A stretch of 64,000 nucleotides of DNA from an uncultured Gammaproteobacteria bacterium. GTDB lineage: Bacteria; Patescibacteriota; Microgenomatia; CAYQLK01. The position numbers and the translations under genes were made by a program. Of this stretch, positions 1 to 64,000 are shown piece by piece. Each line of letters begins with the position of its first letter. Within the stretch, counting starts at the first letter, position 1. The DNA is taken from contig CAYUKQ010000001.1 of assembly GCA_964445355.1 (NCBI GenBank), positions 12,277 to 76,276 on the forward strand, written 5' to 3'. The notes beneath the pieces were generated by a model. It had not been told where the DNA came from, did no database searches, and saw only the letters and a program-made list of their open reading frames with translations.

Positions 1-1429
1 AAAAGTTTCTCCCGATACAAATTCGGATAAGGTAAAACGTGCATACGACTTTGCATTTCTGGCTCACGATGGACAAAAACGTGCGTCAGGAGACCCATAT
101 ATAGTTCACCCGCTAAATGTGGCTTCAATACTAATTGACTTCAATATGTATGACACCACAGCTTTAGTTGCAGCGTTGCTACACGATACTCTCGAGGATA
201 CAGCTGTAACTCATCAAGACATTATCAAAGAATTTGGAGCTAAAGTCGATGAGCTGGTTGAGGGGGTTACTAATCTAAAATCAATCCGACTTACCTCAGA
301 TAAGGAGGAGTTTGTTGAGAATCTCAGGAAAATGTTCCTAGCTGCGTCTAATGATATTAGAGTGGCGATTATCCGTTTGGCAGATCGAACCCATAATATG
401 CAAACACTCGAATTTCTGCCTGCACACAAGCAAGAAAGAATTGCCCGAGAAACCCTTGAGGTATTCGCGCCACTTGCTGAACGGCTAGGCATTGGTGAGA
501 TGAAAGGCCTCTTAGAAGATTTAAGTTTCCCATATCTTTTCCCAGAAGAATATAAAAATACACTCAAAATCGCCACAGCAGGATTTGAAAAACTGGATAA
601 ATCATTGCTAATTGCAGAAAAAAAAATTGCTCAAACCCTCACAGAGGAAAATATTATTCACAATATTCAATCAAGAAAAAAACACATTTACTCGCTTTAT
701 CGCAAACTTAACCGAGCTGATATTTCCGGAGACATTTCCAAAATTTATGATCTTCTTGCAATGAGAATTATCGTGAAAAACGTTGAGGATTGTTACAAGG
801 TTCTTGGCCTTGTTCACAAAACATATAGACCGCTACCTGGTTATCTCAAAGACTATATTGCCAATCCTAAAAATAACGGCTATCAATCACTTCACACTGC
901 GATATTTGGTCCAGGCGGGAATATTATTGAAGTTCAAATTCGAGACGAAACAATGCACAAAGAAGCAGAGCATGGAGTGGCGTCCCATTGGCATTATTCA
1001 GAAAAAAAACATCACTCATCGAGTGATCAGATAGATGCAGGATTTGTGGCAGACGAGCGAAAGGTTGAAATTATGCGCCGACTTTCTTCTTGGCAAAATG
1101 AGGTCAAATCAAATGAGGAGTTGCTAGAAAGATTAAAAATTGATCTCTTCAGCGAGAGAATTTTTGTTTTCACCCCAGCCGGTGATGTTCAAGATTTGCC
1201 TATTGGTTCAACGCCTGTTGATTTTGCTTATTCTGTACATACTAACATTGGTAATAATTGTATTGGTGCGACAGTTAATGGTAAGCAGGTTCCTCTTAAC
1301 CACAAATTAAAAAGCCATGATGTTGTTGCTATTATTACCAGCAAAAACGATAAGATACCCAATAGAGACTGGTTGGATTTTGTTGTGACTTCACATGCTA
1401 AGTCTCAAATAAAAAAATTAAATAAATAA
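1..1429 (+). CDS. rel: (p)ppGpp synthetase/hydrolase, RelA/SpoT homolog (5' end cut by window edge; short form ending after TGS domain)
   Basis: Reading frame is open from position 1 (KVSPDTNSDKVKRAYDFAFLAHDGQKR...). HD hydrolase motif HDTLEDT, synthetase-domain motifs (YSLYRKL, DLLAMRIIV, GYQSLHTAI) and a TGS-like region (FTPAGDVQDLPIGSTPVDFAY) are present. Total about 480 aa, shorter than canonical 700+ aa RSH. Confidence 0.85.
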   Translation, partial: KVSPDTNSDKVKRAYDFAFLAHDGQKRASGDPYIVHPLNVASILIDFNMYDTTALVAALLHDTLEDTAVTHQDIIKEFGAKVDELVEGVTNLKSIRLTSDKEEFVENLRKMFLAASNDIRVAIIRLADRTHNMQTLEFLPAHKQERIARETLEVFAPLAERLGIGEMKGLLEDLSFPYLFPEEYKNTLKIATAGFEKLDKSLLIAEKKIAQTLTEENIIHNIQSRKKHIYSLYRKLNRADISGDISKIYDLLAMRIIVKNVEDCYKVLGLVHKTYRPLPGYLKDYIANPKNNGYQSLHTAIFGPGGNIIEVQIRDETMHKEAEHGVASHWHYSEKKHHSSSDQIDAGFVADERKVEIMRRLSSWQNEVKSNEELLERLKIDLFSERIFVFTPAGDVQDLPIGSTPVDFAYSVHTNIGNNCIGATVNGKQVPLNHKLKSHDVVAIITSKNDKIPNRDWLDFVVTSHAKSQIKKLNK

Positions 1430-1470
1430 GATCATTTACAATTTCTTCCACTCAAACTAGAATCACAAAT

Positions 1471-2763
1471 ATGACAATTATCGAAGCAGCAAAAAAAGTA
1501 TCAGAAAATATTACTGTTTCCGGCAGAATCATTTCTGTTCGTGACCACGGCAAAATTAGATTCCTGGATTTGCAGGATCACAGTGGAGTTATTCAGGTCA
1601 TTGTTAAAGACGATATTGAACTTGCACAACAATATACGGCCGAGATCGTCGGAGAAGTCAAATCCCGACCAGAGAATCTTATCAATCCTGAGCTCGAGAC
1701 TGGCAAAGTTGAATTATTAGCTAGTTCAATCAAAGTATTAAGCCGCGCCCAGGAATTGCCGTTCGATTTGTCTGCTCGGGACCTTGATCTAGCCATCGAC
1801 ACCTTACTTGATCATCGTCCGTTAACCCTCAGAAATTCCAAACAGCAATCAATTTTCAAAGTTCAATCTCTAATTGCCAAAACCTTTGGATCAACACTAA
1901 GTGGCCTTGGTTTCACGCAAATATTTACCCCAAAAATAGTCTCGACCTCAACCGAGGGAGGAGCTAATCTTTTTTCGTTAGATTATTTTGGCAAAAAAGC
2001 GTATCTTGCACAGAGTCCACAATTTTATAAACAAATTATGGCTGGGGTTCTTGATCGTGTTTACGAAATATCACCTGTTTTTCGAGCGGAAGAACATGAT
2101 ACCTCAAGACATATCAATGAATACACCAGTCTTGATTTTGAAATGGCTTATATTAAATCTTTTGATGAGATAATGGCAGTTGAGGAAATTTTTCTTAATA
2201 ATCTGATTACTGAACTTTCCCAAAATTGTGGCAAAATATTTAAGGATTATGAAGTTGATTTACCCAAGCTTCCCAAAAAAATTCCTGCTATTACATTAAA
2301 AGATGCACAGATATTGATAAAAAAAGAATTCGGACGGGACAATACTTCCGAACCCGATTTGGAACCCCAGGATGAAAAAGACCTAAGTGTCTATTTTCTT
2401 GAAAAACACCAATCAGATTTTGTTTTTGTCACCCATTTTCCAACAAGTAAACGGCCGTTTTATGCTTTTCCAACAGCCTCTGATCCGGAAGTAACAGATA
2501 GCTTCGACCTCATTTTTCGAGGTGTCGAAGTCACGACCGGCGGACAACGGATACATATTTATGAAGATCTAATAGAAAAAATTAAAGGTCGTAGTTTGGA
2601 TCCGAAAAATTTCGAATCTTATCTAGAGGCTTTTCGCTACGGTATGCCACCACACGGAGGTCTGGCAATTGGTCTTGAAAGGTTGACTGCAAAGTTCTTA
2701 AATTTAGACAATGTCAAAAAAGCCACACTCTTCCCGAGGGATATCAAACGGATTACTCCATAA
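1471..2763 (+). CDS. aspS: Aspartyl-tRNA synthetase, archaeal/eukaryal-type class IIb (AsnRS not fully excluded)
   Basis: 430 aa. N-terminal OB fold (GRIISVRDHGKIRFLDLQDHSGVIQV). Class II motif 2 FRAEEHDTSRHINEYTSLDFEMAY. C-terminal GLERL...FPRDIKRITP. Confidence 0.75.
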   Translation: MTIIEAAKKVSENITVSGRIISVRDHGKIRFLDLQDHSGVIQVIVKDDIELAQQYTAEIVGEVKSRPENLINPELETGKVELLASSIKVLSRAQELPFDLSARDLDLAIDTLLDHRPLTLRNSKQQSIFKVQSLIAKTFGSTLSGLGFTQIFTPKIVSTSTEGGANLFSLDYFGKKAYLAQSPQFYKQIMAGVLDRVYEISPVFRAEEHDTSRHINEYTSLDFEMAYIKSFDEIMAVEEIFLNNLITELSQNCGKIFKDYEVDLPKLPKKIPAITLKDAQILIKKEFGRDNTSEPDLEPQDEKDLSVYFLEKHQSDFVFVTHFPTSKRPFYAFPTASDPEVTDSFDLIFRGVEVTTGGQRIHIYEDLIEKIKGRSLDPKNFESYLEAFRYGMPPHGGLAIGLERLTAKFLNLDNVKKATLFPRDIKRITP

Positions 2764-3715
2764 ACGTTTTGTGTTCCTCAATCTCTTAATTCAAAGATCT
2801 CATGCCTGGTTCTTTCTGGCGTTAATTATTGTTCTGCTCATCAATTCCAAATATCCCAATTTTTATTCCGAAGGCTTGTACCAAAATCTTAAGAGTTATT
2901 CTTCGCCAAAAAATCTTGAATCAAAGTTCCTTACATCTCCTAGCTTATACCCTCAAAAAATTACTAGTTCACCACCACCGGCAACAACTGCCAAGTCACT
3001 ATTTATTGTAGATCCACTTTCAAGCGTGGTTCTCTATTCAAAAAATGAGACAAGTAAACTGCTGCCTGCGTCAACAACCAAACTAATGACCGCAGTTGTC
3101 GCCCTCGAGAATTGTAATATCGATCAGGTTGTTACAGTTAAGCGCGAAAAGGTGGACGGAACGGTTATTGGTCTCTCTGCTGGTGAACAAATCACAATCA
3201 AGGATTTACTTTCTGCAACACTTATCGCCTCAGCTAATGACGCAGCTTTCGCTTTGGCTGATAATTGTTCAGAAAATTACAATTCATTTATGTTCAGAAT
3301 GAACCAAAAAGCATCAGAGCTGAATATGAAAGACACCCATTTTTCGAATCCGGCTGGTCTTGACTCAGTCGATCTTTACTCTACATCACAAGATCTTTCA
3401 AAACTAGCTCGGGTGGCATTTCTCGAATCGCCAATTATTGAACAAATCTCAAACACTAGAACGCTCACACTTAACAATACTCTTTCCAATAAGACCTATC
3501 CGTTAACCAATCTCAACGAACTGTTATTCAGCCTGCCTGGCGTCATTGCGGGTAAAACTGGTACCACAGACGGCGCCGGTCAAAACTTGATTACTCTTAC
3601 AAACAGGCAAGATAAAGAACTCATTGTTGTTGTACTGGGATCACAAAATCGCTTTGAAGAAGCTGGATTGTTGATCGAATGGGCGTATGCTAATTTTGAT
3701 TGGGTTGAATACTAA
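2711..3715 (+). CDS. dacA: D-alanyl-D-alanine carboxypeptidase (PBP5/S11 family serine peptidase)
   Basis: SxxK active site ASTTKLMTAVVALE and downstream SAND-like ASANDAAFALA. N-terminal TM/signal segment. ORF-track start overlaps aspS by 53 nt; an in-frame GTG at 2771 just after the aspS stop is a more plausible start. Confidence 0.75.
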   Translation: MSKKPHSSRGISNGLLHKRFVFLNLLIQRSHAWFFLALIIVLLINSKYPNFYSEGLYQNLKSYSSPKNLESKFLTSPSLYPQKITSSPPPATTAKSLFIVDPLSSVVLYSKNETSKLLPASTTKLMTAVVALENCNIDQVVTVKREKVDGTVIGLSAGEQITIKDLLSATLIASANDAAFALADNCSENYNSFMFRMNQKASELNMKDTHFSNPAGLDSVDLYSTSQDLSKLARVAFLESPIIEQISNTRTLTLNNTLSNKTYPLTNLNELLFSLPGVIAGKTGTTDGAGQNLITLTNRQDKELIVVVLGSQNRFEEAGLLIEWAYANFDWVEY

Positions 3716-3784
3716 ATCTTTACCTTTTTACAAATAAATACTCTAACTCAGGGTCATACCTTAACATCCAAAAATACTCTTACT

Positions 3785-4840
3785 CTATTTCTTTTCGCTA
3801 AGCTGATCCTCTTTGATGATTGGTGAGACACCCACAAAACCATCTAAGCTGTCAAAAACCAAAACCGGCTGAAGATATTCATCATCAAAATCAGAGAGGT
3901 AATAAGCAATATAGACTTTGCGGATAAAAACTGTCCCAGAAACAACTGGCGAAGTAATAATTCGACCTTCCCCGTTCTTCAACTTGGCAAATGCCTCCTC
4001 ACTGGTGGTTAGTGGATAGAATGAACTACTGTCTGTATCGATTTGGTTGTAGCGATAATTTACTTGTGCAATTGATTCTTTTCCGCCGACACCAGTCACC
4101 AAGATTGATACCAGTCCAGATGACTCAGACTCAATTAGTGGAATTTTTTCCAGATCTTTTCTGTGAAAACTAACTTCAACATAGTTTGCTTCTGATAGTG
4201 ATAATGCTTCTTTTAATTGAGTCACCTCCACCTTAATTGGCTTTGCAATAATCTTACTGTCATCGAAGTCTTTTTTGTATAGACTATTCTGATTAAGCCA
4301 CCCTTTAGCTATTCTGATTGCTTCTTCGTTACCTGGCGGAGACACTGAAACATATTCGGGCGAAAATATTCTCTCTGATTCTATATTAAAATTTTTGCTG
4401 ACCGTGTTGTATGTCAGTACTCGACCAGTCACTTCATCGATCCATTGGTAAACATCCCCTTCAACCAGTTGAGGTTCAGAAACAAACCCCATTCTCTCTG
4501 CCGCCACTCTCGCATTTTCCAAGGCAAGAATAGCAGGTGATTGTGTAATGAATTTATACACTTTCTCGTGGGGAGGTAAAAATCCCAAGTCACCTGATAC
4601 CGTTTCTATCTGAAAGTCGAGCTTGGAAGCATCAATATTCTTGTTTGAGAGAAAATTAACCTTTGGTATTTTACCGAACTGGCTCAATACGACATTGTCA
4701 TTTTTTGCAGGAAAATATTTATTTTTGATTGATATTGCCGCGAAAATACTAATTACAGTAACAGCAATAACAATCAGTCCGATTGTTCCAAATACTCCGA
4801 TTCTTTTGACCGCAGCTGCGGTGTCAGTTAGGCTAGACAT
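3785..4840 (-). CDS. Hypothetical membrane-anchored protein (N-terminal TM helix, large extracytoplasmic domain)
   Basis: 351-aa ORF with one N-terminal hydrophobic helix (IGVFGTIGLIVIAVTVISIFAAI). No recognisable catalytic motif. Confidence 0.55.
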   Translation of the reverse strand: MSSLTDTAAAVKRIGVFGTIGLIVIAVTVISIFAAISIKNKYFPAKNDNVVLSQFGKIPKVNFLSNKNIDASKLDFQIETVSGDLGFLPPHEKVYKFITQSPAILALENARVAAERMGFVSEPQLVEGDVYQWIDEVTGRVLTYNTVSKNFNIESERIFSPEYVSVSPPGNEEAIRIAKGWLNQNSLYKKDFDDSKIIAKPIKVEVTQLKEALSLSEANYVEVSFHRKDLEKIPLIESESSGLVSILVTGVGGKESIAQVNYRYNQIDTDSSSFYPLTTSEEAFAKLKNGEGRIITSPVVSGTVFIRKVYIAYYLSDFDDEYLQPVLVFDSLDGFVGVSPIIKEDQLSEKK

Positions 4841-4926
4841 TACTTAGAAATTACTCGCAGTTAATTAATAAACGTTGTAGAATTACTCAGCTTTAGATAA
4901 AGTATATAACAATTCAATCCTAAGTT

Positions 4927-6240
4927 ATGGAAGTCAGAGTAAGAGTTGCGCCGTCACCCACAGGCACACCGCACATAGGTTTTAGCAGAACTGCAGTTTT
5001 TAACTGGTTATTTGCCAAAGCGAACAAGGGAAAATTTATTCTCCGTATCGAAGACACGGATCAGGTGCGATTGGTACCAGGCTCTGAAGAAAAAATTATC
5101 GAGGGACTTAAGTGGCTTGAAATTGAACCCGATGAAAGCCCAATTCTTGGTGGTGAATATGGCCCATATATTCAATCACAAAGACTGGATATTTATCACA
5201 AATACGCCGACGAATTACTTAGTTCAGGTAAGGCATACAAAGAAGATGGGGCTATTCGTTTCAAAACTAAGACAAACGGTGTAACTTCTTGGGAAGATCT
5301 AATTCACGGCAAAATTGAGTTTGCTAACGACACATTTGGCGATTTCGTAATTATCAAATCAGACGGGTATCCTACTTACCATTTTGCTCATGTTATTGAC
5401 GATCATTTAATGCGGATTAGTCATGTTTTTCGTGGCGATGAGTGGATATCTTCAACCCCCAAACATATTCAAATATTTGAAGCACTCGGATGGGGCAGTG
5501 AAATACCTTTTTATGTCCACCTGCCATTAATTGTCGGTCCAGATAAGGCAAAACTCAGTAAGCGTCACGGAGCTGAGTCAGCGATGATTTATCGCGACAA
5601 CGGTTACTTACCAGAAGCGATTTTTAATTTTTTAGCATTACTGGGATGGTCACCAAAAACAGATCAGGAAATATTCTCCAGAGAAGAACTAATTGCAAAA
5701 TTTGACCTAAAAGGTGTCAATCCTACGATGCCAACTTTCAATATTGATAAACTTAATTGGTACAATGGTCAGTATATTCGTGCACTTAGCGACTCAGATC
5801 TGGCTGACAGAATAATAAATGGCAATTTTATTGACACAAAAATTGTCACAAAGGATCAGATCCTCAAAATAATTCCATTGATCAAAGAAAGAATGGTGAC
5901 TTTGAAAGACTTTGAAAAATTCTCTACATTTTTCTTTGGAGAATTCGCACCCAACATTACTGAGTTATCCAAAAAACATTCCGAAAAAGAAATCACAACC
6001 ATTTTAAACGACGCGCTAAATATTTTAGATCACCAGGACACCCTTGACACTTTAAATCTTGAGGAATCATTCAGGAGCTATGTACAAAAAACGCAACAAA
6101 AACCCTCCAATGTTTTTATGGTCCTTCGCGTAGCTGTCACGGGATCCATAGCTACTCCGCCATTGTTTCAAACAATGGAAGTAATTGGAAAAGATGAGTG
6201 TATTAGTAGGATCAAACAAAACCTCTCTCAAATCAAATGA
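4927..6240 (+). CDS. gltX: Glutamyl-tRNA synthetase
   Basis: Class I HIGH-type motif (PSPTGTPHIGFSRTAVFNW) and KMSKS-like KLSKRHG. 437 aa. Confidence 0.9.
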   Translation: MEVRVRVAPSPTGTPHIGFSRTAVFNWLFAKANKGKFILRIEDTDQVRLVPGSEEKIIEGLKWLEIEPDESPILGGEYGPYIQSQRLDIYHKYADELLSSGKAYKEDGAIRFKTKTNGVTSWEDLIHGKIEFANDTFGDFVIIKSDGYPTYHFAHVIDDHLMRISHVFRGDEWISSTPKHIQIFEALGWGSEIPFYVHLPLIVGPDKAKLSKRHGAESAMIYRDNGYLPEAIFNFLALLGWSPKTDQEIFSREELIAKFDLKGVNPTMPTFNIDKLNWYNGQYIRALSDSDLADRIINGNFIDTKIVTKDQILKIIPLIKERMVTLKDFEKFSTFFFGEFAPNITELSKKHSEKEITTILNDALNILDHQDTLDTLNLEESFRSYVQKTQQKPSNVFMVLRVAVTGSIATPPLFQTMEVIGKDECISRIKQNLSQIK

Positions 6241-7028
6241 AGCCCGGACTGTTTATTTTAATTTTAATATTATCTGTAACAGCCTTGGTTTTAGCGGTAA
6301 TTCGATTTAATAATTCACAATCCCAAACATCCACATCAAACACTACTTTACTTCCATCCCCAACACCGGCTGATAATATTTTCGGTAACGAAATTGCCTT
6401 TTCCGCTAGTGATAAGTCTACAATCTCAGCAACACTATATACTCCACTTAATACTCGACCACCGTTTAAATCACTAATTTTGGTGCACGAGTTTGACTCT
6501 GATCGGTCTGATTGGTCAAGCATAATACCTATTCTTTTAGAAAGCGGTTATCGTGTTCTTGCTTATGATCTAAGAGGTATGGGTAGATCCACATCTCAAA
6601 CACCAAAAAGCTCTCAAGAGAAATACTTTGATACCTTAGTTAGTGATCTTTCTGATGGAATTGAATATCTAAGAAATTTACCTGATACTGACAAAGAACA
6701 CGTTGGGGTGATTGGGTCAAGTATTGGTGCAAACATAGTCTATATTCACTCCGGACTGGATCAAAATACTGTCTCGGCAAGCGTTGCGATTTCGCCGGTC
6801 AATACGACGAGTTTTTTGACAGGGAAAAATCTCCCAAAGTTTCGCCCCTCAAATATTTTTTTCGTAACCGACCAAAAAGACTCTATTGCTTCTCAGGATT
6901 TTTTTAGCAAATCAAGTAATCCGAAATCTATCAAAATATATCCTGACATTCAAGCTCACGGAATTGAGCTTCTCAAAGACCGTCAAAAAATTGACGATAT
7001 CTTAAGCTGGCTTAGTACTAATATTTAG
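6237..7028 (+). CDS. Alpha/beta-hydrolase fold protein (dienelactone hydrolase/S9-like), secreted or membrane-anchored
   Basis: N-terminal TM/signal segment. GxSxG nucleophile elbow GSSIGAN. HEFDSDRSDW and LAYDLRGMGRS segments typical of alpha/beta hydrolases. 4-nt overlap with gltX stop. Confidence 0.65.
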   Translation: MKPGLFILILILSVTALVLAVIRFNNSQSQTSTSNTTLLPSPTPADNIFGNEIAFSASDKSTISATLYTPLNTRPPFKSLILVHEFDSDRSDWSSIIPILLESGYRVLAYDLRGMGRSTSQTPKSSQEKYFDTLVSDLSDGIEYLRNLPDTDKEHVGVIGSSIGANIVYIHSGLDQNTVSASVAISPVNTTSFLTGKNLPKFRPSNIFFVTDQKDSIASQDFFSKSSNPKSIKIYPDIQAHGIELLKDRQKIDDILSWLSTNI

Positions 7029-8060
7029 GATATTTTTAACCACTTCACCAACATCTCTTGCAGAATTAGTTTGCATTAATGCAATTCTGGCATCAACTGC
7101 GTTGTCAAAACCTTTACAGTACCAGGCAAGGTGTTTCCTGACTGATAAAAAATTTAACTCAGGTGTTAATATTTCAAATGCCTTTGAGTGTTCGATTGCG
7201 ATATTTAATTTTTTGTCAAAAGAGAAATTCTCACCGGTAAATATTTCCGGTGTACCAAAAGCTGCTCTGCCGATCAGGACACCGTCTATTTCGTAATCAT
7301 CAATTTTTTTCAAAGCCTCTGATCTGGACTTAACATCACCATTACCAATTAGCGTCGTTGTAGTTTTATGAGCAATTTTTGCTGCTTTAGCGATTTCGTT
7401 CCAGTCAGCAGATCCGGTATACATTTGTTTCAATGTTCTTCCGTGCAAAGTTATATTGGCAGGTTCAGCCTCTAACAAGTTTTCGATCCAGGACTCGGTA
7501 ACGACACTGTCGTAACCAATTCTTGTTTTTACCGAGACCGGTAATGGCGTTTTTTTAGGCTTTATATTATTCGTTTCGACAAAGCATTTAACCCAATTAA
7601 TAATATTTTCATTAAGTCCAATTTCCGTAATACTGACTCCTCCCGCCCAGTCGGCTGCTGCTTGTTTGGTTGTGATAATAATTTCTTTAGCCACAGACGG
7701 GTTAAGTATTAACGCTGCGCCACCACCTTTTTTCGCTACATGTGGATCTGGACAGCCCATATTTATATCGATCCCGTCAAATCCCATTTCTGATAATACA
7801 AATGTAGCCTTATAAAAATCATCTGGCGTCGAGCCGAATATCTGTCCGACAACAGGTGTAGCTGTTTTGTGATACACGAAAGCATTCAATAGTTTCTCAG
7901 CCCCAGCAGCAATTCCCTCGACCGAAGTGAATTCGGTAAACAATATATCTGACTTGCCATATTTGTCCACGATATACCTAAAAGCCGCGTCTGTTACCCC
8001 ATCCATGGGCGACATTGCAATAACCGGTTTAGATAATTTATCCCAAAATCCTCTATTCAT
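7002..8060 (-). CDS. dus: tRNA-dihydrouridine synthase (Dus family, FMN-dependent)
   Basis: N-terminal MSPMDGVTDAAFRYIV. TIM-barrel Dus motifs (DINMGCP, catalytic Cys context). Confidence 0.85.
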   Translation of the reverse strand: MNRGFWDKLSKPVIAMSPMDGVTDAAFRYIVDKYGKSDILFTEFTSVEGIAAGAEKLLNAFVYHKTATPVVGQIFGSTPDDFYKATFVLSEMGFDGIDINMGCPDPHVAKKGGGAALILNPSVAKEIIITTKQAAADWAGGVSITEIGLNENIINWVKCFVETNNIKPKKTPLPVSVKTRIGYDSVVTESWIENLLEAEPANITLHGRTLKQMYTGSADWNEIAKAAKIAHKTTTTLIGNGDVKSRSEALKKIDDYEIDGVLIGRAAFGTPEIFTGENFSFDKKLNIAIEHSKAFEILTPELNFLSVRKHLAWYCKGFDNAVDARIALMQTNSARDVGEVVKNILNISTKPA

Positions 8061-8173
8061 TTTCGTAATTATATATTATAGGATTAAATAATCGTTGTAC
8101 GAACAATGCTCTAGACTAATACTCTATTAATAATAAACTCAAATAGCTTACAATAAATATCACTGCTCAAATA

Positions 8174-9829
8174 ATGGAAAACATTTTTTCACAATTGGCT
8201 GTCGCGCTCAGTTTATCTTCATTAATTGGATTCGTTGTACTAAAATTCAAACTTCCTCTCGTAGTCGCTTACCTGCTTGCGGGAGTTGTTATTTCGATCT
8301 TGAGTATAATTGACCCCGGTCATTCCCCGGCATTTGAAGCCCTGCCAGAGATCGGTATTGCCTTTGTTCTTTTTTTGATCGGTATGGAATTAGATTTAAG
8401 AGAGGTCAGGTCTCTCGGTATACCGGTTATTGTTTCAGCGGTTGGGCAGGTTTTTATTACAACCCTTGCCGGATTTGTAATTGCGACTTCTTTAGGTTTT
8501 GAACCGGGAGTAAGTCTTTACCTTGGTCTTGGGCTGGCATTTTCTTCGACGGTGGTTGTGGTTAAGATGTTACTGGAAAAGCGTGAATTAACCTCACTGC
8601 ACGGCAAACTATCGATCGGTATTTTGCTCATCGAAGACATGATTGCAATTGTTGTATTAATGCTGATTTCCGTCAGCGACTCCGCACTTGGTCTGGGACT
8701 TCAGCAGAGCCTGCCGATTCTAACTCTCATACTTAAGGCAATTGGTCTGTTTGTACTTACATTCCTTCTTTCGAGGTTTGTACTTGAGCGCATTTTTGAC
8801 GCTGTGGCAAAATCGGTTGAACTTCTTTTTCTCACAGCCATTACCTGGTGTTTTGTCTTTACTACACTTGCAGTGGTGTCGGGGTTTTCAGTCGTTATTG
8901 GTGCTTTTTTGGCAGGCGTTGCGCTGGCTTCATCGCCGTATCATTTGCAGATCCAGGGGAAAATCAAACCACTTAGAGACTTTTTCTTAACATTATTCTT
9001 TGTTTACCTTGGTTTGCAGGCCAATATTACCGATGTGTTTAATTATTGGCCAACAATTCTTATTTTTACGGTGTTCGCTTTAGTTATTAAGCCAATTATT
9101 TATATTTTTCTCCTTGGTGCTTTTGGTTTTAGAAAACACACAATGTTTCAGTCGGGCCTCAGTCTTTCTCAAATCTCTGAATTTTCTCTGGTTGTACTTC
9201 TTGTGGGAGTCCAAGCCGGTATTGCCTCACAGGAATCACTTTCCGTTATGGCAGCAGTTGCCATTCTGTCAATAATATTTTCATCAACACTAATTAGTAA
9301 TTCCAAACTGATCTACCGTCTTGTTGGCAAGTTTGTTGTTATTTTTGAGCATCATTCAAAGACGCATATTTTTGAATCTCACACCGATCAAGAGCTAGAG
9401 GATCATGTGGTTATTATCGGCGCTGATCAGGTCGGCGGTCCAGTCGTTAATTATCTTCATCGCGAAAAAATCCCCATAATCGTTCTAGATTTTAATCCTC
9501 ACATTGTTCAGGAATACCGCCAGAGAGGTGTTAATATAATTTATGGTGACGCTGGCGATCCTGAAATACTCGAAGGATTGCAGCTTAACAAATCACGGTT
9601 GATCATATCCACGGCCAATGATTTGACCGATAACGAAATGATTATTCTTGAAGCAAAAAAGAAAAAATCACAAGCAGCGATCGTCGTCAGAGCAAGCGAC
9701 AAAGAACACGCACAAATTTTAACGGAGCTCGGTGCCGATTATGTTATCCTGCCGGAACAGGTTTCCGGGGATTTTTTGCTAACACACCTTAAGACCCACT
9801 GGCCAAAAGTGAAATTTCCGAAGATTTAA
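8174..9829 (+). CDS. CPA2-family monovalent cation:proton antiporter with C-terminal RCK/TrkA-N domain (KefB-like)
   Basis: About 12 TM helices followed by a Rossmann segment VVIIGADQVGGPVVNYL. 551 aa. Confidence 0.8.
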   Translation: MENIFSQLAVALSLSSLIGFVVLKFKLPLVVAYLLAGVVISILSIIDPGHSPAFEALPEIGIAFVLFLIGMELDLREVRSLGIPVIVSAVGQVFITTLAGFVIATSLGFEPGVSLYLGLGLAFSSTVVVVKMLLEKRELTSLHGKLSIGILLIEDMIAIVVLMLISVSDSALGLGLQQSLPILTLILKAIGLFVLTFLLSRFVLERIFDAVAKSVELLFLTAITWCFVFTTLAVVSGFSVVIGAFLAGVALASSPYHLQIQGKIKPLRDFFLTLFFVYLGLQANITDVFNYWPTILIFTVFALVIKPIIYIFLLGAFGFRKHTMFQSGLSLSQISEFSLVVLLVGVQAGIASQESLSVMAAVAILSIIFSSTLISNSKLIYRLVGKFVVIFEHHSKTHIFESHTDQELEDHVVIIGADQVGGPVVNYLHREKIPIIVLDFNPHIVQEYRQRGVNIIYGDAGDPEILEGLQLNKSRLIISTANDLTDNEMIILEAKKKKSQAAIVVRASDKEHAQILTELGADYVILPEQVSGDFLLTHLKTHWPKVKFPKI

Positions 9830-9831
9830 TT

Positions 9832-10413
9832 ATGTCCAAAAAAAAACTAGCGATACTGACACTTATTTTATTTGCCTTACTGGTAGGAGCAGCATTTTAT
9901 TTCCGCCTTAAAGAAGCTCGTCTTGATATCAATGAGCCGGATTCTAATCAAAACACTGCAACGGCAACTGATCCAAGTGAAAAAGATGTCTCGGTTCAGA
10001 CATCTACCGATACAAGCGGGAAAAATATTTTTTCATCAATCGACAGTAAGCTTCAGGTGATCTATCCCGCCTCATGGCAGCTTACTAACCTACCCAGATC
10101 TAATCCCGATATTCTTCAGTCAATTACTCTTCAATCAGCAGGAATATTGGCAACCGTTGATATTTCAGAGCAGTATGACAGGATCATTGATAATTTCATT
10201 AACTGTCAGATAAATACCTGTGAAGAAAAAATTATCAACACTAAGCCGGTTATTATTGAGAATTCTCCGCAGGATACACCCAAGATTATTTCACTAACAA
10301 CTATTTTTAATCGCAAGGTCTACAGAGTCACCTTCAATATTGAAAGCGGTACCAATCAAGCGCAAAATACCCAAGCCGTTCAGGACGTAATTTCCACGAT
10401 CAAGTATTTTTAG
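9832..10413 (+). CDS. Hypothetical secreted/membrane-anchored protein
   Basis: N-terminal TM/signal (LAILTLILFALLVGAAFY). No recognisable domain. Start 3 nt after upstream stop. Confidence 0.5.
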   Translation: MSKKKLAILTLILFALLVGAAFYFRLKEARLDINEPDSNQNTATATDPSEKDVSVQTSTDTSGKNIFSSIDSKLQVIYPASWQLTNLPRSNPDILQSITLQSAGILATVDISEQYDRIIDNFINCQINTCEEKIINTKPVIIENSPQDTPKIISLTTIFNRKVYRVTFNIESGTNQAQNTQAVQDVISTIKYF

Positions 10414-10652
10414 CTGTTGATTAATAACTCCTTCTGTAACTTAGATAATGACTTAATTCTTGCTTCTTCTTTTAGTGCTTCTGACCGGCCTGCCATCCTC
10501 AATGAGTAAGCAATCCTCACAGGTCTTCTTGTTCTGGTGTATTTTGAATCAGAATTTATGGAGTTATGTTCTGATAGTCTCCGACTAAGATTGGTTGTGA
10601 TACCAGTGTATAAGCTTCCATCTGCACATCTAAGAATATAAACAAAATACAT
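10410..10652 (-). CDS. GIY-YIG domain protein (UPF0213/YazA-like small nuclease)
   Basis: MYFVYILRCADGSLYTGITTNLSRRLSEHN is a textbook GIY-YIG motif. The ORF track extends to 10763, but the internal ATG at 10652 gives the canonical about 80-aa protein and removes the overlap with the divergent gene. Confidence 0.7.
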   Translation of the reverse strand: MYFVYILRCADGSLYTGITTNLSRRLSEHNSINSDSKYTRTRRPVRIAYSLRMAGRSEALKEEARIKSLSKLQKELLINS

Positions 10653-10695
10653 TTTTCTCACCTGCGTTATTATGATGCTGATATAATTTTGCCAG

Positions 10696-11880
10696 ATGTC
10701 GCCAGAAAAAAAAGATTTCGTTTCCGAATGGGTCAAAACCCCCAGATCTGCAGAGGAATTCACTCAAAATTTTGAAAAGTCGCGTGTGGTTCATGGTCGA
10801 CCGTTAGCACACGCATACCAAAAACTCGTCGAAATTGAAGGTTTAAATAAAACCGACCTTCTTTGTCTGGGGATCGGGACCGCCAAGGTCGAAGAGATGA
10901 TGAGGCTTGATTCCGCTCGTATAACCGCGATCGAATTTAATGAGTCCTATATTGCTAAAGCCAAAACTCGTCTTCCCAGGGCGAAATTTTTACAGGGAAG
11001 AATGGAAGATTTAATTCAGTCCGTCGATCCGTCATCAATTTGCCTCAGTCAGGAATCGCTTGATTGTATTCCTCCTGCTCAACTTCCCGAGCTGGTCGGC
11101 AGGATCAAACAAAAGACCGGTAAGCTGGTTGCTATTCAGACTTACAGTCCTGATCCGGAATTTTACGGATCCTCCTGGTCTGGAGCAGATCACGCCATTG
11201 GTGGTCTGGGTCTTGAAGGTGCAACAATACAACAGCAAAAAGTTTTAGAAACCAAATTGAACAATCAAGGTGTTCAATCGACGCTAGATAACCCTCGAAG
11301 AATGCTTAGTGAATTACAAAAATATGTTGAAAATATTATTGGAGCAAGATTCAGTATCGATATTGTAGAGGCACTTGAACACATTGGTTACCCATTTACT
11401 GATCTTCCCAAAGAGGCAGGGCTTCGCAGTCTGCCAGCTCAAGCCTCGCTTTTACTCAATCACACTGAATTACAAGTTGAACACCTTAAAAACGTTTTAG
11501 GTAGACATCTAGCGAATCGCCATCGAGAGGCTGGTCTTTATATTGGTATTGACACCACTCATCGCTTCCTCCAATTGTTATTAGGAACATTTCGAATTGA
11601 TCTGTTTCAACAGCTTTTAGTCCGAGCTTGCCAAGAAGCAGGTTACTGCGACATACGCTTAAAATCTATCAATGCTTCTGAAAAAAGGACCCTAGAACCT
11701 TCTGAATTAGTTGCTCAGTTTAACCGTTCATTGGATGTAATTAAGAAAAAACCAGTTTTCCGACGGATCAGGCCTGACGATAAGTATAGTCGTGCCTTTG
11801 TTGGCTCGCCAATTATTCTCATGGAACCATCTGACAATACTTACTCAATAGCCAGAGTACCTTACTTATCGGCGGCGTGA
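10696..11880 (+). CDS. Hypothetical protein (possible Rossmann/methyltransferase-like N-terminal region)
   Basis: 394-aa ORF. Weak glycine-rich segment LLCLGIGTAKVEE. No confident domain assignment. Confidence 0.45.
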   Translation: MSPEKKDFVSEWVKTPRSAEEFTQNFEKSRVVHGRPLAHAYQKLVEIEGLNKTDLLCLGIGTAKVEEMMRLDSARITAIEFNESYIAKAKTRLPRAKFLQGRMEDLIQSVDPSSICLSQESLDCIPPAQLPELVGRIKQKTGKLVAIQTYSPDPEFYGSSWSGADHAIGGLGLEGATIQQQKVLETKLNNQGVQSTLDNPRRMLSELQKYVENIIGARFSIDIVEALEHIGYPFTDLPKEAGLRSLPAQASLLLNHTELQVEHLKNVLGRHLANRHREAGLYIGIDTTHRFLQLLLGTFRIDLFQQLLVRACQEAGYCDIRLKSINASEKRTLEPSELVAQFNRSLDVIKKKPVFRRIRPDDKYSRAFVGSPIILMEPSDNTYSIARVPYLSAA

Positions 11881-13431
11881 TTTTTTTGATACGACATCGG
11901 TACCAATTGCTTGAGTGATATTCGCATATCCATCGCTTTTGATTAATTCACTAAGTCCATAATTAATCTGCATAATTAATTGTGGGCCAACAAACACCAT
12001 TCCCGTGATCAGCTGAACTAAGCTGGCACCATTTTTTATTTTTGTATAAGCATCTTCAGCCGAAAAAACGCCTCCACATCCGACAATAATAAAACGCGTG
12101 CCGTAATTTTTGTAAGCAAGTTTAATTAGCTTATTGGAGTCATCAAACGTTGGTCTCCCGCTGAAATAACCCTGTTTGAACTTAGCTACCTCACTTTTGT
12201 CAAGCAGAGGGTGTTTTTTGTTTTTTTGTAAATTTCCAAAAATTACACCGACAGGGGAGTGTTTAGCAATAACCTTTAACATCTCCAGTGTTTCTTTCTC
12301 TGTTTTCTCGATCGGCATTTTGACAAAGACGGGTTTAGATAATTTTAAGCTGTCAATTGCAGTAAGTAATGCTGAAAGATTTTTCGATGAATAAAATTCC
12401 ACATTTCCCGACAAATTCGGACAGCTGATATTTAATTCATAATAAGCGTGTTTAACTTTTGATTTTTCTACTACGCTAAAGGCCGCAACAATATCCTCAA
12501 CACTTTGTTTTTGCGTCAATTTATCCGTGTTTGTTCTACCAATGCTAATACCAACCGGGATACCAAATACCTCACCTTTAAGTTTTTTACTAACTACTTC
12601 AACACCCTGATTCTTAAATCCTTTATTGACCATTAGTGATCTCGACTTAATCAATCGACCCAGCATCGGTCGGGGATTCCCGTCATACGCTCCATTTGTC
12701 AATGTTCCCATCGATTGGAAACCAAAACCCCAAGGTGCCAGTGACTTGCCAAGCTTAGCTTCATAGTCGAACCCCGCTGCCAGTCCAATTGGGTAATTAA
12801 AATTAAGTCCAGCGACTTTTTGTTTTAATTCCGGCAAATCGGACCTGATCAGGGAAGCAACAAGCCATCTTGAAACACTCATTCTGCCCACGCTTGCACC
12901 CAGTCCGGTCACAACTATGTGCACCATTTCTGGGTCAAAAGCAAAAAATATTCGTTTAATTACATATCGATAAGTCAGTCTGAATACATCTAAGATCAAT
13001 AATTTTCTTTCTCTTCCAAAATAAGCTTGCATGAATGCAAAAATAAAAGTCGAAACGAACGCGGAAACCATGCAATAGATACAAATCCCTTTTATGACTG
13101 CGAACTGCAGATAAACAAAATACATTGAGAATCCAAAACCTACCAAGGATTGAGCTACCGCCAACTTACCAGCTATTATTCGATATTTTGTTAAGCTAAA
13201 TAATAGCAATACTGTCAGCGCCAAGTACTGAATAATTCCCCAGACAGGCAAGGGAACTCCAAGCATTACCGAATACTGGCTTCGCAAAACTCTTCCACAA
13301 TCGACAAACAAAAAAGAACTGGTCGTGCACGGTGGCAAGGTTCCAGCAAAATGTTCATGTGCCAGATAAATTGCGTCTCCAAGCCCAAATATTGTAAGTG
13401 CCAGCAAAGTTACCAATACAAACTTCCTCAT
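11866..13431 (-). CDS. pyrD: Fusion protein: N-terminal VKOR (vitamin K epoxide reductase-like, DsbB analogue) domain + C-terminal dihydroorotate dehydrogenase (class 2, quinone-dependent, PyrD)
   Basis: N-terminus has loop cysteines (PPCTTSSFLFVDC), SxxxxGxP (SQYSVMLGVPLPVWG) and the active-site CxxC in a TM helix (KGICIYCMVSAF), as in bacterial VKOR. C-terminal part aligns by eye with E. coli PyrD (FNYPIGLAAGFDYEAK..., NKGFKNQGVE, GISIGRTN). Confidence 0.7.
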   Translation of the reverse strand: MRKFVLVTLLALTIFGLGDAIYLAHEHFAGTLPPCTTSSFLFVDCGRVLRSQYSVMLGVPLPVWGIIQYLALTVLLLFSLTKYRIIAGKLAVAQSLVGFGFSMYFVYLQFAVIKGICIYCMVSAFVSTFIFAFMQAYFGRERKLLILDVFRLTYRYVIKRIFFAFDPEMVHIVVTGLGASVGRMSVSRWLVASLIRSDLPELKQKVAGLNFNYPIGLAAGFDYEAKLGKSLAPWGFGFQSMGTLTNGAYDGNPRPMLGRLIKSRSLMVNKGFKNQGVEVVSKKLKGEVFGIPVGISIGRTNTDKLTQKQSVEDIVAAFSVVEKSKVKHAYYELNISCPNLSGNVEFYSSKNLSALLTAIDSLKLSKPVFVKMPIEKTEKETLEMLKVIAKHSPVGVIFGNLQKNKKHPLLDKSEVAKFKQGYFSGRPTFDDSNKLIKLAYKNYGTRFIIVGCGGVFSAEDAYTKIKNGASLVQLITGMVFVGPQLIMQINYGLSELIKSDGYANITQAIGTDVVSKKSRRR

Positions 13432-13533
13432 ACTTTTATCTATTTAATTTCAACAGAAAATATTCTACCAGACCACACTCAAAAACAACCTTAATAGGCA
13501 TTACGGTTACACTTTACCTGATTAAGACAAAGA

Positions 13534-14046
13534 TTATTTTACTTTTTTACTCTCTCCGATAGTCGGCTTGATCAATTTGAGATATCCGAGTAGCAGCGAA
13601 ACAACCAGCCCGACTGTTACAATTAAGAATAAGAATTTCATATTTTCTGCCCCAAAACCCCTGATCGTTCCATACAATAGTGTCAGTACACCACCCAACA
13701 GAATCCCGTCAGCAATTAGTAATATTGTTCTGAACAAAGTCAGGCTCGTTATCACCATTATTACTGCTGCGACTACTGCAATTGTCGATACATTTCGGGA
13801 GTAGTTCTGCTCTGTGGTCCTGTATTCCCTCTCGACCTTGTCAAATTCTTCTGATTGTCTCTTGTAGTCGGCACAACCCTCAGCATCCTTGAGGTCAACC
13901 GAACAATACTTCAACATCGCCGGCATCTCCGGATATTTTGGACTGGGATAAAAAGCCGCGATACCGACACCCACAAAAACCGCTAAAAATATTCCGACAA
14001 AAAAAGTATAAACAACTCTTAAGATCATAGCTGTATCTAACAGCAA
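13534..14046 (-). CDS. Hypothetical small membrane protein
   Basis: 170 aa with about 4 predicted TM helices. No known motif. Confidence 0.5.
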   Translation of the reverse strand: MLLDTAMILRVVYTFFVGIFLAVFVGVGIAAFYPSPKYPEMPAMLKYCSVDLKDAEGCADYKRQSEEFDKVEREYRTTEQNYSRNVSTIAVVAAVIMVITSLTLFRTILLIADGILLGGVLTLLYGTIRGFGAENMKFLFLIVTVGLVVSLLLGYLKLIKPTIGESKKVK

Positions 14047-14112
14047 TTATACATCCAGACATTGTTCAATAACTTTCTGAACTGACCACTTTGCAGTCAG
14101 TCAGACAATTTT

Positions 14113-14183
14113 GCTGCGGGACAGGGATTCGAACCCCAATACCACCCTCCAGAGGGGCGTGTCCTACCATTAGACGATCCCGC
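14113..14183 (-). tRNA. tRNA-Gln (anticodon CUG)
   Basis: Reverse complement folds as a tRNA: acceptor UGCGGGA/UCCCGCA (7 bp), D-arm GUC...GAC, anticodon stem CGCCC/GGGUG with loop CUCUGGA (anticodon CUG), T-loop GGUUCGAAUCC, discriminator G. D-arm layout parallels E. coli tRNA-Gln. Confidence 0.75.
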
Positions 14184-14238
14184 AAAAATTTTTTTTATAA
14201 CTTCTGTCTAATAGGAAGGTTCTGACTTTAGTCAGGTT

Positions 14239-14260
14239 CTTACCATTAGACGATCCCGCA
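14239..14260 (-). repeat. 22-bp direct repeat duplicating the 5' end (acceptor + D-arm) of tRNA-Gln, one mismatch. Possible att-site remnant or tRNA pseudogene fragment.
   Basis: cttaccattagacgatcccgca (14239-14260) versus cctaccattagacgatcccgca (14162-14183). The downstream sequence lacks a T-arm, so it is not a second complete tRNA. Confidence 0.6.
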
Positions 14261-14352
14261 TTGTGCTTAAATTTTATATTTCATCACAGGCTCGGCAATT
14301 ATACCCGAAACCACCCGTCTTTTGAATTAAGGCTATTTGAAGCTAAGGGTCC

Positions 14353-14381
14353 TTGACAATTATACTATCCTATAGTATAAT
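14353..14381 (+). promoter_or_regulatory. Consensus sigma70-like promoter TTGACA-17-TATAAT in front of the GC-rich ORF
   Basis: TTGACA at 14353-14358, 17-nt spacer, TATAAT at 14376-14381, in AT-rich sequence. SD AAGGAAGG at 14401-14408. Confidence 0.5.
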
Positions 14382-14418
14382 TACCAACAGTTCTTTAAAA
14401 AAGGAAGGTCTGAACAAG

Positions 14419-14853
14419 TTGATCGAAACCCTCAGGAAGCCGCCCCGTGCGCTCAAGATCTACTACCTCGTCCTCGCCGCCTTCTTCGCGGTCTGGGCGG
14501 GCACAATTGCCGGGCAAGCCCCGGACAGCAACACGACCGCCGGCATCATCGCCGTCTGGTTCGGCTACGCCTTCGTTCCGGTCATCGCTCTGGCGTTCGC
14601 GACCGAGTCGCGCCGACCCGTCCTCACCCAGGTCATTCTCTGCTCGAGCGGGAGTGTACTGATCCTGGCAGGGTGGGTGATCGGATACGATTCGGTCAAC
14701 GATCCAGCGCCAATGGTCTGGTACGAGCCGATCATCTTTGTCGCAATCGCGGCGTTGATGGTCTTCCCGATGATGGTCTTCACCCTCATCTACCTCGGCA
14801 TCAGCAAGCTCGCCGGCCACTTCGGCCTCATCCCTACCTTCCTCAGAGCCTAG
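14419..14853 (+). CDS. Small 4-TM membrane protein encoded by an anomalously GC-rich (about 60%) ORF. Function unknown.
   Basis: ORF track gives 14353..14853 using a TTG inside the -35 box. The in-frame TTG at 14419, 10 nt after AAGGAAGG, coincides exactly with the jump in GC content. Four hydrophobic helices. Codon usage is GC3-rich, unlike neighbours. Confidence 0.6.
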   Translation: MIETLRKPPRALKIYYLVLAAFFAVWAGTIAGQAPDSNTTAGIIAVWFGYAFVPVIALAFATESRRPVLTQVILCSSGSVLILAGWVIGYDSVNDPAPMVWYEPIIFVAIAALMVFPMMVFTLIYLGISKLAGHFGLIPTFLRA

Positions 14854-14930
14854 GCAGCCTCACCAGGAGACTGCCAAAGCTCAAAGATCGACTAGGTCGG
14901 GAGCTAAACAAGCTCCCACCTCCCGCTTCA

Positions 14931-14968
14931 GCCCCCGCTCCAAAACCAGTTGGACGGGGGCCTTTTTT
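14931..14968 (+). terminator. Rho-independent terminator after the GC-rich ORF
   Basis: gcccccg(c)tccaa-aaccag-ttggacgggggc hairpin followed by TTTTTT. Confidence 0.7.
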
Positions 14969-14989
14969 GCTAAAATACCTAAAAAACAT

Positions 14990-15499
14990 ATGTCTGCACA
15001 AAAAATTTCTCTCGACCAAGCCAAAAAAGACAAGTTGTTCTATGTCGTGGCCAACGTTGTCGTCTATCGACCTTCAGACCGACGGTGTCTGCTACTCAAA
15101 CGTTCAGACAATGAAAAGGTCCATCCCAGCAAGTACGCAGTTTGCGGAGGTAAGCTTGAATGGTCAGACCTAGATATTACTCACCCCACGAGAGTCAATG
15201 GAGAAGTGCTTGATTATCAAGACGCGCTAGAAAAACTACTCAACCGTGAAGTTTTCGAAGAGGCAGGTATTAAGATCAAACAAGAATTGAAATACATCAA
15301 TAATGTAGCCTACATTCGCCCCGACGGAATACCTGTCGTGCTACTCAAATTTGCTGCTGAATATCTGTCCGGCGAGGTGGTATTAGAAAAGGGGAGTTTT
15401 AGCGATTATATTTGGGTCAATACCCAAGAGCTTAAAGATCTGGATTGTATTAGCGGAATCAAAGAAGAAGTAATACAAACCATCGATATTTTTGCATAA
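14990..15499 (+). CDS. NUDIX-family hydrolase (non-canonical Nudix box)
   Basis: REVFEEAGI matches the REUxEExGU core of the Nudix box. 169 aa. GC content intermediate (about 45%). Confidence 0.55.
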   Translation: MSAQKISLDQAKKDKLFYVVANVVVYRPSDRRCLLLKRSDNEKVHPSKYAVCGGKLEWSDLDITHPTRVNGEVLDYQDALEKLLNREVFEEAGIKIKQELKYINNVAYIRPDGIPVVLLKFAAEYLSGEVVLEKGSFSDYIWVNTQELKDLDCISGIKEEVIQTIDIFA

Positions 15500-15645
15500 A
15501 AAACCCTCACAGCTTGTCATTTCTTGCGGGCATGTTTGTTCATCGAGATACAACTCTCATGTCGGGTTTGGTGTCGGTTGGGCAGCGAGTTTGGTAAGAA
15601 GTTTTTAACTATAGGATAAGTATCTGTCTCTGATAGAATTAAACG

Positions 15646-16218
15646 ATGACAGATTTGAATCGCTGCAAGTGGTGTCTAAGTTCAGACATTATGACGAAAT
15701 ATCACGATTTTGAGTGGGGAGTACCGCTTCACGATGATACTAAGCTTTTCGAATTCCTAGTTCTTGAGGGTGCGCAAGCTGGACTTAGTTGGAACACAAT
15801 ATTGAACAGGCGAGTAGGCTACAGAAAAGCTTTTGACAACTTCAATATTCCAAAAATCGCAAAATATACAGACACAGATTTTCAGCGACTCATTGGGGAC
15901 GCAGGGATCATTAGAAATAGACTGAAAATAAAGTCCGCAATTAATAACGCAAGTAGATTCCTTGAAGTACAACAAGAGTTCGGAAGCTTTGATCGATATA
16001 TTTGGGCTTTTACCAATTTTCAGTCCATTAATAATAAGTTCAAAAACGACTCTGATATTCCCCCATCCTCTCCCCTGTCTGACCAGATTTCAAAGGACTT
16101 AAAAAATAGGGGATTTACCTTCGTCGGAACCACGATTATTTATGCACATCTTCAAGCCACAGGCATGGTCAACGACCATCTGACTTCCTGTTTTCGTTAC
16201 GATCAGTTGATCAAATAA
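15646..16218 (+). CDS. tag: DNA-3-methyladenine glycosylase I
   Basis: CKWCLSSDIMTKYHDFEWGVPLHDDTKLFEFLVLEGAQAGLSWNTILNRR matches the Tag family signature (Zn-binding Cys/His, QAGLSW). Confidence 0.85.
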   Translation: MTDLNRCKWCLSSDIMTKYHDFEWGVPLHDDTKLFEFLVLEGAQAGLSWNTILNRRVGYRKAFDNFNIPKIAKYTDTDFQRLIGDAGIIRNRLKIKSAINNASRFLEVQQEFGSFDRYIWAFTNFQSINNKFKNDSDIPPSSPLSDQISKDLKNRGFTFVGTTIIYAHLQATGMVNDHLTSCFRYDQLIK

Positions 16219-16339
16219 AACTCAGAAAACACAATTACAAGATTGGCAAATAATTCAGCATTTCTTAAGTATTGATTCTTAATATCCACTTAAGCCGCCA
16301 TATATTTGACGGTTAACCATCTTAGATAACCAACAAAAT

Positions 16340-17200
16340 ATGTGTAGTAAGCGTAAACCGCTTAGTTTTGGATTTAGTTTCATCGAACTTATTGTCTCTA
16401 TAGGCATTTTTGGGGTATTAATTTCACTGATCATTGTCGCTGTCAATCCTGTAAGTCAATTTAAAAGAACTCGCGACGTGCAAAGAGCGTCTGATCTCAA
16501 AGCGATCCAAGTCGGGTTGGAGGCTTATAGGATAGCTAATAACTCTTACCCGTTATCCACACAAGATTTTAAAATTACCGGCACCGATTGGGGAGACAAA
16601 TGGGAGACCTATATGCAGCTTCCAGCCGACCCTTTGGAGGAATATAGTTATGCTTATGTTTCCCAGCTTGGAGACAGCTATCAAATTTATGCTCGGTTTG
16701 AAACCACTCCACCTCAGGAATTAGTCTGCACCCCAAACTGCGGACCGAACGGGCTGTACAATGCCGGTTTAGCCAGTGCAAATAGTTCACTTGCGGCAAT
16801 CATGTTCGTACCTTCACCGACACCAACCGCCACACCCACACCTACAGATCTTCCGCAAGGCAAAGTCTCGTATTTTGGAACTTCAGCAACTTACCCGAAG
16901 ATCATTCAGGTCGATTTTGATCCTCTCGATGTGCCGCTCAACCAGACACAATTACTGACTGCCAAAGTTTGGTCAGAAAATCCCGTTGAGACGGTTACGC
17001 TGCGCCTTGAATTGGATAACACGATTACCGAGACCTACCAGCTTGCCCAAACTTCAACAGTGATCATTAATGGAATATATCGCGATCTCTGGTCGATCAG
17101 TATTCCCCATACCGACAGTCATAATTCTCGGTATTCAGTGTATCTATCTGCCACAGACTCGCAAAGTAATAGTATAAATCCAGAAATAATTATCAGATAA
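16340..17200 (+). CDS. Type IV pilin-like protein (class III prepilin signal)
   Basis: G|FSFIELIVSIGIFGVLISLIIVAV has the prepilin peptidase site with Glu at +5. 286 aa with a Thr/Pro linker (PSPTPTATPTPT). Confidence 0.7.
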   Translation: MCSKRKPLSFGFSFIELIVSIGIFGVLISLIIVAVNPVSQFKRTRDVQRASDLKAIQVGLEAYRIANNSYPLSTQDFKITGTDWGDKWETYMQLPADPLEEYSYAYVSQLGDSYQIYARFETTPPQELVCTPNCGPNGLYNAGLASANSSLAAIMFVPSPTPTATPTPTDLPQGKVSYFGTSATYPKIIQVDFDPLDVPLNQTQLLTAKVWSENPVETVTLRLELDNTITETYQLAQTSTVIINGIYRDLWSISIPHTDSHNSRYSVYLSATDSQSNSINPEIIIR

Positions 17201-17202
17201 AA

Positions 17203-19317
17203 ATGTCTACCCAAAAAATCCTCACCATCAAACAATTAACCAAACACTTAACCAAAATATTGTTTGTGTTTGTCTTTTTAATGTTAGGTAGCATTGCAGT
17301 TGCAAAACTCAATTCTGTTTATGCGGTTTATAGTATTAATTCTGTAACTCCAACTTGTGTTGGAACGACTTCCTCGGTCTCGGTTAATTACAGTGTTGAC
17401 GGCCCAAACGGTGCCGCAGGCACAACAGACAATCCATACAATCAATACTCGACCATGTATGATTTTAGTCAATTCTTGTCTGGTACTTATTCCAGCACTT
17501 GGAACAAAGGCGGATTAGGATTTTCTGCCGGAGTAAGTTACACAATTCTTCTTCAGGACCGCAATTTAGGCTGGCCGTCAATGAACAAAGCATCCCAGGT
17601 GTTTACAGCCCTGAATTGTCAGACACCTCCTACTATTACCTCGCCTACCAAAACATCGTTCACCACCACCGGAGCCACACTTGGGGGAAATGTTACCTCA
17701 GCCGGCAATGGTACTTGGTCAAGCAGGGGAGTATGTGTCGGACTTTCAGCTAATCCTACGACTGGTTGTACCAGCACCAGTGGAACGACTGGAGTGTTTA
17801 CTGTCGCTGTCAGTGGTCTGAGCAGCAATACTCTCTATCACTACCGAGCCTACGCAGCCAGTTCGGCTGGCACGGTTTACACTACAGACGACACCTTTAC
17901 CACGCTCAATCCAAACACCCAACCGACCGTTGTCTCCGGGCCAACACTCAGCTATCAGAACAGTCGTTTCCGAACAGGTCCTAATACAACCTGGTCTCTT
18001 ACTTTGCGAGCTGATGATGCTGAGCAAACAGGTGCGAATGCCTTATCTTGGCAGTTACGTACAGCATCCGGCGGCGGCGGCACACTTATTACCAGCGGAA
18101 CGACGACTAGCGGCCAGACCAACAATTTCGGTAGCTTTGCCTATACACAAACAGGGGTCGTTGAAGGCAGTAATACCGTCTACTTAAGAATCTATGATGG
18201 GACCGCTTGGTCAAACGATTGGTTCAGTTGGTTGTACCGCGATACCGTCAATCCGACCAGTGCAACTTCTATTTCACACTCCCCTGCTAATGTTTCCACG
18301 GATAATAACTACACTGTGACCTTCACACCCAACGATGCTGCAAGTACTAATAGCAATGAGCTTATTGGGTATGTCTACACCGGACCCAACGGTACTGGTA
18401 CATATCTTACAGGCACGTCCGCAACCAGCGGACAATCCAAGACCACCTCAACGATTACAGATACCGCTCTGGTTCAAGGAAACAATACTCGTTATCTCAG
18501 GACCTGTGATGGGGCGAATAACTGCAGTGACACAAGTTTCACAGTTATCAAAAGTAGTACGGCTTCAATATCTTCACCGACCAAGAATTCGATCACGGTT
18601 TACGGAGCAAATCTCGGTGGTAACATCACTACTGACAATGGTAATACCATAACCGGTAGGGGTGTTTGTGTCGGAGCAAGCGCCGACCCTGCTATAGGTG
18701 GAAACTGTATAGGTACAACCGGAACTACTGGAATATTTAGCGTACTTTTTACCAATCTCACCGGCGCAACGACCTACCACTACCGTGCTTACGCTACCAA
18801 CTCCGCCGGTACGGTGTATACAACAGATGACACTTTTATAACAATCACTCCGGCCACAGGATGTACATTCCCGATCTCCGGTGATGTCTCAATCAACTCC
18901 ACCTGCAACATCCCTACCAACGGACTTACCGTATCAACAACACAGTTAAGGCTTGTTGGTTCAGACACAGGCAGTATTCAAATGCTGGCTGATATGACGG
19001 TTAATCCGGGCAGCATTCTTGTTTGGGGTCCGGGAAAACAAATTGTCCGAGCTCCTGGTGTAACAATGTTTAACGCTACCGGAACACAAATTACCCAAAA
19101 ATATATCTGCCTCTATGATCCGGATTCCGATGGTGTGCCTAATGACTACATCGTCAACACTCAAGGCGGGACCGCAGTACTGCAAGACAGCTCAAGCTGT
19201 GGAACGAACTACATTCGTCCAAACTCATTGAATGCGGCATTTTTAGAATTCAATAGTGCGGTCAAAGACCTCGCTCCAGACGATGGATTGTGTTTTGACA
19301 GTGCAACATGTAATTAG
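17203..19317 (+). CDS. Large Ser/Thr/Gly-rich cell-surface protein with two internal repeats of about 90 aa (putative adhesin)
   Basis: N-terminal signal/TM (ILFVFVFLMLGSIAVA). Repeat 1 nt 17638-17907 (TSPTKTSFTTTGATLGGNVTSAGNGTWSSRGVCVGLSANP...YHYRAYAASSAGTVYTTDDTFTTL). Repeat 2 nt 18571-18846 (SSPTKNSITVYGANLGGNITTDNGNTITGRGVCVGASADP...YHYRAYATNSAGTVYTTDDTFITI). Starts 3 nt after the pilin gene. Confidence 0.65.
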   Translation: MSTQKILTIKQLTKHLTKILFVFVFLMLGSIAVAKLNSVYAVYSINSVTPTCVGTTSSVSVNYSVDGPNGAAGTTDNPYNQYSTMYDFSQFLSGTYSSTWNKGGLGFSAGVSYTILLQDRNLGWPSMNKASQVFTALNCQTPPTITSPTKTSFTTTGATLGGNVTSAGNGTWSSRGVCVGLSANPTTGCTSTSGTTGVFTVAVSGLSSNTLYHYRAYAASSAGTVYTTDDTFTTLNPNTQPTVVSGPTLSYQNSRFRTGPNTTWSLTLRADDAEQTGANALSWQLRTASGGGGTLITSGTTTSGQTNNFGSFAYTQTGVVEGSNTVYLRIYDGTAWSNDWFSWLYRDTVNPTSATSISHSPANVSTDNNYTVTFTPNDAASTNSNELIGYVYTGPNGTGTYLTGTSATSGQSKTTSTITDTALVQGNNTRYLRTCDGANNCSDTSFTVIKSSTASISSPTKNSITVYGANLGGNITTDNGNTITGRGVCVGASADPAIGGNCIGTTGTTGIFSVLFTNLTGATTYHYRAYATNSAGTVYTTDDTFITITPATGCTFPISGDVSINSTCNIPTNGLTVSTTQLRLVGSDTGSIQMLADMTVNPGSILVWGPGKQIVRAPGVTMFNATGTQITQKYICLYDPDSDGVPNDYIVNTQGGTAVLQDSSSCGTNYIRPNSLNAAFLEFNSAVKDLAPDDGLCFDSATCN

Positions 19318-19366
19318 AAACAATCATTGACAATCCGTAGCTTTTTGCTACAATCCTATCTCAACA

Positions 19367-19618
19367 ATGAAAGACAAACCAAGGTTGTGTTTGTTAAATA
19401 TTCATAAGTCCACGGGTTCCCGAGCAGTCGCTCGGGTTTTTTTTGATCAAATTTCCCTTCAATCGCTCAAAAACAGCAAAGAGTTTGAGCCGTTTAACCC
19501 CCAGGAACTGCAGTCAATTTTGAGTCTTAATTTCCAAAACCTATCTGCCTTTAGTAGTTCCAACTCATCCAGTTGCGCAGCTTGTTCTCACAGTGGCTGT
19601 CACGGTAATTGCAGATAA
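19367..19618 (+). CDS. Putative RiPP (TOMM/LAP-type) precursor peptide A1. C-terminal core SAFSSSNSSSCAACSHSGCHGNCR. True start uncertain.
   Basis: ORF ends in a Cys/Ser-rich tail typical of azol(in)e precursor cores. Leader shares an N[SA]KEF[ED] motif with the downstream peptide. The terminator hairpin at 19419-19444 lies inside this ORF and no ATG/GTG follows it in frame (only a TTG 32 codons from the end). Start may be internal, or expression may depend on read-through. Confidence 0.4.
   Translation: MKDKPRLCLLNIHKSTGSRAVARVFFDQISLQSLKNSKEFEPFNPQELQSILSLNFQNLSAFSSSNSSSCAACSHSGCHGNCR
19419..19444 (+). terminator. Rho-independent terminator (downstream of surface-protein gene, upstream of or within the RiPP precursor region)
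   Basis: cccgagc-agtc-gctcggg perfect 7-bp stem followed by T8. Confidence 0.75.
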
Positions 19619-19645
19619 ATATTTGAAAGGAGGTGAAAATAAAAA

Positions 19646-19789
19646 GTGAACAAGACTAATAATAACGCTAAAGAATTCGACGAAGTCGTTTCTGAGGTTA
19701 AACTGTCCCAAGAAGAGATTAGTGATGCTACCAGTAGTGCATCTGCACAAGGATCATGTGGTCACACAGGTTCGAATTCAGGTAGATAA
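19646..19789 (+). CDS. Putative RiPP (TOMM/LAP-type) precursor peptide A2 (47 aa): VNKTNNNAKEFDEVVSEVKLSQEEISDATSSASAQGSCGHTGSNSGR
   Basis: Missed by the 60-aa ORF track. GTG start 8 nt after a strong SD (AAGGAGGTG). Acidic leader followed by a Ser/Thr/Cys/Gly-rich core. Lies immediately upstream of YcaO and SagB-type genes. Confidence 0.6.
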   Translation: MNKTNNNAKEFDEVVSEVKLSQEEISDATSSASAQGSCGHTGSNSGR

Positions 19790-19858
19790 AACTCCTTCTC
19801 TCATAGCTAGCTGAGTAATCAAGTGTGAGCTCACACAAATAAAAACAGGATAGTATTT

Positions 19859-21151
19859 ATGTCAAAACAAAGCTTGATCGAAAGCAACTTAGAGTTGCTA
19901 TATCAAAAATGCGTTTCTGCCCACGAAAAAACAAAATTTATATCAACCGTTCATCGGAGCTTTTTCTACAACGATGAACCCAAGCTGTATACGTTCATTT
20001 TGAACAGTAAAAACTCGTCCAAAAAATTCCGTACCAACGCCAGCGGCTCGGCCTGGGATGAAAAACTCGCTTTTATTAAAGGCTATATTGAAATGATAGA
20101 AAGATACGCACTGATCCCTTCAGATCAAGACCTCGATCATTTAGTTCTCTCGTCCGAGACTGGATTGCCTAAGGCAATAAAACTTAGCAAATTCATGAAA
20201 TTCTCACATAGCCAAATGATCGACAAGTTTTTTGCCCGAAAAGTCGCGACCGAGAATGACCCTTTATACTGGACTGAAGCTATTGATTTATGTGCCCGCA
20301 AAACCGTATATATTCCGGCTCAAACTGTTTTTTGTCCGTTCGGAAAAAAAGAAAAAATCATTCGCACGCCAATTTCAACGGGCGCATCAGCGGGTTTGGA
20401 CAAAAATTCAACAATAACCAGGGCAATTTTTGAAGTTCTTGAAAGAGACACGTTTATTTCATCCTATTTGGGTCGCCTTTCAGGTACGATAATTAAGATA
20501 AAAAACCCAAAAGGAGTGATCAAAGATTTACTGGACGAATTTAGCTTTTATTTACTCGAACCAACAATTATCAGATTGGACAACGATTATCATATTCCCG
20601 TCATACTGACAATTCTTACGGATCTGACTAAAAACAAGCCGGTCATTACCTTCGGACTCAAGTGTCATCCTGATCTGAACAGGGCGATTCAGGGTAGTTT
20701 GGAGGAATCATTTCATACTCGCGGATGGATGCGTGACGAATTGGCAAAATCCGATACTGTCTACATTAATTCACTAATCAAAAATATCGAACACACTTAC
20801 GAGCTCAAAGATCGCGGACTTATCTGGTCTCAACCTTTCGTTCTCAAAAACGTTGATTTTTGGCTTAATAACAAAAAAACATTTAATCTATCTCTCAAAG
20901 CAAGTTATCCAAAAATTCCATTAAATACTCTCCTTAAAAAGTTACAAGCAATCGGATTTGATATTTATCTCAAAGAACTAACTGATCCGGAGATCGCCAA
21001 ACTTGGTTTTTACGCCTGTAAGGTCATCATACCCCAAGCACAACCTCTTTACCTGGAAGAGGATTTTCAATATTTGGACACCAGCCGTATTGAAAAGATC
21101 GCAAAACATAAGATCACCAAGCTTAATACATTTTTACAACCCTTCCTATGA
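19859..21151 (+). CDS. YcaO-domain cyclodehydratase (SagD/TOMM D-protein-like), stand-alone
   Basis: N-terminal NASGSAWDEKLAFIKGYIEMIERYA and central PISTGASAGLDKNSTITRAIFEVLERDTF match the YcaO signatures (ASGxG...ERY and SNG-AxG...E--ERD). 430 aa. No fused E1-like domain. Confidence 0.75.
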   Translation: MSKQSLIESNLELLYQKCVSAHEKTKFISTVHRSFFYNDEPKLYTFILNSKNSSKKFRTNASGSAWDEKLAFIKGYIEMIERYALIPSDQDLDHLVLSSETGLPKAIKLSKFMKFSHSQMIDKFFARKVATENDPLYWTEAIDLCARKTVYIPAQTVFCPFGKKEKIIRTPISTGASAGLDKNSTITRAIFEVLERDTFISSYLGRLSGTIIKIKNPKGVIKDLLDEFSFYLLEPTIIRLDNDYHIPVILTILTDLTKNKPVITFGLKCHPDLNRAIQGSLEESFHTRGWMRDELAKSDTVYINSLIKNIEHTYELKDRGLIWSQPFVLKNVDFWLNNKKTFNLSLKASYPKIPLNTLLKKLQAIGFDIYLKELTDPEIAKLGFYACKVIIPQAQPLYLEEDFQYLDTSRIEKIAKHKITKLNTFLQPFL

Positions 21152-21861
21152 AAGATTATATTTCTGAGTTTTTTATCCAAACCGGGACTCAGTCCGATAA
21201 TGCACCCAAGCCTATCCCATATGATAAATGGCCGATTGCCTGGAAAACAATTCATTACAAGAACTACCCCAGATTTCCGCGTATCGGAATTACAAAATTC
21301 AAACCAGTCTCAGAGATCGAAAAAATCATTTCCAGAAGACGAAGTAATCGAAATACCAATAGGATATTATCCGCTGGCAAATTAAAGAAAATCTTGCATT
21401 TTGCAAACTATGGCGTATCAATTGATGGGCGAAGCTATCGTGCGTACCCCTCAGGGGGAGCCAGATATCCGCTGGAAATTTATCTATTTATTAATAATGT
21501 AAAAGGCCTAAAAAAGGGTCTTTATCATTATGCTTTCGAAACAAATTGCTTAGAATTACTTCAGGATAAAGACATGACAGCAGAATTAAAAGACTTGCTG
21601 GTAGATGGCTGGGTTGCCGACTCAGCTGTTTTTTTGGTCATTACCGCCGTTCCCGGCCGAAGTGCGATTAAATATGCAAACAAGTCATTAAGATATCTCT
21701 TTATTGAAGCAGGCCACTTAGGTCAAAATATATTATTGCTGGCAGAAAAATACAAAGTTAATACCTGTCCGATCGGTGGTTTTTATGAAGATAAGCTCAA
21801 TAAACTCCTTCGAATTGACAGGACCAGCGAGAAAGCAATATATTCAATTGCTATAGGTTGA
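21148..21861 (+). CDS. SagB/McbC-type FMN-dependent dehydrogenase (nitroreductase superfamily) of TOMM pathways
   Basis: RSYRAYPSGGARYPLEIYLFI matches the SagB-family R-x-Y-P-S-x-G-A-x-YP-x-E-x-Y motif. 4-nt overlap (ATGA) with the ycaO stop. Confidence 0.75.
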   Translation: MKDYISEFFIQTGTQSDNAPKPIPYDKWPIAWKTIHYKNYPRFPRIGITKFKPVSEIEKIISRRRSNRNTNRILSAGKLKKILHFANYGVSIDGRSYRAYPSGGARYPLEIYLFINNVKGLKKGLYHYAFETNCLELLQDKDMTAELKDLLVDGWVADSAVFLVITAVPGRSAIKYANKSLRYLFIEAGHLGQNILLLAEKYKVNTCPIGGFYEDKLNKLLRIDRTSEKAIYSIAIG

Positions 21862-23609
21862 TTATGAGTAATGAAAAATTAAGGCAAAATTCACCAGAAA
21901 CGAAAATGCTCGAAAAAGAACCATCAAAAGCCAGACTGACAGCAACCGATCTGAGTATTAGTGTCGGCACCAGAGACTTAATAGTTGATGGCAACTTCTC
22001 AATTGGCACATCAGAAAGACTAGCCTTGATTGGTCGTAATGGCAGCGGAAAAACTTCGCTTCTCGACTTGGTTGCCGCTGTTTCCACGGGCGATCAGCCC
22101 CCTGAATATCTCGACGTAAAGGGGGACATTTCTCTGACCCAAGCCAAGGTAGGCTATCTAAGACAAGATATTCAAGTCGCCTATGATGGTACGGTCAAGG
22201 GGTACATAGATCAGTGTGCACAAGATGTAGCTGCAGTCATCGCAAACTACGATGCTCTTACCGCTAGACTGGCTGACGGCGAGACCGGCGACGAGCTAAT
22301 GGATGAATACGGCAAGGCCTTGGATGAGATGTCGCAGCTGGACGCTTGGGACTTCCCTCGCAAAAGAGAAATGATTCTGCAAGGCCTTGGTCTGACAGCA
22401 GATTACTTGGATCGGGATATGACCGAGGTAAGCGGGGGAGAAGCGACAAAAGTATCTTTAGCGGGAATTTTGGTTGCTTCACCTAATCTAATTTTACTCG
22501 ACGAACCGACCAATAATCTCGATCCTGAGAGCGTGAAATTTTTTGAAGAATGGGTCAAAACTACACAAACTTCACTGCTGTTAGTTTCCCACGATCGGGA
22601 ATTTTTAGACGAAACTGTAACAGAAATACTTGAAATAGATGAAGATACAAAACACCTGATCAGATTCGGAGGTAACTATTCTTTTTATAAACAGAAAAAA
22701 CAAGAGATGTTTGACGCACAGATGCGGTCGTATGAAGAACAACAAAAAAAACGTAAACAACTAGAAGATTCAGCAAAGCAGCTGAAACAAGAGGCGCAAA
22801 GATTTGAAGGTATGTCCAACGATTCTTTTTATCGGGCAAAGGGGGGAGGGCTTGCAAAAAGAGCAAAATCTCAACTGGAGCGAATCGAGCGCGAGTTAAA
22901 TGACATTCCCGAGCCAGTACTCCCTAAACGGCCATCCTTTGAGGTAAAAGAACCACAAATTTCAGACGGGACAGTCATGGTGGCTCAAGATCTTTCGTAT
23001 CGTTATCCAAACAACTCCGTTGATACTTTTTCTAAGGTCAATTTTTCTATTCGTGGAGGTGAAAGGGTTGGAATTGTGGGCGCAAACGGTGCCGGTAAAA
23101 GTACACTCCTTCGAGTTTTAATCGGCAACCTTCCTTCTACAGGCGGGAAAGTAGAGCAATTCAAAGGACTCAAAGTCGGATATTTACCTCAAACAACTGA
23201 CAGGCTTAAACCTGATCAGAACATCATCGACTACATTCGCCGAAAAGCCTCTGTCTCCGTCGAAGACGCATATAAAGCGCTTTCCAGAATGCTACTTGAT
23301 GATTCGGCGCACAAATCCGTATCTGATTTTAGTTTTGGAGAGTTTCGCCGTATCGAGCTAGTAGCACTTTTTGCCTCTAATCCTGACGTATTAGTTCTTG
23401 ATGAGCCGACTAATCATTTAGATATTTATACGATCGAAACTCTTGAAGATGCGCTCACTAGATATCACGGGACGGTTATAACTGTTACACACGATGAAAG
23501 ATTCTTAAAAGATCTAAACATCGACAAAATCATTGTTGTCGGAAAAGGCGGGTTAGTCGGCATGCACAAAGTAGAAGATTCAAAAGATGTCGCTGGATAC
23601 TTTACTTAA
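21858..23609 (+). CDS. ABC-F family ATPase (two tandem NBDs, no TMD), translationally coupled to the RiPP enzymes
   Basis: Walker A GRNGSGKTSLL and GANGAGKSTLL. Signature VSGGEATKVSLA. Walker B LLDEPTNNLD / VLDEPTNHLD. Lys/Gln/Glu-rich inter-domain linker (KKQEMFDAQMRSYEEQQKKRKQLEDSAKQLKQEAQRFEG). ATGA overlap with sagB-like stop. Confidence 0.75.
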   Translation: MIMSNEKLRQNSPETKMLEKEPSKARLTATDLSISVGTRDLIVDGNFSIGTSERLALIGRNGSGKTSLLDLVAAVSTGDQPPEYLDVKGDISLTQAKVGYLRQDIQVAYDGTVKGYIDQCAQDVAAVIANYDALTARLADGETGDELMDEYGKALDEMSQLDAWDFPRKREMILQGLGLTADYLDRDMTEVSGGEATKVSLAGILVASPNLILLDEPTNNLDPESVKFFEEWVKTTQTSLLLVSHDREFLDETVTEILEIDEDTKHLIRFGGNYSFYKQKKQEMFDAQMRSYEEQQKKRKQLEDSAKQLKQEAQRFEGMSNDSFYRAKGGGLAKRAKSQLERIERELNDIPEPVLPKRPSFEVKEPQISDGTVMVAQDLSYRYPNNSVDTFSKVNFSIRGGERVGIVGANGAGKSTLLRVLIGNLPSTGGKVEQFKGLKVGYLPQTTDRLKPDQNIIDYIRRKASVSVEDAYKALSRMLLDDSAHKSVSDFSFGEFRRIELVALFASNPDVLVLDEPTNHLDIYTIETLEDALTRYHGTVITVTHDERFLKDLNIDKIIVVGKGGLVGMHKVEDSKDVAGYFT

Positions 23610-24183
23610 AATTAACGAACAGTTTCAAAAAAGTTAATAATTTTTCGTAGTTATAATAAATTAGCATCCCGTTAGCTATTATTAACCCCGGGAAGATCAA
23701 TGTTTTCTCAAACAAGCCTCCCGTCTTTGGCCGCATTGATTTTAGAGGAGGAATGCCAAATTTAACCGGAATTGGAAAAAACAGTGGAATTCCATCCCTG
23801 GTCAGCATATCCATGATCAGGTGCGAGATAAATCCGATCATGAATCCCCACCACACAATATTCATATCAACCAGAAGCACACTGTGCAGAACTTCCAGAA
23901 CCCATCTCAGTAGATAACCGGTTAGAACAAGACCAAGTACTGAATGTGTTATCAGTCTGTGCCCCCCAAGTAATGGAGAAATAAGCTTACCCAAAAAACC
24001 GCCACCCCTTAATCTGTTCCACAGCGCCCCGGTAGATTGATCGATGTCCGGAAATAATCCGCCGATAAAATTAGCCGCAAGCATTGTTATTAGTGTGGCC
24101 AGCGACATATCGATTAAGGGAAATATTACAAAATATACGCTGAGTCCGGTAAATGCTGCAAGGTCGTGTGTTCTGCCTGTCAT
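23602..24183 (-). CDS. Membrane-bound metal-dependent hydrolase-like protein (YdjM/DUF457-like)
   Basis: Multiple TM helices with His/Asp motifs (GRTHDLAAF, GHRLITHS, SHLIMDMLTRDGIP) resembling the YdjM family. Confidence 0.5.
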   Translation of the reverse strand: MTGRTHDLAAFTGLSVYFVIFPLIDMSLATLITMLAANFIGGLFPDIDQSTGALWNRLRGGGFLGKLISPLLGGHRLITHSVLGLVLTGYLLRWVLEVLHSVLLVDMNIVWWGFMIGFISHLIMDMLTRDGIPLFFPIPVKFGIPPLKSMRPKTGGLFEKTLIFPGLIIANGMLIYYNYEKLLTFLKLFVNFK

Positions 24184-24270
24184 TATTTTTAATACTACTT
24201 AATTGTATATGGTCAAACACCAAAAATAGCCCTTTATTTTTTACCCATAATTTTTATATAGTTAACTCCT

Positions 24271-24804
24271 ATGGCAAATAATGATCCATTACCAGTTGAA
24301 CCTGATTTTTCAATTACCCCATCTGCTGATTCGTTAATTCAATCAAACACCATTGCTGATACTGATCATCCAGCCCAAGCCGCCCAGCCGGTTATTTCAG
24401 ATACCGACGCTCAAACATTAATCGCTGTTGAGTCTATGCTCAAAAATGTTCTTTCAAGGCTAGAATTACTAAAAAACGAACTTAAAGAAGACGCTGACAT
24501 GTTAAAAAGCGCATTTGAGTCAGACCCGGTTTATCGTGAATTTGACGAAAACGCCAAAGCCGCAGCCAAAGACAAGCTTGCCGCCAAAAAAGAGATACTC
24601 AAAAAAACAGACGTTGCCGAACTTAATTTGAAAGTACAAAGCAAACGTTCAGAAATAAAAGAACTTAAAGAAAAGATGTCTGATTATCTGACACAGTTTC
24701 AGCAACTATCAGGTCTTAATGAAATTGAATCAAATGACGGTGAACTGTTAAAAATCGTCTACTCAGCTAGACTAATCCGTCAGAATAGTAAATTCGGCAA
24801 CTAA
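24271..24804 (+). CDS. Hypothetical protein with coiled-coil region
   Basis: 177-aa ORF. Lys/Glu-rich heptad-like segment (KDKLAAKKEILKKTDVAELNLKVQSKRSEIKELKEKM). Confidence 0.5.
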   Translation: MANNDPLPVEPDFSITPSADSLIQSNTIADTDHPAQAAQPVISDTDAQTLIAVESMLKNVLSRLELLKNELKEDADMLKSAFESDPVYREFDENAKAAAKDKLAAKKEILKKTDVAELNLKVQSKRSEIKELKEKMSDYLTQFQQLSGLNEIESNDGELLKIVYSARLIRQNSKFGN

Positions 24805-24838
24805 AACTCCTATTACTTTCACAGTTTTATTTCTGCTG

Positions 24839-25189
24839 TTAAAATTGACTCCTCAGTTTCCTAATATCAGCGATCAATATCACCACAATAGTAATAAAGA
24901 CCACAAAGGATAATGGGTTATAGTTCCAGGCCTGTTCAAAATTACCATGAAGTATCGCAGAAAGACCTCTTGTCATACCACTTGAATAGGTAACCACTCC
25001 AAACACAGATTGATAAATCGACCGAACAGGCAGGTAATACAGCTTGTCGGTCGGCAAGACTGAAAGAATCACTAGAACCAAACTAAATGCAACAAACCTT
25101 CCGCCGGGTGACGCAAGGCTTGCTGACTCTCTGACTATTTGCCAGAATTTAAAATTATGATTTTGTGTTAAGTTTTTTGCCTTCGGCAT
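24839..25189 (-). CDS. Hypothetical small membrane protein
   Basis: 116 aa with 2-3 hydrophobic helices. Confidence 0.45.
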   Translation of the reverse strand: MPKAKNLTQNHNFKFWQIVRESASLASPGGRFVAFSLVLVILSVLPTDKLYYLPVRSIYQSVFGVVTYSSGMTRGLSAILHGNFEQAWNYNPLSFVVFITIVVILIADIRKLRSQF

Positions 25190-25412
25190 CAGGTAAATTA
25201 CCTGTCACGATCAGGATGATGTCGATGATCGTCCAAACCCCGCATCCTCCCAGAGTCAAGAGTTTTAATACTCCCAGTCCAACATATCCCAGATAAAAAC
25301 GGTCAATACCGAGCCCGCCAACTAATACTGATAATAAAACAGCGACCAAAAAACTCTTGTCGCTATAAGCCTCACCTTTCGGTGCCGGCTTTGCTACTGC
25401 TTTCTTTGCCAT
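25155..25412 (-). CDS. TM2-domain membrane protein
   Basis: KSFLVAVLLSVLVGGLGIDRFYLGYVGLGVLKLLTLGGCGVWTIIDIILI matches the TM2-domain pattern (GxxGxDRFYLG...GxxWxxxD). Confidence 0.6.
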   Translation of the reverse strand: MAKKAVAKPAPKGEAYSDKSFLVAVLLSVLVGGLGIDRFYLGYVGLGVLKLLTLGGCGVWTIIDIILIVTGNLPDAEGKKLNTKS

Positions 25413-25495
25413 ATTTTTTTAATAAAACTTATAACTATCACAATTATACTCAAACAATTCGTGATTTGTGTGAAATTTGTACTAGAATAATCTTA

Positions 25496-25888
25496 ATGGG
25501 TAATCCGCGCAAAATAATTTCCAGCCATCATCCCAAGAAACACCTAAATAGTTTCAGCTATGCCTTTTTGGGACTTAAGCATGTTTTCATGCAGGAAAGA
25601 AACTTCCGTCTTCATTTGTTTATCGCTATTTGTGTCATTACATTGGGGTATTTTTACAAATTAAGCCCTGTTGAGTGGGGTGTGGTGGTTATTTCAATTG
25701 CTATTGTTCTAATATGTGAATCGATTAATACGATTATCGAAGATTTGATGGATTTTATATCTCCCGCATATTCTGAGGAGGTAAAAAATATTAAAGACCT
25801 TTCTGCCGGTTTTGTTCTTATTTCAGCGTTGTCCGCAGTCCTGGTTGGAATCGTGATCTTTGTGCCGAAAATACTCGCTTCTTTGTAA
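25496..25888 (+). CDS. dgkA: Diacylglycerol kinase (prokaryotic DgkA family)
   Basis: MGNPRKI start (ORF track begins earlier at 25382, which overlaps the convergent gene). Conserved EExNTAIE-like ESINTIIEDLMD and KDxSAG-like KDLSAGFVL segments. Confidence 0.75.
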   Translation: MGNPRKIISSHHPKKHLNSFSYAFLGLKHVFMQERNFRLHLFIAICVITLGYFYKLSPVEWGVVVISIAIVLICESINTIIEDLMDFISPAYSEEVKNIKDLSAGFVLISALSAVLVGIVIFVPKILASL

Positions 25889-26571
25889 TGAACAAATTTT
25901 TCAAAAAACTTTCAATAACCTTGGAAAAGAGCGATATATTCCATTATTTCTACTCATCAATTGGGTTAATTATCGCCATCGTTTTAATTTTGGTTTTCAG
26001 AAAAATTGCAGGCAACCTAACCGAGCCAAGGCTGGTTTATTTTGACGAAGGAATGTATCAGATTTTTCGCTTCGTAGCCTCACCCACAACTGATTTTATT
26101 GCCGAGATCGCTTCTTTTTTTGGATCGACAATTTTTATTACTCCGATACTTGTCGTTTCAGTTATTTTTTTAATCAAAAACCATTTTCGTCGCGGCGCCT
26201 TCATATTATTTTTTAGTACCGTTTCGGCGATCTTGATTAACAGTTTGTTAAAATCTGTCTTTGTTCGTCACAGACCTACAGACACCGACTACAATTTGCT
26301 TTGGCAAGATTACTCGTTTCCCTCAGGCCATAGTATGCACGCAATGGTTTTTTACACAATACTCGGATACTTAATTGTCAGGTTTGAAAAAAACCCTACT
26401 CTAAAAATCCTATACTCCTTCTTCTTTTTTATATTAATAATTTCTGTTTCCTTTTCGCGTGTAGCATTAGGGCTCCACTACTTCTCTGATGTTATCGCTG
26501 CTATGGCCATTGGCGGATTTTGGGCCATTTGGAATATTTACATAATCAAAATTATTTATCGTAACAAATGA
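25888..26571 (+). CDS. PAP2-superfamily phosphatase (undecaprenyl-diphosphatase/lipid phosphatase-like)
   Basis: KSVFVRHRP (KX6RP), PSGHS and SRVALGLHYFSDV (SRX5HX3D) motifs. Start overlaps dgkA stop. Confidence 0.8.
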   Translation: MNKFFKKLSITLEKSDIFHYFYSSIGLIIAIVLILVFRKIAGNLTEPRLVYFDEGMYQIFRFVASPTTDFIAEIASFFGSTIFITPILVVSVIFLIKNHFRRGAFILFFSTVSAILINSLLKSVFVRHRPTDTDYNLLWQDYSFPSGHSMHAMVFYTILGYLIVRFEKNPTLKILYSFFFFILIISVSFSRVALGLHYFSDVIAAMAIGGFWAIWNIYIIKIIYRNK

Positions 26572-27101
26572 ATTTTTTCAATATTTTTTCCAAACCAAGC
26601 AAACCCATTTCCAGACCGGACTTCATCTATCGGCTCAGTGGAAATTCGCTGACCAAAATTAATTTATTAACAAACACGACCCAAGGAACCTACGCTGTTA
26701 GTAATTTTGTAACTCACGCCGATAATTCAAAAAAAGAAGTCGCTAACAAGAATTCACTTAATATTATCGATCGACTCTTTGGCACCAAGAAATATCAGGA
26801 ATACGCAAAGAGCGTTAAAGGCTTCTATAACGAAGAAAAAGTCTGGAAAATACTCTCAAAAAAATACTACATACTTTTTTCTCAGGCATTAGATCACCAT
26901 GGTGTTGATATTTTGTTATCAAAGGACAATCAGAATTTTTTTGGTTTTCAAATAAAATCCTCTGATTTTTATGCCGAACATTTTCGCCAATCCCACAAAT
27001 ACCAAAATGTTCACGGCATAATCGTCGTTGGCAAAGAGCTGGACTCCAATTCAATTACATTACAAGTAAAAAAAATTATCGACAATTTTTACTTTTCTTG
27101 A
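26568..27101 (+). CDS. Hypothetical protein
   Basis: 177-aa ORF, 4-nt overlap with upstream gene. No recognised domain. Confidence 0.45.
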   Translation: MNFFNIFSKPSKPISRPDFIYRLSGNSLTKINLLTNTTQGTYAVSNFVTHADNSKKEVANKNSLNIIDRLFGTKKYQEYAKSVKGFYNEEKVWKILSKKYYILFSQALDHHGVDILLSKDNQNFFGFQIKSSDFYAEHFRQSHKYQNVHGIIVVGKELDSNSITLQVKKIIDNFYFS

Positions 27102-27144
27102 TTTCTGCTGTTTTAAGTTTTATGATTATTTCAACTAGATTTTA

Positions 27145-27741
27145 TTGATGATAACTATCACTGATACCAAAAGACTCGTACTGTCGACCGTTTTTATTCT
27201 GGCAATATTCCTAGTTAGCTGTAACAAAAATTCCTCAACTCAGACCTCGAATTCACAATCAAATTCCGATACCAATGTAATTGAAGGTCTTGCATCAGCA
27301 ATTATTTCTGGAGACAGTTTCCGATGTGAATACACTAATCAGACAGCGAATTCTAAGGGGGAATATCTAGTCAAGAATAAAAAGTTCAAACTCTTAGGTC
27401 AAGAAATTGAGGGTAAAAAAAGCACAATTATTGTTAATGATTTAGGAATGTATATGTGGTCAGAGGATCAGAACCAGGGATTTTTCTATCCAGCCAGTGC
27501 TACCTCGGGTCAAAATAAAAACTCTCAGTTTGATGATTTTATTAATCCAGAGATCGTTGATCAAAAAGAAAAAGTCAGTTGTCGAAACGCTTCGATCGAT
27601 GACTCAGAGTTTGTTCCACCAGCCAGTGTTAATTTCCAAGACTTTTCAAAATTAATGGATACTTTCTCTAACCCGGCCAGTAATCCTGATATCAACCTTC
27701 CAAACATAGATTTGAACAATCTTCCTTCAATCGATCAGTAA
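27145..27741 (+). CDS. Hypothetical lipoprotein (signal peptide + lipobox-like LVSC)
   Basis: LSTVFILAIFLVSCNKN indicates a lipoprotein signal. Remainder Ser/Asn/Gln-rich. Confidence 0.55.
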   Translation: MMITITDTKRLVLSTVFILAIFLVSCNKNSSTQTSNSQSNSDTNVIEGLASAIISGDSFRCEYTNQTANSKGEYLVKNKKFKLLGQEIEGKKSTIIVNDLGMYMWSEDQNQGFFYPASATSGQNKNSQFDDFINPEIVDQKEKVSCRNASIDDSEFVPPASVNFQDFSKLMDTFSNPASNPDINLPNIDLNNLPSIDQ

Positions 27742-27865
27742 GATCATACCTCTTAATGTATCCATACGTATTGATTCGGGGCTTTATTTGACACTCACAA
27801 TAATATTTTTTTATATTTAAAACAGTAACCAGATATATTTATAAGTCTATTAAGTATCAGTAATT

Positions 27866-28348
27866 ATGGAAAAAAGATTATTTGTTGGTAATTTACCATT
27901 TTCAATGACTGGTGATGATCTAAGATCATTATTTTCAGAGTTTGGAGAAATTGTCTCTGCGGAAGTCGTGATCAATCGAATGTCTAACCGTTCGAAAGGG
28001 TTTGGTTTTGTTGAATTTGCAACCAATCAAGAAGCTCAAAGTGCGATTGATAAGCTGCATGAGACAGAACAAGGCGGAAGAAAGATAATCGTGGCTTTTG
28101 CTAAACCAAGACCTGAAGAGTCTCAGTCGGCCAATAATAACTCCGGTGCAAGTAATCTTCCTGCATCAGATGAAACTAATTACGAACCTGCTGCTCCGGT
28201 TGTCCCTGAAGAGGTTGTTGCTGACACTGCCGCTTCAAATGAGGAATCAGTAGTAAATGCCCAGAGTGCTATCGATTTAGACACTGACCCAGATGTCCAG
28301 CACGAAGATGCACCAGCGGACGATAACCAAACGACCCAAGAGTCTTAA
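27866..28348 (+). CDS. RNA-binding protein with RRM domain and acidic C-terminal tail
   Basis: RNP2 LFVGNL and RNP1 KGFGFVEF motifs. Confidence 0.85.
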   Translation: MEKRLFVGNLPFSMTGDDLRSLFSEFGEIVSAEVVINRMSNRSKGFGFVEFATNQEAQSAIDKLHETEQGGRKIIVAFAKPRPEESQSANNNSGASNLPASDETNYEPAAPVVPEEVVADTAASNEESVVNAQSAIDLDTDPDVQHEDAPADDNQTTQES

Positions 28349-28356
28349 AAAATAGT

Positions 28357-28968
28357 TTGAACTCTAATATCAAACCAAATAGCCAGCTCAGAACTAAATT
28401 AACTAAACATCATGGTGTTTTGGTTTTTGGAGTTATATTGGTTATTATTTCGTTGATTTTGACAATCTTAACTATTCGTTCCCGCAGAGTCTCAGAGGCC
28501 GTAATAGATGACACCAGCCAGTCTCAGACCACTGATTCGACCACTCCACCCACCTCGCCAGTTCGAAAAATCAACACTAGTCTTAGTCCACTTCAGTCAA
28601 AAAACTACAATGACTATGGACTGACTTTTTCCATCCCGAATACTTGGTTTGAAAGTGAAAATACAGTTACTCCCAACCTTTATGTCTCATTCAAAAAAAC
28701 TGATGAAGCAGATATTGTCATTTCTACAGCCAAAAGCTATGTTGGTCATGGAGTCGAAGGTGAATTTGTCTCTAAAGAAAAAATCAGCGTTTCCGACTTG
28801 GAAGGGGATATTCAAATATGGGAAGAGCCACAAAAAGTACGCACAATAATCGTTAATAATTTGGAAAAAGGCGGGTTATTCTATACATTCGAAATATATA
28901 TTTATCAGAATTTTGAAACAAACGAAACAGATTTTCGCGACCTGGTCAAATCAATTAAATTCCACTGA
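28357..28968 (+). CDS. Hypothetical membrane-anchored protein
   Basis: N-terminal TM (VLVFGVILVIISLILTILTI). No recognised domain. Confidence 0.5.
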   Translation: MNSNIKPNSQLRTKLTKHHGVLVFGVILVIISLILTILTIRSRRVSEAVIDDTSQSQTTDSTTPPTSPVRKINTSLSPLQSKNYNDYGLTFSIPNTWFESENTVTPNLYVSFKKTDEADIVISTAKSYVGHGVEGEFVSKEKISVSDLEGDIQIWEEPQKVRTIIVNNLEKGGLFYTFEIYIYQNFETNETDFRDLVKSIKFH

Positions 28969-28976
28969 TAAAAAAT

Positions 28977-29204
28977 TTATCTCCGAAACACCTTTACACC
29001 CATGGCCGCAAGCAGGATCCAAACAATAATTGCAATAATCCAAAAGAAAAAAACAAAGCCAAAATTATACTTAGTAAAAAAAAGCAGAGCCGGTGTTAAA
29101 ATACCAACGATCAACAAATATAATATTAACGAATACAATTGATCGTATCGCTTTACATAAAACCACGCTTTTTCGTAAAACAGTGACCAAAAACTACTAA
29201 ACAT
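28977..29204 (-). CDS. Hypothetical small membrane protein
   Basis: 75 aa, two hydrophobic helices. Confidence 0.4.
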   Translation of the reverse strand: MFSSFWSLFYEKAWFYVKRYDQLYSLILYLLIVGILTPALLFFTKYNFGFVFFFWIIAIIVWILLAAMGVKVFRR

Positions 29205-29230
29205 ATCTCAAACTCAACTATACTTAACTC

Positions 29231-30307
29231 ATGACTTTTATTCAAAACTACAATCAGTTCCTCGGTGAGTTTAACCCTTTCTTGGAAAGATATCTCTCAA
29301 CGCTTCAAAAAACTTCCGACAGTATGCACGATAGTGCACAATTATTGATTGATATTTCCTCACAAGCAGTCAATAGTTCCGGTAAACGGCTTCGCCCGTT
29401 TCTGGTTGCTCTTGGCTATCAAATTGCTTCAAGTCAAACTGAAGTTTCGAATGAAGTTTTAAAAGCCGGGCTTATTTCTGAGATATTTCACTCATTTGCC
29501 TTGGTTCATGATGACATCATTGATCAGTCTGATACTCGTCGAGGGCAAAAAACTTCGCAAGTTCTATTCTCAGAGGAACACAAGGCCAAAAATTTTAAGG
29601 GAACTGATCAGCACTTTGGTACTTCGATGGCAATTTTAACCGGTGATCTGTTGATCGCTTATGCGACTAAGATACTTACAGATCTTAAATTTAGTCGATC
29701 GATTAAGGAAAAAGCTAGTCAGTGTTTTGCTGATATGTTTATTAACCTAATTATCGGACAGTACCAAGACGTTTATCAGTCATTTAATACCGATCGCCCG
29801 TCCAAAGAAATGATTTTATCAACATTAAGATGGAAGTCTGGCGAATATTCGATCGAATTCCCATTAAAATTTGGAGGCATACTCGGCGAGGCTGGTGATG
29901 GCTTGCTAGATTTCTATGCTAAGTTCGCTCAGCCCGTTGGAATCGCCTTTCAACTAAAAGATGATTTGCTTGGAGTTTTTGGTGATAGTACGTCAATTGG
30001 GAAATCCAATCTTTCTGATATTCGTGAGGGTAAAAATACACTATTAATTAATTATGCTCTGTCTGCTGCCAGTAATCAGCAGAAAAACACCCTTGACCAG
30101 ATCCTTGGTAATGTAAATGCTCAAGAAGAGGATCTCGAAAAGATAAAAACAATTCTCATTGAGACTGGCACAAAAAATAAAGTAGAGGAAGAGATTTCTG
30201 CAATGGTTCTTTCTGCACAAAGTTTAATAGAGCGATCCAAAATATCAAAAGATCATCAAGAAATTTTAAGCGGATTTGCAGACTTTATTATTAATCGTAA
30301 TCGTTGA
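29231..30307 (+). CDS. Polyprenyl diphosphate synthase (trans-isoprenyl diphosphate synthase; GGPP/FPP synthase-like)
   Basis: First Asp-rich motif LVHDDIIDQSDTRRG and second motif FQLKDDLLGVFGD. Confidence 0.85.
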   Translation: MTFIQNYNQFLGEFNPFLERYLSTLQKTSDSMHDSAQLLIDISSQAVNSSGKRLRPFLVALGYQIASSQTEVSNEVLKAGLISEIFHSFALVHDDIIDQSDTRRGQKTSQVLFSEEHKAKNFKGTDQHFGTSMAILTGDLLIAYATKILTDLKFSRSIKEKASQCFADMFINLIIGQYQDVYQSFNTDRPSKEMILSTLRWKSGEYSIEFPLKFGGILGEAGDGLLDFYAKFAQPVGIAFQLKDDLLGVFGDSTSIGKSNLSDIREGKNTLLINYALSAASNQQKNTLDQILGNVNAQEEDLEKIKTILIETGTKNKVEEEISAMVLSAQSLIERSKISKDHQEILSGFADFIINRNR

Positions 30308-30330
30308 AATAAGCTATAATTAACCCGAAT

Positions 30331-30549
30331 TTGATTATGAAAATTACAGAAAATAAAAAAAGAAGATTCCAAAAAACAGATATTTACTGCGCTTTCTTGC
30401 TTTTAGCAAGCGGAATAATGAATGCTTTTCCCGGCCTGTTTACGCCAATTGTTCAAAGTATTGGCCTGGGCACAATTAACCTTCAGATCATTCTAGGTGT
30501 GGTTTCTGTTGTTTTGGCACTCTATCTGCTTTTAGAAAAGAGTCGGTAA
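30331..30549 (+). CDS. Hypothetical small membrane protein
   Basis: 72 aa, two TM helices. Confidence 0.4.
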   Translation: MIMKITENKKRRFQKTDIYCAFLLLASGIMNAFPGLFTPIVQSIGLGTINLQIILGVVSVVLALYLLLEKSR

Positions 30550-30555
30550 TTTTTT

Positions 30556-30867
30556 ATGAGTACTGTTTCTAAAAAAGATGTTGAGAAAATATTAACCGAG
30601 GTTATCGATCCGGAATTAGGGATCAACATGGTCGACCTTGGCCTATTATATGATATTAAGATTTCTTCCCAAAATCACGTTGATATTACAATGACACTAA
30701 CTACGCCAGGTTGCCCTTTGGGTAGTTTTTTTCGTAAAGATATTCGTGATAGGCTAGCACAATTAGAAGGAGTAAAAAGCAGTGATGTATTGATTGTTTT
30801 TGACCCTCCTTGGGATTTTAGCCGGGTTACAGATTCTGCCAAGGCTCAATTAGGATTCGTATCCTGA
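30556..30867 (+). CDS. DUF59/MIP18-family Fe-S cluster assembly protein (SufT-like)
   Basis: VIDPELGINMVDLGLLYDI...TLTTPGCPL is characteristic of DUF59. Confidence 0.75.
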   Translation: MSTVSKKDVEKILTEVIDPELGINMVDLGLLYDIKISSQNHVDITMTLTTPGCPLGSFFRKDIRDRLAQLEGVKSSDVLIVFDPPWDFSRVTDSAKAQLGFVS

Positions 30868-30868
30868 C

Positions 30869-31336
30869 CTAATCTTGTCCTAGCTTATCGTGCCACAAAA
30901 GCATCGATATTTTCCTGTACTTATCACTGTTCTTATCTCCGTACGTCCAGTGGTGAATTTTAGGTGATTTTTCGTCCGGACTATTACTGATTGCCAATCC
31001 ATTATCCAAATAGAATCCAATATGCTTATGCTCCATGCCGTCTGGGTAGATGATACCTTCCCAGACAATCACACAACCTTCTTTCGGCTCAGTTATTTGA
31101 TACCAGCCACCAGCTTCCAAATCCCTTATTGTTCCGTCCACTGTAGCATGGCGGTCATTAATCAATTTATGTAAATACAAAATTCCTGACACAAACTGCG
31201 CACAGCTTAGGTCTCCGTCGTCCAAAATATCTTTTTTGACTCCGTCTACTTCTGCCCAAAGATTCTTAAAAATTTTACTGCCTTCTGAGTTTTTGATTGC
31301 TGTAAGGTAGCTGAGTTTGTTTAGTATTTTTATCAT
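30869..31336 (-). CDS. Hypothetical protein, possible papain-like/NlpC-P60 or CHAP-like hydrolase fold
   Basis: Candidate Cys (GDLSCAQFV) and His (EHKHIGFYL) in the order expected for a Cys-His peptidase. Weak assignment. Confidence 0.35.
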   Translation of the reverse strand: MIKILNKLSYLTAIKNSEGSKIFKNLWAEVDGVKKDILDDGDLSCAQFVSGILYLHKLINDRHATVDGTIRDLEAGGWYQITEPKEGCVIVWEGIIYPDGMEHKHIGFYLDNGLAISNSPDEKSPKIHHWTYGDKNSDKYRKISMLLWHDKLGQD

Positions 31337-31568
31337 AAAGACATTTTATCAATTAATTCGTTAACTGGATTAGTTTCCACTCAAATTTATTCAAAAAATT
31401 ATAAGATAATTCATTATTTACGCCTTATTTTTTTTCTGATTTCAGCAATTTAGACTTGTAGTGTCAAGGAATTGTATTTATAGGTTATTAATTTTCACGC
31501 AATTTTATTTTCGGGTTAATTTCGTGTATAATACTTCTAAGGCTAGAACCAATTTTAACCCTTGACAC

Positions 31569-31615
31569 TTAACATATCTTGTAAATAAACTGGTCATATA
31601 CACAAGATATTGTAT
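31569..31615 (+). promoter_or_regulatory. Two tandem NrdR-box-like palindromes upstream of nrdR-nrdJ
   Basis: Box 1 acacaagatattgtat (31600-31615) fits the NrdR box consensus acaCwAtATaTwGtgt. Box 2 ttaacatatcttgtaa (31569-31584) shares the core atatcttgt with the reverse complement of box 1. Centres are about 30 bp apart, as usual for paired NrdR boxes. A TGTATAAT extended -10 lies at 31536-31543. Confidence 0.5.
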
Positions 31616-31704
31616 ATCTTGCTGAAAATACATCGAGGTGTTTAAAGCAACTTAAAAAACAAAATAAGCTTTTTTAATCACCTTGTTTTCACGCTTACAA
31701 ACTC

Positions 31705-32190
31705 ATGAAATGTCCGTTCTGTTACTCAAGTTCCAGCAAGGTCATCGATAAAAGAGAGTCGGATGATAAAAGAACAACTAGAAGACGTCGGCAGTGTCTT
31801 AAGTGTTCCAAAAGATTCACGACTTTTGAACGTGTCGAGACCATTGACTTGCTTGTTGTCAAAAAAGACGGCCGACGAGAACACTTTGACCGAAATAAAC
31901 TCAGATCAGGTATCGTCAAAAGTTGCGAAAAAAGACCCGTACCTGCAGAGATGATCGAATCAACAGTCGACAAAATCGAAACAGAGCTTCGCAAGCTCAC
32001 TGGCAATGAGATCCACTCCAAGAAACTAGGCGATTTGGTAATGAAACACCTCAAAAAAGTCGATGAAGTTGCCTATATTCGTTTTGCTTCGGTCTACCGG
32101 CAATTTACTGATCTTAATGATTTTGAAAAAGAACTCGCGTCTTTAACCAATAATCTAAGAGCTCGTAAAGCCTCGACTACCAAGAACTAA
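31705..32190 (+). CDS. nrdR: Transcriptional repressor NrdR
   Basis: MKCPFCYSSSSKVIDKRESDDKRTTRRRRQCLKCSKRFTTFERVE: Zn ribbon plus ATP-cone, canonical NrdR. Confidence 0.9.
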   Translation: MKCPFCYSSSSKVIDKRESDDKRTTRRRRQCLKCSKRFTTFERVETIDLLVVKKDGRREHFDRNKLRSGIVKSCEKRPVPAEMIESTVDKIETELRKLTGNEIHSKKLGDLVMKHLKKVDEVAYIRFASVYRQFTDLNDFEKELASLTNNLRARKASTTKN

Positions 32191-32282
32191 AAAGCTGATT
32201 TTGTTTCCTGCTTAGGATAATTTTTCTACGCAGAACAAGTTGTGTCTATAAAAATAAAAGTCAAAAAAGAAAGGAAATCGAA

Positions 32283-34949
32283 ATGGCGTTGCCAAAATCA
32301 AAACTGAAGGTTAAGGATCTGCAAAAATTTGGTAAAGAAATACCCGCACCTCCAGCTGATCTTCCCGAGCCAGGCCTTTCAGAGAATGCTGCCTATATTG
32401 CCAAGACCAGATACGCTTTTCGTGACGAAAACGGTACTCCGATTGAAGGTCCTAAAGAAATGTTCTGGCGCGTAGCTTACAACATCGCCACCGCAGACCG
32501 TAATTACAATGGTAATTCCACCAGTAAAACCCTAGAAACCGCGCGCAAATTCTACAACATGATGGCCTCCCAAGAGTATATTCCCAACACTCCAACCATG
32601 GTTAATGCTGGTAAACCCAATCAGCAGCTTTCAGCCTGTTTCGTTTTGCCGGTTGAGGATAGTATGACTGCTATTCTCAAGACCATGAGTGATATGGCGA
32701 TGATTCACAAGAGTGGTGGCGGAACCGGATTCTCTTTCTCACGCCTCAGGCCGTACGGAGATGTCATCGGTTCGTCGCGTGGTACCACCGTTGGTCCGGT
32801 ATCGTTTATGCAAGCTTACAATGATGTAACCACCCAAATTAAACAAGGCGGTGTCAGGCGGGGAGCAAATATGGGTATCCTTCACATTACCCACCCTGAT
32901 ATTTTGAGATTTGCAGTTCACAAAGTTGATGAATTTTCTTTAACCAATTTCAATATTTCGGTCACTGTTACCGAAGATTTTATGGAGACCGTTCGTTCCG
33001 ACAGTCGCTTCATCGAAGGCGATGAAAGCCTTAATGTTGAAGAGTTAGAAGAGATCGTTTCAGAAATTAGGGCCGCACAAGCTATCAGAGATGTTGATCT
33101 GAAACTTGTTAAGGTCGAAGAGGGTGTCAAAAAACTTTACGAACTTACCAAGGCTACCCAGGAGGGTGAGGGATACGAGCTTATTAATCCGCGCACCAAT
33201 CAAGTCGCCGGCAAACTAAACGCCAAAAAAGTCTTTGACCTCATTACACGTCTTGCTTGGCAGTACGGTGATCCGGGTATGATCCTCATCGATCGGATCA
33301 ACAATTCACGCGCCAATCCCGTGCCCCGATTCGGCATGATTGAAGCAACCAATCCTTGTGGTGAACAGCCGCTCCATCCTTACGACGCGTGTACACTAGG
33401 CTCGATCAATCTTAATAAATTCCGCAAAGGCAAAACAATTGATTGGGATAGGCTAAAAGATGCGATCCATGAAAGTATTCACTTCCTGGATAATGTTTTG
33501 GATATGAATGAATATCCGCTCCCCGAGATCCATAGAACTACCAGAGCAATCAGGCGCGTAGGTTTAGGGGTGATGGGTTTTGCTGATCTGTTAGCAGGGC
33601 TCGGAATCGGTTATAACACCGATGAGGCTTTTAAAAAGGCTGAAGAGATCATGAAATTTTTCCAGGAAGAGAGTGATAATGCCTCAGAAGATCTTGCTAA
33701 GATCCGTGGCAACTTTGGTGCTTACGAAGGATCGATCTATGATGGTGTTCGCCCAATGCGCAACGGCGCAAGAACCACAATTGCTCCCACCGGTACTATC
33801 TCAATGCTGGCCGACTGTTCCAGTGGAATTGAGCCTCATTTTGCTTTAACTTATGCAAAAAATACTGTTGAAGGCAAAAGACTCTTCAATACCATTGAGG
33901 AATTTGTTAAGGCAGCCAAAAAAGAAAACATTTATTCTGACGAATTACTGGAAAAGATTCAGGACAACAAAGGTTCGGTTCAGGGGCTCAAAGAAGTGCC
34001 TGAGAGTTTGCAAAAGGTTTTTGTTGTTGCCGGGGATATTAGTCCGGAACAGCACGTCAAAATGCAGGCAGCTTTCCAGCACTATACTGACAATGCTATT
34101 AGCAAAACCATCAACTTCAATAACGACGCAACAGTAGAAGATGTGCGTAACGCTTATTGGCTAGCCTACGAACAGGGATGTAAGGGGATCACGATCTACC
34201 GCGACGGGTCACGCGACAAGCAGGTTTTGGAAACCAAAAAAGAGGATTCTTACTATGATCAATTAGCCGGTAAGAAAAAATCCGCAAACAATAGTGCTGA
34301 ACAACCGCATTTCCCGATCTTGCCGATTCGCAAACCCACGCCATCCGAAGCTTGGGGAATGCGTATCAGAAAACCTTCCGATGTCGGAAATGTTTATACA
34401 TCAGTATTCCGTAACGCCCAAAACGAACCGGTTGAAGTCTTTGTTAATATCGGAAAATCCGGCGCTTATGTTTCAGGCGCTGCAGAGGTTACGGGAAGAT
34501 TAGGGTCTCTTGCTTTGAAATACGGTGCAAGTTTGGAAGAAGTGGCTTCTGAACTGGTTGGTATCAGCTGTGGAACGCAATACGGCGTAGGCCCGAACGC
34601 AATTTATTCAGCTTTTGACGCAGTCGGTAAGTCCCTTATTGAGATTGCTACTGCCAAACAGCTTAATTTGCTTTCTCAGGATCTGATTTCTCAAGACGAA
34701 AAACCCGTTTCTGCAGACGACAATCTTTCTTCGTCCAACAGCCACACACGACCCAGCTCTGGTACGGTTGTACAAGAGTCTTTGATCAAAGAAGAGCCGT
34801 TGGCACTGGAAATTAAATCGCCTCTGGAGCACAAGGTTGTCACTCTCGATATCAACAACTCGTGTCCACAGTGTGGTAGTCCGCTCGCCTTCAAAGAAGG
34901 ATGCAAAAGCTGTATTAATCCGCTTTGCGGCTGGTCCAAATGTAGCTAA
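32283..34949 (+). CDS. nrdJ: Ribonucleoside-diphosphate reductase, class II (adenosylcobalamin-dependent), with C-terminal Zn-ribbon
   Basis: Active-site NPCGEQPL, 888 aa. C-terminal CPQCGSPLAFKEGCKSCINPLCGWSKC. Confidence 0.85.
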   Translation: MALPKSKLKVKDLQKFGKEIPAPPADLPEPGLSENAAYIAKTRYAFRDENGTPIEGPKEMFWRVAYNIATADRNYNGNSTSKTLETARKFYNMMASQEYIPNTPTMVNAGKPNQQLSACFVLPVEDSMTAILKTMSDMAMIHKSGGGTGFSFSRLRPYGDVIGSSRGTTVGPVSFMQAYNDVTTQIKQGGVRRGANMGILHITHPDILRFAVHKVDEFSLTNFNISVTVTEDFMETVRSDSRFIEGDESLNVEELEEIVSEIRAAQAIRDVDLKLVKVEEGVKKLYELTKATQEGEGYELINPRTNQVAGKLNAKKVFDLITRLAWQYGDPGMILIDRINNSRANPVPRFGMIEATNPCGEQPLHPYDACTLGSINLNKFRKGKTIDWDRLKDAIHESIHFLDNVLDMNEYPLPEIHRTTRAIRRVGLGVMGFADLLAGLGIGYNTDEAFKKAEEIMKFFQEESDNASEDLAKIRGNFGAYEGSIYDGVRPMRNGARTTIAPTGTISMLADCSSGIEPHFALTYAKNTVEGKRLFNTIEEFVKAAKKENIYSDELLEKIQDNKGSVQGLKEVPESLQKVFVVAGDISPEQHVKMQAAFQHYTDNAISKTINFNNDATVEDVRNAYWLAYEQGCKGITIYRDGSRDKQVLETKKEDSYYDQLAGKKKSANNSAEQPHFPILPIRKPTPSEAWGMRIRKPSDVGNVYTSVFRNAQNEPVEVFVNIGKSGAYVSGAAEVTGRLGSLALKYGASLEEVASELVGISCGTQYGVGPNAIYSAFDAVGKSLIEIATAKQLNLLSQDLISQDEKPVSADDNLSSSNSHTRPSSGTVVQESLIKEEPLALEIKSPLEHKVVTLDINNSCPQCGSPLAFKEGCKSCINPLCGWSKCS

Positions 34950-34966
34950 TAATTAGCCTGTAGTAT

Positions 34967-34995
34967 TTGACTTTTAGCTTCAAATCTGGTATAAT
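34967..34995 (+). promoter_or_regulatory. Consensus-like sigma70 promoter TTGACT-17-TATAAT in AT-rich DNA immediately upstream of a GC-rich ORF
   Basis: TTGACT 34967-34972, 17-nt spacer, TATAAT 34990-34995. SD GGAGG 35021-35025. TTG start 35032. Confidence 0.5.
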
Positions 34996-35031
34996 TACCC
35001 TTAAGAAAATTAACATTTCTGGAGGTTAGTT

Positions 35032-35370
35032 TTGCCTGCTCATACACTCCCAATCTATCAGGTTCAGTGTCTTTCGGGACACGTATACAACGCCGCAGTT
35101 GGTTCTCAGCTCGAGGCTGACTGCAAGCAGCGCGAGGAGGACGGCTTCATTGACGCCTTAATTCTGCCTCATGACGATTGCGAATATTGTCTCCAAATCG
35201 CAATCAAGAGCGCAATTCAAAACTACCGCGCACTTTGCGGAGATTGGGGTTGCGTTGGCGACTGTGGTGCCAAGTCTCCCGATCAATGTCGGGGAGCAGA
35301 CGACATCGATAAATATCGATCTTTGCTCACGGCCGCCGACAAGCGCAATCGTCTTCCCGAGACCGCCTAA
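35032..35370 (+). CDS. Small acidic Cys-rich protein (8 Cys), GC-rich ORF, unknown function
   Basis: 112 aa. Cys at CxxC (DDCEYC) and CGDWGCVGDCG clusters. About 60% GC versus 35-40% background. TTG start 7 nt after GGAGG. Confidence 0.55.
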   Translation: MPAHTLPIYQVQCLSGHVYNAAVGSQLEADCKQREEDGFIDALILPHDDCEYCLQIAIKSAIQNYRALCGDWGCVGDCGAKSPDQCRGADDIDKYRSLLTAADKRNRLPETA

Positions 35371-35383
35371 AAAGTTCGCACAT

Positions 35384-35420
35384 CTCCCCGCCTTAAAAAA
35401 GCGGGGAATTTTTTTTAAAA
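35384..35420 (+). terminator. Rho-independent terminator
   Basis: ccccgc-cttaaaaaa-gcgggg hairpin followed by a T-run (aattttttttt). Confidence 0.65.
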
Positions 35421-35494
35421 AATTTGACAATATTTACAAATATCCTATAATCCGAGACGGACTTTGTACCTTCACAAGGAGACAGTTTACGTCA

Positions 35495-36496
35495 ATGGCA
35501 AACACCTCAAGAGATTTGTGGGCAACTGCCCGCGCCATGGTCGAGCGACCCAAGGTCATCCTTGCGGCCGATGAATCGACCGGAACAATGGGCGACCGGC
35601 TCAGCTCGATCGGAGTGGAGAACACTCTCGAAGCCCGAACTGCATTCCGTCGCCTTCTCTTCTCAGCCCTGGGAATCGAAGGATACGTCGGGGCAACCAT
35701 CCTCTTCGAGGAAACGCTCGCCGATCCCGAACTGGTCGAACTTTTGACCAGCAAGGGTATCATTCCGGTGGTTAAGATCGACCGGGGGCTGGTCGAGTAT
35801 GGGGCTAAGGGCGAAAAGATCGTCCGCGGCTTCGACACATCGGAACTGATCCCGCGTCTCGAGCAGTACGCCAGGCAGGGTGCGAGAGCAACCAAATTCC
35901 GCAGCCTTTTCGGTATCACTGACGATGCTGATCAGCTACCGACACGCGAGTGCATCGCACTCAATGCCTTCGCTCAGGCTCAGTTTGCCAAGCTGAGCCA
36001 GGAGTTCGGCATGGTACCGATGGTCGAGCCCGAACTCGATTTCAAAGGTGCTCATGACATCCGGGTTTGCGAGGAGGCCTCGGACGAAGTGCTCGAGGCT
36101 GTTTTCGAGCAGCTCATGATCTTTGGGGTCGATCCGTCCGGCATGATCCTCAAGCCGTCAATGATCACCTCCGGCCAGAGCGCCCAGAGCCGCGCTTCAG
36201 CAAGCGAAGTTGCGACTCGGACCTTAAGCACGATGCTTCGATGGGTCCCGAATGTGATCCCAGGCATTGCTTTCTTGTCTGGCGGTCAGTCGGACGAGGA
36301 AGCCGATGAGAATTTGGCCGCCATCGCCCGGCATGGTCGCGAACAGATGTCGCCGTACAGGTTCACTGCCTCCTTCGGCCGTGGACTTCAACGCCGCGCA
36401 CTCAAAGCGTGGGGAGGCCAAGAGGCAAACACCGAAACGGCCCAGCAGGTGTTCATCGACAAGTGCCGCGAAACCAGCGAAGCTAGCGTCGCCTAA
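35495..36496 (+). CDS. fba: Fructose-bisphosphate aldolase, class I (Schiff-base type), GC-rich ORF
   Basis: ILAADESTGTMGDRL, KIDRG (Lys-containing strand), ILKPSMI and FLSGGQS motifs of class I FBA. ATG 35495 preceded by AAGGAG. The ORF-track ORF 35171..36496 begins upstream, inside the previous gene, terminator and promoter. Own near-consensus promoter TTGACA-16-TATAAT at 35424-35451. Confidence 0.75.
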   Translation: MANTSRDLWATARAMVERPKVILAADESTGTMGDRLSSIGVENTLEARTAFRRLLFSALGIEGYVGATILFEETLADPELVELLTSKGIIPVVKIDRGLVEYGAKGEKIVRGFDTSELIPRLEQYARQGARATKFRSLFGITDDADQLPTRECIALNAFAQAQFAKLSQEFGMVPMVEPELDFKGAHDIRVCEEASDEVLEAVFEQLMIFGVDPSGMILKPSMITSGQSAQSRASASEVATRTLSTMLRWVPNVIPGIAFLSGGQSDEEADENLAAIARHGREQMSPYRFTASFGRGLQRRALKAWGGQEANTETAQQVFIDKCRETSEASVA

Positions 36497-36510
36497 CACA
36501 AGTACCAGCT

Positions 36511-36548
36511 ACCCGTCCCGGATTTTATCCAGGGCGGGTTTTTTTTAT
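36511..36548 (+). terminator. Probable rho-independent terminator after fba
   Basis: Imperfect GC hairpin (acccgtcccgg...ccagggcgggt) followed by T9. Confidence 0.5.
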
Positions 36549-36635
36549 AACCAAAAATCAATCAGATTAAGAATTACACCACACGCTTACAAGCCGCACC
36601 GATTACCCAACAAAACCAAATTCATTTGAAGAACT

Positions 36636-37406
36636 CTAGTCGTTAGTTGCGTTCTGAGTTTTTGCTATCCTTTTTTTGGTCAACTCAACATGAACAAAAA
36701 CAACAATCCTCACAACAATTGCAAACACTCCAAACCCCATCGCGAATCTGCCCATAAATCGCTTAATAACCAATACACCATCCTTAGTCTCCGCCAAGTA
36801 GAAGTGAAGCAGTACAAACGCTAATGCTAAATAAGACATCGTTTGCAATAGTTTCCATTTTTTCGCCCCCATTATTTCCATTGATTTTTTATTCGAAGTA
36901 ATAGTGATCAAAAAAAGCAGTATTGTTGCGACCATACCTGCCCAAACCGGCGCGACTTTAGGGTTGCTAAAACTCAAAGCTGCCACAAAATCCCATTGAT
37001 AATATTTGTAGATAACCAAGATAAAATGTGTCAGTGCAATAAAAAATGACGAAATCCCCCAAAATTTTCGATGCACCTTAACGAAGTTAAAAAATTTGAT
37101 GTATTTTGCCAAAGGTCCGACCAGAAGTGTGATTGATAATAGTGTTATTGACCACAACCCAGTGGTTTTTATCATTTCACTGGTAGTGAATTTAAATTTG
37201 TTATAAGTTACAAAATACAACACAAAAACAGCTAACGGAATCAAAAAATGATAGAACCAAATATCAATTCTTCTTCTTGTTGTCTGGTTGTCAAAATCTG
37301 GGTGAGGCAGATGTTCCACTGGGTTAATATTCTGAATCGTTTGAGGTTGAGAGGGTAGTGACTGAGCGACCGGACTTGATTGTGACTCTACTTCCATTGA
37401 AATCAA
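36636..37406 (-). CDS. Polytopic membrane protein, possibly ferric-reductase-like TM domain (YedZ/MsrQ-like heme-binding)
   Basis: 6 TM helices with conserved His in TM segments (VHRKFWGISSFFIALTHF, LLHFYLAE). Assignment tentative. Confidence 0.45.
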   Translation of the reverse strand: MISMEVESQSSPVAQSLPSQPQTIQNINPVEHLPHPDFDNQTTRRRIDIWFYHFLIPLAVFVLYFVTYNKFKFTTSEMIKTTGLWSITLLSITLLVGPLAKYIKFFNFVKVHRKFWGISSFFIALTHFILVIYKYYQWDFVAALSFSNPKVAPVWAGMVATILLFLITITSNKKSMEIMGAKKWKLLQTMSYLALAFVLLHFYLAETKDGVLVIKRFMGRFAMGFGVFAIVVRIVVFVHVELTKKRIAKTQNATND

Positions 37407-37559
37407 ACAACTTATAAATAATTATCTAAAGTAACTTACCATAATAATTACATACTCTTCTGTTTTTTTACAATATTTCACTCAATAGTCCGAATAAAAT
37501 TGATAATTTTAATATATCTAAGCAAAGTAAGTTTATAAGTCACTGTATAATTATTCATT

Positions 37560-38198
37560 ATGAGATTTTCACTAATCGGGGTAATTTTATTAAATACTGG
37601 AATATTTTTATCTTTACTCATTTATCCAATTTTATTTACTTCGCAAAATAAGTCTTTTTATCAGTATCATTTTAATAATTTACCGCTTAACACAGGTTTT
37701 GATTATCAGACCAACCTTGAAATCTCAAACAAGATCACAAACTACCTGATTACAGGTCAAGGTTTACCTGTTGAATTAATGAGTTCTCGTGCCGTTGTTC
37801 ATATGCTTGACGTGCGGGATATTTTTTACAGAGCAATATTTTTGCCAGTTTTATTAATTATCTCAGCTATGTTTTTCTTAATTATGTCTGGGAAACAGAT
37901 TAAATACCGACACATCATACCTGCTCCACTGATAATTTTGTCATTTTTATTAACATTACTTCTTGGACAGCAAAAAGTTTTTAATTTTATATTTCTCAAA
38001 TTTCATTTACTTTTCTACACTAACGATCTGTGGATGCTTGATGACAATGATTTGCTATTAAAACTCTACCCCGAGGAATTTTTCTTTCGACTAACGTATT
38101 TTAGTGGTGCAATTACGCTATTAGTATCGTTCATTCTTCTTGCTGTTCTTATTTATAATCAAAATAAAGAAAAAAATAATGCAGTTAGAAATCGGTAA
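37560..38198 (+). CDS. Hypothetical integral membrane protein (about 4 TM). Position next to lgt suggests a possible DUF1461/Lit-like lipoprotein-processing role (speculative).
   Basis: 212 aa, hydrophobic helices at both ends. Overlaps the lgt start region. No motif-level support for function. Confidence 0.45.
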   Translation: MRFSLIGVILLNTGIFLSLLIYPILFTSQNKSFYQYHFNNLPLNTGFDYQTNLEISNKITNYLITGQGLPVELMSSRAVVHMLDVRDIFYRAIFLPVLLIISAMFFLIMSGKQIKYRHIIPAPLIILSFLLTLLLGQQKVFNFIFLKFHLLFYTNDLWMLDDNDLLLKLYPEEFFFRLTYFSGAITLLVSFILLAVLIYNQNKEKNNAVRNR

Positions 38199-38937
38199 TT
38201 TTTCAATCAGAGTATATGGGATTATTTTTGCTCTTAGTGTTTTAGTTGCATACTACACAATCCAGAAACTTTTTAAGCTTTCACAGCCGGGATTTAAAAA
38301 TATTGATAGTTTACTATTCACCGTTTTATTAACTGGTTTGTTAGGTGCGCGTCTTTATCACGTCGTTGATATTTGGCAATACTATTCTGTAAATCCTTTG
38401 GAGATCATTGCAATTTGGAATGGGGGAATTGGTATTTATGGCGGTCTAATAGGAGGATTTATTGGATTGTTTGTCTACACAAAAGTAAAAAAACTTCCGG
38501 TTTTGTCGATATTAGACATATTGACTCCCGGCGTAGCGCTCGCACAGTCTATTGGTCGATGGGGAAACTACTTTAATCAGGAGGCCTACGGATATCCGAC
38601 AAATGTTTTTTGGGCGATAAAAATCGACCCGGTCAACAGGTTGCCGGGGTTTGAGAAATATCAGTATTTCCACCCCACTTTTCTGTATGAATCCCTTTTA
38701 TTAATGCTGGCCTTTTTACTGTTGGTTTTTATTTTTAAAAAATTTTACCAATCAACTGGATTGGTTTTTGCTTCGTATCTAATTTTGTACGGTATTACTC
38801 GTTCAATAACAGAGCAATTCAGAATTGATACCTGGCAACATGATGGAGTCAAGATCGCTCAAGTGATTTCTTTGTCCTTTATCCTGGTTGGCTCATTTCT
38901 GCTTTGGCATTTCAAAAGACTCTCTATGAGTCGTTGA
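38179..38937 (+). CDS. lgt: Prolipoprotein diacylglyceryl transferase
   Basis: Lgt signature GRWGNYFNQE, Y-rich N-terminal helix, and the conserved motif order. Start taken at MQLEIG (the ORF track begins at 38140). Confidence 0.85.
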   Translation: MQLEIGNFSIRVYGIIFALSVLVAYYTIQKLFKLSQPGFKNIDSLLFTVLLTGLLGARLYHVVDIWQYYSVNPLEIIAIWNGGIGIYGGLIGGFIGLFVYTKVKKLPVLSILDILTPGVALAQSIGRWGNYFNQEAYGYPTNVFWAIKIDPVNRLPGFEKYQYFHPTFLYESLLLMLAFLLLVFIFKKFYQSTGLVFASYLILYGITRSITEQFRIDTWQHDGVKIAQVISLSFILVGSFLLWHFKRLSMSR

Positions 38938-38964
38938 CAAAATTTGGCACTCCAGTTATTATAA

Positions 38965-41403
38965 GTGCTAATTAATAACATGGCTGAAGTAACTCTTACA
39001 CAGACAAAAATTAAAATTCCGGACGAGCTGGTTGTATTACCGTTAAGGAAAGACGTCGTCTTTCCTAACTCAATAATTCCATTACTGCAATTCTCACGTC
39101 CAAAAATTAAAAAAGCAATTGATGAAGCCACGACAACTTCAGGATTGGCTATCTTTGTTGCGCAAAAAAGTGAATCTGTAGAAAATCCCGGTCCTAATGA
39201 TATTTATCAAGTTGGAACTGTTTGTGCGATCCGTCGTATTTGGAAATCCGACAATGAGTATCATACTGCCGTTGAAGGCTTGAGTAGGGTTTATCTAAAG
39301 GAGTTTATTCAAGTCGATCCTTACATGAAAGTAAGAGTTGAAGAAATACCACAATTTGCTGAAAGCGCCGAAGATGTTGACGCATTAGTGCGCAATATTC
39401 AAAACAAAATTAGAACCTATGCTGAGCTTGGTGGCCCGATTTCGATCGAAGCATCAATCTCTGCTTTTTCTAGTGAAGATCCTAATCAAATAGTTAACAT
39501 TATAACGGCCAATCTTGCTGACCTAAAAACAGGAGAGAAACAGCAAATTTTGGAAATGGTCGATATTCGTAAGCGTCTCGAAAGACTTTCAGAAATTTTA
39601 CAAAAAGAGATCAGGATTCTTGAGATCAACCAAAAAATCGATTCTGAAACTCAGGAGAGGGTTGGTAAGGTCACCAAAGAGGCGATTTTGCGAGAAAAAA
39701 TGCGTTCGATTGAAAAAGAGCTGGGAGAAGACGAAGACCAGCGTGAAATTGATGAGCTTGAGTCGCAAATAAAAAACGCGCAGATGCCTAAAGATGTTGA
39801 AAAAAAGGCCAAAAAAGAATTGGCCAGACTGGCAAAAATGTCCTCGTATAATCCAGAGTCAGCTTATATCAGAACCTATCTTGAGACTCTGATTGAAATG
39901 CCTTGGAAACCCAAAAAAACTAAGCAAATTGATATCAAAGAATCTGAACGTATACTAGAAGCTGATCACTATGGATTACCCAAAGCCAAAGAGCGCATCT
40001 TGGAGTATCTAGCAGTTAACAAATTAGTCGGGAGGATAAAAGGCCCAATACTTTGTTTTTATGGACCTCCGGGGGTTGGTAAAACCTCGATCGGTAAATC
40101 GATCGCCAAATCTCTGGGTAGAGAATTCGTTCGAATTTCATTGGGCGGTGTACACGATGAGGCTGAAATTCGAGGGCATCGAAGAACGTATGTTGGTGCA
40201 ATGCCTGGCCGGATTATCCAGGGCATTAAAAACAGCGGAAGCACAAATCCAATTTTTATGCTCGATGAGATCGACAAAATCACCTCAAATTACAGAGGGG
40301 ACCCCTCTGCAGCATTATTAGAAGCACTTGATCCGGAACAAAACAACAGTTTTTCGGATCATTATCTCGAGGTTCCATACGATCTTTCCGACGTGATGTT
40401 TATAGCGACCGCCAATCAACTAAACACAATACCGGATGCATTATTAGACAGAATGGAAGTCATTGATTTCCCTGGTTATACCGACGAGGAAAAATTCAAC
40501 ATCGCCAAAAACTTCTTACTTCCTAAACAATTAAAAAACCACGGTCTTGACTCTGGAAAAATCAAATTTGAGGACGACTCGATCAAAGAAATCATTGCAA
40601 AATATACCCGTGAAGCCGGCGTTCGCAATCTTGAAAGAGAAATTGGTACCGTATGTCGAAAGATCGCAAAATCTGTTGCAATCGGTGAGACAAAATCACT
40701 CAAAGTAACTACTAATAATTTGGAAAAATTTTTAGGGATCCCCAAATACAAACACACTCTCGCCGAAAGTCACGACGATATCGGAATTTCAACCGGATTG
40801 TCTGTTACTAACGTTGGTGGGGAGATACTATTCATTGAAGTATCAATCATTCCCGGCAAAGGTCAGCTAATTTTGACCGGACAGCTGGGCGACGTGATGA
40901 AAGAATCGGCACACGCCGCGATGTCTTATATTCGCTCTCGATGGAAAACTCTGGGGCTCAAAAAGAATTTTAATCAAGAAATTGATGTTCATATTCATGT
41001 TCCTGAGGGTGCTATGCCCAAAGAGGGGCCATCTGCAGGTACTGCGATTGCCACAGCTTTAATTTCTGCACTTACAAAAAGAAAAAGCATAAGCTCTGTG
41101 GGTATGACCGGAGAAATAACCCTCAGAGGTAGGGTTCTGCCGGTTGGCGGTGTTAAAGAAAAAGTACTAGCGGCTCATCGAGCTGGCCTCAAGACCGTAG
41201 TCTTGCCTGTGGACAACAAAAAAGATGTTGAGGAAATTGCGGTCAATGTTAAAAAGGACCTAACTTTTGTATTTGTAAAACATTTGGATGAAGTTCTTAA
41301 AGTTGCATTCTCACCTCGTCGTGGCGGTGGATCTGGCAGACAAACGAATAAAAAAATTAGCAAAAAATCTTTAGTCTCCGATACACCCAATTTAACTATT
41401 TGA
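38965..41403 (+). CDS. lon: ATP-dependent Lon protease
   Basis: Walker A GPPGVGKTS. Lon proteolytic Ser-Lys dyad region PKEGPSAGTAIATALIS...MTGEITLRGRVLPVGGVKEK. 812 aa. Confidence 0.9.
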   Translation: MLINNMAEVTLTQTKIKIPDELVVLPLRKDVVFPNSIIPLLQFSRPKIKKAIDEATTTSGLAIFVAQKSESVENPGPNDIYQVGTVCAIRRIWKSDNEYHTAVEGLSRVYLKEFIQVDPYMKVRVEEIPQFAESAEDVDALVRNIQNKIRTYAELGGPISIEASISAFSSEDPNQIVNIITANLADLKTGEKQQILEMVDIRKRLERLSEILQKEIRILEINQKIDSETQERVGKVTKEAILREKMRSIEKELGEDEDQREIDELESQIKNAQMPKDVEKKAKKELARLAKMSSYNPESAYIRTYLETLIEMPWKPKKTKQIDIKESERILEADHYGLPKAKERILEYLAVNKLVGRIKGPILCFYGPPGVGKTSIGKSIAKSLGREFVRISLGGVHDEAEIRGHRRTYVGAMPGRIIQGIKNSGSTNPIFMLDEIDKITSNYRGDPSAALLEALDPEQNNSFSDHYLEVPYDLSDVMFIATANQLNTIPDALLDRMEVIDFPGYTDEEKFNIAKNFLLPKQLKNHGLDSGKIKFEDDSIKEIIAKYTREAGVRNLEREIGTVCRKIAKSVAIGETKSLKVTTNNLEKFLGIPKYKHTLAESHDDIGISTGLSVTNVGGEILFIEVSIIPGKGQLILTGQLGDVMKESAHAAMSYIRSRWKTLGLKKNFNQEIDVHIHVPEGAMPKEGPSAGTAIATALISALTKRKSISSVGMTGEITLRGRVLPVGGVKEKVLAAHRAGLKTVVLPVDNKKDVEEIAVNVKKDLTFVFVKHLDEVLKVAFSPRRGGGSGRQTNKKISKKSLVSDTPNLTI

Positions 41404-41529
41404 TCTATCTAAGTTAGTATTGCTCCGACTTATAAGCTCTAAGAAGTTTACTTACTCAAATACATTCGCACTAAAATTGGTATCATCTTAATTAATAAGC
41501 CAACCTCTAAATACACATATACAAACACT

Positions 41530-43719
41530 ATGTCAGAGAGTAGTTTTCGGACTAATCAAATTCCAAACATGACCATGCTGGAGCTTCGTGTTCCACGAGA
41601 TTCAGAAGTTTCTTGGGAAGCTACTGTACAAATGTTGACGAATCTTAAAGGAAACTTTGGTTTTGATAAATACGCAAAACTCTTTCGCCGCCACATCCCG
41701 TCAATGTCGCTCGAAATCGCAACAATTAATCAATCAATTAAGTTTTTTGTTATCGTTCCTACCAACTTGCGATCTTTTTTCGAAAGTCAGCTAATTTCTC
41801 AATACCCTTTAGCGGTTGCGGTTGAAGCAGAGAATTATTTAACAGATTGGTTTTCTCAAGGCTACATCATGTCCGGCGAGTTGGTTTTGGGTAAGCCGGC
41901 ATATTTTCCCATCCGCACAATGAAAGATTTTGATGCATCAGTTGATCCGCTTTCCTCGGTACTTGGTGTAATGTCCAAAACACTACCTGAGGAGAAAATT
42001 CTGATCCAAATTAACTTATCTGGAGCAAGCGGTAGCTGGTCAAGTACCGCCAAGGCAATATTAAATCCGCCAAAAGTTGAGGGGCAGACCCCATCAAAAG
42101 TCACAGGGGCAAATTTTATCGAGGAAAAAATCTCACTTCCGGGATTCAATACAGGCATACGGATAGTTGTCGGCGCGCCAACTGAATCGCAGGCAAAAGG
42201 ACTTTTGGACTCCGTTGCCGGATCATTCGGAAGTTATGCAAATGGCGAAGGCAATTCTCTCCGACTTTCCAAACCCAGCAATAGAAAAAAGAAAAAATTT
42301 ATTCAAGCGATCTATGACCGTAGTGCTGATCAAATACCATCAGCACAAGTTCTGAGTACCAAAGAAGTGGCCTCTCTCTGGCATCTGCCGTCAAAAAGTC
42401 TCACTACGATCCAAAATTTATCATGGGGAACATCTGTACTTTCTGAATCACCGGAAAATCTTCCGACCGCCGAAAATATCGAGCGGGATACTATTAATTA
42501 CTTCGCTAGAACCGAACACAAAAACCAGATCAAAACATTTGGGATCAAGCATAATGACAGACGAAGACACTTCTATGTTGTCGGAAAATCCGGTACTGGT
42601 AAATCTACCTTAATTGCAAATATGGCAATTAACGATATTCGCAATCGTCAGGGGCTTGCGATCGTTGATCCGCACGGCGACCTTTGCGACATTCTTCTTG
42701 ATTACATCCCTTCATATCGCGTCAACGATGTAATCTATTTTGACCCTTCCGATCAATCTCGAACTTTTGTTATTAATCCACTTGAAGTAAAAAATGAAGC
42801 TCAAAAAGAACTGGTTGCTTCAGGTATTGTCGGAATATTTAAAAAACTCTTTGCTTTTTCCTGGGGACCCAGATTGGAGCATATCCTTCGTAACACGATT
42901 CTAACTTTAGTCAATGTACCTGACTCATCTTTTATGGATGTTCCGCGAATACTCACTGACAGGGAATTTCGTGCCGAAAAACTCAAATATATAGATGATC
43001 CTGTCTTGCTTCGTTTTTGGAGAGATGAAATTGACAATGTCCAGCCAAGACAATTGGAAGAGGCCGTCGCGCCGATTTTGAACAAAGTTGGACAGTTCTT
43101 ATCAAGCAAGACCATTAGAAATGTCGTTGGTAGGCCCAAGTCGACGATCGATATTGAAGAAGTTATGAATTCTGGAAAAATTCTTTTACTCAATTTGTCT
43201 CAGGGTTATCTTGGTGAAGACTCTGCGGCACTACTTGGTGCGATGATTATCACAAAATTTCAAATTGCAGCCATGAACAGAGTTTCGCTTAAAGAAGCTG
43301 ACAGAAAAGATTTTTTCCTTTACGTTGATGAGTTCCAGAACTTTGCAACTGAATCTTTTGCCAAAATTCTTTCAGAGGCGAGAAAATATCGTCTGTGTTT
43401 GATCATGGCCAACCAGTTCATGTCGCAAGTGCCGGAAGATATTCGCAATGCAATTTTGGGTAATGTTGGATCGCTGGTTACTTTTTTGGTCTCTGCTCAA
43501 GATGCACCCATACTTTCCAGGGAGTTCTCCGATATTTATAAAGAACCAGAGTTCACTTCGCTAGCTAATTTTCAAATCTTACTAAGACTACTTATTGATG
43601 GGCACGCATCTAGACCATTTTTTGCAAACACTCTTCCGTTACCGCGGTCAAAAACTGAGCGAAGAGAAAAAGTGCTTGAACAATCAAGAGCAAAATACAC
43701 CAGAGAAATTACGGTCTAG
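41530..43719 (+). CDS. P-loop ATPase of the TraG/TraD/VirD4 (T4SS coupling protein) / HerA-FtsK-like class
   Basis: Walker A VVGKSGTGKST followed by IVDPHGDL. Walker B FFLYVDEFQNF. 729 aa. N-terminal about 340 aa of unknown fold, with no obvious TM helices. Confidence 0.5.
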   Translation: MSESSFRTNQIPNMTMLELRVPRDSEVSWEATVQMLTNLKGNFGFDKYAKLFRRHIPSMSLEIATINQSIKFFVIVPTNLRSFFESQLISQYPLAVAVEAENYLTDWFSQGYIMSGELVLGKPAYFPIRTMKDFDASVDPLSSVLGVMSKTLPEEKILIQINLSGASGSWSSTAKAILNPPKVEGQTPSKVTGANFIEEKISLPGFNTGIRIVVGAPTESQAKGLLDSVAGSFGSYANGEGNSLRLSKPSNRKKKKFIQAIYDRSADQIPSAQVLSTKEVASLWHLPSKSLTTIQNLSWGTSVLSESPENLPTAENIERDTINYFARTEHKNQIKTFGIKHNDRRRHFYVVGKSGTGKSTLIANMAINDIRNRQGLAIVDPHGDLCDILLDYIPSYRVNDVIYFDPSDQSRTFVINPLEVKNEAQKELVASGIVGIFKKLFAFSWGPRLEHILRNTILTLVNVPDSSFMDVPRILTDREFRAEKLKYIDDPVLLRFWRDEIDNVQPRQLEEAVAPILNKVGQFLSSKTIRNVVGRPKSTIDIEEVMNSGKILLLNLSQGYLGEDSAALLGAMIITKFQIAAMNRVSLKEADRKDFFLYVDEFQNFATESFAKILSEARKYRLCLIMANQFMSQVPEDIRNAILGNVGSLVTFLVSAQDAPILSREFSDIYKEPEFTSLANFQILLRLLIDGHASRPFFANTLPLPRSKTERREKVLEQSRAKYTREITV

Positions 43720-43831
43720 ATCACTCAATAATAAATCCTATCAGAATAGTCTAATTGACAGTCATTCCAATATTGTTTATATTTGACGTAGCGACTTAAC
43801 CCTCGCGGTCACTTCTATAAACTTAAAAAAT

Positions 43832-45853
43832 ATGGAATTTTTAAAAGAACTTATCAATAATTTTTCCTTGCCCATTGCTATTTTTACCGGACTTGCAGCA
43901 CTTGCATACGGACTTTATTTAATTCGTTGGATTCTTGCTCTTCCTACCGGAAGTGAAAAAATGAACGAGATCGCAAAAGCAATTCAGATCGGTGCTAACG
44001 CTTTTATGACTAGGCAGTACACAATAATCGGAGTACTTGCTGTTGTTATTTCAATTGCAATTGGTGTACTGCTTGATATCGAAACCTCAATCGGTTTCTT
44101 GGTTGGTGCTATCGCTTCTGCAGCAGCCGGTTTTATTGGCATGTCGATTAGTGTCCGTGCAAACGTAAGAACCGCTCAAGCCGCCAGAACATCTCTAGGT
44201 AAGGCTCTGGACGTATCTTTTAAGGGGGGATCGGTTACTGGATTAATGGTTGTTGGTCTTGCAATGATATCTGTTGCTGGCTTTTATTTGGCCGTCCAGG
44301 ACGTTAAGCCGCTTGTCGGGTTAGCTTTTGGTGGAAGTCTGATCTCAGTATTTGCCAGACTTGGAGGCGGAATATTTACCAAAGGAGCAGATGTTGGCGC
44401 AGACTTAGTTGGCAAGGTCGAAGCAGGAATTCCAGAAGATGATCCGAGAAATCCGGCTGTTATCGCAGATAACGTTGGTGATAATGTAGGCGACGATGCT
44501 GGAATGGCGGCTGATCTATTTGAAACTTACGTTGTAACCGCGGTTGCGGCTATGTTCCTTGGCCATCTAACCTTTACTTCAGATACTAATGCAATTGTAT
44601 TTCCGCTCCTATTAGGCGGTGTTTCAATAATTGGTTCAATCATTGGGACACTCTTCGTCAAACTACCTAAAAACAAAAGTATCATGGGGGCTTTGTACAT
44701 GGGATTATTCAGCTCAGCAATAATTTCAGCGATTCTCTTTTATCCTGTTACTTTGTTGGCGATGGACTCAAACGGACTATTTTCTTCGCTGAATTTGTAC
44801 CTTGCTGCACTGATCGGAATTGTAGTTACCATTGGAATGGTCATCATTACCGAATTCTACACTTCAACGAAATATTCACCAGTTAAAGGTGTTGCACTTG
44901 CTTCTACTACTGGTCACGGAACCAACGTTATTGCCGGTCTTGCGTTAGGCATGAAGTCAACATTTGCTCCAATACTATTAATCGCATTAGCTATTTTTGC
45001 CAGCTTTTATCTTGCTGGATTGTATGGAATTGCAATCGCTGCAATTGCCATGCTTTCTATGAGCGGAATTGTGGTTGCAATCGATGCTTACGGTCCGATC
45101 ACTGACAATGCTGGAGGCATTGCCGAGATGTCTGCACTACCAGAAAAAGTCCGTAAAGTCACCGATGCTCTTGATGCGGTGGGTAACACGACCAAAGCGG
45201 TCACAAAAGGTTACGCGATCGCTTCGGCCGGATTGGCGTCACTTGTTCTTTTTGCTAGCTATTCACTTGAATTTGTCTCATTGGGTGTGAATGTTCAATT
45301 CTTGTTATCTGATCCAAACGTCGTGATCGGATTGTTTATTGGCGCAGCTCTGCCGTTCATTTTTTCTGCTTTTGCTATGGAGGCCGTTGGTAAGGCTGGT
45401 GGCGCAGTGGTTGTGGAAGTTCGCAGGCAATTCGCGGAAATAAAAGGCATCATGCAAGGCACAGCCAAACCTGATTACGCTAAGTGTGTGGACATAGTCA
45501 CAAAAACTGCATTAAAGGAAATGATATTTCCTGCTTTAATTCCAGTTGTAGTGCCGATCGTAATTGGAATGGTATTAGGTGTTGAAGCACTTGGTGGAGT
45601 ATTGATTGGTTCAATAATTTCAGGCTTATTCCTAGCCCTTTCTATGACTTCTGGTGGTGCAGCATGGGATAATGCTAAAAAATACATTGAAGCAGGTAAC
45701 CACGGAGGAAAAGGATCTGATGCCCACAAGGCAGCAGTTACTGGAGATACGGTTGGCGATCCTTACAAGGATACGGCTGGTCCAGCGATCAATCCAATGA
45801 TTAAAATTGTCAACATCGTTGCAATTCTAATCATTCCATTTCTTCCACTCTAA
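43832..45853 (+). CDS. hppA: Membrane-bound proton/sodium-translocating pyrophosphatase
   Basis: GADLVGKVE...[22 protein letters not shown] and DTxGDPxKD ([17 protein letters not shown]) signatures. About 15 TM helices. 673 aa. Confidence 0.9.
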
Positions 45854-45981
45854 AACCTGCTGATCCGCTAAAGACACTACTGTAAAGCCCAAGAGAAAAA
45901 TATTTTCTCACTACTTTAGAAATCACTAATATTAATATTAGTGATTAAACCAATCTATAAATTGGGTGTGGGGTGAATAAT

Positions 45982-46527
45982 TCAGTCTAAATTTTTAACT
46001 TCGTTAATTAATTCGACGTTCGATTTAAGTGCGTTAGAACTCGACATTTCCATCCCCCGATTATAAAAAGTTGCTAAGATCTTCTGTTGTGTTGTCAGAT
46101 TATTCTCTAAGTCGATAACAGGTACAGGCATATCACCTCTCGTTTTTAATTTGTTGATCGAATCCTTGATCGCCTCTAAGCTACTAATATAAGCCAATAT
46201 ATTGTTTGAAGCCGATTCTATTTTATTTTGTTCAACTAGCAAATAAGCTTCCTTAAGTCGCTTATTCGATATAACTAGCTTCCATTTAATCTTCTCAAGC
46301 TGGTTTGGCTTGAGCGCTTCTTCAAAATCTTCCTTAATTAATATTAACGGATATAGTACTGAATCCGGAAGATGTGATACAGGTGCGAACGAATCGACGA
46401 TCATTTTAACCTCGTCCGTGTTGATATCCAAATTCACCTCATAAATCGAACCCTCCATTGCGTTAGTCTGAACTGATGATAATGCAAGAAACAAAAAGGT
46501 CAAAAAAAGTTTGATAATGTTGTTCAT
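45982..46527 (-). CDS. Hypothetical secreted protein
   Basis: Signal peptide (LFLTFLFLALSSVQTNA). No known domain. Confidence 0.5.
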   Translation of the reverse strand: MNNIIKLFLTFLFLALSSVQTNAMEGSIYEVNLDINTDEVKMIVDSFAPVSHLPDSVLYPLILIKEDFEEALKPNQLEKIKWKLVISNKRLKEAYLLVEQNKIESASNNILAYISSLEAIKDSINKLKTRGDMPVPVIDLENNLTTQQKILATFYNRGMEMSSSNALKSNVELINEVKNLD

Positions 46528-46600
46528 TTGGGGAAATTCAATATCCCTCGATTATACCAAAAAAATACAAACCCATTTCGCATACCCCTAACTAAATAGT

Positions 46601-46674
46601 ACCGCCTAGGGGATTCGAACCCCTGATCTCTCGGATGAGAACCGAGTGTCCTAGACCAACTAGACCAAGGCGGC
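46601..46674 (-). tRNA. tRNA-Glu (anticodon CUC)
   Basis: Reverse complement GCCGCCUUGGUCUAGUUGGUCUAGGACACUCGGUUCUCAUCCGAGAGAUCAGGGGUUCGAAUCCCCUAGGCGGUA folds into a cloverleaf with anticodon loop UUCUCAU. Confidence 0.75.
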
Positions 46675-46827
46675 TAAGTGATTCATCTGTCGAGGTCGAA
46701 TTATATACAATTTCTTATCGATAACCAATACGTCTTCGAAGCTGATTGACAAATTTTATTTTTTAAACTATGATTCAAAGCCTAATATAAGTTTTGCCAC
46801 AGCTAAGATTAATTAATCATACAGCTA

Positions 46828-47316
46828 GTGGTTTTTTTTATTATGACAAAAGCAAAAGAAATCCTATTGACCAAAGATTTTCTCGAGAATCTTCAAAAAG
46901 AACACGCCAAACTTGTTGGTCCTGAGCGAAATCGGGTAACTGCAAGAATACAAGCCGCTAGAGAAATGGGGGATCTATCAGAAAATTCAGAATACGACGC
47001 CGCACAAGATGAGCTGTCAGCGCTTGAGGCAAAAATTACAGAGATCGAAGAAACTCTAAAACACGCCAAAGCTTTGCCTGAGCATCTGGGTGATGATCAT
47101 AAGGTGCGTGTCGGGTCAATAGTGACCGTCAAGGTAGGAAACAGTCAGCAGATTTTTAATATTGTTGCCAGTCCCCAGGCTGATCCGATGAACAATCTTT
47201 TATCTGAAGATTCCCCTGTCGGAAAATCCTTAATGGGTGCAAAAGTTGGGGACGAAGTCACTCCGCCGATACCCTCCAAGCCTGTCTACAAAATTATTTC
47301 AATTGAGTCAAAATAA
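46828..47316 (+). CDS. greA: Transcription elongation factor GreA
   Basis: LTKDFLENLQKEHAKLVGPERNRVTARIQAAREMGDLSENSEYDAAQDE coiled-coil N-domain with the conserved acidic tip. C-terminal FKBP-like domain. Confidence 0.85.
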   Translation: MVFFIMTKAKEILLTKDFLENLQKEHAKLVGPERNRVTARIQAAREMGDLSENSEYDAAQDELSALEAKITEIEETLKHAKALPEHLGDDHKVRVGSIVTVKVGNSQQIFNIVASPQADPMNNLLSEDSPVGKSLMGAKVGDEVTPPIPSKPVYKIISIESK

Positions 47317-47396
47317 ATTTGACCGCAAGTATCTCTTGATTGGTCAAGACTCATAGAATATACTCACTGCAAATAAAGACAGTTAGTATTTAATAT

Positions 47397-48860
47397 ATGG
47401 CAAGTCCACTAGCAGAATTACGAAAAATTAGATTAGAAAAATTAAATACCCTTCAATCAAAAGGTATTGACACGTTCCCTTCGTCAACAGATCGCACTCA
47501 CACTACCAAGGAAGCACTTGAATCCCTTGATAAGGATGTTGTTGTAGCAGGCAGATTATCATCTTTAAGATCACATGGAAAAATCGTTTTTGGTGACATT
47601 ACAGATCAGTCAGGACAAATTCAAATTCTCTTTAAGTCAGATTCACTTTCAAAGGACTTATTTGATCAAGTTTCGTTACTAGATATAGGTGATTTCATTG
47701 AAGCAGAAGGAATAGTGTTTGTTACAAAGGCGGGCCAAACTACTGTGGATGTAAAAAAATATAAGCTTTTAGCAAAATCACTTCTCCCAATACCCGGCGA
47801 ATACTATGGACTCAGTGATATTGAAACAAGACTCAGGAAAAGATATTTAGATATTCTGACCAATCAAGCAGTTAAAGAAATTTTTATTAAAAAAAACAAG
47901 TTTTGGTATGCAATTAGAGAATATTTAGTCAAAAATGATTTTTTAGAATTAGAAATGCCAATCTTGGAAAACGTTCCCGGTGGTGCAGAGGCAGAGCCGT
48001 TTATTACTCACCATAATGCACTTGATCGCGATTTCTATCTCAGAATCTCTCTTGAATTACCCCTAAAAAAAATGTTAGTCGCAGGTTATGAAAGAGTATT
48101 CGAAATAGGTAGAATTTTTCGAAATGAAGGAATTGATTCCGAACACCTCCAGGATTACACTCAAATGGAATTTTATTGGGCATACGCAGACTTTGATACT
48201 CTGATGGATTTTGTTACCAAAATGTATCAAGAGATTATAGAAAAGACGTTTGGAACCCTTCAATTTGAACGGAATGGTCAGATCGTTGACTGGTCCGGTG
48301 AATGGAAAAAACTTGATTACCTGGATTTATTTTTACAGCATACCGATCTCGACCTAAATACCGTTAGTGACGAACAATTATTTGATTATGCAAAACAAAA
48401 CAAAATTGTTTACGAAAAATCAGCTGGTCGAGGCAGAATAATTGATTTGATTTTTAAGAAAAAAATTCGACCCTTACCTGAAGTTTCGCTCCAGCCGGCG
48501 TTTTTAGTTAATCCGCCAATCGAAATAGAGCCGTTAGCTAAAAAAAATCCTGACAATCCCAAGACAGTTCAACGAATGCAGATAATTGCTTTTGGATCAG
48601 AATTAGGTAAAGGATTCGGAGAATTAAATGACCCGATTGATCAAAGGGGGAGATTCGAGAGCCAGATGCGCTTGAGAGAAAACGGCGACAAGGAGGCGCA
48701 AATGATCGATGAGGATTACATTGAGGCAATGGAATATGGGATGCCGCCCTCAGCCGGATTTGGCGTTTCCGAAAGGCTGTTTTCTGTGCTTATGGGGCTG
48801 CCTATCCGGGAAACTGTTATTTTTCCATTAATGAAAGATCAGAAGAATGAAACAGACTAG
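47397..48860 (+). CDS. lysS: Lysyl-tRNA synthetase (class II)
   Basis: N-terminal OB anticodon-binding domain. Motif 2 FRNEGIDSEHLQDYTQMEFYWAY. Motif 3 region GFGVSERL. Confidence 0.9.
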   Translation: MASPLAELRKIRLEKLNTLQSKGIDTFPSSTDRTHTTKEALESLDKDVVVAGRLSSLRSHGKIVFGDITDQSGQIQILFKSDSLSKDLFDQVSLLDIGDFIEAEGIVFVTKAGQTTVDVKKYKLLAKSLLPIPGEYYGLSDIETRLRKRYLDILTNQAVKEIFIKKNKFWYAIREYLVKNDFLELEMPILENVPGGAEAEPFITHHNALDRDFYLRISLELPLKKMLVAGYERVFEIGRIFRNEGIDSEHLQDYTQMEFYWAYADFDTLMDFVTKMYQEIIEKTFGTLQFERNGQIVDWSGEWKKLDYLDLFLQHTDLDLNTVSDEQLFDYAKQNKIVYEKSAGRGRIIDLIFKKKIRPLPEVSLQPAFLVNPPIEIEPLAKKNPDNPKTVQRMQIIAFGSELGKGFGELNDPIDQRGRFESQMRLRENGDKEAQMIDEDYIEAMEYGMPPSAGFGVSERLFSVLMGLPIRETVIFPLMKDQKNETD

Positions 48861-49449
48861 TCTGATTGAGATAATCAAATTTTTTCTTAGGGTTCAATGG
48901 ACCAAAGAGTTGCCAAGGCAGGGGTTTGTAACTTTAGGTTTTAAAAGAAACGAAGCAGACTCGGTTGCTGCTCATTCATTTGCTACTGCTATTCTAGCTT
49001 ATGAACTCGCCATAATTCATAATTCTGAAGGAAAAAAACCCAAAGTGGATGAAAATAAAGTACTTAAAATGGCCTTGTTTCACGATCTGGCCGAAACCAT
49101 CGTTGGAGACGTTGGTTCATTCGTAAAATATCTAGACAAGGGGAAATTTCGAGATATCGAGGACAAGGGAATGGAGATTTTAGTCGAGAACCTAATTAAT
49201 AAAAATGAGATTTTAGAACTTTACAAAGAGTATTCTGAAAGAAAAACACTTGAAGCTAGGTTTGCAAAAGCCGCTGATCACATTGATGCGATAGCCCAGA
49301 TCCAAGGTGTTCCAGCGGCCAAACATGAGTTGGAAAAAAAGACCCATGATATATTAAAAATTACCAAGTTTGACTGGCACAAAAAAGCAATAGAAATTAT
49401 TGCCTCAGGTAAAATAAAAAATATTGGTGAAATAAAAGACACTAGATGA
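48847..49449 (+). CDS. HD-domain phosphohydrolase (YfbR-like 5'-deoxynucleotidase family)
   Basis: HSFATAILAYEL...FHDLAETIVGDV contains the H...HD...D metal-binding residues. Confidence 0.7.
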   Translation: MKQTSLIEIIKFFLRVQWTKELPRQGFVTLGFKRNEADSVAAHSFATAILAYELAIIHNSEGKKPKVDENKVLKMALFHDLAETIVGDVGSFVKYLDKGKFRDIEDKGMEILVENLINKNEILELYKEYSERKTLEARFAKAADHIDAIAQIQGVPAAKHELEKKTHDILKITKFDWHKKAIEIIASGKIKNIGEIKDTR

Positions 49450-50675
49450 TAGATATTAAAAAAATCAAGCAAAACCCTTCTTGGTACCAGCAAAAATTTG
49501 ATCAAAAAGGTGTAAATATTTTAGTCAACGACCTGTTGCAAAAAGAAGCAAACAAAAATCAACTTGTCACACAAATTGAACATCTAAATCAAAGAAAAAA
49601 GTCCGCCTCAATGTCGAAATCCTACTCTCAAGAAGGTGTAGAAATTAAAGCGCGGCTAAAGTCACTTGAAGAGGAATTAAAAAAAGTTGAATTAGAGTAC
49701 TCAAAACTATTGCGCGAACTTCCCAATCCAGCTTTTGATGATGTCCCGATCGGTGGGGAAGAAAATAGTTTGGTTGTCGAGAAAAAACACACACCAATCA
49801 AGTTTGATTTTTCACCCAAAAGTCACGAGGATCTAGGCAAGACGCTGGATATTATTGATTTGGAGTCTGCAGCAAAAGTAAGTGGTTCAAGATTTTATTA
49901 TTTGAAAGGAAAAGGAGCTGATTTAGAGCTTGCTCTGCTTCGTTATGCGATCGATATCATCAAAGAGCATAATTTTGAATTAGTACTTCCACCTGTTTTA
50001 ATTACCTCCGATTCCATGAGTGGTATGGGGTATCTTGAGCATGGCGGGAGAGACGAAACATATTATCTGGAGAAAGATGATCTTTATTTGGTTGGAACTG
50101 CAGAGCAATCAATTGGTCCGATGTACAAAGACAATATACTCGACTCAACTAAGTTGCCAATCAGATATGTTGGATATTCACCGTCATTTAGAAGAGAATC
50201 GGGGAGTTACGGTAAGGATACTAAAGGGATAATTAGAGTTCATCAATTCAATAAGTTGGAAATGTTTATTTTCTGTAGACCTGAACAGTCAGTCAATGAA
50301 CACAACCTAATATTAGAAATTGAAAAGAAACTAGTAGACGGACTTGGTTTACCATACCAAATCCTTAATATTGCCTCTGGAGATTTAGGATTGCCAGCTG
50401 CAAAAAAATACGACATCGAAGTTTGGTTCCCGACTCAAGGGAGATATCGTGAGACTCATTCGACTTCTAATACCACTGATTTCCAATCCCGACGGCTCAA
50501 TATTAAATATGTTAATGAAAAAAATGAGAAAGAATATATTCACACGGTCAACGGTACGGGATTCGCTTTTGGAAGGATTATTGCGGCAATTATTGAAAAT
50601 TTTCAAACATCCGATTCAACAATACTTATTCCAGAAAAACTTCAAAAGTATACAGGTTTTAGCTCAATCGAATAG
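49446..50675 (+). CDS. serS: Seryl-tRNA synthetase
   Basis: N-terminal coiled-coil arm. Class II motif 2 FRRESGSYGKDTKGIIRVHQF. Motif 3 NGTGFAFGR. Confidence 0.9.
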   Translation: MIDIKKIKQNPSWYQQKFDQKGVNILVNDLLQKEANKNQLVTQIEHLNQRKKSASMSKSYSQEGVEIKARLKSLEEELKKVELEYSKLLRELPNPAFDDVPIGGEENSLVVEKKHTPIKFDFSPKSHEDLGKTLDIIDLESAAKVSGSRFYYLKGKGADLELALLRYAIDIIKEHNFELVLPPVLITSDSMSGMGYLEHGGRDETYYLEKDDLYLVGTAEQSIGPMYKDNILDSTKLPIRYVGYSPSFRRESGSYGKDTKGIIRVHQFNKLEMFIFCRPEQSVNEHNLILEIEKKLVDGLGLPYQILNIASGDLGLPAAKKYDIEVWFPTQGRYRETHSTSNTTDFQSRRLNIKYVNEKNEKEYIHTVNGTGFAFGRIIAAIIENFQTSDSTILIPEKLQKYTGFSSIE

Positions 50676-50749
50676 CAGTCAGTCCTTTGGACTGTTATTT
50701 TAACTACAGCTAATCTATAATATCTTTTCGTATATCAACCACAATATAT

Positions 50750-53314
50750 ATGCTTGGAAGGATAGGAAAACTATTAAATTCGAACGAAAAAGAAGTAAAA
50801 AAAATCCAGCCGATCATTTATCGGATCAATGAATTAGAAAAACAATTTCAAAAATTATCTGATTCAAAGCTTAGAAGCAAAACCCAAGAGTTCAAAAAAC
50901 GTATCAGTAACGGTCAAAGTTTGGATGATTTACTTCCAGAAGCCTTTGCGGCTGTCAGAGAAGCATCGGTACGAACCACAAAGATGCGACATTACGATGT
51001 CCAATTAATCTCAGGCGTGGTCCTGCATCAGGGCAAAATTTCTGAACAAAAAACAGGGGAGGGAAAAACACTTTCAGCAACTTTACCTTCTTATTTAAAT
51101 GCACTTACCGAAAAAGGGGTGCATGTTGTGACGGTTAATGACTATTTGGCTAAGCGTGATGCTGAATGGATGGGTCCAATTTATCAAGCCTTAGGCTTAA
51201 AGGTTGGCTACATAGTTCACGAAATTCCGCCAGGGTCAAGTATTCGTAGAGAGATGTATAGCGCCGATATAACCTATGGTACCAACAATGAATTTGGGTT
51301 TGATTATCTCAGAGATAATATGGTCTGGGATCTGAAAAACATGGTACAACGGGGTCACAATTTTGCAATTGTAGATGAGGTTGATTCTATTCTTATCGAC
51401 GAAGCAAGGACTCCACTAATAATTTCCGCACCATCAGGGGAAGCAACGGACAAATATTACACTTTTGCCAAAATTGTAAATGGTTTGGATTCTCAAACAG
51501 ACTTTGTGGTTGACGAAAAGCTAAGATCAGCCAGTTTGTCTGAAGCAGGTATTCAAAAAGTCGAAAAAATTCTCGGAATTGAGAATTTATACGAAACCAA
51601 CTTTTCTACAATTCATCATGTTGAACAAGCAATAAGTGCCAGAACTTTATTTAATAAGGATCGTGATTATGTCATCCGGGGAAACGAAGTGGTGATTGTT
51701 GATGAATTTACAGGTAGGTTAATGGAAGGACGTCGTTACTCGGAGGGTTTACATCAAGCAATTGAAGCGAAAGAAAATGTTCCAATTCAGGAGGAAAGTC
51801 GTACACTTGCCACTATTACTTTTCAAAACTATTTCAGAATGTATGAAAAACTTTCTGGTATGACCGGAACTGCTGAAACCGAAGCGGAAGAATTTTTCAA
51901 AATATATAAGCTTGAAGTTGTAGTAGTTCCACCAAACAGAATCAATATTAGAAAAGATTTTTCCGATGTTGTTTACAAAACCGCAAAAGCCAAGTTTATG
52001 GCAGTCGCTGAAGAAGTCAAAGAAATAAACAAGTCTGGAAGACCTGTCCTTATCGGCACCACATCAATTGAAAAAAATGAGCTTTTATCAGATATTCTTA
52101 AAAAAAATGGAGTTAAGCATGAAGTCCTAAATGCAAAAAATCACACTAAAGAAGCAGAAATAATTTCCCAAGCCGGTCAGAAAAAATCAGTTACTTTAGC
52201 CACTAATATTGCCGGTCGTGGTGTTGATATTAAATTGGGCAAAAGTGTAGATGGTTTGGGTGGTCTGCATATTATTGGCACTGAAAGACACGAATCGAGG
52301 AGGATCGATAATCAGTTAAGAGGTAGGGCTGGCCGACAGGGGGATCCCGGTTCCACGAGATTTTATGTATCGCTTGAGGATGACATTATGAGGTTATTTG
52401 GCGGGGAGTCAATCTCAAGAATAATGACTGCACTAAAACTTCCCGAGGACACTCCGATTGAGAACGCGATGGTTAGCAAAGCAATTGAAAATGCACAGAA
52501 AAAAGTTGAAGGTCACCATTTCGACAGTCGAAAAAGAGTTGTCGAATATGATGATGTGATAAATGTTCAAAGAGAAATTATTTACAAGAAACGTCGGCAA
52601 ATTCTTGAAGCTCAACAAGGTGATTCTAACTCAGAACAAGATTTTAAATCTGATTTTCATCAAAAACTAGAATCCTTCATTCACACTATTGTCAATAATA
52701 ATATAAATCTTTCAGAATCTCCGGATTATGAATTATTGTCAAAAGAGTTTTTTAACATTCTTCCTTTTGATCCTAACTCGCAAAAGGTCATCGCTCAAGA
52801 AATTTCAAACCTCAAAACATCCGATAAAATTTTCGATTTTTTGACAAAAATTGTAACTGATATTAATTCTGAACGGATTAAAAAATATTCACAGGAATCT
52901 GTAGATAAGGCAGAGTTAATCGTTTCACTGAGCGTAATTGATACTTTGTGGATGGAACATATTGATACGCTTGATGATCTTAGGTCTGGTGTGGGGATGC
53001 GCGCATATGCACAAAGAGATCCGTTGGTTGAGTACAAAGCAGAAGCATACAAATTATTTGAAAAATTAATTAGTGACATTGACAATGAAGTTATTAACCG
53101 AGTATTTAAGTTTCCCATAGAATCAATAGGTCAATCGGTTAATGAGCCAGAGATCGATCCGTTAACCGCTCAGGCTTCCGGTGCAATCGAGGCAACCGAT
53201 GATACAATGAAATCTCTAAAAACACCCAGTCCTTCTAAAATTGGAAGAAATGATCCTTGTCCATGTGGTAGTGGAAAAAAATATAAAAAATGTCACCTAG
53301 TTACAAAAAAATAA
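50750..53314 (+). CDS. secA: Preprotein translocase ATPase SecA (with C-terminal Zn-binding tail)
   Basis: DEAD-like motor motifs (GEGKTL, DEVDSILIDEARTPLIIS). 854 aa. C-terminal CPCGSGKKYKKCH. Confidence 0.9.
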   Translation: MLGRIGKLLNSNEKEVKKIQPIIYRINELEKQFQKLSDSKLRSKTQEFKKRISNGQSLDDLLPEAFAAVREASVRTTKMRHYDVQLISGVVLHQGKISEQKTGEGKTLSATLPSYLNALTEKGVHVVTVNDYLAKRDAEWMGPIYQALGLKVGYIVHEIPPGSSIRREMYSADITYGTNNEFGFDYLRDNMVWDLKNMVQRGHNFAIVDEVDSILIDEARTPLIISAPSGEATDKYYTFAKIVNGLDSQTDFVVDEKLRSASLSEAGIQKVEKILGIENLYETNFSTIHHVEQAISARTLFNKDRDYVIRGNEVVIVDEFTGRLMEGRRYSEGLHQAIEAKENVPIQEESRTLATITFQNYFRMYEKLSGMTGTAETEAEEFFKIYKLEVVVVPPNRINIRKDFSDVVYKTAKAKFMAVAEEVKEINKSGRPVLIGTTSIEKNELLSDILKKNGVKHEVLNAKNHTKEAEIISQAGQKKSVTLATNIAGRGVDIKLGKSVDGLGGLHIIGTERHESRRIDNQLRGRAGRQGDPGSTRFYVSLEDDIMRLFGGESISRIMTALKLPEDTPIENAMVSKAIENAQKKVEGHHFDSRKRVVEYDDVINVQREIIYKKRRQILEAQQGDSNSEQDFKSDFHQKLESFIHTIVNNNINLSESPDYELLSKEFFNILPFDPNSQKVIAQEISNLKTSDKIFDFLTKIVTDINSERIKKYSQESVDKAELIVSLSVIDTLWMEHIDTLDDLRSGVGMRAYAQRDPLVEYKAEAYKLFEKLISDIDNEVINRVFKFPIESIGQSVNEPEIDPLTAQASGAIEATDDTMKSLKTPSPSKIGRNDPCPCGSGKKYKKCHLVTKK

Positions 53315-53359
53315 ATCTATTAATTTAAGTTTTACCTTGTCAAACCGCTGCCAGATAAT

Positions 53360-54457
53360 ATGGTTTTTAAAAAAATCCTAATATCTAAATATCTGATTTT
53401 TTTGCTTTTACTCCTGATCGTATCTTTATTTCTAATAATTATCTTTAGAAGTAACTATCTCGACTTTCTAAGATCAAATCAGTCACTCAATAATTCTTTG
53501 ATCCAGTGTCAGGAAAATAAAAATTATATTAAAAACACCTCTTGTATTAAAAAGAATTTGGAATCATTAGTAATAAATTATGGTCCTTCCCACACATTAA
53601 AATTTGCCAAAGATAATAACTTACAAGTCTCTTACAACTTAAATAATAACATTGAATGTCATGATTTTGCTCATTTGCTTGGAACAATCGCTGGAGAAGT
53701 CACCAAAGATATTGGTGAATCTATAGATCGATGCGGGGAGGATTGCTCAAGTGGTTGTTATCATGGTTTTTTTGAAGGAATAAAGAAAAATCCACTGATC
53801 CCAGATTTGGATTATGAAAATATCTGTCTCAGACAGGTTGCTAAAGAGGAATTAGTTTCCGGATGTCTTCATGCTCAAGGACACTATTTTATGGAATTAA
53901 ATCAAAATATTCTCTCCGACGGTTTTAAAAAATGTCTTGCATTAAAAACAACGGACAAAAATAAAAAATCTTGTCTTTCTGGAGGATTTATGGAGGCTCA
54001 AACACTCAGAGACAATAAAATAATGACCCCATCTACTCCTAATATGCCTGCTCCGGAAGATTATTTCCAATTTTGCCAAAAATTTAGTGGTCTCGTACTT
54101 GATTATTGTTTACAGGACGGTGGCTCATACGTTTATCGATTCACCCTTAACCCTAAAATGGCGACCAATTTCTGTATTGATTATGTCAGTAAATCAAATC
54201 AAGAAGGGTGTTTATCTTCGGTTGGGGGATTTTTTCACCGTAAGAACCCAAATATTTATTTAGAATACATCTCAAAATACTGTCGTTTAGCAAAAAACGA
54301 TTTTACATTTAGTTGTTTTGCAGGCGGAGTAGAGAGTATTCATCTTGGGGGTCAAGATATTCAGCCGTTAATTACCATTTGCATCGAACAAAAAATTCTT
54401 CCAGAACAAGATTGTCAAAAACTCTTAACCATAAAAAATAACAAGACAAGCAATTAA
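53360..54457 (+). CDS. Hypothetical Cys-rich (about 20 Cys) membrane-anchored extracytoplasmic protein
   Basis: N-terminal TM (IFLLLLLIVSLFLIIIF) followed by Cys spaced throughout (e.g. DRCGEDCSSGCYHGF). Confidence 0.5.
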   Translation: MVFKKILISKYLIFLLLLLIVSLFLIIIFRSNYLDFLRSNQSLNNSLIQCQENKNYIKNTSCIKKNLESLVINYGPSHTLKFAKDNNLQVSYNLNNNIECHDFAHLLGTIAGEVTKDIGESIDRCGEDCSSGCYHGFFEGIKKNPLIPDLDYENICLRQVAKEELVSGCLHAQGHYFMELNQNILSDGFKKCLALKTTDKNKKSCLSGGFMEAQTLRDNKIMTPSTPNMPAPEDYFQFCQKFSGLVLDYCLQDGGSYVYRFTLNPKMATNFCIDYVSKSNQEGCLSSVGGFFHRKNPNIYLEYISKYCRLAKNDFTFSCFAGGVESIHLGGQDIQPLITICIEQKILPEQDCQKLLTIKNNKTSN

Positions 54458-54551
54458 TTAATGGTAAAAACTTTTAATTACAGCGATAATGATAACAAGC
54501 ATATCAAATCGCTATAAGCATATTGGAAGCATAACTAACTCATAAATATTA

Positions 54552-56627
54552 ATGTTCGCTGCCCAAAAATTTTTACCGACCAATATAAGATCGATTATTC
54601 TACTGATCGCCCTGATTCTCTTTACTTTTGCAAATATCTCTGCTCATCTTTTTATTAAAAACGCATTAACCTCAAGTCTTGATCGAGAATTGGGAAAATC
54701 TAATCGTTCTCAAGCCGAAATCGTAGCATCAAGATTTAGTTCAGAAATTGAGAAGCATTTTGACAGTTTGGCCAGCTTAGAGAACTACTATTTAAACAAT
54801 CAGTCTAGTGTTGATATTGATAATCAAAAAAATTATGCCCAAAGTTTAATTAGTTCCAAAAGCTCTTTCAATCAAATCGGATTATTGAATTCAAATCTGG
54901 AACCAGTTGTCGTTTCAGATAGTTCTATACCAGATAAGGATTTTGTAAAAGACTTTCTGACAATTCCTAACATTCAAGATTCTATAAAAGCGAACACAAT
55001 TTATAAGGAAGAGTTTGTTGGCGGGCCGCTCGAACTACCCAGTAAAAGAACACTCTTTGTTCTTTTTCATCCAATTAGTATAAGTGGCACATTTGAAGGA
55101 CTGTCGTTTGGAGTAATCGATATTAACAGATTATCACGCAATGTATTTTCATCCAGCAATGCCGAGAAATTTAACGTAGCAATTCTTGTAAATAATAATA
55201 ATCTTTTAATTTATGACGCAAGCGAAGTGCAGAAAACACATCAAATTGATATTGTTTCTGAATTTGGCAAAACAGTATTTGATTTAAAATTTTATCCAAA
55301 AAACTTTATTACAGAATCGGGGCAAATTGCCATCCAAATAGTGTATGCCTCGATCATTGCGATTCAAACACTCGCGGTTGCGATATTGTTGATCTTTATG
55401 ACACAAACTCACGAATTAGAAAAAAAGGTTTCTGAGCGCACAGCTGAGATCTTACAAAAAAACAAATTAATTACCGAAGAAGAAGAAAAAATTAAGAAAA
55501 TTATCAATAATACCCCCGTCGGAATAATGGCGATTAGGAATTCTGATAAAAAATTAATTTTTTACAATCAAAAAATTACAGATTTTTTAGGTAACGACTT
55601 AGACTCTATTACGACGCTCGACGAAGTCATCGTTTCGCTTTCACCAACTAATAAACAAGGCGAAGCATTTAATGTTCGCCTCCTCCCTTACAATCAAACA
55701 GACTTAACTAAAAAAACATCCATGACCGACGAACTAATACTACAAATTAACGGTGAGCAAAAACAAGTAAAAATGGTAGCCGTGCCAATCCGTCATGAAG
55801 ATGGACAAAATGAAACATTGGTGGTTATAACGGACTTAACTGAAGAGGCAAAACTGGCTGAAAATCTAAAAAAAGTAAACACTGAACTATTAAATATGGA
55901 TAAGCAAAAGGACGAATTTTTATCTGTCACTTCACACGAGTTAAGAACCCCAATGACAACTATAAAAGGATATGTTGATATGATTCTTAATGGTGATGCA
56001 GGTGAAATTAATTCTGAGATTAAACAGTATCTGACTGAAGTCTATAAAAGCGTGAATAGACTAACCTCACTTGTAAACAATATTCTGACCGTCTCTAGAC
56101 TTCAAAACAAAGCACTTCAATTCAACCTCAAAGCTGTAAATATTAATCAAATCATTTCCGACAATCTGGAATCTTGGAGAGTACTTGGGGGTGGAAAACC
56201 TATCGAATTTAGTTTTATTCAACCCAATACTCCACTTCCGGCAGTCATGGCAGATCCTGATAAAATCATCGAAATATTAAACAATTTTATTTCTAATGCA
56301 TTTAAATACACCGAAAAGGGCAAAGTTTCGATATTTTTGAAAAACGACGAAAATTATGTTTATGTTTCAATTCAAGATACTGGTATCGGGATAGAGAGTA
56401 ATGAAGTCGAAAAAATATTCCAAAGGTTTTACAGAATTGATAATACGAAGGCCAGAAACCAAGAAGGCACAGGATTAGGGTTGTATATTGCAAAAGATTT
56501 AGTTGAAAAAATGCACGGCAAAGTATTTGTTCATTCATCAGTCGGATCTGGGTCAACGTTTTCATTCTCATTACCAATTTTTAAAGAAGACAAGGTTCCA
56601 CTGCGTCGCGATACGCTATATCAGTAA
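54552..56627 (+). CDS. Sensor histidine kinase (periplasmic sensor domain, TM, PAS-like, HisKA, HATPase_c)
   Basis: H-box LSVTSHELRTPMTTIKGY. N/G boxes (NAFKYTEKGKV, QDTGIGIE, GTGLGLYIAK). Two TM segments flank a roughly 250-aa extracytoplasmic region. Confidence 0.85.
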   Translation: MFAAQKFLPTNIRSIILLIALILFTFANISAHLFIKNALTSSLDRELGKSNRSQAEIVASRFSSEIEKHFDSLASLENYYLNNQSSVDIDNQKNYAQSLISSKSSFNQIGLLNSNLEPVVVSDSSIPDKDFVKDFLTIPNIQDSIKANTIYKEEFVGGPLELPSKRTLFVLFHPISISGTFEGLSFGVIDINRLSRNVFSSSNAEKFNVAILVNNNNLLIYDASEVQKTHQIDIVSEFGKTVFDLKFYPKNFITESGQIAIQIVYASIIAIQTLAVAILLIFMTQTHELEKKVSERTAEILQKNKLITEEEEKIKKIINNTPVGIMAIRNSDKKLIFYNQKITDFLGNDLDSITTLDEVIVSLSPTNKQGEAFNVRLLPYNQTDLTKKTSMTDELILQINGEQKQVKMVAVPIRHEDGQNETLVVITDLTEEAKLAENLKKVNTELLNMDKQKDEFLSVTSHELRTPMTTIKGYVDMILNGDAGEINSEIKQYLTEVYKSVNRLTSLVNNILTVSRLQNKALQFNLKAVNINQIISDNLESWRVLGGGKPIEFSFIQPNTPLPAVMADPDKIIEILNNFISNAFKYTEKGKVSIFLKNDENYVYVSIQDTGIGIESNEVEKIFQRFYRIDNTKARNQEGTGLGLYIAKDLVEKMHGKVFVHSSVGSGSTFSFSLPIFKEDKVPLRRDTLYQ

Positions 56628-56680
56628 ATAAACACATTCTGGTGTTTATATGGTAGCTTTAATTACGTATAATTTAATCT

Positions 56681-57208
56681 ATGACTAACCCACCCGATCA
56701 AAGCAACCAAACTCAACCAGCAAATACTTTGATTACACCACAGCCGGTCAACACCACTCCTGTTAAAGCGGTTAACGATCAGGCTACCGTCACTGCATCT
56801 AATTCCGCTACCCTAATTCAAGATAATCAATCAGGGCAAGGTGTCAAAACCGTGAAAAATATTCTTTTGATCGAAGATGATCCTGTCATTATTCGCATGT
56901 ATAGTACGAAGCTTACAAACTCTGGCTATTTGGTCAAGGAAGCATCTAATGGTGAGGAGGCCATTAATATCCTCGGTAACTACAAACCAGACATCATCCT
57001 ACTAGATCTAATGCTTCCCAAAATCGACGGATTCGGGTTTTTACAGCAAGCCCGTGAGAAAATTACTAATGTTCCGGTTATCATATTAACTAACCTAAGT
57101 CAGGACACTGACAAATCAAGAGCCAAAGATTTGGGTGCGGTAGATTTTTTAGTCAAGGCTGATATTACTCCACAAGATGTCGTGAACACGATCCAAAAGT
57201 ACATTTAA
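56681..57208 (+). CDS. Response regulator, receiver domain only (CheY-like), with low-complexity N-terminal extension
   Basis: ILLIEDDPVII...DIILLDLMLPKIDG contains the phospho-acceptor Asp context. No output domain. Confidence 0.8.
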   Translation: MTNPPDQSNQTQPANTLITPQPVNTTPVKAVNDQATVTASNSATLIQDNQSGQGVKTVKNILLIEDDPVIIRMYSTKLTNSGYLVKEASNGEEAINILGNYKPDIILLDLMLPKIDGFGFLQQAREKITNVPVIILTNLSQDTDKSRAKDLGAVDFLVKADITPQDVVNTIQKYI

Positions 57209-57212
57209 TGCA

Positions 57213-58931
57213 ATGCTCCTGCCCAATGAAGATCTAAAAAAATCACTACTAGAATCAGGTTATGTCAACGAATCCCAATATGCTGATGCACTAAATGCGT
57301 CAAGAATGTTTAAGCAGCCGGTAATAGAAATTATTCTTTCGCGCGGGTTAATTCAAGAAGAGACGCTGGGTGAAGTTCTTTCAAAAACTTCAGGATTTCC
57401 CTTTGCTCCCTTAAAAACCAAAATTGATCCCAAAATTCTTAACATTATCCCCCCGGGGTTCGCTAACAAAAACCGTTGCATCATATTCGATATCAAAGAT
57501 AACGAATTGCAAATCGCTACATCCGATCCGGAAAATCATACAGCGTTTAATCAAATTCAGCTTAAAACCGGCAAAAGTATTAGGTTGTTTTTTACTTTGC
57601 CTTCGATTCTCAACAAGGCTATGGGTCAATACAGGCAGGATATTGCTGAAGGTTTCAAATCCGAAATTACCAAAACCGCTTCACTTGCGGCAAGCTCAGC
57701 CGGTCCCAAAATAGGAGAAAATATTAATGTTGTTAGAACTTTTGACAAAATTTTGCAATTCGCTGCAGCCAAAAATGCTTCAGATATTCACATTGTCGGC
57801 TATCAATCAAGGGTGATTATTAGGTTTAGGATCAATGGTAGACTAAAAGATATCTTAGAGCTACCAAAAAGTATCCAATCAGGTTTGATCGCCAGAATTA
57901 AAATCCTTTCTTCACTCAAGATCGATGAACACCGTGTTCCTCAAGACGGGCGATTCAGATTCGACTACTTAACAGAACAGTACTCAGTTCGTGTTTCAAT
58001 TTTACCTTTATCCACTGGGGAGGATGCAGTCCTTCGTCTACTTTCTGACTCATCCGCCCCAAAAAGCCTTGAAGAAATTGGTCTCCGGGGCAAAAATTTA
58101 GAATTAATGAAAATTGAATTAGAGAAACCTCAAGGTATGATTCTATCAACCGGACCGACCGGCTCAGGTAAAACGACCACGCTATACAATCTCTTAAAAA
58201 TTCTTAATAAAGAAGATGTAAATATTATTACGATTGAAGATCCAGTTGAGTACACGATCGATCGTGTTAATCAGATTCAGGTTAATTCGACCACTGGTCT
58301 TACATTTGCATCCGGACTAAGATCAATACTCCGTCATGATCCGGATATTATTTTGGTGGGTGAAATTAGAGATGCTGAAACTGCTGATATCGCCATTCAC
58401 TCAGCTCTAACCGGGCACTTGGTATTGTCAACGTTACACACCAACGACGCGCCCACAGCTATTCCCAGATTTGAAGATCTTGGAATTGAACCATTCTTAT
58501 TAGCATCAACATTATCAGTAATTATTGCTCAGCGACTTGTAAGAAGATTAGACCCCAACAAAATAGAAAGTTATCAGGTTCCACAGAGTATTATCGATCG
58601 TTTTAGTCAATATCTCGGTTCAGAGGCGTCAACACAATTATTAACCAAAACCAGCTTTTATAAACCAAGAGAAGATGTCGATCCGGAAGAAGTGTTTATT
58701 GGTAGAATTGCTGTATTCGAAATCCTTAAAATAACTCCTAAAATCCGTGAACTTATTCAAAACAAAGCATCGTTAGAAGAGTTAACTGCTCAAGCCAGAA
58801 TTGAAGGCTTTACTACAATGTTAGAAGATGGGATCGATAAAGCCGCCGCTGGTTTAACAACTTTAGAGGAAGTTCTTGACGCAGTATCAGAAAGCGTTGA
58901 TTATGACGATCAATCTGAAAAAAAATCATAA
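57213..58931 (+). CDS. pilB: Type IV pilus assembly / type II secretion ATPase (PilB/GspE family)
   Basis: N-terminal T2SSE_N-like domain. Walker A GPTGSGKTTT. Asp box, Walker B ILVGEIRD, His box HTNDAPTAIPR. Confidence 0.9.
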   Translation: MLLPNEDLKKSLLESGYVNESQYADALNASRMFKQPVIEIILSRGLIQEETLGEVLSKTSGFPFAPLKTKIDPKILNIIPPGFANKNRCIIFDIKDNELQIATSDPENHTAFNQIQLKTGKSIRLFFTLPSILNKAMGQYRQDIAEGFKSEITKTASLAASSAGPKIGENINVVRTFDKILQFAAAKNASDIHIVGYQSRVIIRFRINGRLKDILELPKSIQSGLIARIKILSSLKIDEHRVPQDGRFRFDYLTEQYSVRVSILPLSTGEDAVLRLLSDSSAPKSLEEIGLRGKNLELMKIELEKPQGMILSTGPTGSGKTTTLYNLLKILNKEDVNIITIEDPVEYTIDRVNQIQVNSTTGLTFASGLRSILRHDPDIILVGEIRDAETADIAIHSALTGHLVLSTLHTNDAPTAIPRFEDLGIEPFLLASTLSVIIAQRLVRRLDPNKIESYQVPQSIIDRFSQYLGSEASTQLLTKTSFYKPREDVDPEEVFIGRIAVFEILKITPKIRELIQNKASLEELTAQARIEGFTTMLEDGIDKAAAGLTTLEEVLDAVSESVDYDDQSEKKS

Positions 58932-58938
58932 ATAAAAA

Positions 58939-60018
58939 ATGAATTTCTCAATACCGCTCTTTAACCCGAATCCTATACCGACAAAAACTAAAATTGAATT
59001 TTTTCAGAATCTAGCAACCATGATTGATGCTGGCATCCCAATTGATCAAGCAATCAGATCAATTGTTGAGGATAATGAAAAATCATCAAAAAATATAGTA
59101 TTTAACACTCTTGTTAAAAACCTTGAATCCGGCAAGTCACTTAATGAGGGTATGGCGAATTTCCCAATGTACTTCAGTAGATCTGAAGTATCCGTTGTCA
59201 AAGCTGGTGAAGTTGGTGGTACACTGACCGACTCACTAAGAATTTTAGTTAGAACCCTAAAAGAACAGGAATTTATTAAAAAATCAATTAAATCCGCCAT
59301 GACATACCCAGGTATGGTCATGGGGGTGATGGCAGTGGTAAGTACAGTTCTGGTATTGTTTGTGATTCCCAGACTGGGTGAAACGTTTCTAAGATTAAAT
59401 GTCAAAATTCCATTACCGACCCAGATTCTAATACATGTATCTCTTTTTCTTCAAAAAAACCAAATACTTTCGATTCTTGGAATCATATTGATTACTGTAC
59501 TGTTGATACTATACGCTCGAAGCAATCTTGGTAGGAAATCGCTTATTTGGATTTTATCCAAAATACCTGTAACAAAACGTATTATGCTTGAAATCGATCT
59601 GGCTCGAGTTTCAACCATTTTTTCTTCTCTACTAACTTCAGGAATTCCAATTCTTGAAGTTTTAGATCTTACCAGGGAGACATTAATTTTACCCGAGGTC
59701 AAACGGAGTATTACTCAAATATCACGAGATTTAGCCTCTGGTTCTACTTTAGAAGCGGCATTCGACAAACACCGCAAAATATATCCTTCGACCTTTCGGC
59801 GGATATTGGCAACAGGAGAAAAATCAGGAACTCTGGAAACATCGATGTCGCAAGTATTTGAATATTATTCAACTTCGGTAACAGATAAGCTGAAAAACAT
59901 TTCAGTAATTATTGAGCCTGTTATTTTGATAGTGATCGCACTCGGAGTAGGTGGGTTGATTATTTCTTTTATTGGTCCAGTTTATGAACTTATCGGATCG
60001 TTAAACAAAGCAGTATGA
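58939..60018 (+). CDS. pilC: Type IV pilus / T2SS platform protein (PilC/GspF family, single-repeat form)
   Basis: GspF-domain hallmarks (MIDAGIPIDQAIRSI) and 3 TM helices. 359 aa. Confidence 0.8.
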   Translation: MNFSIPLFNPNPIPTKTKIEFFQNLATMIDAGIPIDQAIRSIVEDNEKSSKNIVFNTLVKNLESGKSLNEGMANFPMYFSRSEVSVVKAGEVGGTLTDSLRILVRTLKEQEFIKKSIKSAMTYPGMVMGVMAVVSTVLVLFVIPRLGETFLRLNVKIPLPTQILIHVSLFLQKNQILSILGIILITVLLILYARSNLGRKSLIWILSKIPVTKRIMLEIDLARVSTIFSSLLTSGIPILEVLDLTRETLILPEVKRSITQISRDLASGSTLEAAFDKHRKIYPSTFRRILATGEKSGTLETSMSQVFEYYSTSVTDKLKNISVIIEPVILIVIALGVGGLIISFIGPVYELIGSLNKAV

Positions 60019-60503
60019 TGCCTAATATAAGTAGGATTAAGACCGGATTTACACTGGTAGAGGTTGTTCTGGTTGTGACAATTTTAGGTCTTGTCGTTGT
60101 ATTTAGCTCAGTTGTATTTAGTAATCAGCAAAACCAAACTAGTTTGGAAAGCACGATACTTGAAGTGAATTCATCAATCAGAGAGGTGCAAAATAAATCC
60201 TTGTCTCAATCTCAGGATATTTCCAGTGACGAAAATTTTGGCATATATTTTTCAACTAATTCATATACTACTTTTAAGGGAAACAGCTATTCAGTCAATA
60301 ACCCAACGAATTTTACGGTTAATTTTGGATCAGGTATCATACTTTCTTCAATCAATTTTCCCAACTCACAACTTATCTTCGATCGGCTTACGGGCAAGCT
60401 AACATCCTATTCAGATTCACAAAACACAATAGTATTCTCAACATTTGATAATGCAACAAAGACACTAACAATCAATCCATATGGCGCAATTACGATTGAA
60501 TAA
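60015..60503 (+). CDS. Prepilin-type (pseudo)pilin
   Basis: G|FTLVEVVLVVTILGLVVV N-terminal methylation motif with Glu+5. Confidence 0.75.
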   Translation: MMPNISRIKTGFTLVEVVLVVTILGLVVVFSSVVFSNQQNQTSLESTILEVNSSIREVQNKSLSQSQDISSDENFGIYFSTNSYTTFKGNSYSVNNPTNFTVNFGSGIILSSINFPNSQLIFDRLTGKLTSYSDSQNTIVFSTFDNATKTLTINPYGAITIE

Positions 60504-62337
60504 AGGAATTGCCCTAATAGAATTATTAATTGCGATTGCAATATCATCGATCATTATCGGTTTAGCGATTCAAGTCATGACTCTGGTTAGGTCTACTTTT
60601 TTATCATCAAATATCCGATATACATCTAGGGATTTACTTGATAGTACTGTTGATATTATCCGATCGATCAAAGAGTCTGATTGGGATATTCTCACAATTG
60701 ACGGAGTTTATCACCCGGTGATATCCGGAGAGCAATGGACTCTTACTCCTGGCGACGAACAGATCTCGGGAACCCAGTTTAATAGATCAGTTGAAATACT
60801 CAGTGTTTGTCGAGATGAATCACTTGCTGTGGTTACATGTCCAGCGGGCACGAACGACCCAGATTCCAGGACGGTAAATATTGATATTTCCTGGACTAGC
60901 CCAATTCCAGGATCAATCAGCAGTAGTCAGTTATTAACCAGGTACGCAGGCAATGGTTTTTGGAATCAGTCCACTACGACAGATTATAATTCAGGTGAAA
61001 AAAAGAACCTTCTTACCACCACTGTCGATGATGGGGAGTTGGCACTGGAATCAAACAACGGGCCGGGGTGGTCATCATCAAGTCGGGTAGGCAACATTAA
61101 TATTACTAACTCCCAAGTTGTGAATAGTCATTATATTTACGATAGTAAGCTTTTTCTTGTCAAAGACAATGATCCTGGTGGTCAAGAACTATTAATTTAC
61201 AGTCTGTCTAATCCGGCAAGTCCAGGACTTATTTCTGCAACCGAGCTTGGTGCAAACGGCAAAAAAATTATTGTTCAAAACGGTTATGCATATGTCGCCA
61301 CATCGGATGATAGCCAAGAATTAAAAATATTTAACATTTCCGACCCAACTTCACCTTTACCAATTGGTAATCTCAACTTAAGTGGTTCAACGGATGCCAC
61401 GAATCTCGCACTTTCTGGTTCTAGACTATATCTAATTAGAGCGCTTGATGTAACCGAGAACGAATTTTACACAATAAACATATCCAACCCCGCTCTTCCA
61501 TCACTTGTCTCCTCCCAAAATTTTACCGATACCATAAGTGATATTGCTGTCGACGGAAAATATGCTTATATATCAACATACATTAATAACGCCGAAGTAA
61601 CCGTGATCGATCTTACGATAAATTATCCTACAGACAATAATATTGTTGAAGAATACGACATCAGTGGCAATGAAGATACCAGAGCAATTAATTTTCTCTA
61701 CCCTAATATTTATGTTGCTTCATCGCAAAACAAGATCTACATTCTCAACGCCCAAAACCCCCAAGCTATTTCAGAGCTTACCCAGTTTAATCTTAATAAT
61801 ATCGGCGATATCTATATAGCAGACAATAAAGCATTTTTTACAGACTTAACTTCGGGCACAGGACTCTATATTTATGATATTTCAACACCTTCATCGCCCT
61901 CAAGTGTTGGTAATCATGCTGTAGGTGCTAACGCATATACAGTTATTACAAACGGCTCATATGCTTACGTACTTAACCAATCGAACTCTCGCGAGTTAAT
62001 CGTGGTTAATGGCGGCGGTACCGCAAACGTGACATATGGAGAATTTATTTCCCAAACTTTTGATACTGGTAATGGTTTGACTACAATTCAATCAGTTTCT
62101 TGGAATGCTGACTTGCCCGTCGGTACACAAATTGAATTTCAGATCGGCGTTAACTCACTCGGTTATGCGTTTGAGTTTGTTGGCCCGGACGGGACACCGG
62201 ACACCTATTTCACCTCCACAGGTTCTTACCCACTATCATCTTCCGATGGTCAATATATTAAGGTCAAGGCCATTCTGTCTGGTGACGGAACAGCCACACC
62301 AACCATTGAAGATATTAGATTAACTTATATACAGTGA
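60481..62337 (+). CDS. Prepilin-type N-terminus fused to an LVIVD-repeat beta-propeller domain (putative tip/minor pilin adhesin)
   Basis: N-terminal KGIALIELLIAIAISSIIIGLA prepilin-like helix. At least 5 LVIVD-type repeats (NGYAYVATSDDSQELKIFNISDPTSP; SRLYLIRALDVTENEFYTINISNPALP; GKYAYISTYINNAEVTVIDLT; LYIYDISTPSSPS; SYAYVLNQSNSRELIVVNGG). 618 aa. Confidence 0.7.
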   Translation: MAQLRLNKGIALIELLIAIAISSIIIGLAIQVMTLVRSTFLSSNIRYTSRDLLDSTVDIIRSIKESDWDILTIDGVYHPVISGEQWTLTPGDEQISGTQFNRSVEILSVCRDESLAVVTCPAGTNDPDSRTVNIDISWTSPIPGSISSSQLLTRYAGNGFWNQSTTTDYNSGEKKNLLTTTVDDGELALESNNGPGWSSSSRVGNINITNSQVVNSHYIYDSKLFLVKDNDPGGQELLIYSLSNPASPGLISATELGANGKKIIVQNGYAYVATSDDSQELKIFNISDPTSPLPIGNLNLSGSTDATNLALSGSRLYLIRALDVTENEFYTINISNPALPSLVSSQNFTDTISDIAVDGKYAYISTYINNAEVTVIDLTINYPTDNNIVEEYDISGNEDTRAINFLYPNIYVASSQNKIYILNAQNPQAISELTQFNLNNIGDIYIADNKAFFTDLTSGTGLYIYDISTPSSPSSVGNHAVGANAYTVITNGSYAYVLNQSNSRELIVVNGGGTANVTYGEFISQTFDTGNGLTTIQSVSWNADLPVGTQIEFQIGVNSLGYAFEFVGPDGTPDTYFTSTGSYPLSSSDGQYIKVKAILSGDGTATPTIEDIRLTYIQ

Positions 62338-62855
62338 TGAAAAATATAATAAACAGATTACGATTTTTTAAGGTTACCAGTCGCCAAGGCACAACATTTG
62401 TCGAGGTATTGCTATACATTGCATTGCTTTCAATCGTTATTGTTTTTATAACTGACATTATTCTACAAACGCTTAACTTTATGATTGAATCTCGGAATAT
62501 CTCCTATTTAGATTCGGACGCTCGATTTATTAGCACGAAGTTAAGAAACGATCTACGAAAAGCCGATACGATTTCAGTACCTACAACAATTGGAGAGACC
62601 TCCAATAGTATTACTTTTGAATATGAGAGCGATAACTATACTTATAGCCTTAGTGATGGAATTTTACAGATCACCGATCCGAATGGCACATACCGTATTA
62701 ATTCTGACCAAACTACGGTTAGCAGTTTTTCAGTTACAAATAGGAGTTATGCTCTTGGTGCCACTACGCTCGATTTTGATATAGTCTTAAATTCCAGAAC
62801 TGTTTCAAGCAGTATAGATCAAATTAACCTTAATTTTACTGTCAATAATCGATAA
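62334..62855 (+). CDS. Prepilin-type pseudopilin
   Basis: QG|TTFVEVLLYIALLSIVIV with Glu+5. ATGA overlap with the upstream gene. Confidence 0.65.
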   Translation: MMKNIINRLRFFKVTSRQGTTFVEVLLYIALLSIVIVFITDIILQTLNFMIESRNISYLDSDARFISTKLRNDLRKADTISVPTTIGETSNSITFEYESDNYTYSLSDGILQITDPNGTYRINSDQTTVSSFSVTNRSYALGATTLDFDIVLNSRTVSSSIDQINLNFTVNNR

Positions 62856-62860
62856 ATATA

Positions 62861-63238
62861 ATGAATAACAAAAATAATCTTGGATCAGCATTACTTGCAG
62901 TTATTATTGTTTCGGCCATAGCCACGGTAATTTTTACCTCCGCGTCAACCACCTTAATTGGACAGATGCTACAGTCGCAAACATCAATTAACAGTACTAG
63001 ATCATATCTACTCACAGAATCAGGGATCGAAGAAGCGATTCTTAACCTATTACGTAATCAAAATTATGCTGGTGGAACTTTTAATTTAGACAATAATGAG
63101 ATTACAATTAACGTAAGTGGATCAAACCCAAAAACTATTACATCGACAACGGGGTTTGGTAATACTAAAAGAACAATTGAGGTTGTTGTCTCATACTCTG
63201 AGAACAATTTGTCGGTAATTTCCTGGAAAGAAATATAA
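62861..63238 (+). CDS. Pilin-like protein with N-terminal hydrophobic helix (non-canonical: no Glu+5)
   Basis: LGSALLAVIIVSAIATVIF N-terminus. Sits inside the pilus operon. Confidence 0.5.
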   Translation: MNNKNNLGSALLAVIIVSAIATVIFTSASTTLIGQMLQSQTSINSTRSYLLTESGIEEAILNLLRNQNYAGGTFNLDNNEITINVSGSNPKTITSTTGFGNTKRTIEVVVSYSENNLSVISWKEI

Positions 63239-63241
63239 TCT

Positions 63242-64000
63242 ATGTCCATACTGCCCAATAGTCAAATATCACTCCTTATCAATAAACAGAAACTGACCAT
63301 TTTTGAAAAAATTGGTGAAAACGGTAAGGTTATAGATTTTAATCAATCTAAAGAAAAAATTGTCAGTGAAATCAGCGCTGCAATCAATTCAAAACAATCT
63401 CCCAATAAACAAATTAATCTTAACCTAATTTTTGGTTCAGATTTAACCTTCATCTATTCATCAAAAAAGTCCCCGAGTGAGCTTTTTGTACTCTCTGATC
63501 AAGTTTTACCCTACACAACAGATGAAGCGGAATACTTTGTTTCACTTGGAAAAGCAGTGAATACATTATTTGCATGTCCTAATCCAGTCAAAAATCTGCT
63601 CTACGAATCACTGGGTAAGAATCTAATAATTATTAAGAATTATCCGTTAATTTTTTTATTTTCACCAAAATATTTAATTAAAATTCCTAATCAGTCCAGG
63701 TTTGTATTAACAGTCTTAGAAGTGAGTAATCAAATTTTTACAATGGTTAACTTCAAAGACGAGTTGGTGGATTTTCAAATTTATTCCAAATCAGACATTA
63801 ATTTATTGATTAATAATTTAGTTAAATATTACAATTCTGACCCTGACTTTAATATTCAAATAGATACTATCGTCGTTAACTCAGAAACTAATATTCAATT
63901 CGACAACATTCGAACTATAAGACTTACTCAAAACATTGAATCAATTGATAGTGTAATAATTTCAAATTTTCATAAGGCTAAGCACCCAACGCTGATTACA
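63242..64000 (+). CDS. Hypothetical protein, 3'-truncated by window end. Operon position suggests a pilus-assembly (PilM-like?) role.
   Basis: Open reading frame from ATG 63242 to the end of the window with no stop. N-terminal ISLLINKQKLTIFEKIG loosely resembles the PilM start. Confidence 0.5.
   Translation, partial: MSILPNSQISLLINKQKLTIFEKIGENGKVIDFNQSKEKIVSEISAAINSKQSPNKQINLNLIFGSDLTFIYSSKKSPSELFVLSDQVLPYTTDEAEYFVSLGKAVNTLFACPNPVKNLLYESLGKNLIIIKNYPLIFLFSPKYLIKIPNQSRFVLTVLEVSNQIFTMVNFKDELVDFQIYSKSDINLLINNLVKYYNSDPDFNIQIDTIVVNSETNIQFDNIRTIRLTQNIESIDSVIISNFHKAKHPTLIT

Follow-up and report, generated by a model that had tools for sequence, protein, structure and literature searches.

An ORF on the (-) strand of the window (the whole 64-kb stretch of DNA analysed here), complete from its ATG start to the stop codon at 11866-11868, encodes a protein of 521 aa (positions 11866-13431) in which a VKOR domain (residues 8-133 in Pfam) precedes a full-length class-2-like DHODH (residues ~150-513), with about 12 residues between the two. 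This protein is tentatively identified as a membrane protein, from a CPR bacterium of Microgenomates type, that is genuinely bifunctional, namely a physically coupled VKOR-DHODH pair that would work on one, probably scavenged, membrane quinone, and to this reading as a whole, the shared quinone included, we assign a probability of roughly 0.45. The earlier note on this DNA had described one 521-aa ORF joining the two enzymes, which is borne out by the intact frame, by the Pfam matches of both domains and by homologues built alike; the CPR setting and the descent of both halves from quinone-using enzyme families, also put forward there, are likewise supported. The halves are connected by a short basic linker (G-R-E-R-K-L-L-I-L-D-V-F-R-L; residues 139-152; 12976-13017, (-) strand, as are all features of the fusion given below) leading from TM4 to helix alphaA of the DHODH, and this junction, close to the position at which a frameshift or stop had been considered, contains neither.

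The VKOR domain with its four TM helices (residues 1-138; 13018-13431) is delimited by Pfam, hydropathy, the distribution of lysine and arginine, and the AF2 model. It matches the Pfam profile PF07884 with 85.4 bits (cutoff 27.5) over 131 of the 134 profile positions, while it resembles solved VKORs only distantly (E 0.002) and the NCBIfam equivalogs for the VKOR family protein remain below their cutoffs (60 vs 120). The TM helices fall at residues ~3-24, 57-81, 90-113 and 115-138 by hydropathy and at 2-29, 61-78, 84-113 and 118-137 in the AF2 model. The K+R counts (1.9 at the N-terminus, 2.9 in loop 2 and 3.0 after TM4, vs 0.5 in loop 3) follow the positive-inside distribution, from which an N-in/C-in topology is predicted, and together with the helices they place the DHODH on the cytoplasmic side of the membrane and the VKOR cysteines on the outer side, which answers the question of sidedness raised in the earlier note. 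The extracytoplasmic loop carries the cysteine pair C35 and C45 (13297-13329) and, six residues after C45, the conserved serine S51 (13279-13281), which is also the spacing of human C51/S57. The redox centre CXXC (C117-I-Y-C120; 13072-13083) is located at the outer end of TM4 and aligns with CMYC of the Synechococcus VKOR (4nv2/3kp9). All five residues (C35, C45, S51, C117 and C120) are invariant in 102 homologues of the fusion. The loop cysteines and the CIYC site had thus been read correctly, whereas the proposed SxxxxGxP motif has only approximately that spacing, the actual residues being S51-QY-S54-VML-G58-V-P60.

The DHODH half is composed of a class-2-type N-terminal helical domain, which corresponds to the membrane-binding quinone-tunnel domain (residues 153-200; 12832-12975), and an FMN-binding alpha/beta-barrel catalytic domain (residues 201-513; 11893-12831). 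The barrel is supported by PF01180 (DHO_dh; residues 202-496; 155.4 bits, cutoff 27) and by PDB matches to 6b8s (E 6e-42) and 8ofw, and the NCBIfam models of quinone-dependent DHODH align with residues 150-513. The helical domain is supported by the alignment with E. coli PyrD, which begins at PyrD residue 2, by the helices of the AF2 model (139-162, 167-183 and 185-195) and by Foldseek, which gives a TM of 0.95 to the full-length M. tuberculosis enzyme 8ofw and finds solely DHODH entries among the best 50 PDB matches listed. The quinone-tunnel residues H19, R102 and F115 of E. coli are kept as H171, R259 and F272, and the equivalents of E. coli N172, N177, K217 and N246 are conserved. Among the family models, TIGR01036 (pyrD_sub2) scores above its cutoff (222.6 vs 200), all ten PRK05286 equivalog models score below theirs (nearest NF003652, 262.6 vs 267), and the class-1 models lie far under cutoff (TIGR01037, 65.5 vs 270; PRK02506, 52 vs 301).

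The catalytic base of characterised class-2 DHODHs is a serine (E. coli S175, human S215). In the fusion this serine is absent, and the active-site loop N334-I-S-C337-P-N339 (12415-12432) has an invariant cysteine at the same position. A second departure concerns the conserved lysine of 'AAGxDK' (E. coli K66), which is replaced by Y223 (12763-12765), while K270 (12622-12624), in the loop V268-N-K-G-F-K273, is paired with it. The residues at 223 and 270 are (Y,K) in 43 cases and (K,Y) in 43, and (K,K) or (Y,Y) never occurs, a reciprocal covariation that suggests compensation. In the same loop E. coli N111 corresponds to V268, with the Asn shifted by one residue, and both N269 and K270 are invariant. 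The DHODH half belongs to a CPR-specific clade with a Cys base and a Lys/Tyr swap at 223/270, and departs from the canonical class-2 enzyme. The Cys base was considered as a mark of the fusion and rejected as such: 78 unfused representative clusters of the Cys/Lys type share the Cys while retaining the normal Lys, and Ser is found in only ~12, so that the cysteine is a property of a large sub-group. The assignment to class 2 made in the earlier note needs correction in that the enzyme is not a canonical one (Cys for Ser, Tyr for K66, Lys at 270); given these departures and the equivalog scores below cutoff, electron acceptor and substrate are predicted ones.

Both domains are present in a single protein in all 120 best database homologues (51-99% identity; 494-544 aa), among them a 99%-identical copy on an independent contig, and the one-ORF fusion is encoded in 41 of 80 GTDB species-representative loci; this survey answers the call in the earlier note for other proteins of the same architecture. 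Many of the GTDB records are titled 'uncultured Gammaproteobacteria/Pseudomonadales' although their fusion is that of records named as CPR phyla, and these titles were treated as unreliable. Full-length fusions also occur in roughly a dozen representative clusters at 50% identity. In the DHODH half, N334, S336, C337, N339, K371, N400, G453, G454, R259 and H171 are invariant in the 102 homologues. Mean pairwise identity is 46% for the VKOR and 64% for the barrel, indicating that both halves are under constraint. Many close DHODH relatives are unfused and have no VKOR within 6 kb, so that covalent attachment of a VKOR is dispensable for the DHODH. On a rough NJ tree without support values, the fused forms are interspersed among the unfused ones (18 parsimony changes); monophyly of the fusion is not adopted on this tree, nor is the number of events relied on. 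In two related loci the halves are broken apart, by a frameshift or overlap in L084 and by an intervening tRNA-Gly gene in L046. No paper describing the fusion was found in searches combining VKOR with DHODH or pyrD and CPR with DHODH, which covered few subscription-journal papers, and the database label of the protein is simply DHODH.

The strongest evidence for a functional link between VKOR and DHODH, which the earlier note had missed, is their repeated independent genomic linkage. In four loci (L082, L092, L094 and L095), pyrD is followed by an overlapping or abutting VKOR gene, and the VKOR of these loci is of a different lineage (33-36% identity). A second VKOR fusion (P0144) is built on a K-type DHODH, which is a different DHODH lineage, and in a complete Woesebacteria genome a standalone VKOR gene is located upstream of pyrD, at a distance of 3 kb. 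Linkage has arisen in two or more lineages of DHODH and in two or more of VKOR. A further related DHODH (P0146) carries PAP2, likewise an integral membrane enzyme, fused to its N-terminus.

The neighbourhood of the fusion and its relatives offers some support for a pyrimidine role of the DHODH, as pyrF is located 9 kb away on a 1.24-Mb contig and dCMP deaminase, RNR and pur genes adjoin relatives. In ~45 related loci, neither other pyr genes nor a gene for a DsbA-, MdbA- or thioredoxin-like partner were found to form a conserved operon with the fusion, and no thioredoxin-like or DsbA-like partner is encoded in the window or within 5-10 kb of these loci. The best recurrent neighbours (SNase, NUDIX, a membrane ORF and GIY-YIG) are shared by only 9 of 45 fused loci, and PNPOx-like, SDR and Crp/Fnr-like genes occur in ~6 loci each. 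The whole annotated 64-kb window contains no other pyr gene and no men, ubi or cytochrome oxidase gene, and neither a quinone biosynthesis gene nor a quinol oxidase is encoded in it or in the 5-10 kb flanks of the related loci.

Most likely, the four-helix VKOR, with its loop cysteine pair and CXXC outside the cell, would re-oxidise a thioredoxin-like disulfide catalyst, and the two electrons would pass to a quinone held within its helix bundle. Next to nothing separates the last VKOR helix from the predicted membrane-binding helices of the DHODH, a cytoplasmic, FMN-dependent enzyme of class-2 type; in the AF2 model (pLDDT 92, pTM 0.91) TM4 (118-137) is contiguous with alphaA (139-162), and the high pTM for a chain of two domains suggests a defined mutual orientation. 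The DHODH half would oxidise dihydroorotate to orotate for pyrimidine synthesis and deliver its electrons to the membrane quinone through the tunnel of its N-terminal helices, as is normal for class 2. The two enzymes would then be physically united and share a single lipid-soluble quinone, which is probably scavenged, as no quinone biosynthesis gene is present in the window, and fusion or translational coupling may hold both at a scarce carrier in 1:1 amounts. The quinol may be re-oxidised by a non-respiratory route, through O2, a soluble acceptor or some oxidase. The quinone sites of the two enzymes lie at opposite membrane faces in known structures. The suggestion in the earlier note that electrons of both reactions enter one quinone pool agrees with the quinone-using families of both halves, but since both enzymes normally reduce quinone, 'channelling' between them would not be a simple redox cycle, and the sharing is what we infer. 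For the same reason a shared quinone does not by itself account for the repeated linkage. Patescibacteria have been reported to be devoid of complete electron transport chains (Beam et al. 2020, PMC7507113), which supports the earlier note as regards respiratory chains in such genomes, though not as regards quinone biosynthesis, and leaves the sink for both reactions unexplained.

Such a sink would be provided if the VKOR half ran in reverse, the DHODH reducing a shared quinone and the quinol reducing the CXXC and loop cysteines, so that electrons of dihydroorotate would leave the cell as reduced thiols and the protein would be akin to a dihydroorotate-driven DsbD/CcdA; pyrimidine synthesis would then have its sink in disulfides outside the cytoplasm, with O2, peroxide or methionine sulfoxide as the final acceptors. 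The potentials of dihydroorotate/orotate (~ -250 mV) and DsbA-type disulfides (~ -120 mV) make this the sole producer-consumer relation between the halves that is downhill overall. It would account for the repeated fusion or translational coupling of two quinone reducers in cells without respiratory chains (PMC7507113), and the fusion has no gene for an oxidising DsbA-like partner next to it. On the other hand, no VKOR or DsbB is known to operate physiologically in the reducing direction, the step from quinol to disulfide would be slightly uphill with menaquinone, and the VKOR half keeps the canonical hallmarks of an oxidase (four Cys and Ser). Moreover, VKOR, which is frequent in CPR, generally adjoins MdbA-like oxidoreductases there (PMC6744442), and a methionine sulfoxide reductase gene is found in one neighbourhood only. 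Electron export of this kind is hence considered fairly unlikely, and we regard as unlikely its more comprehensive form, in which the fusion and its operon equivalents would be a self-contained trans-membrane electron conduit with one captive quinone, a reversed VKOR and disulfides as the sink of pyrimidine synthesis.

Electrons might instead flow from the VKOR to the flavin, with the VKOR quinol being re-oxidised by FMN at the DHODH tunnel and a soluble acceptor (fumarate, O2) being reduced at the orotate site, which would make the DHODH both the terminal oxidase of disulfide formation and a quinone-independent DHODH. Both reactions would thereby have a soluble sink although the cell has no respiratory chain; such a flow is in line with the position of the tunnel helices directly after VKOR TM4 and with the Cys base throughout CPR DHODHs, as in fumarate-using class-1A enzymes. 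It is nevertheless very unlikely, as the transfer from quinol to the DHODH flavin would be strongly uphill, the potentials of DHODH flavins being near -250 mV. In addition, many unfused enzymes have the Cys base as well, which by itself is uninformative on the acceptor, the class-1 models (TIGR01037 above all) are far under cutoff, and no fumarate-related genes are seen nearby.

The VKOR half might also serve chiefly as a membrane anchor, or the fusion might be a neutral result of gene adjacency without catalytic cooperation. Eukaryotic class-2 DHODHs have a simple TM anchor, the PAP2 fusion of P0146 is comparable, and the interleaving of fused and unfused forms on the rough tree would agree with it. 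The redox residues of the VKOR are all invariant, however, which argues that this half is not a degenerate anchor; in the pyrD→VKOR operons the VKOR is a separate downstream gene that cannot anchor by fusion, and the linkage spans at least two lineages of either enzyme, so that this explanation is quite improbable. A sequencing frameshift or chimeric assembly joining two genes, to which the broken loci L084 and L046 might lend some colour, is refuted along with chance, as the continuous ORF and its conserved linker recur in >160 independent sequences that stem from different projects, and the 99%-identical copy lies on an independent contig, and its probability is practically nil.

Compared with characterised systems, the VKOR half of the proposed VKOR-DHODH pair shares the four-helix core, the loop Cys pair, the Ser and the CXXC atop TM4 with bacterial VKORs (the Synechococcus VKOR-thioredoxin fusion, 3KP9 and 4NV2/4NV5; Actinomyces and Mycobacterium VKOR re-oxidising MdbA/DsbA), and its expected role is the same, namely regenerating an extracytoplasmic disulfide catalyst and reducing quinone. 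In the VKOR fusions described in the literature consulted, a thioredoxin-like electron donor, C-terminal and extracytoplasmic, makes up the extra domain (PMC4555120), whereas the partner here is a cytoplasmic flavoenzyme that itself donates electrons to quinone, and a fifth helix is absent. DsbB, a membrane quinone reductase regenerating DsbA, is a functional analogue of VKOR from a different family, and its profile is below threshold (E 0.077). The DHODH half matches class-2 enzymes (E. coli PyrD 1F76, H. pylori 6B8S, M. tuberculosis 8OFW and human) over their full length, including the N-terminal two-helix quinone-tunnel domain, and differs from them by the Cys in place of the Ser base, by Tyr at the position of Lys66 with Lys at 270, and by Val at that of Asn111 with Asn one residue later. 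Its N-terminus is fused to a polytopic redox enzyme, whereas that of class-2 enzymes is free in bacteria and bears a single TM anchor in eukaryotes. The Cys of the N-x-S-C-P-N loop is also found in class-1A DHODHs (Lactococcus lactis PyrDa and trypanosomatid enzymes), which, in contrast to the fusion, are soluble and lack the N-terminal helical domain. In the 'vitamin K redox modules' of giant viruses a VKOR gene is likewise coupled to an enzyme using the same quinone cofactor, but there an epoxidase-desaturase consumes the hydroquinone made by VKOR, while the DHODH partner here would also produce hydroquinone (PMC13486548).

CPR/Patescibacteria, for all their reported lack of complete electron transport chains, widely encode VKOR and class-2-like DHODH, two enzymes that depend on a membrane quinone pool in characterised systems. 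Their recurrent joining, in hundreds of fusion sequences and a second fusion lineage, in operons with translational coupling and as close neighbours, points to a specific solution for electron disposal, and the fusion offers one experimentally tractable gene with which the use of scavenged quinones and the electron acceptor of pyrimidine synthesis in CPR can be approached. It also bears on disulfide formation in the pili and surface proteins that are important to episymbiotic CPR life, and it draws attention to a distinct DHODH clade, with Cys base and swapped Lys/Tyr, annotated at present simply as 'quinone-dependent DHODH'. A reversed-VKOR conduit, if true, would be new on two counts, in the physiological direction of a VKOR family enzyme and in the class of acceptor used by a DHODH.

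Two other genes of the window were considered in relation to the fusion. The trans-polyprenyl synthase at 29231-30304 was rejected as a maker of quinone tails, as its best score is for the short-chain FPP/GGPP type and position -5 of the first Asp-rich motif is occupied by Phe. The Cys-rich ORF at 53360-54457, suggested in the earlier note as a VKOR substrate, is a possible one, but it lies 40 kb from the fusion, which has no thioredoxin- or DsbA-like partner near it; its product contains 18 Cys and an N-terminal hydrophobic segment.

The ORF at 11866–13431 (minus strand) starts with ATG, runs without interruption and encodes a protein of 521 amino acids, in which Pfam finds both VKOR (PF07884; residues 8–133, 85.4 bits), a membrane enzyme of extracytoplasmic disulfide formation, and dihydroorotate dehydrogenase (DHODH; PF01180; residues 202–496, 155.4 bits), confirming the claim of the earlier note that VKOR and a PyrD-type DHODH are joined in one reading frame. 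The quinone-dependent DHODH models of NCBIfam span residues 150–513, thus including the class-2 N-terminal extension; TIGR01036 is passed (222.6, cutoff 200), and ten narrower PRK05286 equivalogs all score under their cutoffs. The nearest solved structures are class-2 DHODHs from H. pylori, M. tuberculosis and mammals (E 6e-42 and weaker), and the VKOR half by itself gives a weak match to Synechococcus VKOR (E 0.002), with CIYC aligned on CMYC. Judged from its sequence, the fusion is established as two predicted intact catalytic modules.

The architecture, for which the earlier note had suggested a database survey, recurs widely. Both Pfam domains are present in 120 of the 120 best matches among 5.8 billion clustered proteins (51–99% identity, 494–544 aa), those with names coming from Levybacteria, Woesebacteria and Roizmanbacteria. 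When 1.84 billion 50%-identity representatives are searched exhaustively, about a dozen clusters prove to be full-length fusions, and fragments occur besides. The GTDB species representatives, scanned with the motifs YELNISCP and SL[ML]VNKG[FY]K, which confine the sampling to the DHODH clade of the window protein, yield 467 relatives, and VKOR and DHODH share one ORF in 41 of the best 80 of these loci. When 102 fusion proteins are aligned, C35, C45, C117 and C120 of VKOR and the loop residue Ser51 are invariant, as is most of the DHODH core (N334-I-S-C337-P-N339, K371, N400, G453-G454, R259 and H171). Any two of the sequences are on average 46% identical across VKOR, 34% across the helical linker domain and 64% across the barrel. 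Such proteins are already in public databases, labelled solely and plainly as DHODH. Taxon labels are unreliable in many homolog records: MAG records titled 'uncultured Gammaproteobacteria', 'Pseudomonadales', 'Saccharibacteria' or 'Limisphaerales' (loci L012–L091) often hold the same fusion or an unfused relative with the cysteine base and tyrosine (CY-type), and their organism names look like placeholders or mis-binning, the same gene occurring in CPR-named records.

The DHODH of the fusion is predicted to be a non-canonical, class-2-like enzyme, as the catalytic Ser175 of E. coli PyrD is replaced by Cys337, Lys66 by Tyr223, and Asn111 by Val268, which Asn269 adjoins. A cysteine base is rejected as a fusion-specific trait, as 78 unfused Cys/Lys-type representative clusters also contain cysteine while keeping the lysine. 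Tyr223 and Lys270 mark the clade of the window protein, in fused and unfused members alike. Among all sequences, the residue pair at positions 223 and 270 is (Y,K) in 43, (K,Y) in 43 and (K,M/A/L/F) in 44, and (K,K) or (Y,Y) in none; this reciprocal swap suggests that the lysine role may be retained from a nearby position, and so speaks in favour of a functional active site.

Hydropathy indicates four transmembrane segments (TM) in the VKOR half, and across the fusion family lysine and arginine are enriched at the N-terminus, in the TM2–TM3 loop and after TM4. This distribution implies that the VKOR core is N-in/C-in, with both cysteine pairs predicted outside and, on the point of topology raised earlier, the DHODH domain predicted in the cytoplasm. 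Residue 2 of E. coli PyrD aligns with residue 153 of the fusion, thus only about 12 residues lie between TM4 and helix alphaA of the quinone-tunnel domain. In an AlphaFold2 model built with the 102-sequence alignment (pLDDT 92, pTM 0.91), the TM4 helix (118–137) continues into helix 139–162, and superposition of its DHODH part with the full-length M. tuberculosis enzyme gives TM 0.95 and rmsd 2.0 Å. From the pTM of this two-domain chain we infer that the domains probably hold a defined mutual orientation. One predicted module faces outward and the other inward, with a probably rigid connection where DHODH normally takes membrane quinone.

The remaining 39 of the best 80 GTDB loci encode unfused DHODHs of the same clade (about 370–390 aa, lacking TM segments and beginning with the usual short N-terminus), which resemble the window DHODH domain as closely as the fused homologs do; in a rough NJ tree, which carries no support values, the two forms are interleaved. 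In L082, L092, L094 and L095, the unfused pyrD is immediately followed by a separate VKOR gene of 140–156 aa, which overlaps the pyrD stop codon in L092 and L095, begins 1 bp past it in L094, and in all four shares only 33–36% identity with the window VKOR domain. The protein P0144 is a VKOR fused to a Lys-type DHODH that has 53% identity to an unfused K-type enzyme and only 40% to the window DHODH; its closest named unfused relatives, few in number, come from other CPR phyla (Dojkabacteria/WS6, WWE3, Peregrinibacteria and Magasanikbacteria). In Woesebacteria, one complete genome of 1.27 Mb has an unfused K-type pyrD and, 3 kb upstream of it and in the same orientation, a standalone VKOR. Nothing supports cooperation of the two activities more strongly than this linkage, which recurs in structurally different forms. 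L084 contains a frameshift or overlap between the two halves, and in L046 (Woesebacteria GW2011_GWC1_42_9, 5875–7578) a tRNA-Gly(tcc) gene (6382–6456) stands exactly between the VKOR ORF (end 6378) and the DHODH ORF, and the usual fusion gene seems to have been divided by this tRNA gene or around it. The same DHODH group also includes P0146 (550 aa), with the membrane enzyme PAP2 phosphatase at its N-terminus, and P0148 (497 aa), with a C-terminal cytidylyltransferase-like domain.

VKOR in CPR, adjacent to MdbA-like oxidoreductases, has been published (PMC6744442); the extra domain named for multidomain homologs in the VKOR phylogeny is C-terminal and thioredoxin-like (PMC4555120), and giant viruses contain VKOR gene modules with other vitamin-K enzymes (PMC13486548). 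The full-text literature searched, the coverage of which is incomplete, nowhere describes VKOR and DHODH as fused or in one operon, and the pair is classed as a previously unremarked yet widespread domain combination, whose mechanism is open to experimental test.

Both families reduce quinone; the electron donor is a thioredoxin-like protein for VKOR and, via FMN, dihydroorotate for class-2 DHODHs. In the preferred reading (probability about 0.45), which like all functional statements on the fusion derives from sequence, both halves would act as one physically coupled unit on a single, probably scavenged quinone, and the quinol would be re-oxidised by a non-respiratory route. This reading is weakened, as two reducers make no cycle and Patescibacteria are without complete respiratory chains (PMC7507113). 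The main rival, in which VKOR would run in reverse and export dihydroorotate electrons to extracytoplasmic disulfides, accounts for the VKOR-DHODH linkage and is overall thermodynamically feasible, but it is without precedent in the VKOR family and is considered unlikely. Ranked under it, re-oxidation of the quinol by the DHODH flavin with a soluble acceptor would be improbable, as would a mere anchor or neutral fusion. That the ORF is an artefact is ruled out for practical purposes by the same architecture in all 120 best matches and in 41 of the 80 GTDB loci.

The window (GC 39%) looks like a typical CPR genome, encoding aminoacyl-tRNA synthetases, RelA/SpoT, NrdR with ribonucleotide reductase (RNR), class-I aldolase, H+-pyrophosphatase, type IV pilus genes, Lgt/Lit, SecA and a trans-polyprenyl synthase of the short-chain type. 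Annotation of the 64-kb window finds no other pyr gene and no men, ubi, oxidase or thioredoxin-like genes, and contexts of 5–10 kb around the homologs reveal no conserved gene neighbourhood. A pyrF gene lies 9 kb from the fusion on a 1.24-Mb contig, and dCMP deaminase, RNR and pur genes recur close to the fusion or its unfused relatives, which fits a true pyrimidine-synthesis role for the DHODH. The window RNR (32283–34946) contains a TSCPD domain, and a WS6 genome encodes a 1450-aa RNR with duplicated RNR domains directly upstream of pyrD (L098, 1420–5772).

Small flavoproteins and reductases recur by VKOR/DHODH genes across lineages, namely PNPOx-like proteins (up to 3 copies), nitroreductase, SDRs, Flavodoxin_2, FMN_red and Zn-ADH/QOR-like proteins (L007, 11570–13340; L009, 9510–13986; L095, 2237–2716; L002, 19004–19531; L098, 7095–7676; Zn-ADH in L092, L094 and L095), adjoined by Crp/Fnr-type regulators in L010, L092 and L094; they are a hint, nothing more, of quinone or flavin redox chemistry. 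GIY-YIG, NUDIX and Cupin_2 genes recur a few kb from the fusion in the window (10413–10763, minus strand; 14990–15496, plus strand), L002, L005, L007 and L009, a partial synteny without obvious functional tie to it. The pyrD–VKOR pair of L094 has, 2–4 kb further downstream, a TetR gene and after it genes for squalene/phytoene synthase, a UbiA-family prenyltransferase and a GT2 glycosyltransferase (7227–9608); this group resembles a carotenoid-type cluster, and a UbiA/MenA-like prenyltransferase near VKOR is noteworthy.

A ferric-reductase-like transmembrane protein (36639–37406, minus strand) has weak similarity to the heme-binding subunit MsrQ (49 bits vs cutoff 130), which in other bacteria takes electrons from quinols; it is possibly another quinone-linked membrane protein in a genome where quinone synthesis is not visible. 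The 365-aa ORF at 53360–54457, directly after secA and ahead of a histidine kinase and type IV pilus genes, encodes 18 cysteines and an N-terminal hydrophobic segment, has no Pfam match, and probably specifies an exported, disulfide-rich protein. Just downstream of a tRNA gene (14114–14184), a GC-richer stretch (14353–15173; 0.46 vs about 0.39) contains five long ORFs that overlap one another in several frames and on either strand; of these only 14353–14853 is gene-like (hydrophobic 166-aa product, no Pfam match). Three genes in a row at 19859–23606, encoding a YcaO cyclodehydratase (19859–21148), a nitroreductase-family protein (21148–21858) and an ABC-F-type ATPase (21858–23606), are possibly a cluster for peptide modification of the azoline/TOMM type.

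What the first reader, a model, noticed from the sequence alone, without database searches (positions are those of the whole stretch)
19367..23609. Compact TOMM/LAP-like RiPP biosynthetic cluster: two precursors + YcaO + SagB-type dehydrogenase + ABC-F
Four elements sit in a tight co-directional, translationally coupled array. (i) Two small ORFs with Cys/Ser/Thr/Gly-rich C-termini. (ii) A protein with YcaO signatures (ASGSAWDEKLAFIKGYIEMIERYA; STGASAGLDKNSTITRAIFEVLERD). (iii) A SagB/McbC-type dehydrogenase (RSYRAYPSGGARYPLEIY). (iv) An ABC-F ATPase. This is the architecture of thiazole/oxazole-modified microcin (linear azol(in)e peptide) pathways. Such clusters are not commonly described for CPR-like low-GC reduced genomes. 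The precursor cores (ATSSASAQGSCGHTGSNSGR; SAFSSSNSSSCAACSHSGCHGNCR) do not resemble any named product I recognise.
Basis: partly seen in the sequence, partly recalled or inferred. Interest (0 to 1): 0.85.

Follow-up and report, generated by a model that had tools for sequence, protein, structure and literature searches.

The report
Azole-peptide gene cluster with ribosome-protection-like ATPase
A tiny-genome (CPR) bacterium carries a compact operon that most likely makes two small azole-modified peptides. The operon is unusual because it lacks the usual helper protein and is welded to a ribosome-protection-type ATPase, which hints that the peptides attack ribosomes.

Summary
Window 19367-23609 holds two small ORFs, a YcaO (Pfam 136 bits, above cut-off), a SagB-type dehydrogenase (TIGR03605 131 bits against a cut-off of 78) and an ABC-F ATPase. 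All are co-directional and abutting.

Both small ORFs are real genes. Across five diverged lineages their 20-residue cores are almost invariant as protein while 13 to 18 of the 20 codons change in DNA.

About 90 related loci show a CPR-wide family: precursor, YcaO, SagB, then a leader protease (M16, DUF2268 or C39).
- None of them encodes the E1-like/RRE partner that defines canonical TOMM synthetases.
- CPR clusters of this kind were already reported (Sharrar 2020, PMC7298704), so the class is not new.

What I could not find in the literature is the ABC-F linkage. It recurs in at least six different genomic contexts. It holds in the reverse direction for two of the four ABC-F homologues whose context was read. 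It goes with a particular Cys/Ser/Asn/His core type. The ABC-F linker is the length of resistance-type ABC-Fs, about 22-25 residues longer than in EttA, YheS or Uup.

Best reading: a partner-less linear azole peptide pathway whose product targets the ribosome, with ABC-F as self-protection. The chemistry and the target are inferred, not shown.

The parts
19327..19354 (+). Sigma-70-type promoter: TTGACA, 16 nt, TG-n-TACAAT (extended -10)
   Evidence: It matches 11 of 12 consensus positions with an upstream TG. The TTGAC and TGnTACAAT elements are conserved in all 8 aligned close loci while the flanking sequence varies.
19367..19618 (+). Precursor A1 (orf1, 83 aa). Long variable leader carrying K-N-S-K-E-F-E-P-F. 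Core SSNSSSCAACSHSGCHGNCR.
   Evidence: The ORF is open in 5 distinct lineages with no indels. In the last 20 codons, 18 vary in DNA but only 3 vary in amino acid. The ATG lies 12 nt after the -10 element, so the mRNA is probably leaderless or nearly so (inference).
19419..19444 (+). Intrinsic-terminator-like hairpin (CCCGAGC / 4-nt loop / GCUCGGG) followed by U8, lying inside orf1 codons 18-26. Candidate attenuator.
   Evidence: Found by the terminator scan and by folding. The stem and the U-run are invariant in DNA in all lineages, including synonymous positions. The loop codon encodes V, M, I or A. No Rfam family matches. No equivalent exists in the distant loci.
19646..19789 (+). Precursor A2 (orf2, 47 aa, GTG start). 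Leader motif N-N-A-K-E-F-D-E. Core ATSSASAQGSCGHTGSNSGR.
   Evidence: A strong RBS, AAGGAGGTG, sits 10 nt upstream. In the 20 core codons, 13 vary in DNA and none in amino acid across 5 lineages. Precursors in L008, L009 and L012 share the core motif SC-x-H-T-G-(S/N)-N-S. L008 also shares the leader motif NAKEF.
19823..19836 (.). Perfect 14-bp palindrome GTGTGAGCTCACAC between the precursors and the YcaO gene. Candidate operator or RNA processing/stability hairpin.
   Evidence: It is invariant in all 8 close loci and unique in the window. It has no U-run, so it is not a classical terminator.
19859..21151 (+). YcaO-domain enzyme (430 aa), stand-alone. Predicted ATP-dependent cyclodehydratase.
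   Evidence: PF02624 scores 135.8 bits. TIGR03604 SagD family gives E = 7e-53 but scores below its cut-off. The AF2 model has pLDDT 91.6 and is a YcaO fold only. The best structural matches are M. jannaschii YcaO and the heterocyclase of PDB entry 4v1v, TMq 0.78; from memory that entry is LynD. Both ExxER motifs are invariant in 30 homologues.
21148..21861 (+). SagB-type FMN dehydrogenase (237 aa). Predicted azoline-to-azole oxidase. Its start overlaps the YcaO stop (ATGA).
   Evidence: TIGR03605 scores 130.7 bits against 78.4. PDB sequence matches are 3eo7, CyaGox, BmdC and McbC. A Lys-Tyr pair (..IKY..) is kept in all the homologues compared. In 75 of 79 related loci, a SagB gene lies next to the YcaO gene.
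21864..23609 (+). Two NBDs, no membrane domain, linker of resistance-type (ARE) length. Predicted ribosome-protection / immunity factor.
   Evidence: Two ABC_tran domains plus ABC_tran_Xtn. NF000355 scores 407 against 380. The best PDB matches are ExpZ/VmlR-type resistance ABC-Fs. The segment from the NBD1 H-loop to the NBD2 Walker A is as long as in VmlR and the Sal-type protein, and 22-25 residues longer than in EttA, YheS or Uup. The gene is linked to YcaO-SagB in L008, L009, L012, L033/L039, L093 and L094.

Best explanation

Proposed pathway:
1. One promoter drives two precursor genes, A1 and A2.
2. The precursor leaders carry a shared (N/D)-(A/S)-K-E-(F/Y) recognition motif.
3. A stand-alone YcaO uses ATP to cyclodehydrate Cys/Ser/Thr residues in the invariant 20-residue cores to azolines.
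4. The translationally coupled SagB-type flavoprotein oxidises the azolines to azoles. The conserved G-S-C triplet could give an oxazole-thiazole pair.

Unlike canonical TOMM synthetases, no E1-like/RRE partner is present. Leader recognition must therefore be done by the YcaO or SagB proteins themselves. The YcaO N-terminal 62 residues lie outside the family HMMs and are a candidate for this role.

The last gene is an ABC-F of resistance-type design. It is a co-selected part of the module. It most likely protects the producer's ribosomes, which implies that the mature peptides act on the ribosome, as klebsazolicin and phazolicin do.

What is shown: gene identities, coding status of the precursors, absence of a detectable partner in the sequence examined, and the ABC-F linkage. 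What is inferred: azole chemistry, the ribosome as target, and the immunity role. In this lineage the leader protease found in sister clusters is missing, so cleavage would need a protease encoded elsewhere.
For: - Family assignments. PF02624 and TIGR03605 are above their cut-offs. TIGR03604 gives E = 7e-53.
- YcaO fold with no extra domain.
- ExxER motifs and a C-terminal P-x-P-F-L tail conserved in 30 homologues.
- K-Y motif kept in SagB homologues.
- Purifying selection on both cores with variable leaders.
- The same precursor family occurs upstream of YcaO in L008, L009 and L012. The AKEF-type leader motif recurs across the M16 clade.
- Sister clades carry M16, DUF2268 or C39 leader proteases in the third position. 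This is the signature of RiPP maturation.
- SagB lies next to YcaO in 75 of 79 loci, with no recurrent E1-like neighbour. No ThiF/E1 hit among the window ORFs scanned.
- ABC-F linkage:
  - It is present after YcaO-SagB(-C39) in at least six unrelated genomic contexts.
  - In the reverse search, the two closest ABC-F homologues outside the window's own clade whose genomic context I read (53% and 52% identity) both follow a small ORF-YcaO-SagB.
  - ABC-F and YcaO identity matrices are incongruent, which suggests repeated association.
  - It is absent from the M16 and DUF2268 clades, whose cores differ in composition.
  - The linker segment matches resistance ABC-Fs best and has their length.
- CPR LAP clusters were independently predicted in PMC7298704.
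Against: - No chemistry has been observed.
- TIGR03604 scores 180 bits, below its 219-bit cut-off.
- The E1-like partner, thought necessary for most azoline-forming YcaOs, is missing. Activity would need a new recognition mode.
- No exporter and, in this lineage, no leader protease is encoded.
- ABC-F relatives at 46-48% identity are not linked to YcaO. One of them sits between rplU and rpmA like a housekeeping gene.
- The NF000355 score does not separate linked ABC-Fs (375-407) from unlinked ones (373-379).
- The trees are neighbour-joining trees without support values.
- I could not check whether these genomes hold a second ABC-F.
Confidence: 0.6

Rival explanations
1. The peptide pathway is the same, but the ABC-F is not an immunity factor. 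Either it is the lineage's ordinary translation ABC-F that happens to sit in the operon, or it helps ribosomes translate or regulate the Ser/Gly/Cys-rich precursor mRNAs.
For: Unlinked relatives at 46-48% identity exist. One lies between the bL21 and bL27 genes. NF000355 scores for linked and unlinked proteins overlap. The L093 precursor has a (GGGS)x8 tract that might be hard to translate. No second ABC-F is seen in the 64-kb window.
Against: The adjacency recurs in at least six different flanking contexts and across incongruent ABC-F lineages. It tracks one type of core peptide and is absent from the roughly 40 M16 and DUF2268 loci. The linker is of resistance-type length, not EttA/YheS/Uup length.
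Confidence: 0.25
2. The stand-alone YcaO does not make azolines. It performs another backbone activation, such as amidine or thioamide formation, or peptide cleavage. This would resemble bottromycin or streptamidine, where a stand-alone YcaO sits beside a flavoprotein. On this reading the product is not a LAP.
For: No E1-like partner is present. The nearest PDB sequences are the M. jannaschii and M. kandleri YcaOs; that these are thioamide-forming enzymes is from my own memory, not a tool result. TIGR03604 scores below its cut-off. Streptamidine clusters pair a stand-alone YcaO with a dehydrogenase (PMC8442711).
Against: The best NCBIfam model by far is SagD family, 180 bits against 72 bits for the McrA-thioamidation model. 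No TfuA is present. The dehydrogenase passes the SagB model and keeps K-Y, whereas the streptamidine enzyme has H-Y and about 10% identity to McbC. The cores are rich in Cys/Ser/Thr next to Gly, as in LAPs.
Confidence: 0.1
3. This is not a RiPP pathway. The YcaO, SagB and ABC-F proteins act together on a cellular protein, for example a ribosomal protein. This would parallel E. coli YcaO with the RimO/S12 system, or YcaO-TfuA with McrA. On this reading the small ORFs are incidental.
For: YcaO proteins with protein substrates are known (NF040716 and TIGR03266 give weak hits). The ABC-F is a ribosome-binding factor.
Against: The small ORFs show variable leaders and invariant cores with synonymous-only change. 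They are always immediately upstream of the YcaO gene. Sister clades add dedicated peptidases.
Confidence: 0.05

Closest known systems
CPR linear azol(in)e peptide clusters described by Sharrar et al. 2020 (mBio, PMC7298704): YcaO + nitroreductase + peptidase + an ~84-aa precursor in Microgenomates_ANG_785, and 110 clusters in 93 other CPR genomes
   Same: Same host group: the window's SecA is closest to Woyke-, Curtiss- and Daviesbacteria. Same two-enzyme core, with the nitroreductase/SagB gene directly after the YcaO gene. Same upstream ~50-85-aa Cys/Ser-rich precursor. The M16 and DUF2268 loci I retrieved are evidently this family.
   Different: The window's clade has an ABC-F in place of, or in L008/L009/L012 after, the peptidase. 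It has two precursors and a distinct SC-x-H-T-G-S-N-S / C-S-H-S-G-C-H-G-N-C core type. In the passages I retrieved from that paper (a term search, not a full reading), neither an ABC-F nor the missing E1-like partner is mentioned.
Canonical TOMM/LAP synthetases: microcin B17 McbBCD and streptolysin S SagBCD
   Same: A YcaO (D) and an FMN dehydrogenase (B) act on a leader-plus-core precursor. Both share Gly-Ser-Cys motifs of the kind that give bis-heterocycles in microcin B17 (my own knowledge). McbC and McbD are detectable relatives.
   Different: There is no E1-like C protein and no RRE. There is no McbEFG/SagFGH-type exporter or immunity system. The YcaO scores below the SagD-family cut-off.
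Klebsazolicin and phazolicin (ribosome exit-tunnel-binding LAPs; reviewed in PMC7136475)
   Same: These are short azole-rich peptides with basic residues that block the ribosome. That is the activity the ABC-F linkage predicts here. Sister precursors end in Lys/Arg-rich tails.
   Different: Those clusters encode C, B and D proteins plus an export pump, and no ABC-F. There is no sequence similarity between the cores. The target here is only inferred.
Stand-alone YcaO pathways: bottromycin (BotC/BotCD-type enzymes) and streptamidine (PMC8442711)
   Same: The YcaO acts without an E1-like, ThiF-like or TfuA partner. Streptamidine also pairs the YcaO with a flavin dehydrogenase.
   Different: Bottromycin uses a follower peptide and has no SagB. 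The streptamidine YcaO makes an amidine, and its dehydrogenase is only ~10% identical to McbC and carries an H-Y motif. Here the dehydrogenase is a bona fide SagB-family member with K-Y.
Resistance (ARE) ABC-F proteins encoded in antibiotic gene clusters or used for intrinsic resistance (OleB, CarA, SrmB, TlrC, LmrC; VmlR/ExpZ, Sal, Vga, Lsa)
   Same: Two NBDs, no membrane domain, and an extended inter-domain linker of VmlR/Sal length. NF000355 scores above its cut-off. The gene is co-located with the biosynthetic genes, as in LmrC (PMC8546547).
   Different: The known producer ABC-Fs sit in macrolide or lincosamide clusters of Actinobacteria. My literature searches found no RiPP/YcaO cluster with an ABC-F. 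It scores far below the cut-offs of every named resistance subfamily.

Membership tests
TOMM / linear azol(in)e peptide (LAP) biosynthetic cluster | Precursor peptide gene(s) with an N-terminal leader and a Cys/Ser/Thr-rich core next to the enzymes | tested here: met
   orf1 and orf2 are open in 5 lineages, with variable leaders and invariant cores. In the two cores, 13/20 and 18/20 codons vary in DNA against 0 and 3 in protein.
TOMM / linear azol(in)e peptide (LAP) biosynthetic cluster | YcaO-domain protein (Pfam PF02624) with the ATP/Mg2+-binding glutamate motifs | tested here: met
   PF02624 scores 135.8 bits against 25.7 and covers positions 4-324 of the 325-position model. E78/E81/R82 and E192/E195/R196 are invariant in 30 homologues. 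The model has a YcaO fold. Identifying these motifs as the ATP site rests on published YcaO structures, recalled from memory.
TOMM / linear azol(in)e peptide (LAP) biosynthetic cluster | Membership of the SagD-type cyclodehydratase family (NCBIfam TIGR03604) and a Pro-rich PxPxP C-terminus | tested here: inconclusive
   TIGR03604 is the best model (E = 7e-53, 179.9 bits) but scores below its 219.25 cut-off. The C-terminus is ..LQPFL; the family consensus is ..FPHPFL. This resembles the motif but does not equal it.
TOMM / linear azol(in)e peptide (LAP) biosynthetic cluster | E1-like (C protein) or Ocin-ThiF-like (F protein) partner with an RRE, fused to or encoded beside the YcaO | tested here: not met
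   No extra domain in the 430-aa YcaO model. No ThiF/E1/cyclodehydratase-partner hit among the cluster flanks or the 20 further window ORFs scanned. No recurrent partner-like neighbour in about 90 related loci. A partner encoded elsewhere in the genome cannot be excluded.
TOMM / linear azol(in)e peptide (LAP) biosynthetic cluster | FMN-dependent SagB/McbC-type azoline dehydrogenase | tested here: met
   TIGR03605 scores 130.7 bits against 78.4. PDB relatives are CyaGox, BmdC and McbC. The K-Y motif is conserved.
TOMM / linear azol(in)e peptide (LAP) biosynthetic cluster | Azol(in)e heterocycles in the product (-18/-20 Da per ring) | not testable with these tools
   This needs expression and mass spectrometry.
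CPR LAP clusters (Sharrar et al. 2020) | YcaO directly followed by a nitroreductase-family gene, with an adjacent small precursor, in a CPR genome | tested here: met
   CPR affiliation comes from SecA relatives. The description of the family is in PMC7298704.
CPR LAP clusters (Sharrar et al. 2020) | Leader peptidase gene in the cluster | tested here: not met
   There is no gene between SagB and ABC-F. tblastn of the C39-like proteins from L008, L009 and L012 finds nothing in the window (best E = 0.12). Peptidases are present in sister loci.
Resistance-type (ARE) ABC-F ribosome protection proteins | Two ABC nucleotide-binding domains joined by a linker, with no transmembrane domain | tested here: met
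   Two PF00005 domains plus PF12848 at residues 263-345.
Resistance-type (ARE) ABC-F ribosome protection proteins | Scores as ribosomal-protection-like ABC-F (NF000355) rather than EttA, Uup, YheS or YbiT | tested here: inconclusive
   It scores 407.3 bits against a cut-off of 380. The EttA and Uup models score far below their own cut-offs. However, unlinked relatives score 373-379, and every named resistance subfamily model scores far below its cut-off.
Resistance-type (ARE) ABC-F ribosome protection proteins | Extended inter-domain linker (ARD) compared with housekeeping ABC-Fs | tested here: met
   The segment from the H-loop to Walker A2 spans 176 residues, against 179 in VmlR and 177 in the Sal-type protein. 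It spans only 151 in EttA, 156 in YheS and 154 in Uup. The best matches to this segment are resistance proteins.
Resistance-type (ARE) ABC-F ribosome protection proteins | Binds the ribosome and confers resistance to a ribosome-targeting compound | not testable with these tools
   This needs in vitro translation or resistance assays.

The most novel reading that the evidence does not exclude
A minimal two-enzyme azole synthetase (YcaO + SagB, with no E1-like/RRE partner) makes a new family of ribosome-targeting azole peptides in CPR bacteria. The producer protects itself with a dedicated ABC-F. This would be the first RiPP cluster with ABC-F immunity. In the window's lineage the operon would also be throttled by a terminator embedded in the first precursor's coding sequence, which would couple expression to the state of the cell's own translation.
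Probability: 0.3. Interest if true: 0.75.

Novelty: new variant of a known kind. Interest (0 to 1): 0.5.

Why it matters
If the reading holds, it offers three things.

1. A natural, very small (about 2 kb) azole-forming system that recognises its leader without an RRE/E1-like protein. This is of interest for RiPP enzymology and engineering.

2. A genome-mining rule: an ABC-F welded to a YcaO-SagB pair flags translation-targeting peptides. This extends resistance-guided mining to RiPPs.

3. A hint that ultra-small, host-dependent CPR bacteria invest in ribosome-directed chemical warfare or host manipulation.

The class itself (LAP-like clusters in CPR) is already in the literature, so the value lies in the ABC-F linkage and the missing partner, not in the existence of the cluster.

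Tried and rejected
- An exact-sequence look-up of the window YcaO found nothing, although a 100%-identity cluster representative exists.
- The genome-contig scan returned only one locus.
- Cluster-member look-ups returned no names.
- Rfam: no known leader or riboswitch in 19250-19900.
- PADLOC: no defence-system model matches the YcaO or SagB proteins. The ABC-F gives only generic ATPase hits.
- I looked for the orf1 terminator in distant ABC-F-linked loci. It is absent, so it is a lineage-specific feature and not part of the conserved module.
- I looked for a lost C39 peptidase elsewhere in the window. There is none.
- I considered that the ABC-F might be a transporter subunit. Rejected: no membrane domain, and ABC-F architecture.
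- I considered that the small ORFs next to the unlinked ABC-F in L095 might be another bacteriocin locus. They are not Cys/Ser-rich.
- I considered using the NF000355 score to separate immunity from housekeeping ABC-Fs. It does not discriminate.
- I did not use the second structure job. SagB homologues from the loci could not be submitted, and a single-sequence model would not add to TIGR03605.

Full report
**Observation.**
- orf1 has 83 aa.
- orf2 has 47 aa. It has a GTG start, with AAGGAGGTG 10 nt upstream.
- A 430-aa protein follows, then a 237-aa protein whose ATG overlaps the previous stop.
- The last is an ABC-F. Its likeliest start is ATG 21864, 3 nt after the SagB stop. That gives a 581-aa protein identical to database protein P0046.

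The HMM scans leave no doubt about the three enzymes.
- PF02624 YcaO: 135.8 bits, cut-off 25.7, near full-length match.
- TIGR03605 SagB family: 130.7 bits, cut-off 78.4.
- Two ABC_tran domains plus the ABC_tran_Xtn linker, and NF000355 'ribosomal protection-like ABC-F' at 407.3 bits, cut-off 380.

The best NCBIfam model for the YcaO is the SagD cyclodehydratase family (E = 7e-53). It scores 179.9 bits, below the 219.25 cut-off, so this is a divergent relative.

**Are the small ORFs genes?** Close relatives (75-84% YcaO identity) were recovered with the same synteny, and the intergenic region was aligned. Both ORFs are open and indel-free in five distinct lineages. Codon by codon:
- In the last 20 codons of orf2, 13 vary in DNA and none in protein.
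- In the last 20 codons of orf1, 18 vary in DNA and 3 in protein.
- The leaders vary freely, apart from a shared K/N-x-K-E-F/Y-D/E motif.

This is the leader/core pattern of RiPP precursors. Both are therefore real precursor genes, with cores SSNSSSCAACSHSGCHGNCR and ATSSASAQGSCGHTGSNSGR.

**The wider family.** The YcaO has only a few dozen detectable relatives in 5.8 billion proteins. The named ones come from Microgenomates and Levybacteria. The window's SecA is closest to Woyke-, Curtiss- and Daviesbacteria, so the host is a Microgenomates-type CPR bacterium.

I collected 12 loci by exact look-up and 80 by a metagenome scan. I annotated them with my own ORF calls and HMMs.
- In 75 of the 79 loci with enough sequence, a SagB gene lies next to the YcaO gene.
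- A 50-86-aa Cys/Ser/Gly-rich ORF almost always lies immediately upstream.
- The third gene depends on the YcaO clade (neighbour-joining tree).
  - It is an M16 peptidase in 17 loci.
  - It is a DUF2268 zinc protease in 21 loci.
  - It is a C39-like peptidase followed by an ABC-F in L008, L009 and L012.
  - It is an ABC-F alone in the window's clade, L033/L039, L093 and L094 (Pfam).
- Leader motifs are conserved within and across clades. DAKEFS occurs in the M16 clade, NAKEF/NSKEF in the window and L008, and S-I-I-E-D/N-A-P-Y in the DUF2268 clade.

Three unrelated leader-protease types in the same position are strong evidence that these are peptide-maturation operons.

**The missing partner.** Canonical azoline-forming YcaOs work with an E1-like C protein or a ThiF-like F protein that carries the leader-binding RRE (PMC7136475). 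Here none is found.
- The AF2 model (pLDDT 91.6) is a YcaO fold only. It aligns with M. jannaschii YcaO, the heterocyclases of entries 4v1v (TMq 0.78; LynD, from memory) and 4bs9 (TruD), and McbD.
- Neither the flanking genes nor 20 other ORFs of the window hit ThiF/E1-type models.
- Clustering all neighbours of about 90 loci reveals no recurrent partner-sized family.

The cluster therefore fails one defining feature of TOMM synthetases while meeting the others: the two invariant ExxER motifs, a P-x-P-F-L C-terminus, a SagB with its K-Y motif, and precursors. Functionally it is closest to 'stand-alone' YcaO systems such as bottromycin and streptamidine. It differs from them in having a genuine SagB-family oxidase, which is why azole formation remains the best prediction. 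YcaO residues 1-62 lie outside both the Pfam and TIGR03604 matches and include the invariant D39-E40-P41. They are a candidate leader-binding element. This is inference only.

**The ABC-F.** This is the unusual component.

*Forward evidence.* It follows YcaO-SagB, or YcaO-SagB-C39, in the window clade, L008, L009, L012, L033/L039, L093 and L094. The flanks of these loci are unrelated: pilin genes, a HepT/MNT toxin pair, a histidine kinase, SecA, a polyprenyl synthase.

*Reverse evidence.* I searched with the ABC-F and read the context of homologues outside the window's clade. The 53%- and 52%-identity proteins both sit right after a small ORF-YcaO-SagB.

*Incongruence.* L008's ABC-F is 61% identical to L094's but only 36% to L012's. 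Its YcaO is 38% identical to L094's and 43% to L012's. This suggests the association arose or was re-assorted more than once.

*Specificity.* The roughly 40 M16 and DUF2268 loci lack an ABC-F, and their cores are Cys/Pro-rich or Ser/Lys-rich. The ABC-F-linked cores share G/N-S-C-x-H/N..S-N-S-G motifs and a basic C-terminus.

*Design.* The segment from the NBD1 H-loop to the NBD2 Walker A matches VmlR/ExpZ, Sal-, Vga- and Lsa-type resistance proteins best. It has their length: 176 residues against 179 and 177. It is 22-25 residues longer than in EttA, YheS and Uup.

*Caveats.* Relatives at 46-48% identity are not linked to a YcaO. One lies between the bL21 and bL27 genes. Their NF000355 scores (373-379) are hardly lower than those of the linked proteins (375-407). 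The linked ABC-Fs therefore derive from a CPR ABC-F subfamily that also has housekeeping-like members. I could not check whether the producer genomes carry a second copy.

**Mechanism proposed.**
1. Transcription starts at a conserved extended -10 promoter (19327-19354).
2. A1 and A2 are translated.
3. The YcaO phosphorylates backbone amides and cyclises Cys/Ser/Thr residues.
4. SagB oxidises the azolines to azoles.
5. A protease not encoded here removes the leaders.
6. The ABC-F keeps the producer's ribosomes free of the product.

Klebsazolicin and phazolicin set the precedent for azole peptides that plug the ribosomal exit tunnel. ABC-F genes inside antibiotic clusters set the precedent for self-protection and signalling (LmrC, PMC8546547). 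I put about 0.85 on 'RiPP pathway', about 0.75 on azole chemistry given that, and about 0.5-0.6 on a ribosome target with ABC-F immunity.

**Regulatory oddities.** These are specific to the window's genus-level clade.

First, a canonical terminator (7-bp GC-rich stem plus U8, 19419-19444) lies inside orf1 codons 18-26, about 58 nt after the predicted start of transcription.
- Its stem and U-run are invariant in DNA, even at synonymous sites.
- The loop codon encodes four different amino acids.
- The constraint is therefore on the RNA. It may act as a translation-dependent attenuator, where a ribosome on the near-leaderless orf1 would melt the hairpin. This is untested.

Second, a perfect 14-bp palindrome (19823-19836) between orf2 and the YcaO gene is invariant and unique in the window.

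**Novelty.** LAP-like YcaO-nitroreductase-peptidase clusters in CPR genomes were reported in 2020 (PMC7298704) and counted in later surveys (PMC12153355). My searches found no paper linking a YcaO/RiPP cluster with an ABC-F. They also found no paper on the partner-less nature of the CPR family beyond general remarks about stand-alone YcaOs. I therefore rate this a new variant of a known kind, of moderate interest.

Noticed in passing
window 19419-19444 (inside orf1), with promoter 19327-19354 and a first hairpin 19373-19395: A canonical intrinsic terminator (GC stem plus U8) is embedded in the 5' coding part of precursor orf1, about 58 nt downstream of a conserved promoter. The stem and U-run are DNA-invariant in five lineages while the loop codon changes amino acid. 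It is possibly a translation-coupled attenuator. No Rfam family matches, and it is absent from the distant ABC-F-linked loci.
   Followed up: partly
window 19823-19836: A perfect 14-bp palindrome, GTGTGAGCTCACAC, lies between orf2 and the YcaO gene. It is invariant in 8 close loci and unique in the window. L008 has a different palindrome at the same place (926-945). It could be an operator or an mRNA processing/stability hairpin.
   Followed up: partly
window 22560-23609 (ABC-F NBD2); also L008 and L095: The signature motif of the second nucleotide-binding domain reads S-F-G-E (D-F-S-F-G-E-F-R-R) instead of the usual S-G-G-E/Q. The first domain keeps S-G-G-E. Both Walker B motifs keep the D-E pair.
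   Followed up: no
L096 7001-8740 and L095 7001-8722: ABC-F relatives at 48% and 46% identity are not next to any YcaO gene. The L096 copy lies between the bL21 and bL27 genes, a housekeeping-like context. The cluster-linked ABC-Fs therefore come from a broader CPR ABC-F subfamily.
   Followed up: partly
window 16340-19317; L002, L004 and L006 at the same relative position: A pilin-like 286-aa protein (T2SSG / N-terminal methylation-type hit) and a 704-aa Thr/Ser/Gly-rich protein with an internal duplication and no Pfam hit always precede the cluster in the window's clade. L093 instead has a 589-aa Cys/Gly-rich secreted-looking protein there. Any link to the peptide cluster is unknown.
   Followed up: no
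L001 (CAYQLK010000007.1): The record is titled 'uncultured Gammaproteobacteria bacterium', but the locus is syntenic with the CPR window and 75% identical to it in the YcaO protein. The bin label is probably wrong.
   Followed up: no
L010/L011 8147-8392; L093 4658-4897; L037-L045: Three variants occur in the wider family. An 81-aa Cys/Gly-rich ORF lies downstream of SagB instead of upstream of YcaO. One precursor has a (GGGS)x8 spacer before its core. A radical-SAM-like protein (C-x3-C-x2-C) recurs upstream of the M16-type clusters in one subgroup.
   Followed up: no
window 41530-43719 and 57213-63238: A TraG/VirD4-like coupling ATPase and a type IV pilus / type II secretion gene set (T2SSF and several prepilin-like ORFs) lie in the same window. 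This is typical CPR surface machinery and is not evidently linked to the cluster.
   Followed up: no

What the first reader, a model, noticed from the sequence alone, without database searches (positions are those of the whole stretch)
19448..19789. Two paralogous precursor peptides with shared leader motif N[SA]KEF[ED]
The unannotated 47-aa ORF (GTG 19646, strong SD AAGGAGGTG) and the upstream ORF ending at 19618 both carry ...N(S/A)KEF(E/D)... in an acidic leader. Both end in Ser/Cys/Gly-rich tails terminating in Arg. This indicates a duplicated precursor gene with diverged cores. The leader motif is a candidate recognition sequence.
Basis: seen in the sequence. Interest (0 to 1): 0.7.

Follow-up and report, generated by a model that had tools for sequence, protein, structure and literature searches.

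The report
Two tandem azole-peptide precursor genes
Two neighbouring small genes are real, duplicated precursor peptides of an azole-peptide (RiPP) antibiotic-type operon; the kind of cluster is known, but this one sits with a ribosome-protection-type ABC-F gene and starts with an unusual terminator-like hairpin.

Summary
Two small + strand ORFs, pep1 (19367-19618, 83 aa) and pep2 (19646-19789, 47 aa), carry NSKEFE and NAKEFD. This motif occurs nowhere else in the six-frame translation of the window (expected 0.006).

Both ORFs are kept in six distinct related genomes. Their cores are under extreme purifying selection (dN/dS about 0.007).

They head an operon: pep1-pep2-YcaO-SagB dehydrogenase-ABC-F.

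- **pep2** is homologous to the single precursors of distant clusters, which carry x-[KMI]-E-[FY] and then Q-x-S-C-x-H-T-G-x-N-S.
- **pep1** is a clade-specific paralogue with a diverged core.

The best reading is duplicated precursors of a linear azol(in)e peptide. The K-E-F/Y motif would be the enzyme docking site; this is inferred and untested.

Departures from textbook LAP systems:
- No E1-like or Ocin-ThiF partner, and the YcaO is a single-domain fold.
- No peptidase and no exporter here.
- An ABC-F of ribosomal-protection type is linked to such clusters in differing genomic contexts in at least eleven loci outside the window clade. This hints at a ribosome-targeting product.
- The first 27 codons of pep1 overlap a nucleotide-conserved hairpin plus T8 just after a conserved promoter, a possible attenuator.

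LAP clusters in CPR bacteria were reported in 2020, so this is a new variant of a known kind.

The parts
19327..19354 (+). Sigma-70-type promoter: TTGACA, 16-nt spacer, TG-extended TACAAT
   Evidence: It matches 11 of 12 consensus positions. TTGAC and TTTGnTACAAT are conserved in all window-clade relatives, while the flanking intergenic DNA is variable and full of indels.
19367..19618 (+). pep1, an 83-aa precursor ORF. The ATG lies 12 nt after the -10 box and has no Shine-Dalgarno, so it is leaderless-like.
   Evidence: ORF list. It is the only conserved in-frame start, with no indels in six lineages. An 83-aa homologue was called by others and is the sole hit among 1.84 billion representatives (P0182).
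19376..19393 (+). Small hairpin ACAAAC...GTTTGT in the first codons of pep1
   Evidence: Consensus fold. Pairs are kept, with only A-U to G-U changes.
19419..19444 (+). Terminator-like hairpin CCCGAGC-AGTC-GCTCGGG followed by T8, inside pep1 codons 18-26
   Evidence: Found by the terminator scan. Stem and T8 are invariant in six lineages and only the loop varies. Synonymous divergence is 0.07 here, against 0.55-0.81 in neighbouring coding DNA.
19472..19489 (+). pep1 leader motif NSKEFE
   Evidence: It reads N-[SYF]-K-E-[FY]-[ED] in relatives.
19559..19615 (+). pep1 core-containing C-terminal stretch, ...SSSNSSSCAACSHSGCHGNCR
   Evidence: dN/dS 0.007 and pS 0.71. It is almost identical across the clade.
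19627..19635 (+). Shine-Dalgarno AAGGAGGTG for pep2
   Evidence: Read directly from the sequence. It is conserved in relatives, with one showing AAGGGGGTG.
19646..19789 (+). pep2, a 47-aa precursor. The leader carries NAKEFD (19664-19681) and the core is ATSSASAQGSCGHTGSNSGR.
   Evidence: ORF list. Core dN/dS is 0.008 and leader dN/dS is 0.115. It is homologous to distant precursors. It is on record as a called but unnamed protein, P0051.
19823..19836 (.). Perfect palindrome GTGTGAGCTCACAC between pep2 and ycaO
   Evidence: It is conserved in all relatives amid variable sequence and is unique in the window. Its role is unknown.
19859..21151 (+). YcaO-domain cyclodehydratase, SagD-like, 430 aa, single domain
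   Evidence: PF02624 E 2.7e-39. TIGR03604 scores 180 bits, below its 219 cut-off. The AlphaFold model has pLDDT 90.4 and is one YcaO fold. Best PDB matches are 6peu/6pe3 and the LynD YcaO domain.
21148..21861 (+). SagB-family FMN dehydrogenase, 237 aa, overlapping ycaO by 4 nt
   Evidence: TIGR03605 scores 130.7 bits against a cut-off of 78.4. PF00881 matches. Lys-Tyr dipeptides lie at residues 175 and 201.
21864..23609 (+). ABC-F ATPase of ribosomal-protection type, 581 aa from the ATG (a TTG at 21858 is also possible)
   Evidence: NF000355 scores 407 bits against a cut-off of 380. It has two ABC domains plus the ABC_tran_Xtn linker. The same module occurs in distant clusters with unrelated flanks.

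Best explanation
**What it is.** pep1 (83 aa) and pep2 (47 aa) are tandem paralogous precursor peptides of a linear azol(in)e-containing peptide (LAP/TOMM-type RiPP). They are encoded by one operon: promoter, pep1, pep2, ycaO, sagB, abcF. The host is a small-genome, probably CPR/Patescibacteria, bacterium.

**How it most likely works.**
- The ATP-dependent YcaO cyclodehydrates Cys, Ser and Thr of the C-terminal cores to azolines.
- The SagB flavoprotein oxidises the azolines to azoles.
- The conserved leader element N-x-K-E-[FY] (more generally, an acidic residue followed by an aromatic one) is the docking site that brings both cores to the same enzymes. This happens without the usual E1-like or Ocin-ThiF partner.

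**Origin of the two genes.**
- pep2 is the orthologue of the single precursor found in related clusters.
- pep1 is a clade-specific duplicate with a new core, C-[AS]-A-C-S-H-S-G-C-H-G-N-C-R.

**Shown here.**
- Both ORFs are real coding genes under strong purifying selection.
- They are homologous to each other and to precursors of distant YcaO-SagB clusters.
- Their motif is not a chance match.
- The enzymes belong to the YcaO and SagB families.

**Inferred.**
- Azole chemistry.
- The motif acts as a recognition site (about 0.6).
- The ABC-F is self-protection against a ribosome-targeting product (about 0.45).
- The hairpin plus T8 within pep1 codons 18-26 acts as a translation-sensitive attenuator of the operon (about 0.35).
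For: **Coding and conservation.**
- Both ORFs are present in six distinct sequences of the clade, with no indels.
- Core dN/dS is 0.007 and 0.008. The pep2 leader gives 0.115. The pep1 mid-leader shows a third-position excess. Shifted frames give dN/dS of about 1 or more.

**Paralogy.**
- BLASTP E 6e-4.
- Profile searches rank each peptide as the other family's best window hit.
- The motif is unique to these two ORFs in the window.

**Family.**
- Single precursors stand upstream of YcaO homologues 35-49% identical.
- They share E10, Q35, S37, C38, H40, T41, G42, N44 and S45 with pep2.

**Enzymes.**
- Pfam and NCBIfam hits.
- The ExxER and ExxERD nucleotide-binding motifs are invariant.
- The YcaO model is confident.

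**Operon.**
- The genes abut or overlap by 4 nt.
- The promoter is conserved.

**ABC-F linkage.**
- The module YcaO-SagB-(C39-like peptidase)-ABC-F recurs in L087, L088, L003-5, L098, L099, L008, L009, L053 and L102. The flanking genes are unrelated.

**Precedent.**
- LAP clusters with YcaO, nitroreductase and a small precursor have been reported in CPR genomes (PMC7298704).
Against: **Chemistry and recognition.**
- No chemistry was observed.
- The SagD-subfamily model scores below its curated cut-off: 180 bits against 219.
- The YcaO lacks the Pro-rich PxPxP C-terminus typical of azoline-forming YcaOs. It ends in QPFL.
- No partner or RRE protein exists in the cluster or as a YcaO domain. The recognition mechanism is therefore unknown.
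- The best PDB sequence match is a thioamide-forming archaeal YcaO.

**pep1.**
- pep1-pep2 similarity is modest at profile level (E 0.018).
- The first 27 codons of pep1 evolve like a nucleic-acid element, not like codons: pS 0.23 and no periodicity. Its true N-terminus is therefore unproven.

**Maturation and export.**
- No peptidase or exporter was found in the 64-kb window.

**ABC-F linkage is not obligate.**
- One 46%-identical ABC-F (L103) is not next to a YcaO.
- Many YcaO-SagB relatives carry an M16 peptidase instead of an ABC-F.
Confidence: 0.8

Rival explanations
1. Only the part of pep1 downstream of the hairpin is translated, or pep1 starts at a non-canonical codon. On this reading, the first 80 nt of the transcript (19361-19445) are an untranslated attenuator or a separate small RNA that ends at the T8 terminator.
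For: Region 19367-19447 has low synonymous divergence (0.23; 0.07 in the hairpin) and no codon periodicity. A conserved promoter followed by about 80 nt and an intrinsic-terminator-like hairpin is the classic anatomy of an sRNA or attenuator. There is no Shine-Dalgarno before ATG 19367.
Against: No ATG, GTG or TTG is conserved in frame between the hairpin and the core. The codon before K-N is CTC, CTG, ATA or ATT in different lineages, and no SD precedes it. Yet the mid-leader and core are clearly coding. ATG 19367 is invariant and sits where a leaderless mRNA would begin. The frame is open in all lineages. No second promoter was found before pep2.
Confidence: 0.25
2. The peptides are substrates for a different YcaO reaction (backbone thioamide or amidine), or they are unmodified Cys/His-rich metal-binding peptides. 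They are not azole peptides.
For: The closest solved relative by sequence and fold is the thioamide-forming M. jannaschii YcaO. TIGR03604 scores below its cut-off. There is no PxPxP C-terminus. The cores are rich in Cys and His (CSHSGCHGNC). Standalone YcaOs with a dehydrogenase can make amidines (PMC8442711).
Against: A SagB-family dehydrogenase scores well above its cut-off and is translationally coupled to the YcaO in nearly all of about 90 related loci. No TfuA is seen. The cores have the Cys/Ser/Thr-Gly/Asn composition of LAPs.
Confidence: 0.12
3. pep1 is a decaying duplicate or merely an attenuation leader peptide, and only pep2 gives a product.
For: pep1 lacks an SD and overlaps a regulatory-looking hairpin. 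Its leader is far more variable than that of pep2. pep1 exists only in this clade.
Against: The pep1 core has dN/dS 0.007 with saturated synonymous sites. It is as constrained as pep2. It also keeps the N-x-K-E-[FY] motif in every lineage.
Confidence: 0.05
4. The two ORFs and their shared motif are chance features of AT-rich intergenic DNA.
For: None beyond their small size and lack of annotation.
Against: The motif expectation is 0.006 against 2 observed. The substitution pattern is that of purifying selection. Homologues stand next to YcaO in distant genomes.
Confidence: 0.01

Closest known systems
LAP clusters of CPR bacteria (Sharrar et al. 2020, mBio; PMC7298704)
   Same: A YcaO next to a nitroreductase-type dehydrogenase, with a small Ser/Cys-rich precursor, no E1-like partner listed, and a CPR host. 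That study found 110 such clusters, 89 with the nitroreductase beside YcaO.
   Different: The described example has one 84-aa precursor and a peptidase. Here there are two paralogous precursors, no peptidase and an ABC-F gene. That paper's text, as searched, does not mention ABC-F or a shared leader motif.
Klebsazolicin and phazolicin, ribosome-targeting LAPs (PMC6783444, PMC7136475)
   Same: Linear peptides with Ser/Cys/Asn/Gly-rich cores, made by a YcaO (D) and a dehydrogenase (B). The ribosome is the target there; here that is only inferred from the ABC-F. The Lys-rich tails of the related precursors recall the cationic residues of phazolicin.
   Different: Those clusters have an E1-like C protein for leader binding and an export pump (KlpE/PhzE) for immunity. 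This cluster has neither. It has an ABC-F instead, and there is no sequence similarity between the precursors.
Microcin B17 and streptolysin S synthetases (McbBCD / SagBCD)
   Same: A SagD-type YcaO plus a SagB/McbC-type FMN dehydrogenase act on a leader-core precursor. McbD is a weaker structural match.
   Different: The defining trimeric synthetase includes the leader-binding McbB/SagC subunit, which is absent here. NCBIfam precursor families give no hit.
Partner-independent ('standalone') YcaOs: bottromycin BotC/BotCD and M. jannaschii YcaO (PDB 6PEU)
   Same: A single-domain YcaO that must bind its peptide directly. 6PEU/6PE3 are the best sequence and fold matches. The concept is described in PMC7136475.
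   Different: Those enzymes make a thiazoline or macroamidine on a follower-peptide substrate, or a thioamide on McrA. They have no SagB partner and no N-terminal K-E-F leader.
ABC-F proteins inside antibiotic gene clusters with ribosome-mediated attenuation (e.g. LmrC of the lincomycin cluster, PMC8546547)
   Same: An ABC-F of the antibiotic-resistance type is encoded within a biosynthetic cluster, and a terminator hairpin lies in the 5' region of the transcript.
   Different: Known cases belong to small-molecule antibiotics. I found no report of an ABC-F in a LAP cluster in the searched library. Here the hairpin lies inside the first precursor's reading frame at the head of the whole operon.

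Membership tests
Linear azol(in)e-containing peptide (LAP/TOMM) biosynthetic cluster | YcaO-domain cyclodehydratase (D protein) encoded beside the precursor | tested here: met
   PF02624 E 2.7e-39. The ExxER and ExxERD motifs are invariant. The model is a confident YcaO fold. Note that the SagD-subfamily model TIGR03604 scores 180 bits, below its 219 cut-off.
Linear azol(in)e-containing peptide (LAP/TOMM) biosynthetic cluster | FMN-dependent SagB/McbC-type dehydrogenase (B protein) | tested here: met
   TIGR03605 scores 130.7 bits against a cut-off of 78.4. The gene overlaps ycaO by 4 nt. Lys-Tyr dipeptides are present. The single-sequence structure model failed (pLDDT 31).
Linear azol(in)e-containing peptide (LAP/TOMM) biosynthetic cluster | Leader-binding partner: an E1-like C protein or Ocin-ThiF-like F protein with an RRE, separate or fused | tested here: not met
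   No such gene is in the window cluster or in any of the related modules. The 430-aa YcaO is a single YcaO domain. The same absence appears in the published CPR LAP clusters.
Linear azol(in)e-containing peptide (LAP/TOMM) biosynthetic cluster | Small precursor with an N-terminal leader and a Cys/Ser/Thr-rich C-terminal core | tested here: met
   Shown by the pep1 and pep2 sequences, by selection on the cores, and by family conservation.
Linear azol(in)e-containing peptide (LAP/TOMM) biosynthetic cluster | Pro-rich (PxPxP) C-terminus of azoline-forming YcaOs | tested here: not met
   The C-terminus is ...LNTFLQPFL. Q-P-F-L is (nearly) invariant in the family. This feature is mentioned as characteristic in PMC8442711.
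Linear azol(in)e-containing peptide (LAP/TOMM) biosynthetic cluster | Azol(in)e rings in the mature product | not testable with these tools
   This needs expression and mass spectrometry.
ABC-F antibiotic-resistance (ribosomal protection) proteins | Two ABC domains joined by the ABC-F linker, no membrane domain, and a match to the ARE-type family model | tested here: met
   ABC_tran is matched twice and ABC_tran_Xtn once. NF000355 scores 407 bits against a cut-off of 380. EttA, Uup and specific ARE models all score far below their cut-offs.
ABC-F antibiotic-resistance (ribosomal protection) proteins | Confers protection of the ribosome against a specific inhibitor | not testable with these tools
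   Only genomic linkage is available. It holds for eleven non-clade loci and fails for one close homologue.
Curated RiPP precursor families (NHLP, Nif11, heterocycloanthracin, SLS-type, etc.) | Match to a curated precursor HMM | tested here: not met
   Neither peptide has a Pfam or NCBIfam hit at E up to 0.01.
Intrinsic (Rho-independent) terminator / attenuator | GC-rich stem-loop directly followed by a U-run, downstream of a promoter and upstream of the regulated genes | tested here: met
   A 7-bp stem with 6 GC pairs, a 4-nt loop and T8, lying 65 nt after the -10 box. It is invariant in six lineages. Termination, and its relief, were not tested.

The most novel reading that the evidence does not exclude
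A CPR-wide family of partner-less YcaO/SagB azole peptides targets the ribosome and is guarded by a dedicated ABC-F instead of an export pump.

In this clade the whole operon would be gated by a translation-sensing attenuator written into the leaderless first precursor gene. Under that arrangement, the state of the cell's own ribosomes decides whether toxin, enzymes and protector are transcribed.

With no exporter or leader peptidase nearby, the product might even act inside the producer as a ribosome modulator.
Probability: 0.25. Interest if true: 0.75.

Novelty: new variant of a known kind. Interest (0 to 1): 0.5.

Why it matters
RiPP precursors are routinely missed by gene callers. pep1 as encoded in this window is not in the 15-billion-protein collection; one relative's 83-aa version is its only homologue on record. 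pep2 is there but unnamed.

Establishing two selected precursors with a conserved short docking motif gives a concrete handle on how a YcaO/SagB pair recognises substrates without the canonical leader-binding subunit. That question is still open for standalone YcaOs.

The recurrent ABC-F suggests a testable target, the ribosome, for peptides made by ultra-small, mostly uncultured bacteria. It also suggests a first example of ABC-F-type self-protection in a RiPP cluster.

The hairpin inside the first precursor gene offers a simple in vitro test of translation-coupled control.

Tried and rejected
- **Curated families.** Pfam and NCBIfam scans of both peptides gave no hits.
- **RNA families.** An Rfam scan of 19300-19870 found nothing significant. 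The best match was OmrA-B, 16 bits, E 2.2. The gathering-threshold scan of the window found only two tRNAs.
- **Alternative start for pep1.** I looked for a start after the hairpin. None is conserved.
- **Covariation.** I looked for covariation in the 5' hairpins. There are no double-sided changes because the stems are invariant, so the structure is supported by conservation only.
- **Palindrome.** Folding of the pep2-ycaO spacer shows the palindrome is not more stable than shuffles, z = 0.
- **Partner, peptidase or second ABC-F in the window.**
  - tblastn with C39-like and M16 peptidases from related loci found nothing.
  - tblastn with the window's own ABC-F found no second copy.
- **Metagenome scan.** It added only 5 loci, one informative (L093).
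- **SagB structure.** The single-sequence prediction failed (pLDDT 31), so it says nothing about an N-terminal recognition element.
- **ABC-F lineage.** I tested whether it is exclusive to LAP clusters. One of two new homologues is linked (L102) and one is not (L103), so exclusivity is rejected.
- **Literature.** Searches found no report of an ABC-F in a LAP cluster, and none of this leader motif. The library is incomplete.
Full report
**1. What is in the sequence**

Between the stop of a 704-aa gene (19317) and a YcaO gene (19859) lie two small + strand ORFs.

- **pep2.**
  - It runs from GTG 19646 to the stop at 19787-19789 and encodes 47 aa: MNKTNNNAKEFDEVVSEVKLSQEEISDATSSASAQGSCGHTGSNSGR.
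  - AAGGAGGTG lies at 19627-19635.
  - An in-frame TAA at 19640-19642 leaves GTG as the only possible start.
- **pep1.**
  - The ORF ending at 19618 has its first start at ATG 19367 (83 aa).
  - The peptide is MKDKPRLCLLNIHKSTGSRAVARVFFDQISLQSLKNSKEFEPFNPQELQSILSLNFQNLSAFSSSNSSSCAACSHSGCHGNCR.
- **Motif.**
  - NSKEFE lies at nt 19472-19489 and NAKEFD at nt 19664-19681.
  - These are the only two matches to N[SA]KEF[ED] in 74,516 residues of six-frame ORFs. The expectation is 0.006.
- **Similarity.** BLASTP aligns the two peptides over 42 positions, 33% identity, E 6e-4.

The start of the first ORF is ATG 19367. Only the pep2 leader is markedly acidic.

**2. Are they genes?**

The YcaO has homologues at 74-84% identity in several metagenome-assembled genomes. 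In every such locus that covers the region, both ORFs are present. There are no stops or indels between ATG 19367 and the pep2 stop, apart from one base inserted in the pep1-pep2 spacer in L081/L082.

Nei-Gojobori counts over six distinct sequences:

| Segment | Result |
|---|---|
| pep1 core | dN/dS 0.007 (pS 0.71) |
| pep2 core | dN/dS 0.008 |
| pep2 leader | dN/dS 0.115 |
| pep1 mid-leader (19448-19558) | pS 0.81, pN 0.31, with third-position excess |
| Shifted frames | dN/dS about 1 or more |

The ORFs are conserved, and no other frame codes better.

pep2 is on record as a called but unnamed protein. The window's pep1 sequence is not on record. The 83-aa version of a relative is the only hit to pep1 among 1.84 billion representatives.

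**3. Context**

Downstream genes:
- A YcaO, 19859-21151. PF02624 scores E 2.7e-39. TIGR03604 scores 180 bits, below its 219 cut-off.
- A SagB-family dehydrogenase, 21148-21861. It overlaps ycaO by 4 nt. TIGR03605 scores 130.7 bits against a cut-off of 78.4.
- An ABC-F ATPase, ATG 21864 to 23609. NF000355 (ribosomal protection-like) scores 407 bits against a cut-off of 380.

Upstream, a promoter (TTGACA, 16 nt, TGnTACAAT; 19327-19354) is conserved while its surroundings vary.

This is the gene set of a linear azol(in)e peptide (LAP) cluster, minus three usual parts:
- There is no E1-like or Ocin-ThiF-like leader-binding partner.
- There is no peptidase.
- There is no exporter.

The YcaO model (pLDDT 90.4) is one YcaO domain. 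Its best matches are the standalone M. jannaschii enzyme and the YcaO domain of LynD. The nucleotide-binding ExxER and ExxERD motifs are invariant. The Pro-rich C-terminus typical of azoline-forming YcaOs is replaced by a conserved QPFL.

**4. The wider family**

A scan of 185,579 species genomes gave 80 loci, nearly all with YcaO followed by SagB. They come mostly from CPR bacteria and DPANN archaea. Two architectures appear:
- YcaO-SagB-M16 peptidase.
- YcaO-SagB-(C39-like peptidase)-ABC-F.

The second type has a single precursor of 47-56 aa. Examples:
- L087: MRVKKSQVNKNAKEFITNKMIVGSNCNQGSCTHTGSNSSACYTGKTK
- L098: ...KKYSKEFGTLKPVSGTNCNQGSCSHTGTNSSACYGAKIKTKKL
- L004: MKKISSVMEFSSGMNNLVGANCNQTSCSHTGTNSSACYGVKLVKKIKK

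Aligned with pep2, the invariant positions are the E of K-E-F and Q-x-S-C-x-H-T-G-x-N-S. A profile of these distant peptides picks pep2 as the best of 1348 window ORFs (E 7.7e-5). A pep1 profile picks pep2 as its best non-self hit (E 0.018).

My reading of the two genes:
- pep2 is the orthologue of the ancestral single precursor. It has a longer acidic leader and has lost the Lys-rich tail.
- pep1 is a duplicate confined to this clade, with a re-made core.

The motif x-[KMI]-E-[FY], or at least an acidic residue followed by an aromatic one, also appears in leaders of M16-type clusters. Examples are L011 ENFKEY, L013 DAKEF, L010 VIEF, L014 LEY and L016 MDY. That fits an enzyme-docking element conserved with the YcaO/SagB pair.

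Where the C39-like peptidase is present, the leader ends in V-G-[AS] or S-G-T just before the core. This is a double-glycine-type site. The window clade has neither the site nor the peptidase.

**5. Mechanism**

- **Shown.**
  - These are two selected, homologous precursor genes in an operon with YcaO and SagB family enzymes.
- **Inferred from established knowledge of LAP biosynthesis.**
  - YcaO activates backbone amides with ATP to form azolines from Cys, Ser and Thr, and SagB oxidises them to azoles.
  - The leader motif recruits both peptides to the same enzymes. How this happens without an RRE-containing partner is unknown. Direct binding by the YcaO, as in other standalone YcaOs, is the simplest idea.
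- **The ABC-F.**
  - The module with ABC-F recurs in at least eleven loci outside the window clade, with unrelated flanking genes.
  - A blind test of two further ABC-F homologues found one inside such a cluster (L102) and one elsewhere (L103).
  - Linkage is therefore frequent but not obligate.
  - ARE-type ABC-Fs protect ribosomes, and the two best-studied comparable LAPs, klebsazolicin and phazolicin, block the ribosomal exit tunnel.
  - A ribosome-targeting product with ABC-F self-protection is therefore a reasonable hypothesis. I put it near 0.45.

**6. An unexpected feature of pep1**

Codons 18-26 of pep1 are a perfect intrinsic-terminator-like element at 19419-19444: CCCGAGC, a 4-nt loop, GCTCGGG, then T8.

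- Stem and T-run are invariant in six lineages, and only the loop changes.
- Synonymous divergence is 0.07 there and 0.23 over codons 1-27. It is 0.55-0.81 in the rest of both genes. Codon periodicity is absent.
- A second small hairpin lies at 19376-19393.
- ATG 19367 sits 12 nt after the -10 box and has no Shine-Dalgarno. The mRNA would therefore be leaderless or nearly so.
- No other in-frame start is conserved.

Either the 83-aa peptide is made from a leaderless mRNA whose 5' coding region doubles as an attenuator, or the first 80 nt are untranslated and pep1 starts unconventionally.

A ribosome following the polymerase closely would prevent the hairpin from forming. Operon transcription would then depend on translation status. 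This is a speculative but testable link to a ribosome-directed product and an ABC-F.

In all lineages, the -1 frame reads a stop directly after the T8 (notebook). I cannot say whether that is meaningful.

**7. Comparison with what is known, and novelty**

- LAP clusters consisting of YcaO, nitroreductase, peptidase and a small precursor were reported in CPR genomes in 2020. That study counted 110 clusters and speculated that they resemble phazolicin (PMC7298704).
- Multi-precursor RiPP clusters are common (my own knowledge).
- The finding itself, two paralogous precursors with a shared leader motif, is thus a sound but unsurprising new member of that kind.
- Four things go beyond the published description, as far as the searchable library shows:
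  - The conserved short K-E-F/Y leader motif across the family.
  - The recurrent ABC-F in place of an exporter.
  - The loss of the peptidase in this clade.
  - The promoter-proximal hairpin embedded in the first precursor gene.
- I rate it a new variant of a known kind, with interest 0.5.

**8. Limits**

- No chemistry, binding, transcription or translation was measured.
- The host taxonomy rests on record titles of related loci. Several closest bins are labelled 'uncultured Gammaproteobacteria', which I doubt.
- The SagB structure prediction failed.
- Covariation support for the hairpins is nil because they do not vary.

Noticed in passing
window 19419-19444: A terminator-like hairpin (7-bp stem, 6 GC pairs) followed by T8 lies inside pep1 codons 18-26, 65 nt after the -10 box. 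Stem and T-run are invariant in six lineages, and only the loop varies. Synonymous divergence is 0.07.
   Followed up: partly
window 19327-19369: A conserved TTGACA/TGnTACAAT promoter has the invariant ATG of pep1 only 12 nt after the -10 box and no Shine-Dalgarno. This implies a leaderless or near-leaderless mRNA, whereas pep2 uses GTG with a strong SD.
   Followed up: partly
window 19437-19447: In all six lineages the two bases after the T8 are GA, AG or AA. The -1 frame therefore reads TGA, TAG or TAA immediately after the U-run. This may be coincidence (D/N/S in frame 0) or a slippage outlet.
   Followed up: no
window 19823-19836: The perfect 14-nt palindrome GTGTGAGCTCACAC between pep2 and ycaO is conserved in all relatives amid variable sequence and is unique in the window. 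As RNA it is no more stable than shuffles. It could be an operator or a processing site.
   Followed up: partly
window 21864-23609; L087, L088, L003-L005, L098, L099, L008, L009, L053, L102: An ABC-F of ribosomal-protection type follows YcaO-SagB in many distant clusters with unrelated flanks. One close ABC-F homologue (L103) is not next to a YcaO.
   Followed up: partly
L087 2958-3683; L088 2594-3310; L003-L005; L098 5139-5846; L099 2385-3125: A 235-246-aa Peptidase_C39_2-like gene sits between SagB and the ABC-F. Its clusters' precursors end their leaders in V-G-[AS] or S-G-T and carry Lys-rich C-terminal tails. The window clade lacks the gene, the site and the tail.
   Followed up: partly
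L102 2658-2897: The precursor of an ABC-F-linked cluster contains eight tandem GGGS repeats between the leader (…DLEEAFEASLEL…) and the core QCSNSGNPCGGSCNRCSK.
   Followed up: no
L004 about 4960-4990; L005 about 4965-4990: The hairpin AAAGGAGGG-loop-CCCTCCTTTTT between the precursor gene and ycaO contains the Shine-Dalgarno of ycaO. It may be an attenuator that sets the precursor-to-enzyme ratio.
   Followed up: no
window 17203-19317: The upstream 704-aa protein has no Pfam hit. It contains two copies of a ...YHYRAYA.SSAGTVYTTDDTF... module. It is syntenic only within the window clade and follows a T2SS-G-like pseudopilin gene (16340-17200).
   Followed up: no
window 11866-13431 (- strand): A 521-aa protein whose orthologue in L081 carries both VKOR and dihydroorotate dehydrogenase Pfam domains. 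This is an unusual fusion.
   Followed up: no
protein cluster of P0051: The 90%-identity cluster of the 47-aa pep2 also lists a 474-aa HlyD-family protein from an alphaproteobacterial MAG. This is probably a clustering artefact.
   Followed up: no
L001, L002 and other TPA bins: The closest genome bins are titled 'uncultured Gammaproteobacteria bacterium'. Gene content and the more distant relatives (Saccharibacteria, Dojkabacteria, Microgenomates) point to CPR, so the labels look unreliable.
   Followed up: no
L103 6856-7635 (- strand): Four small genes (46-68 aa) lie directly downstream of the unlinked ABC-F homologue. They were not examined further.
   Followed up: no
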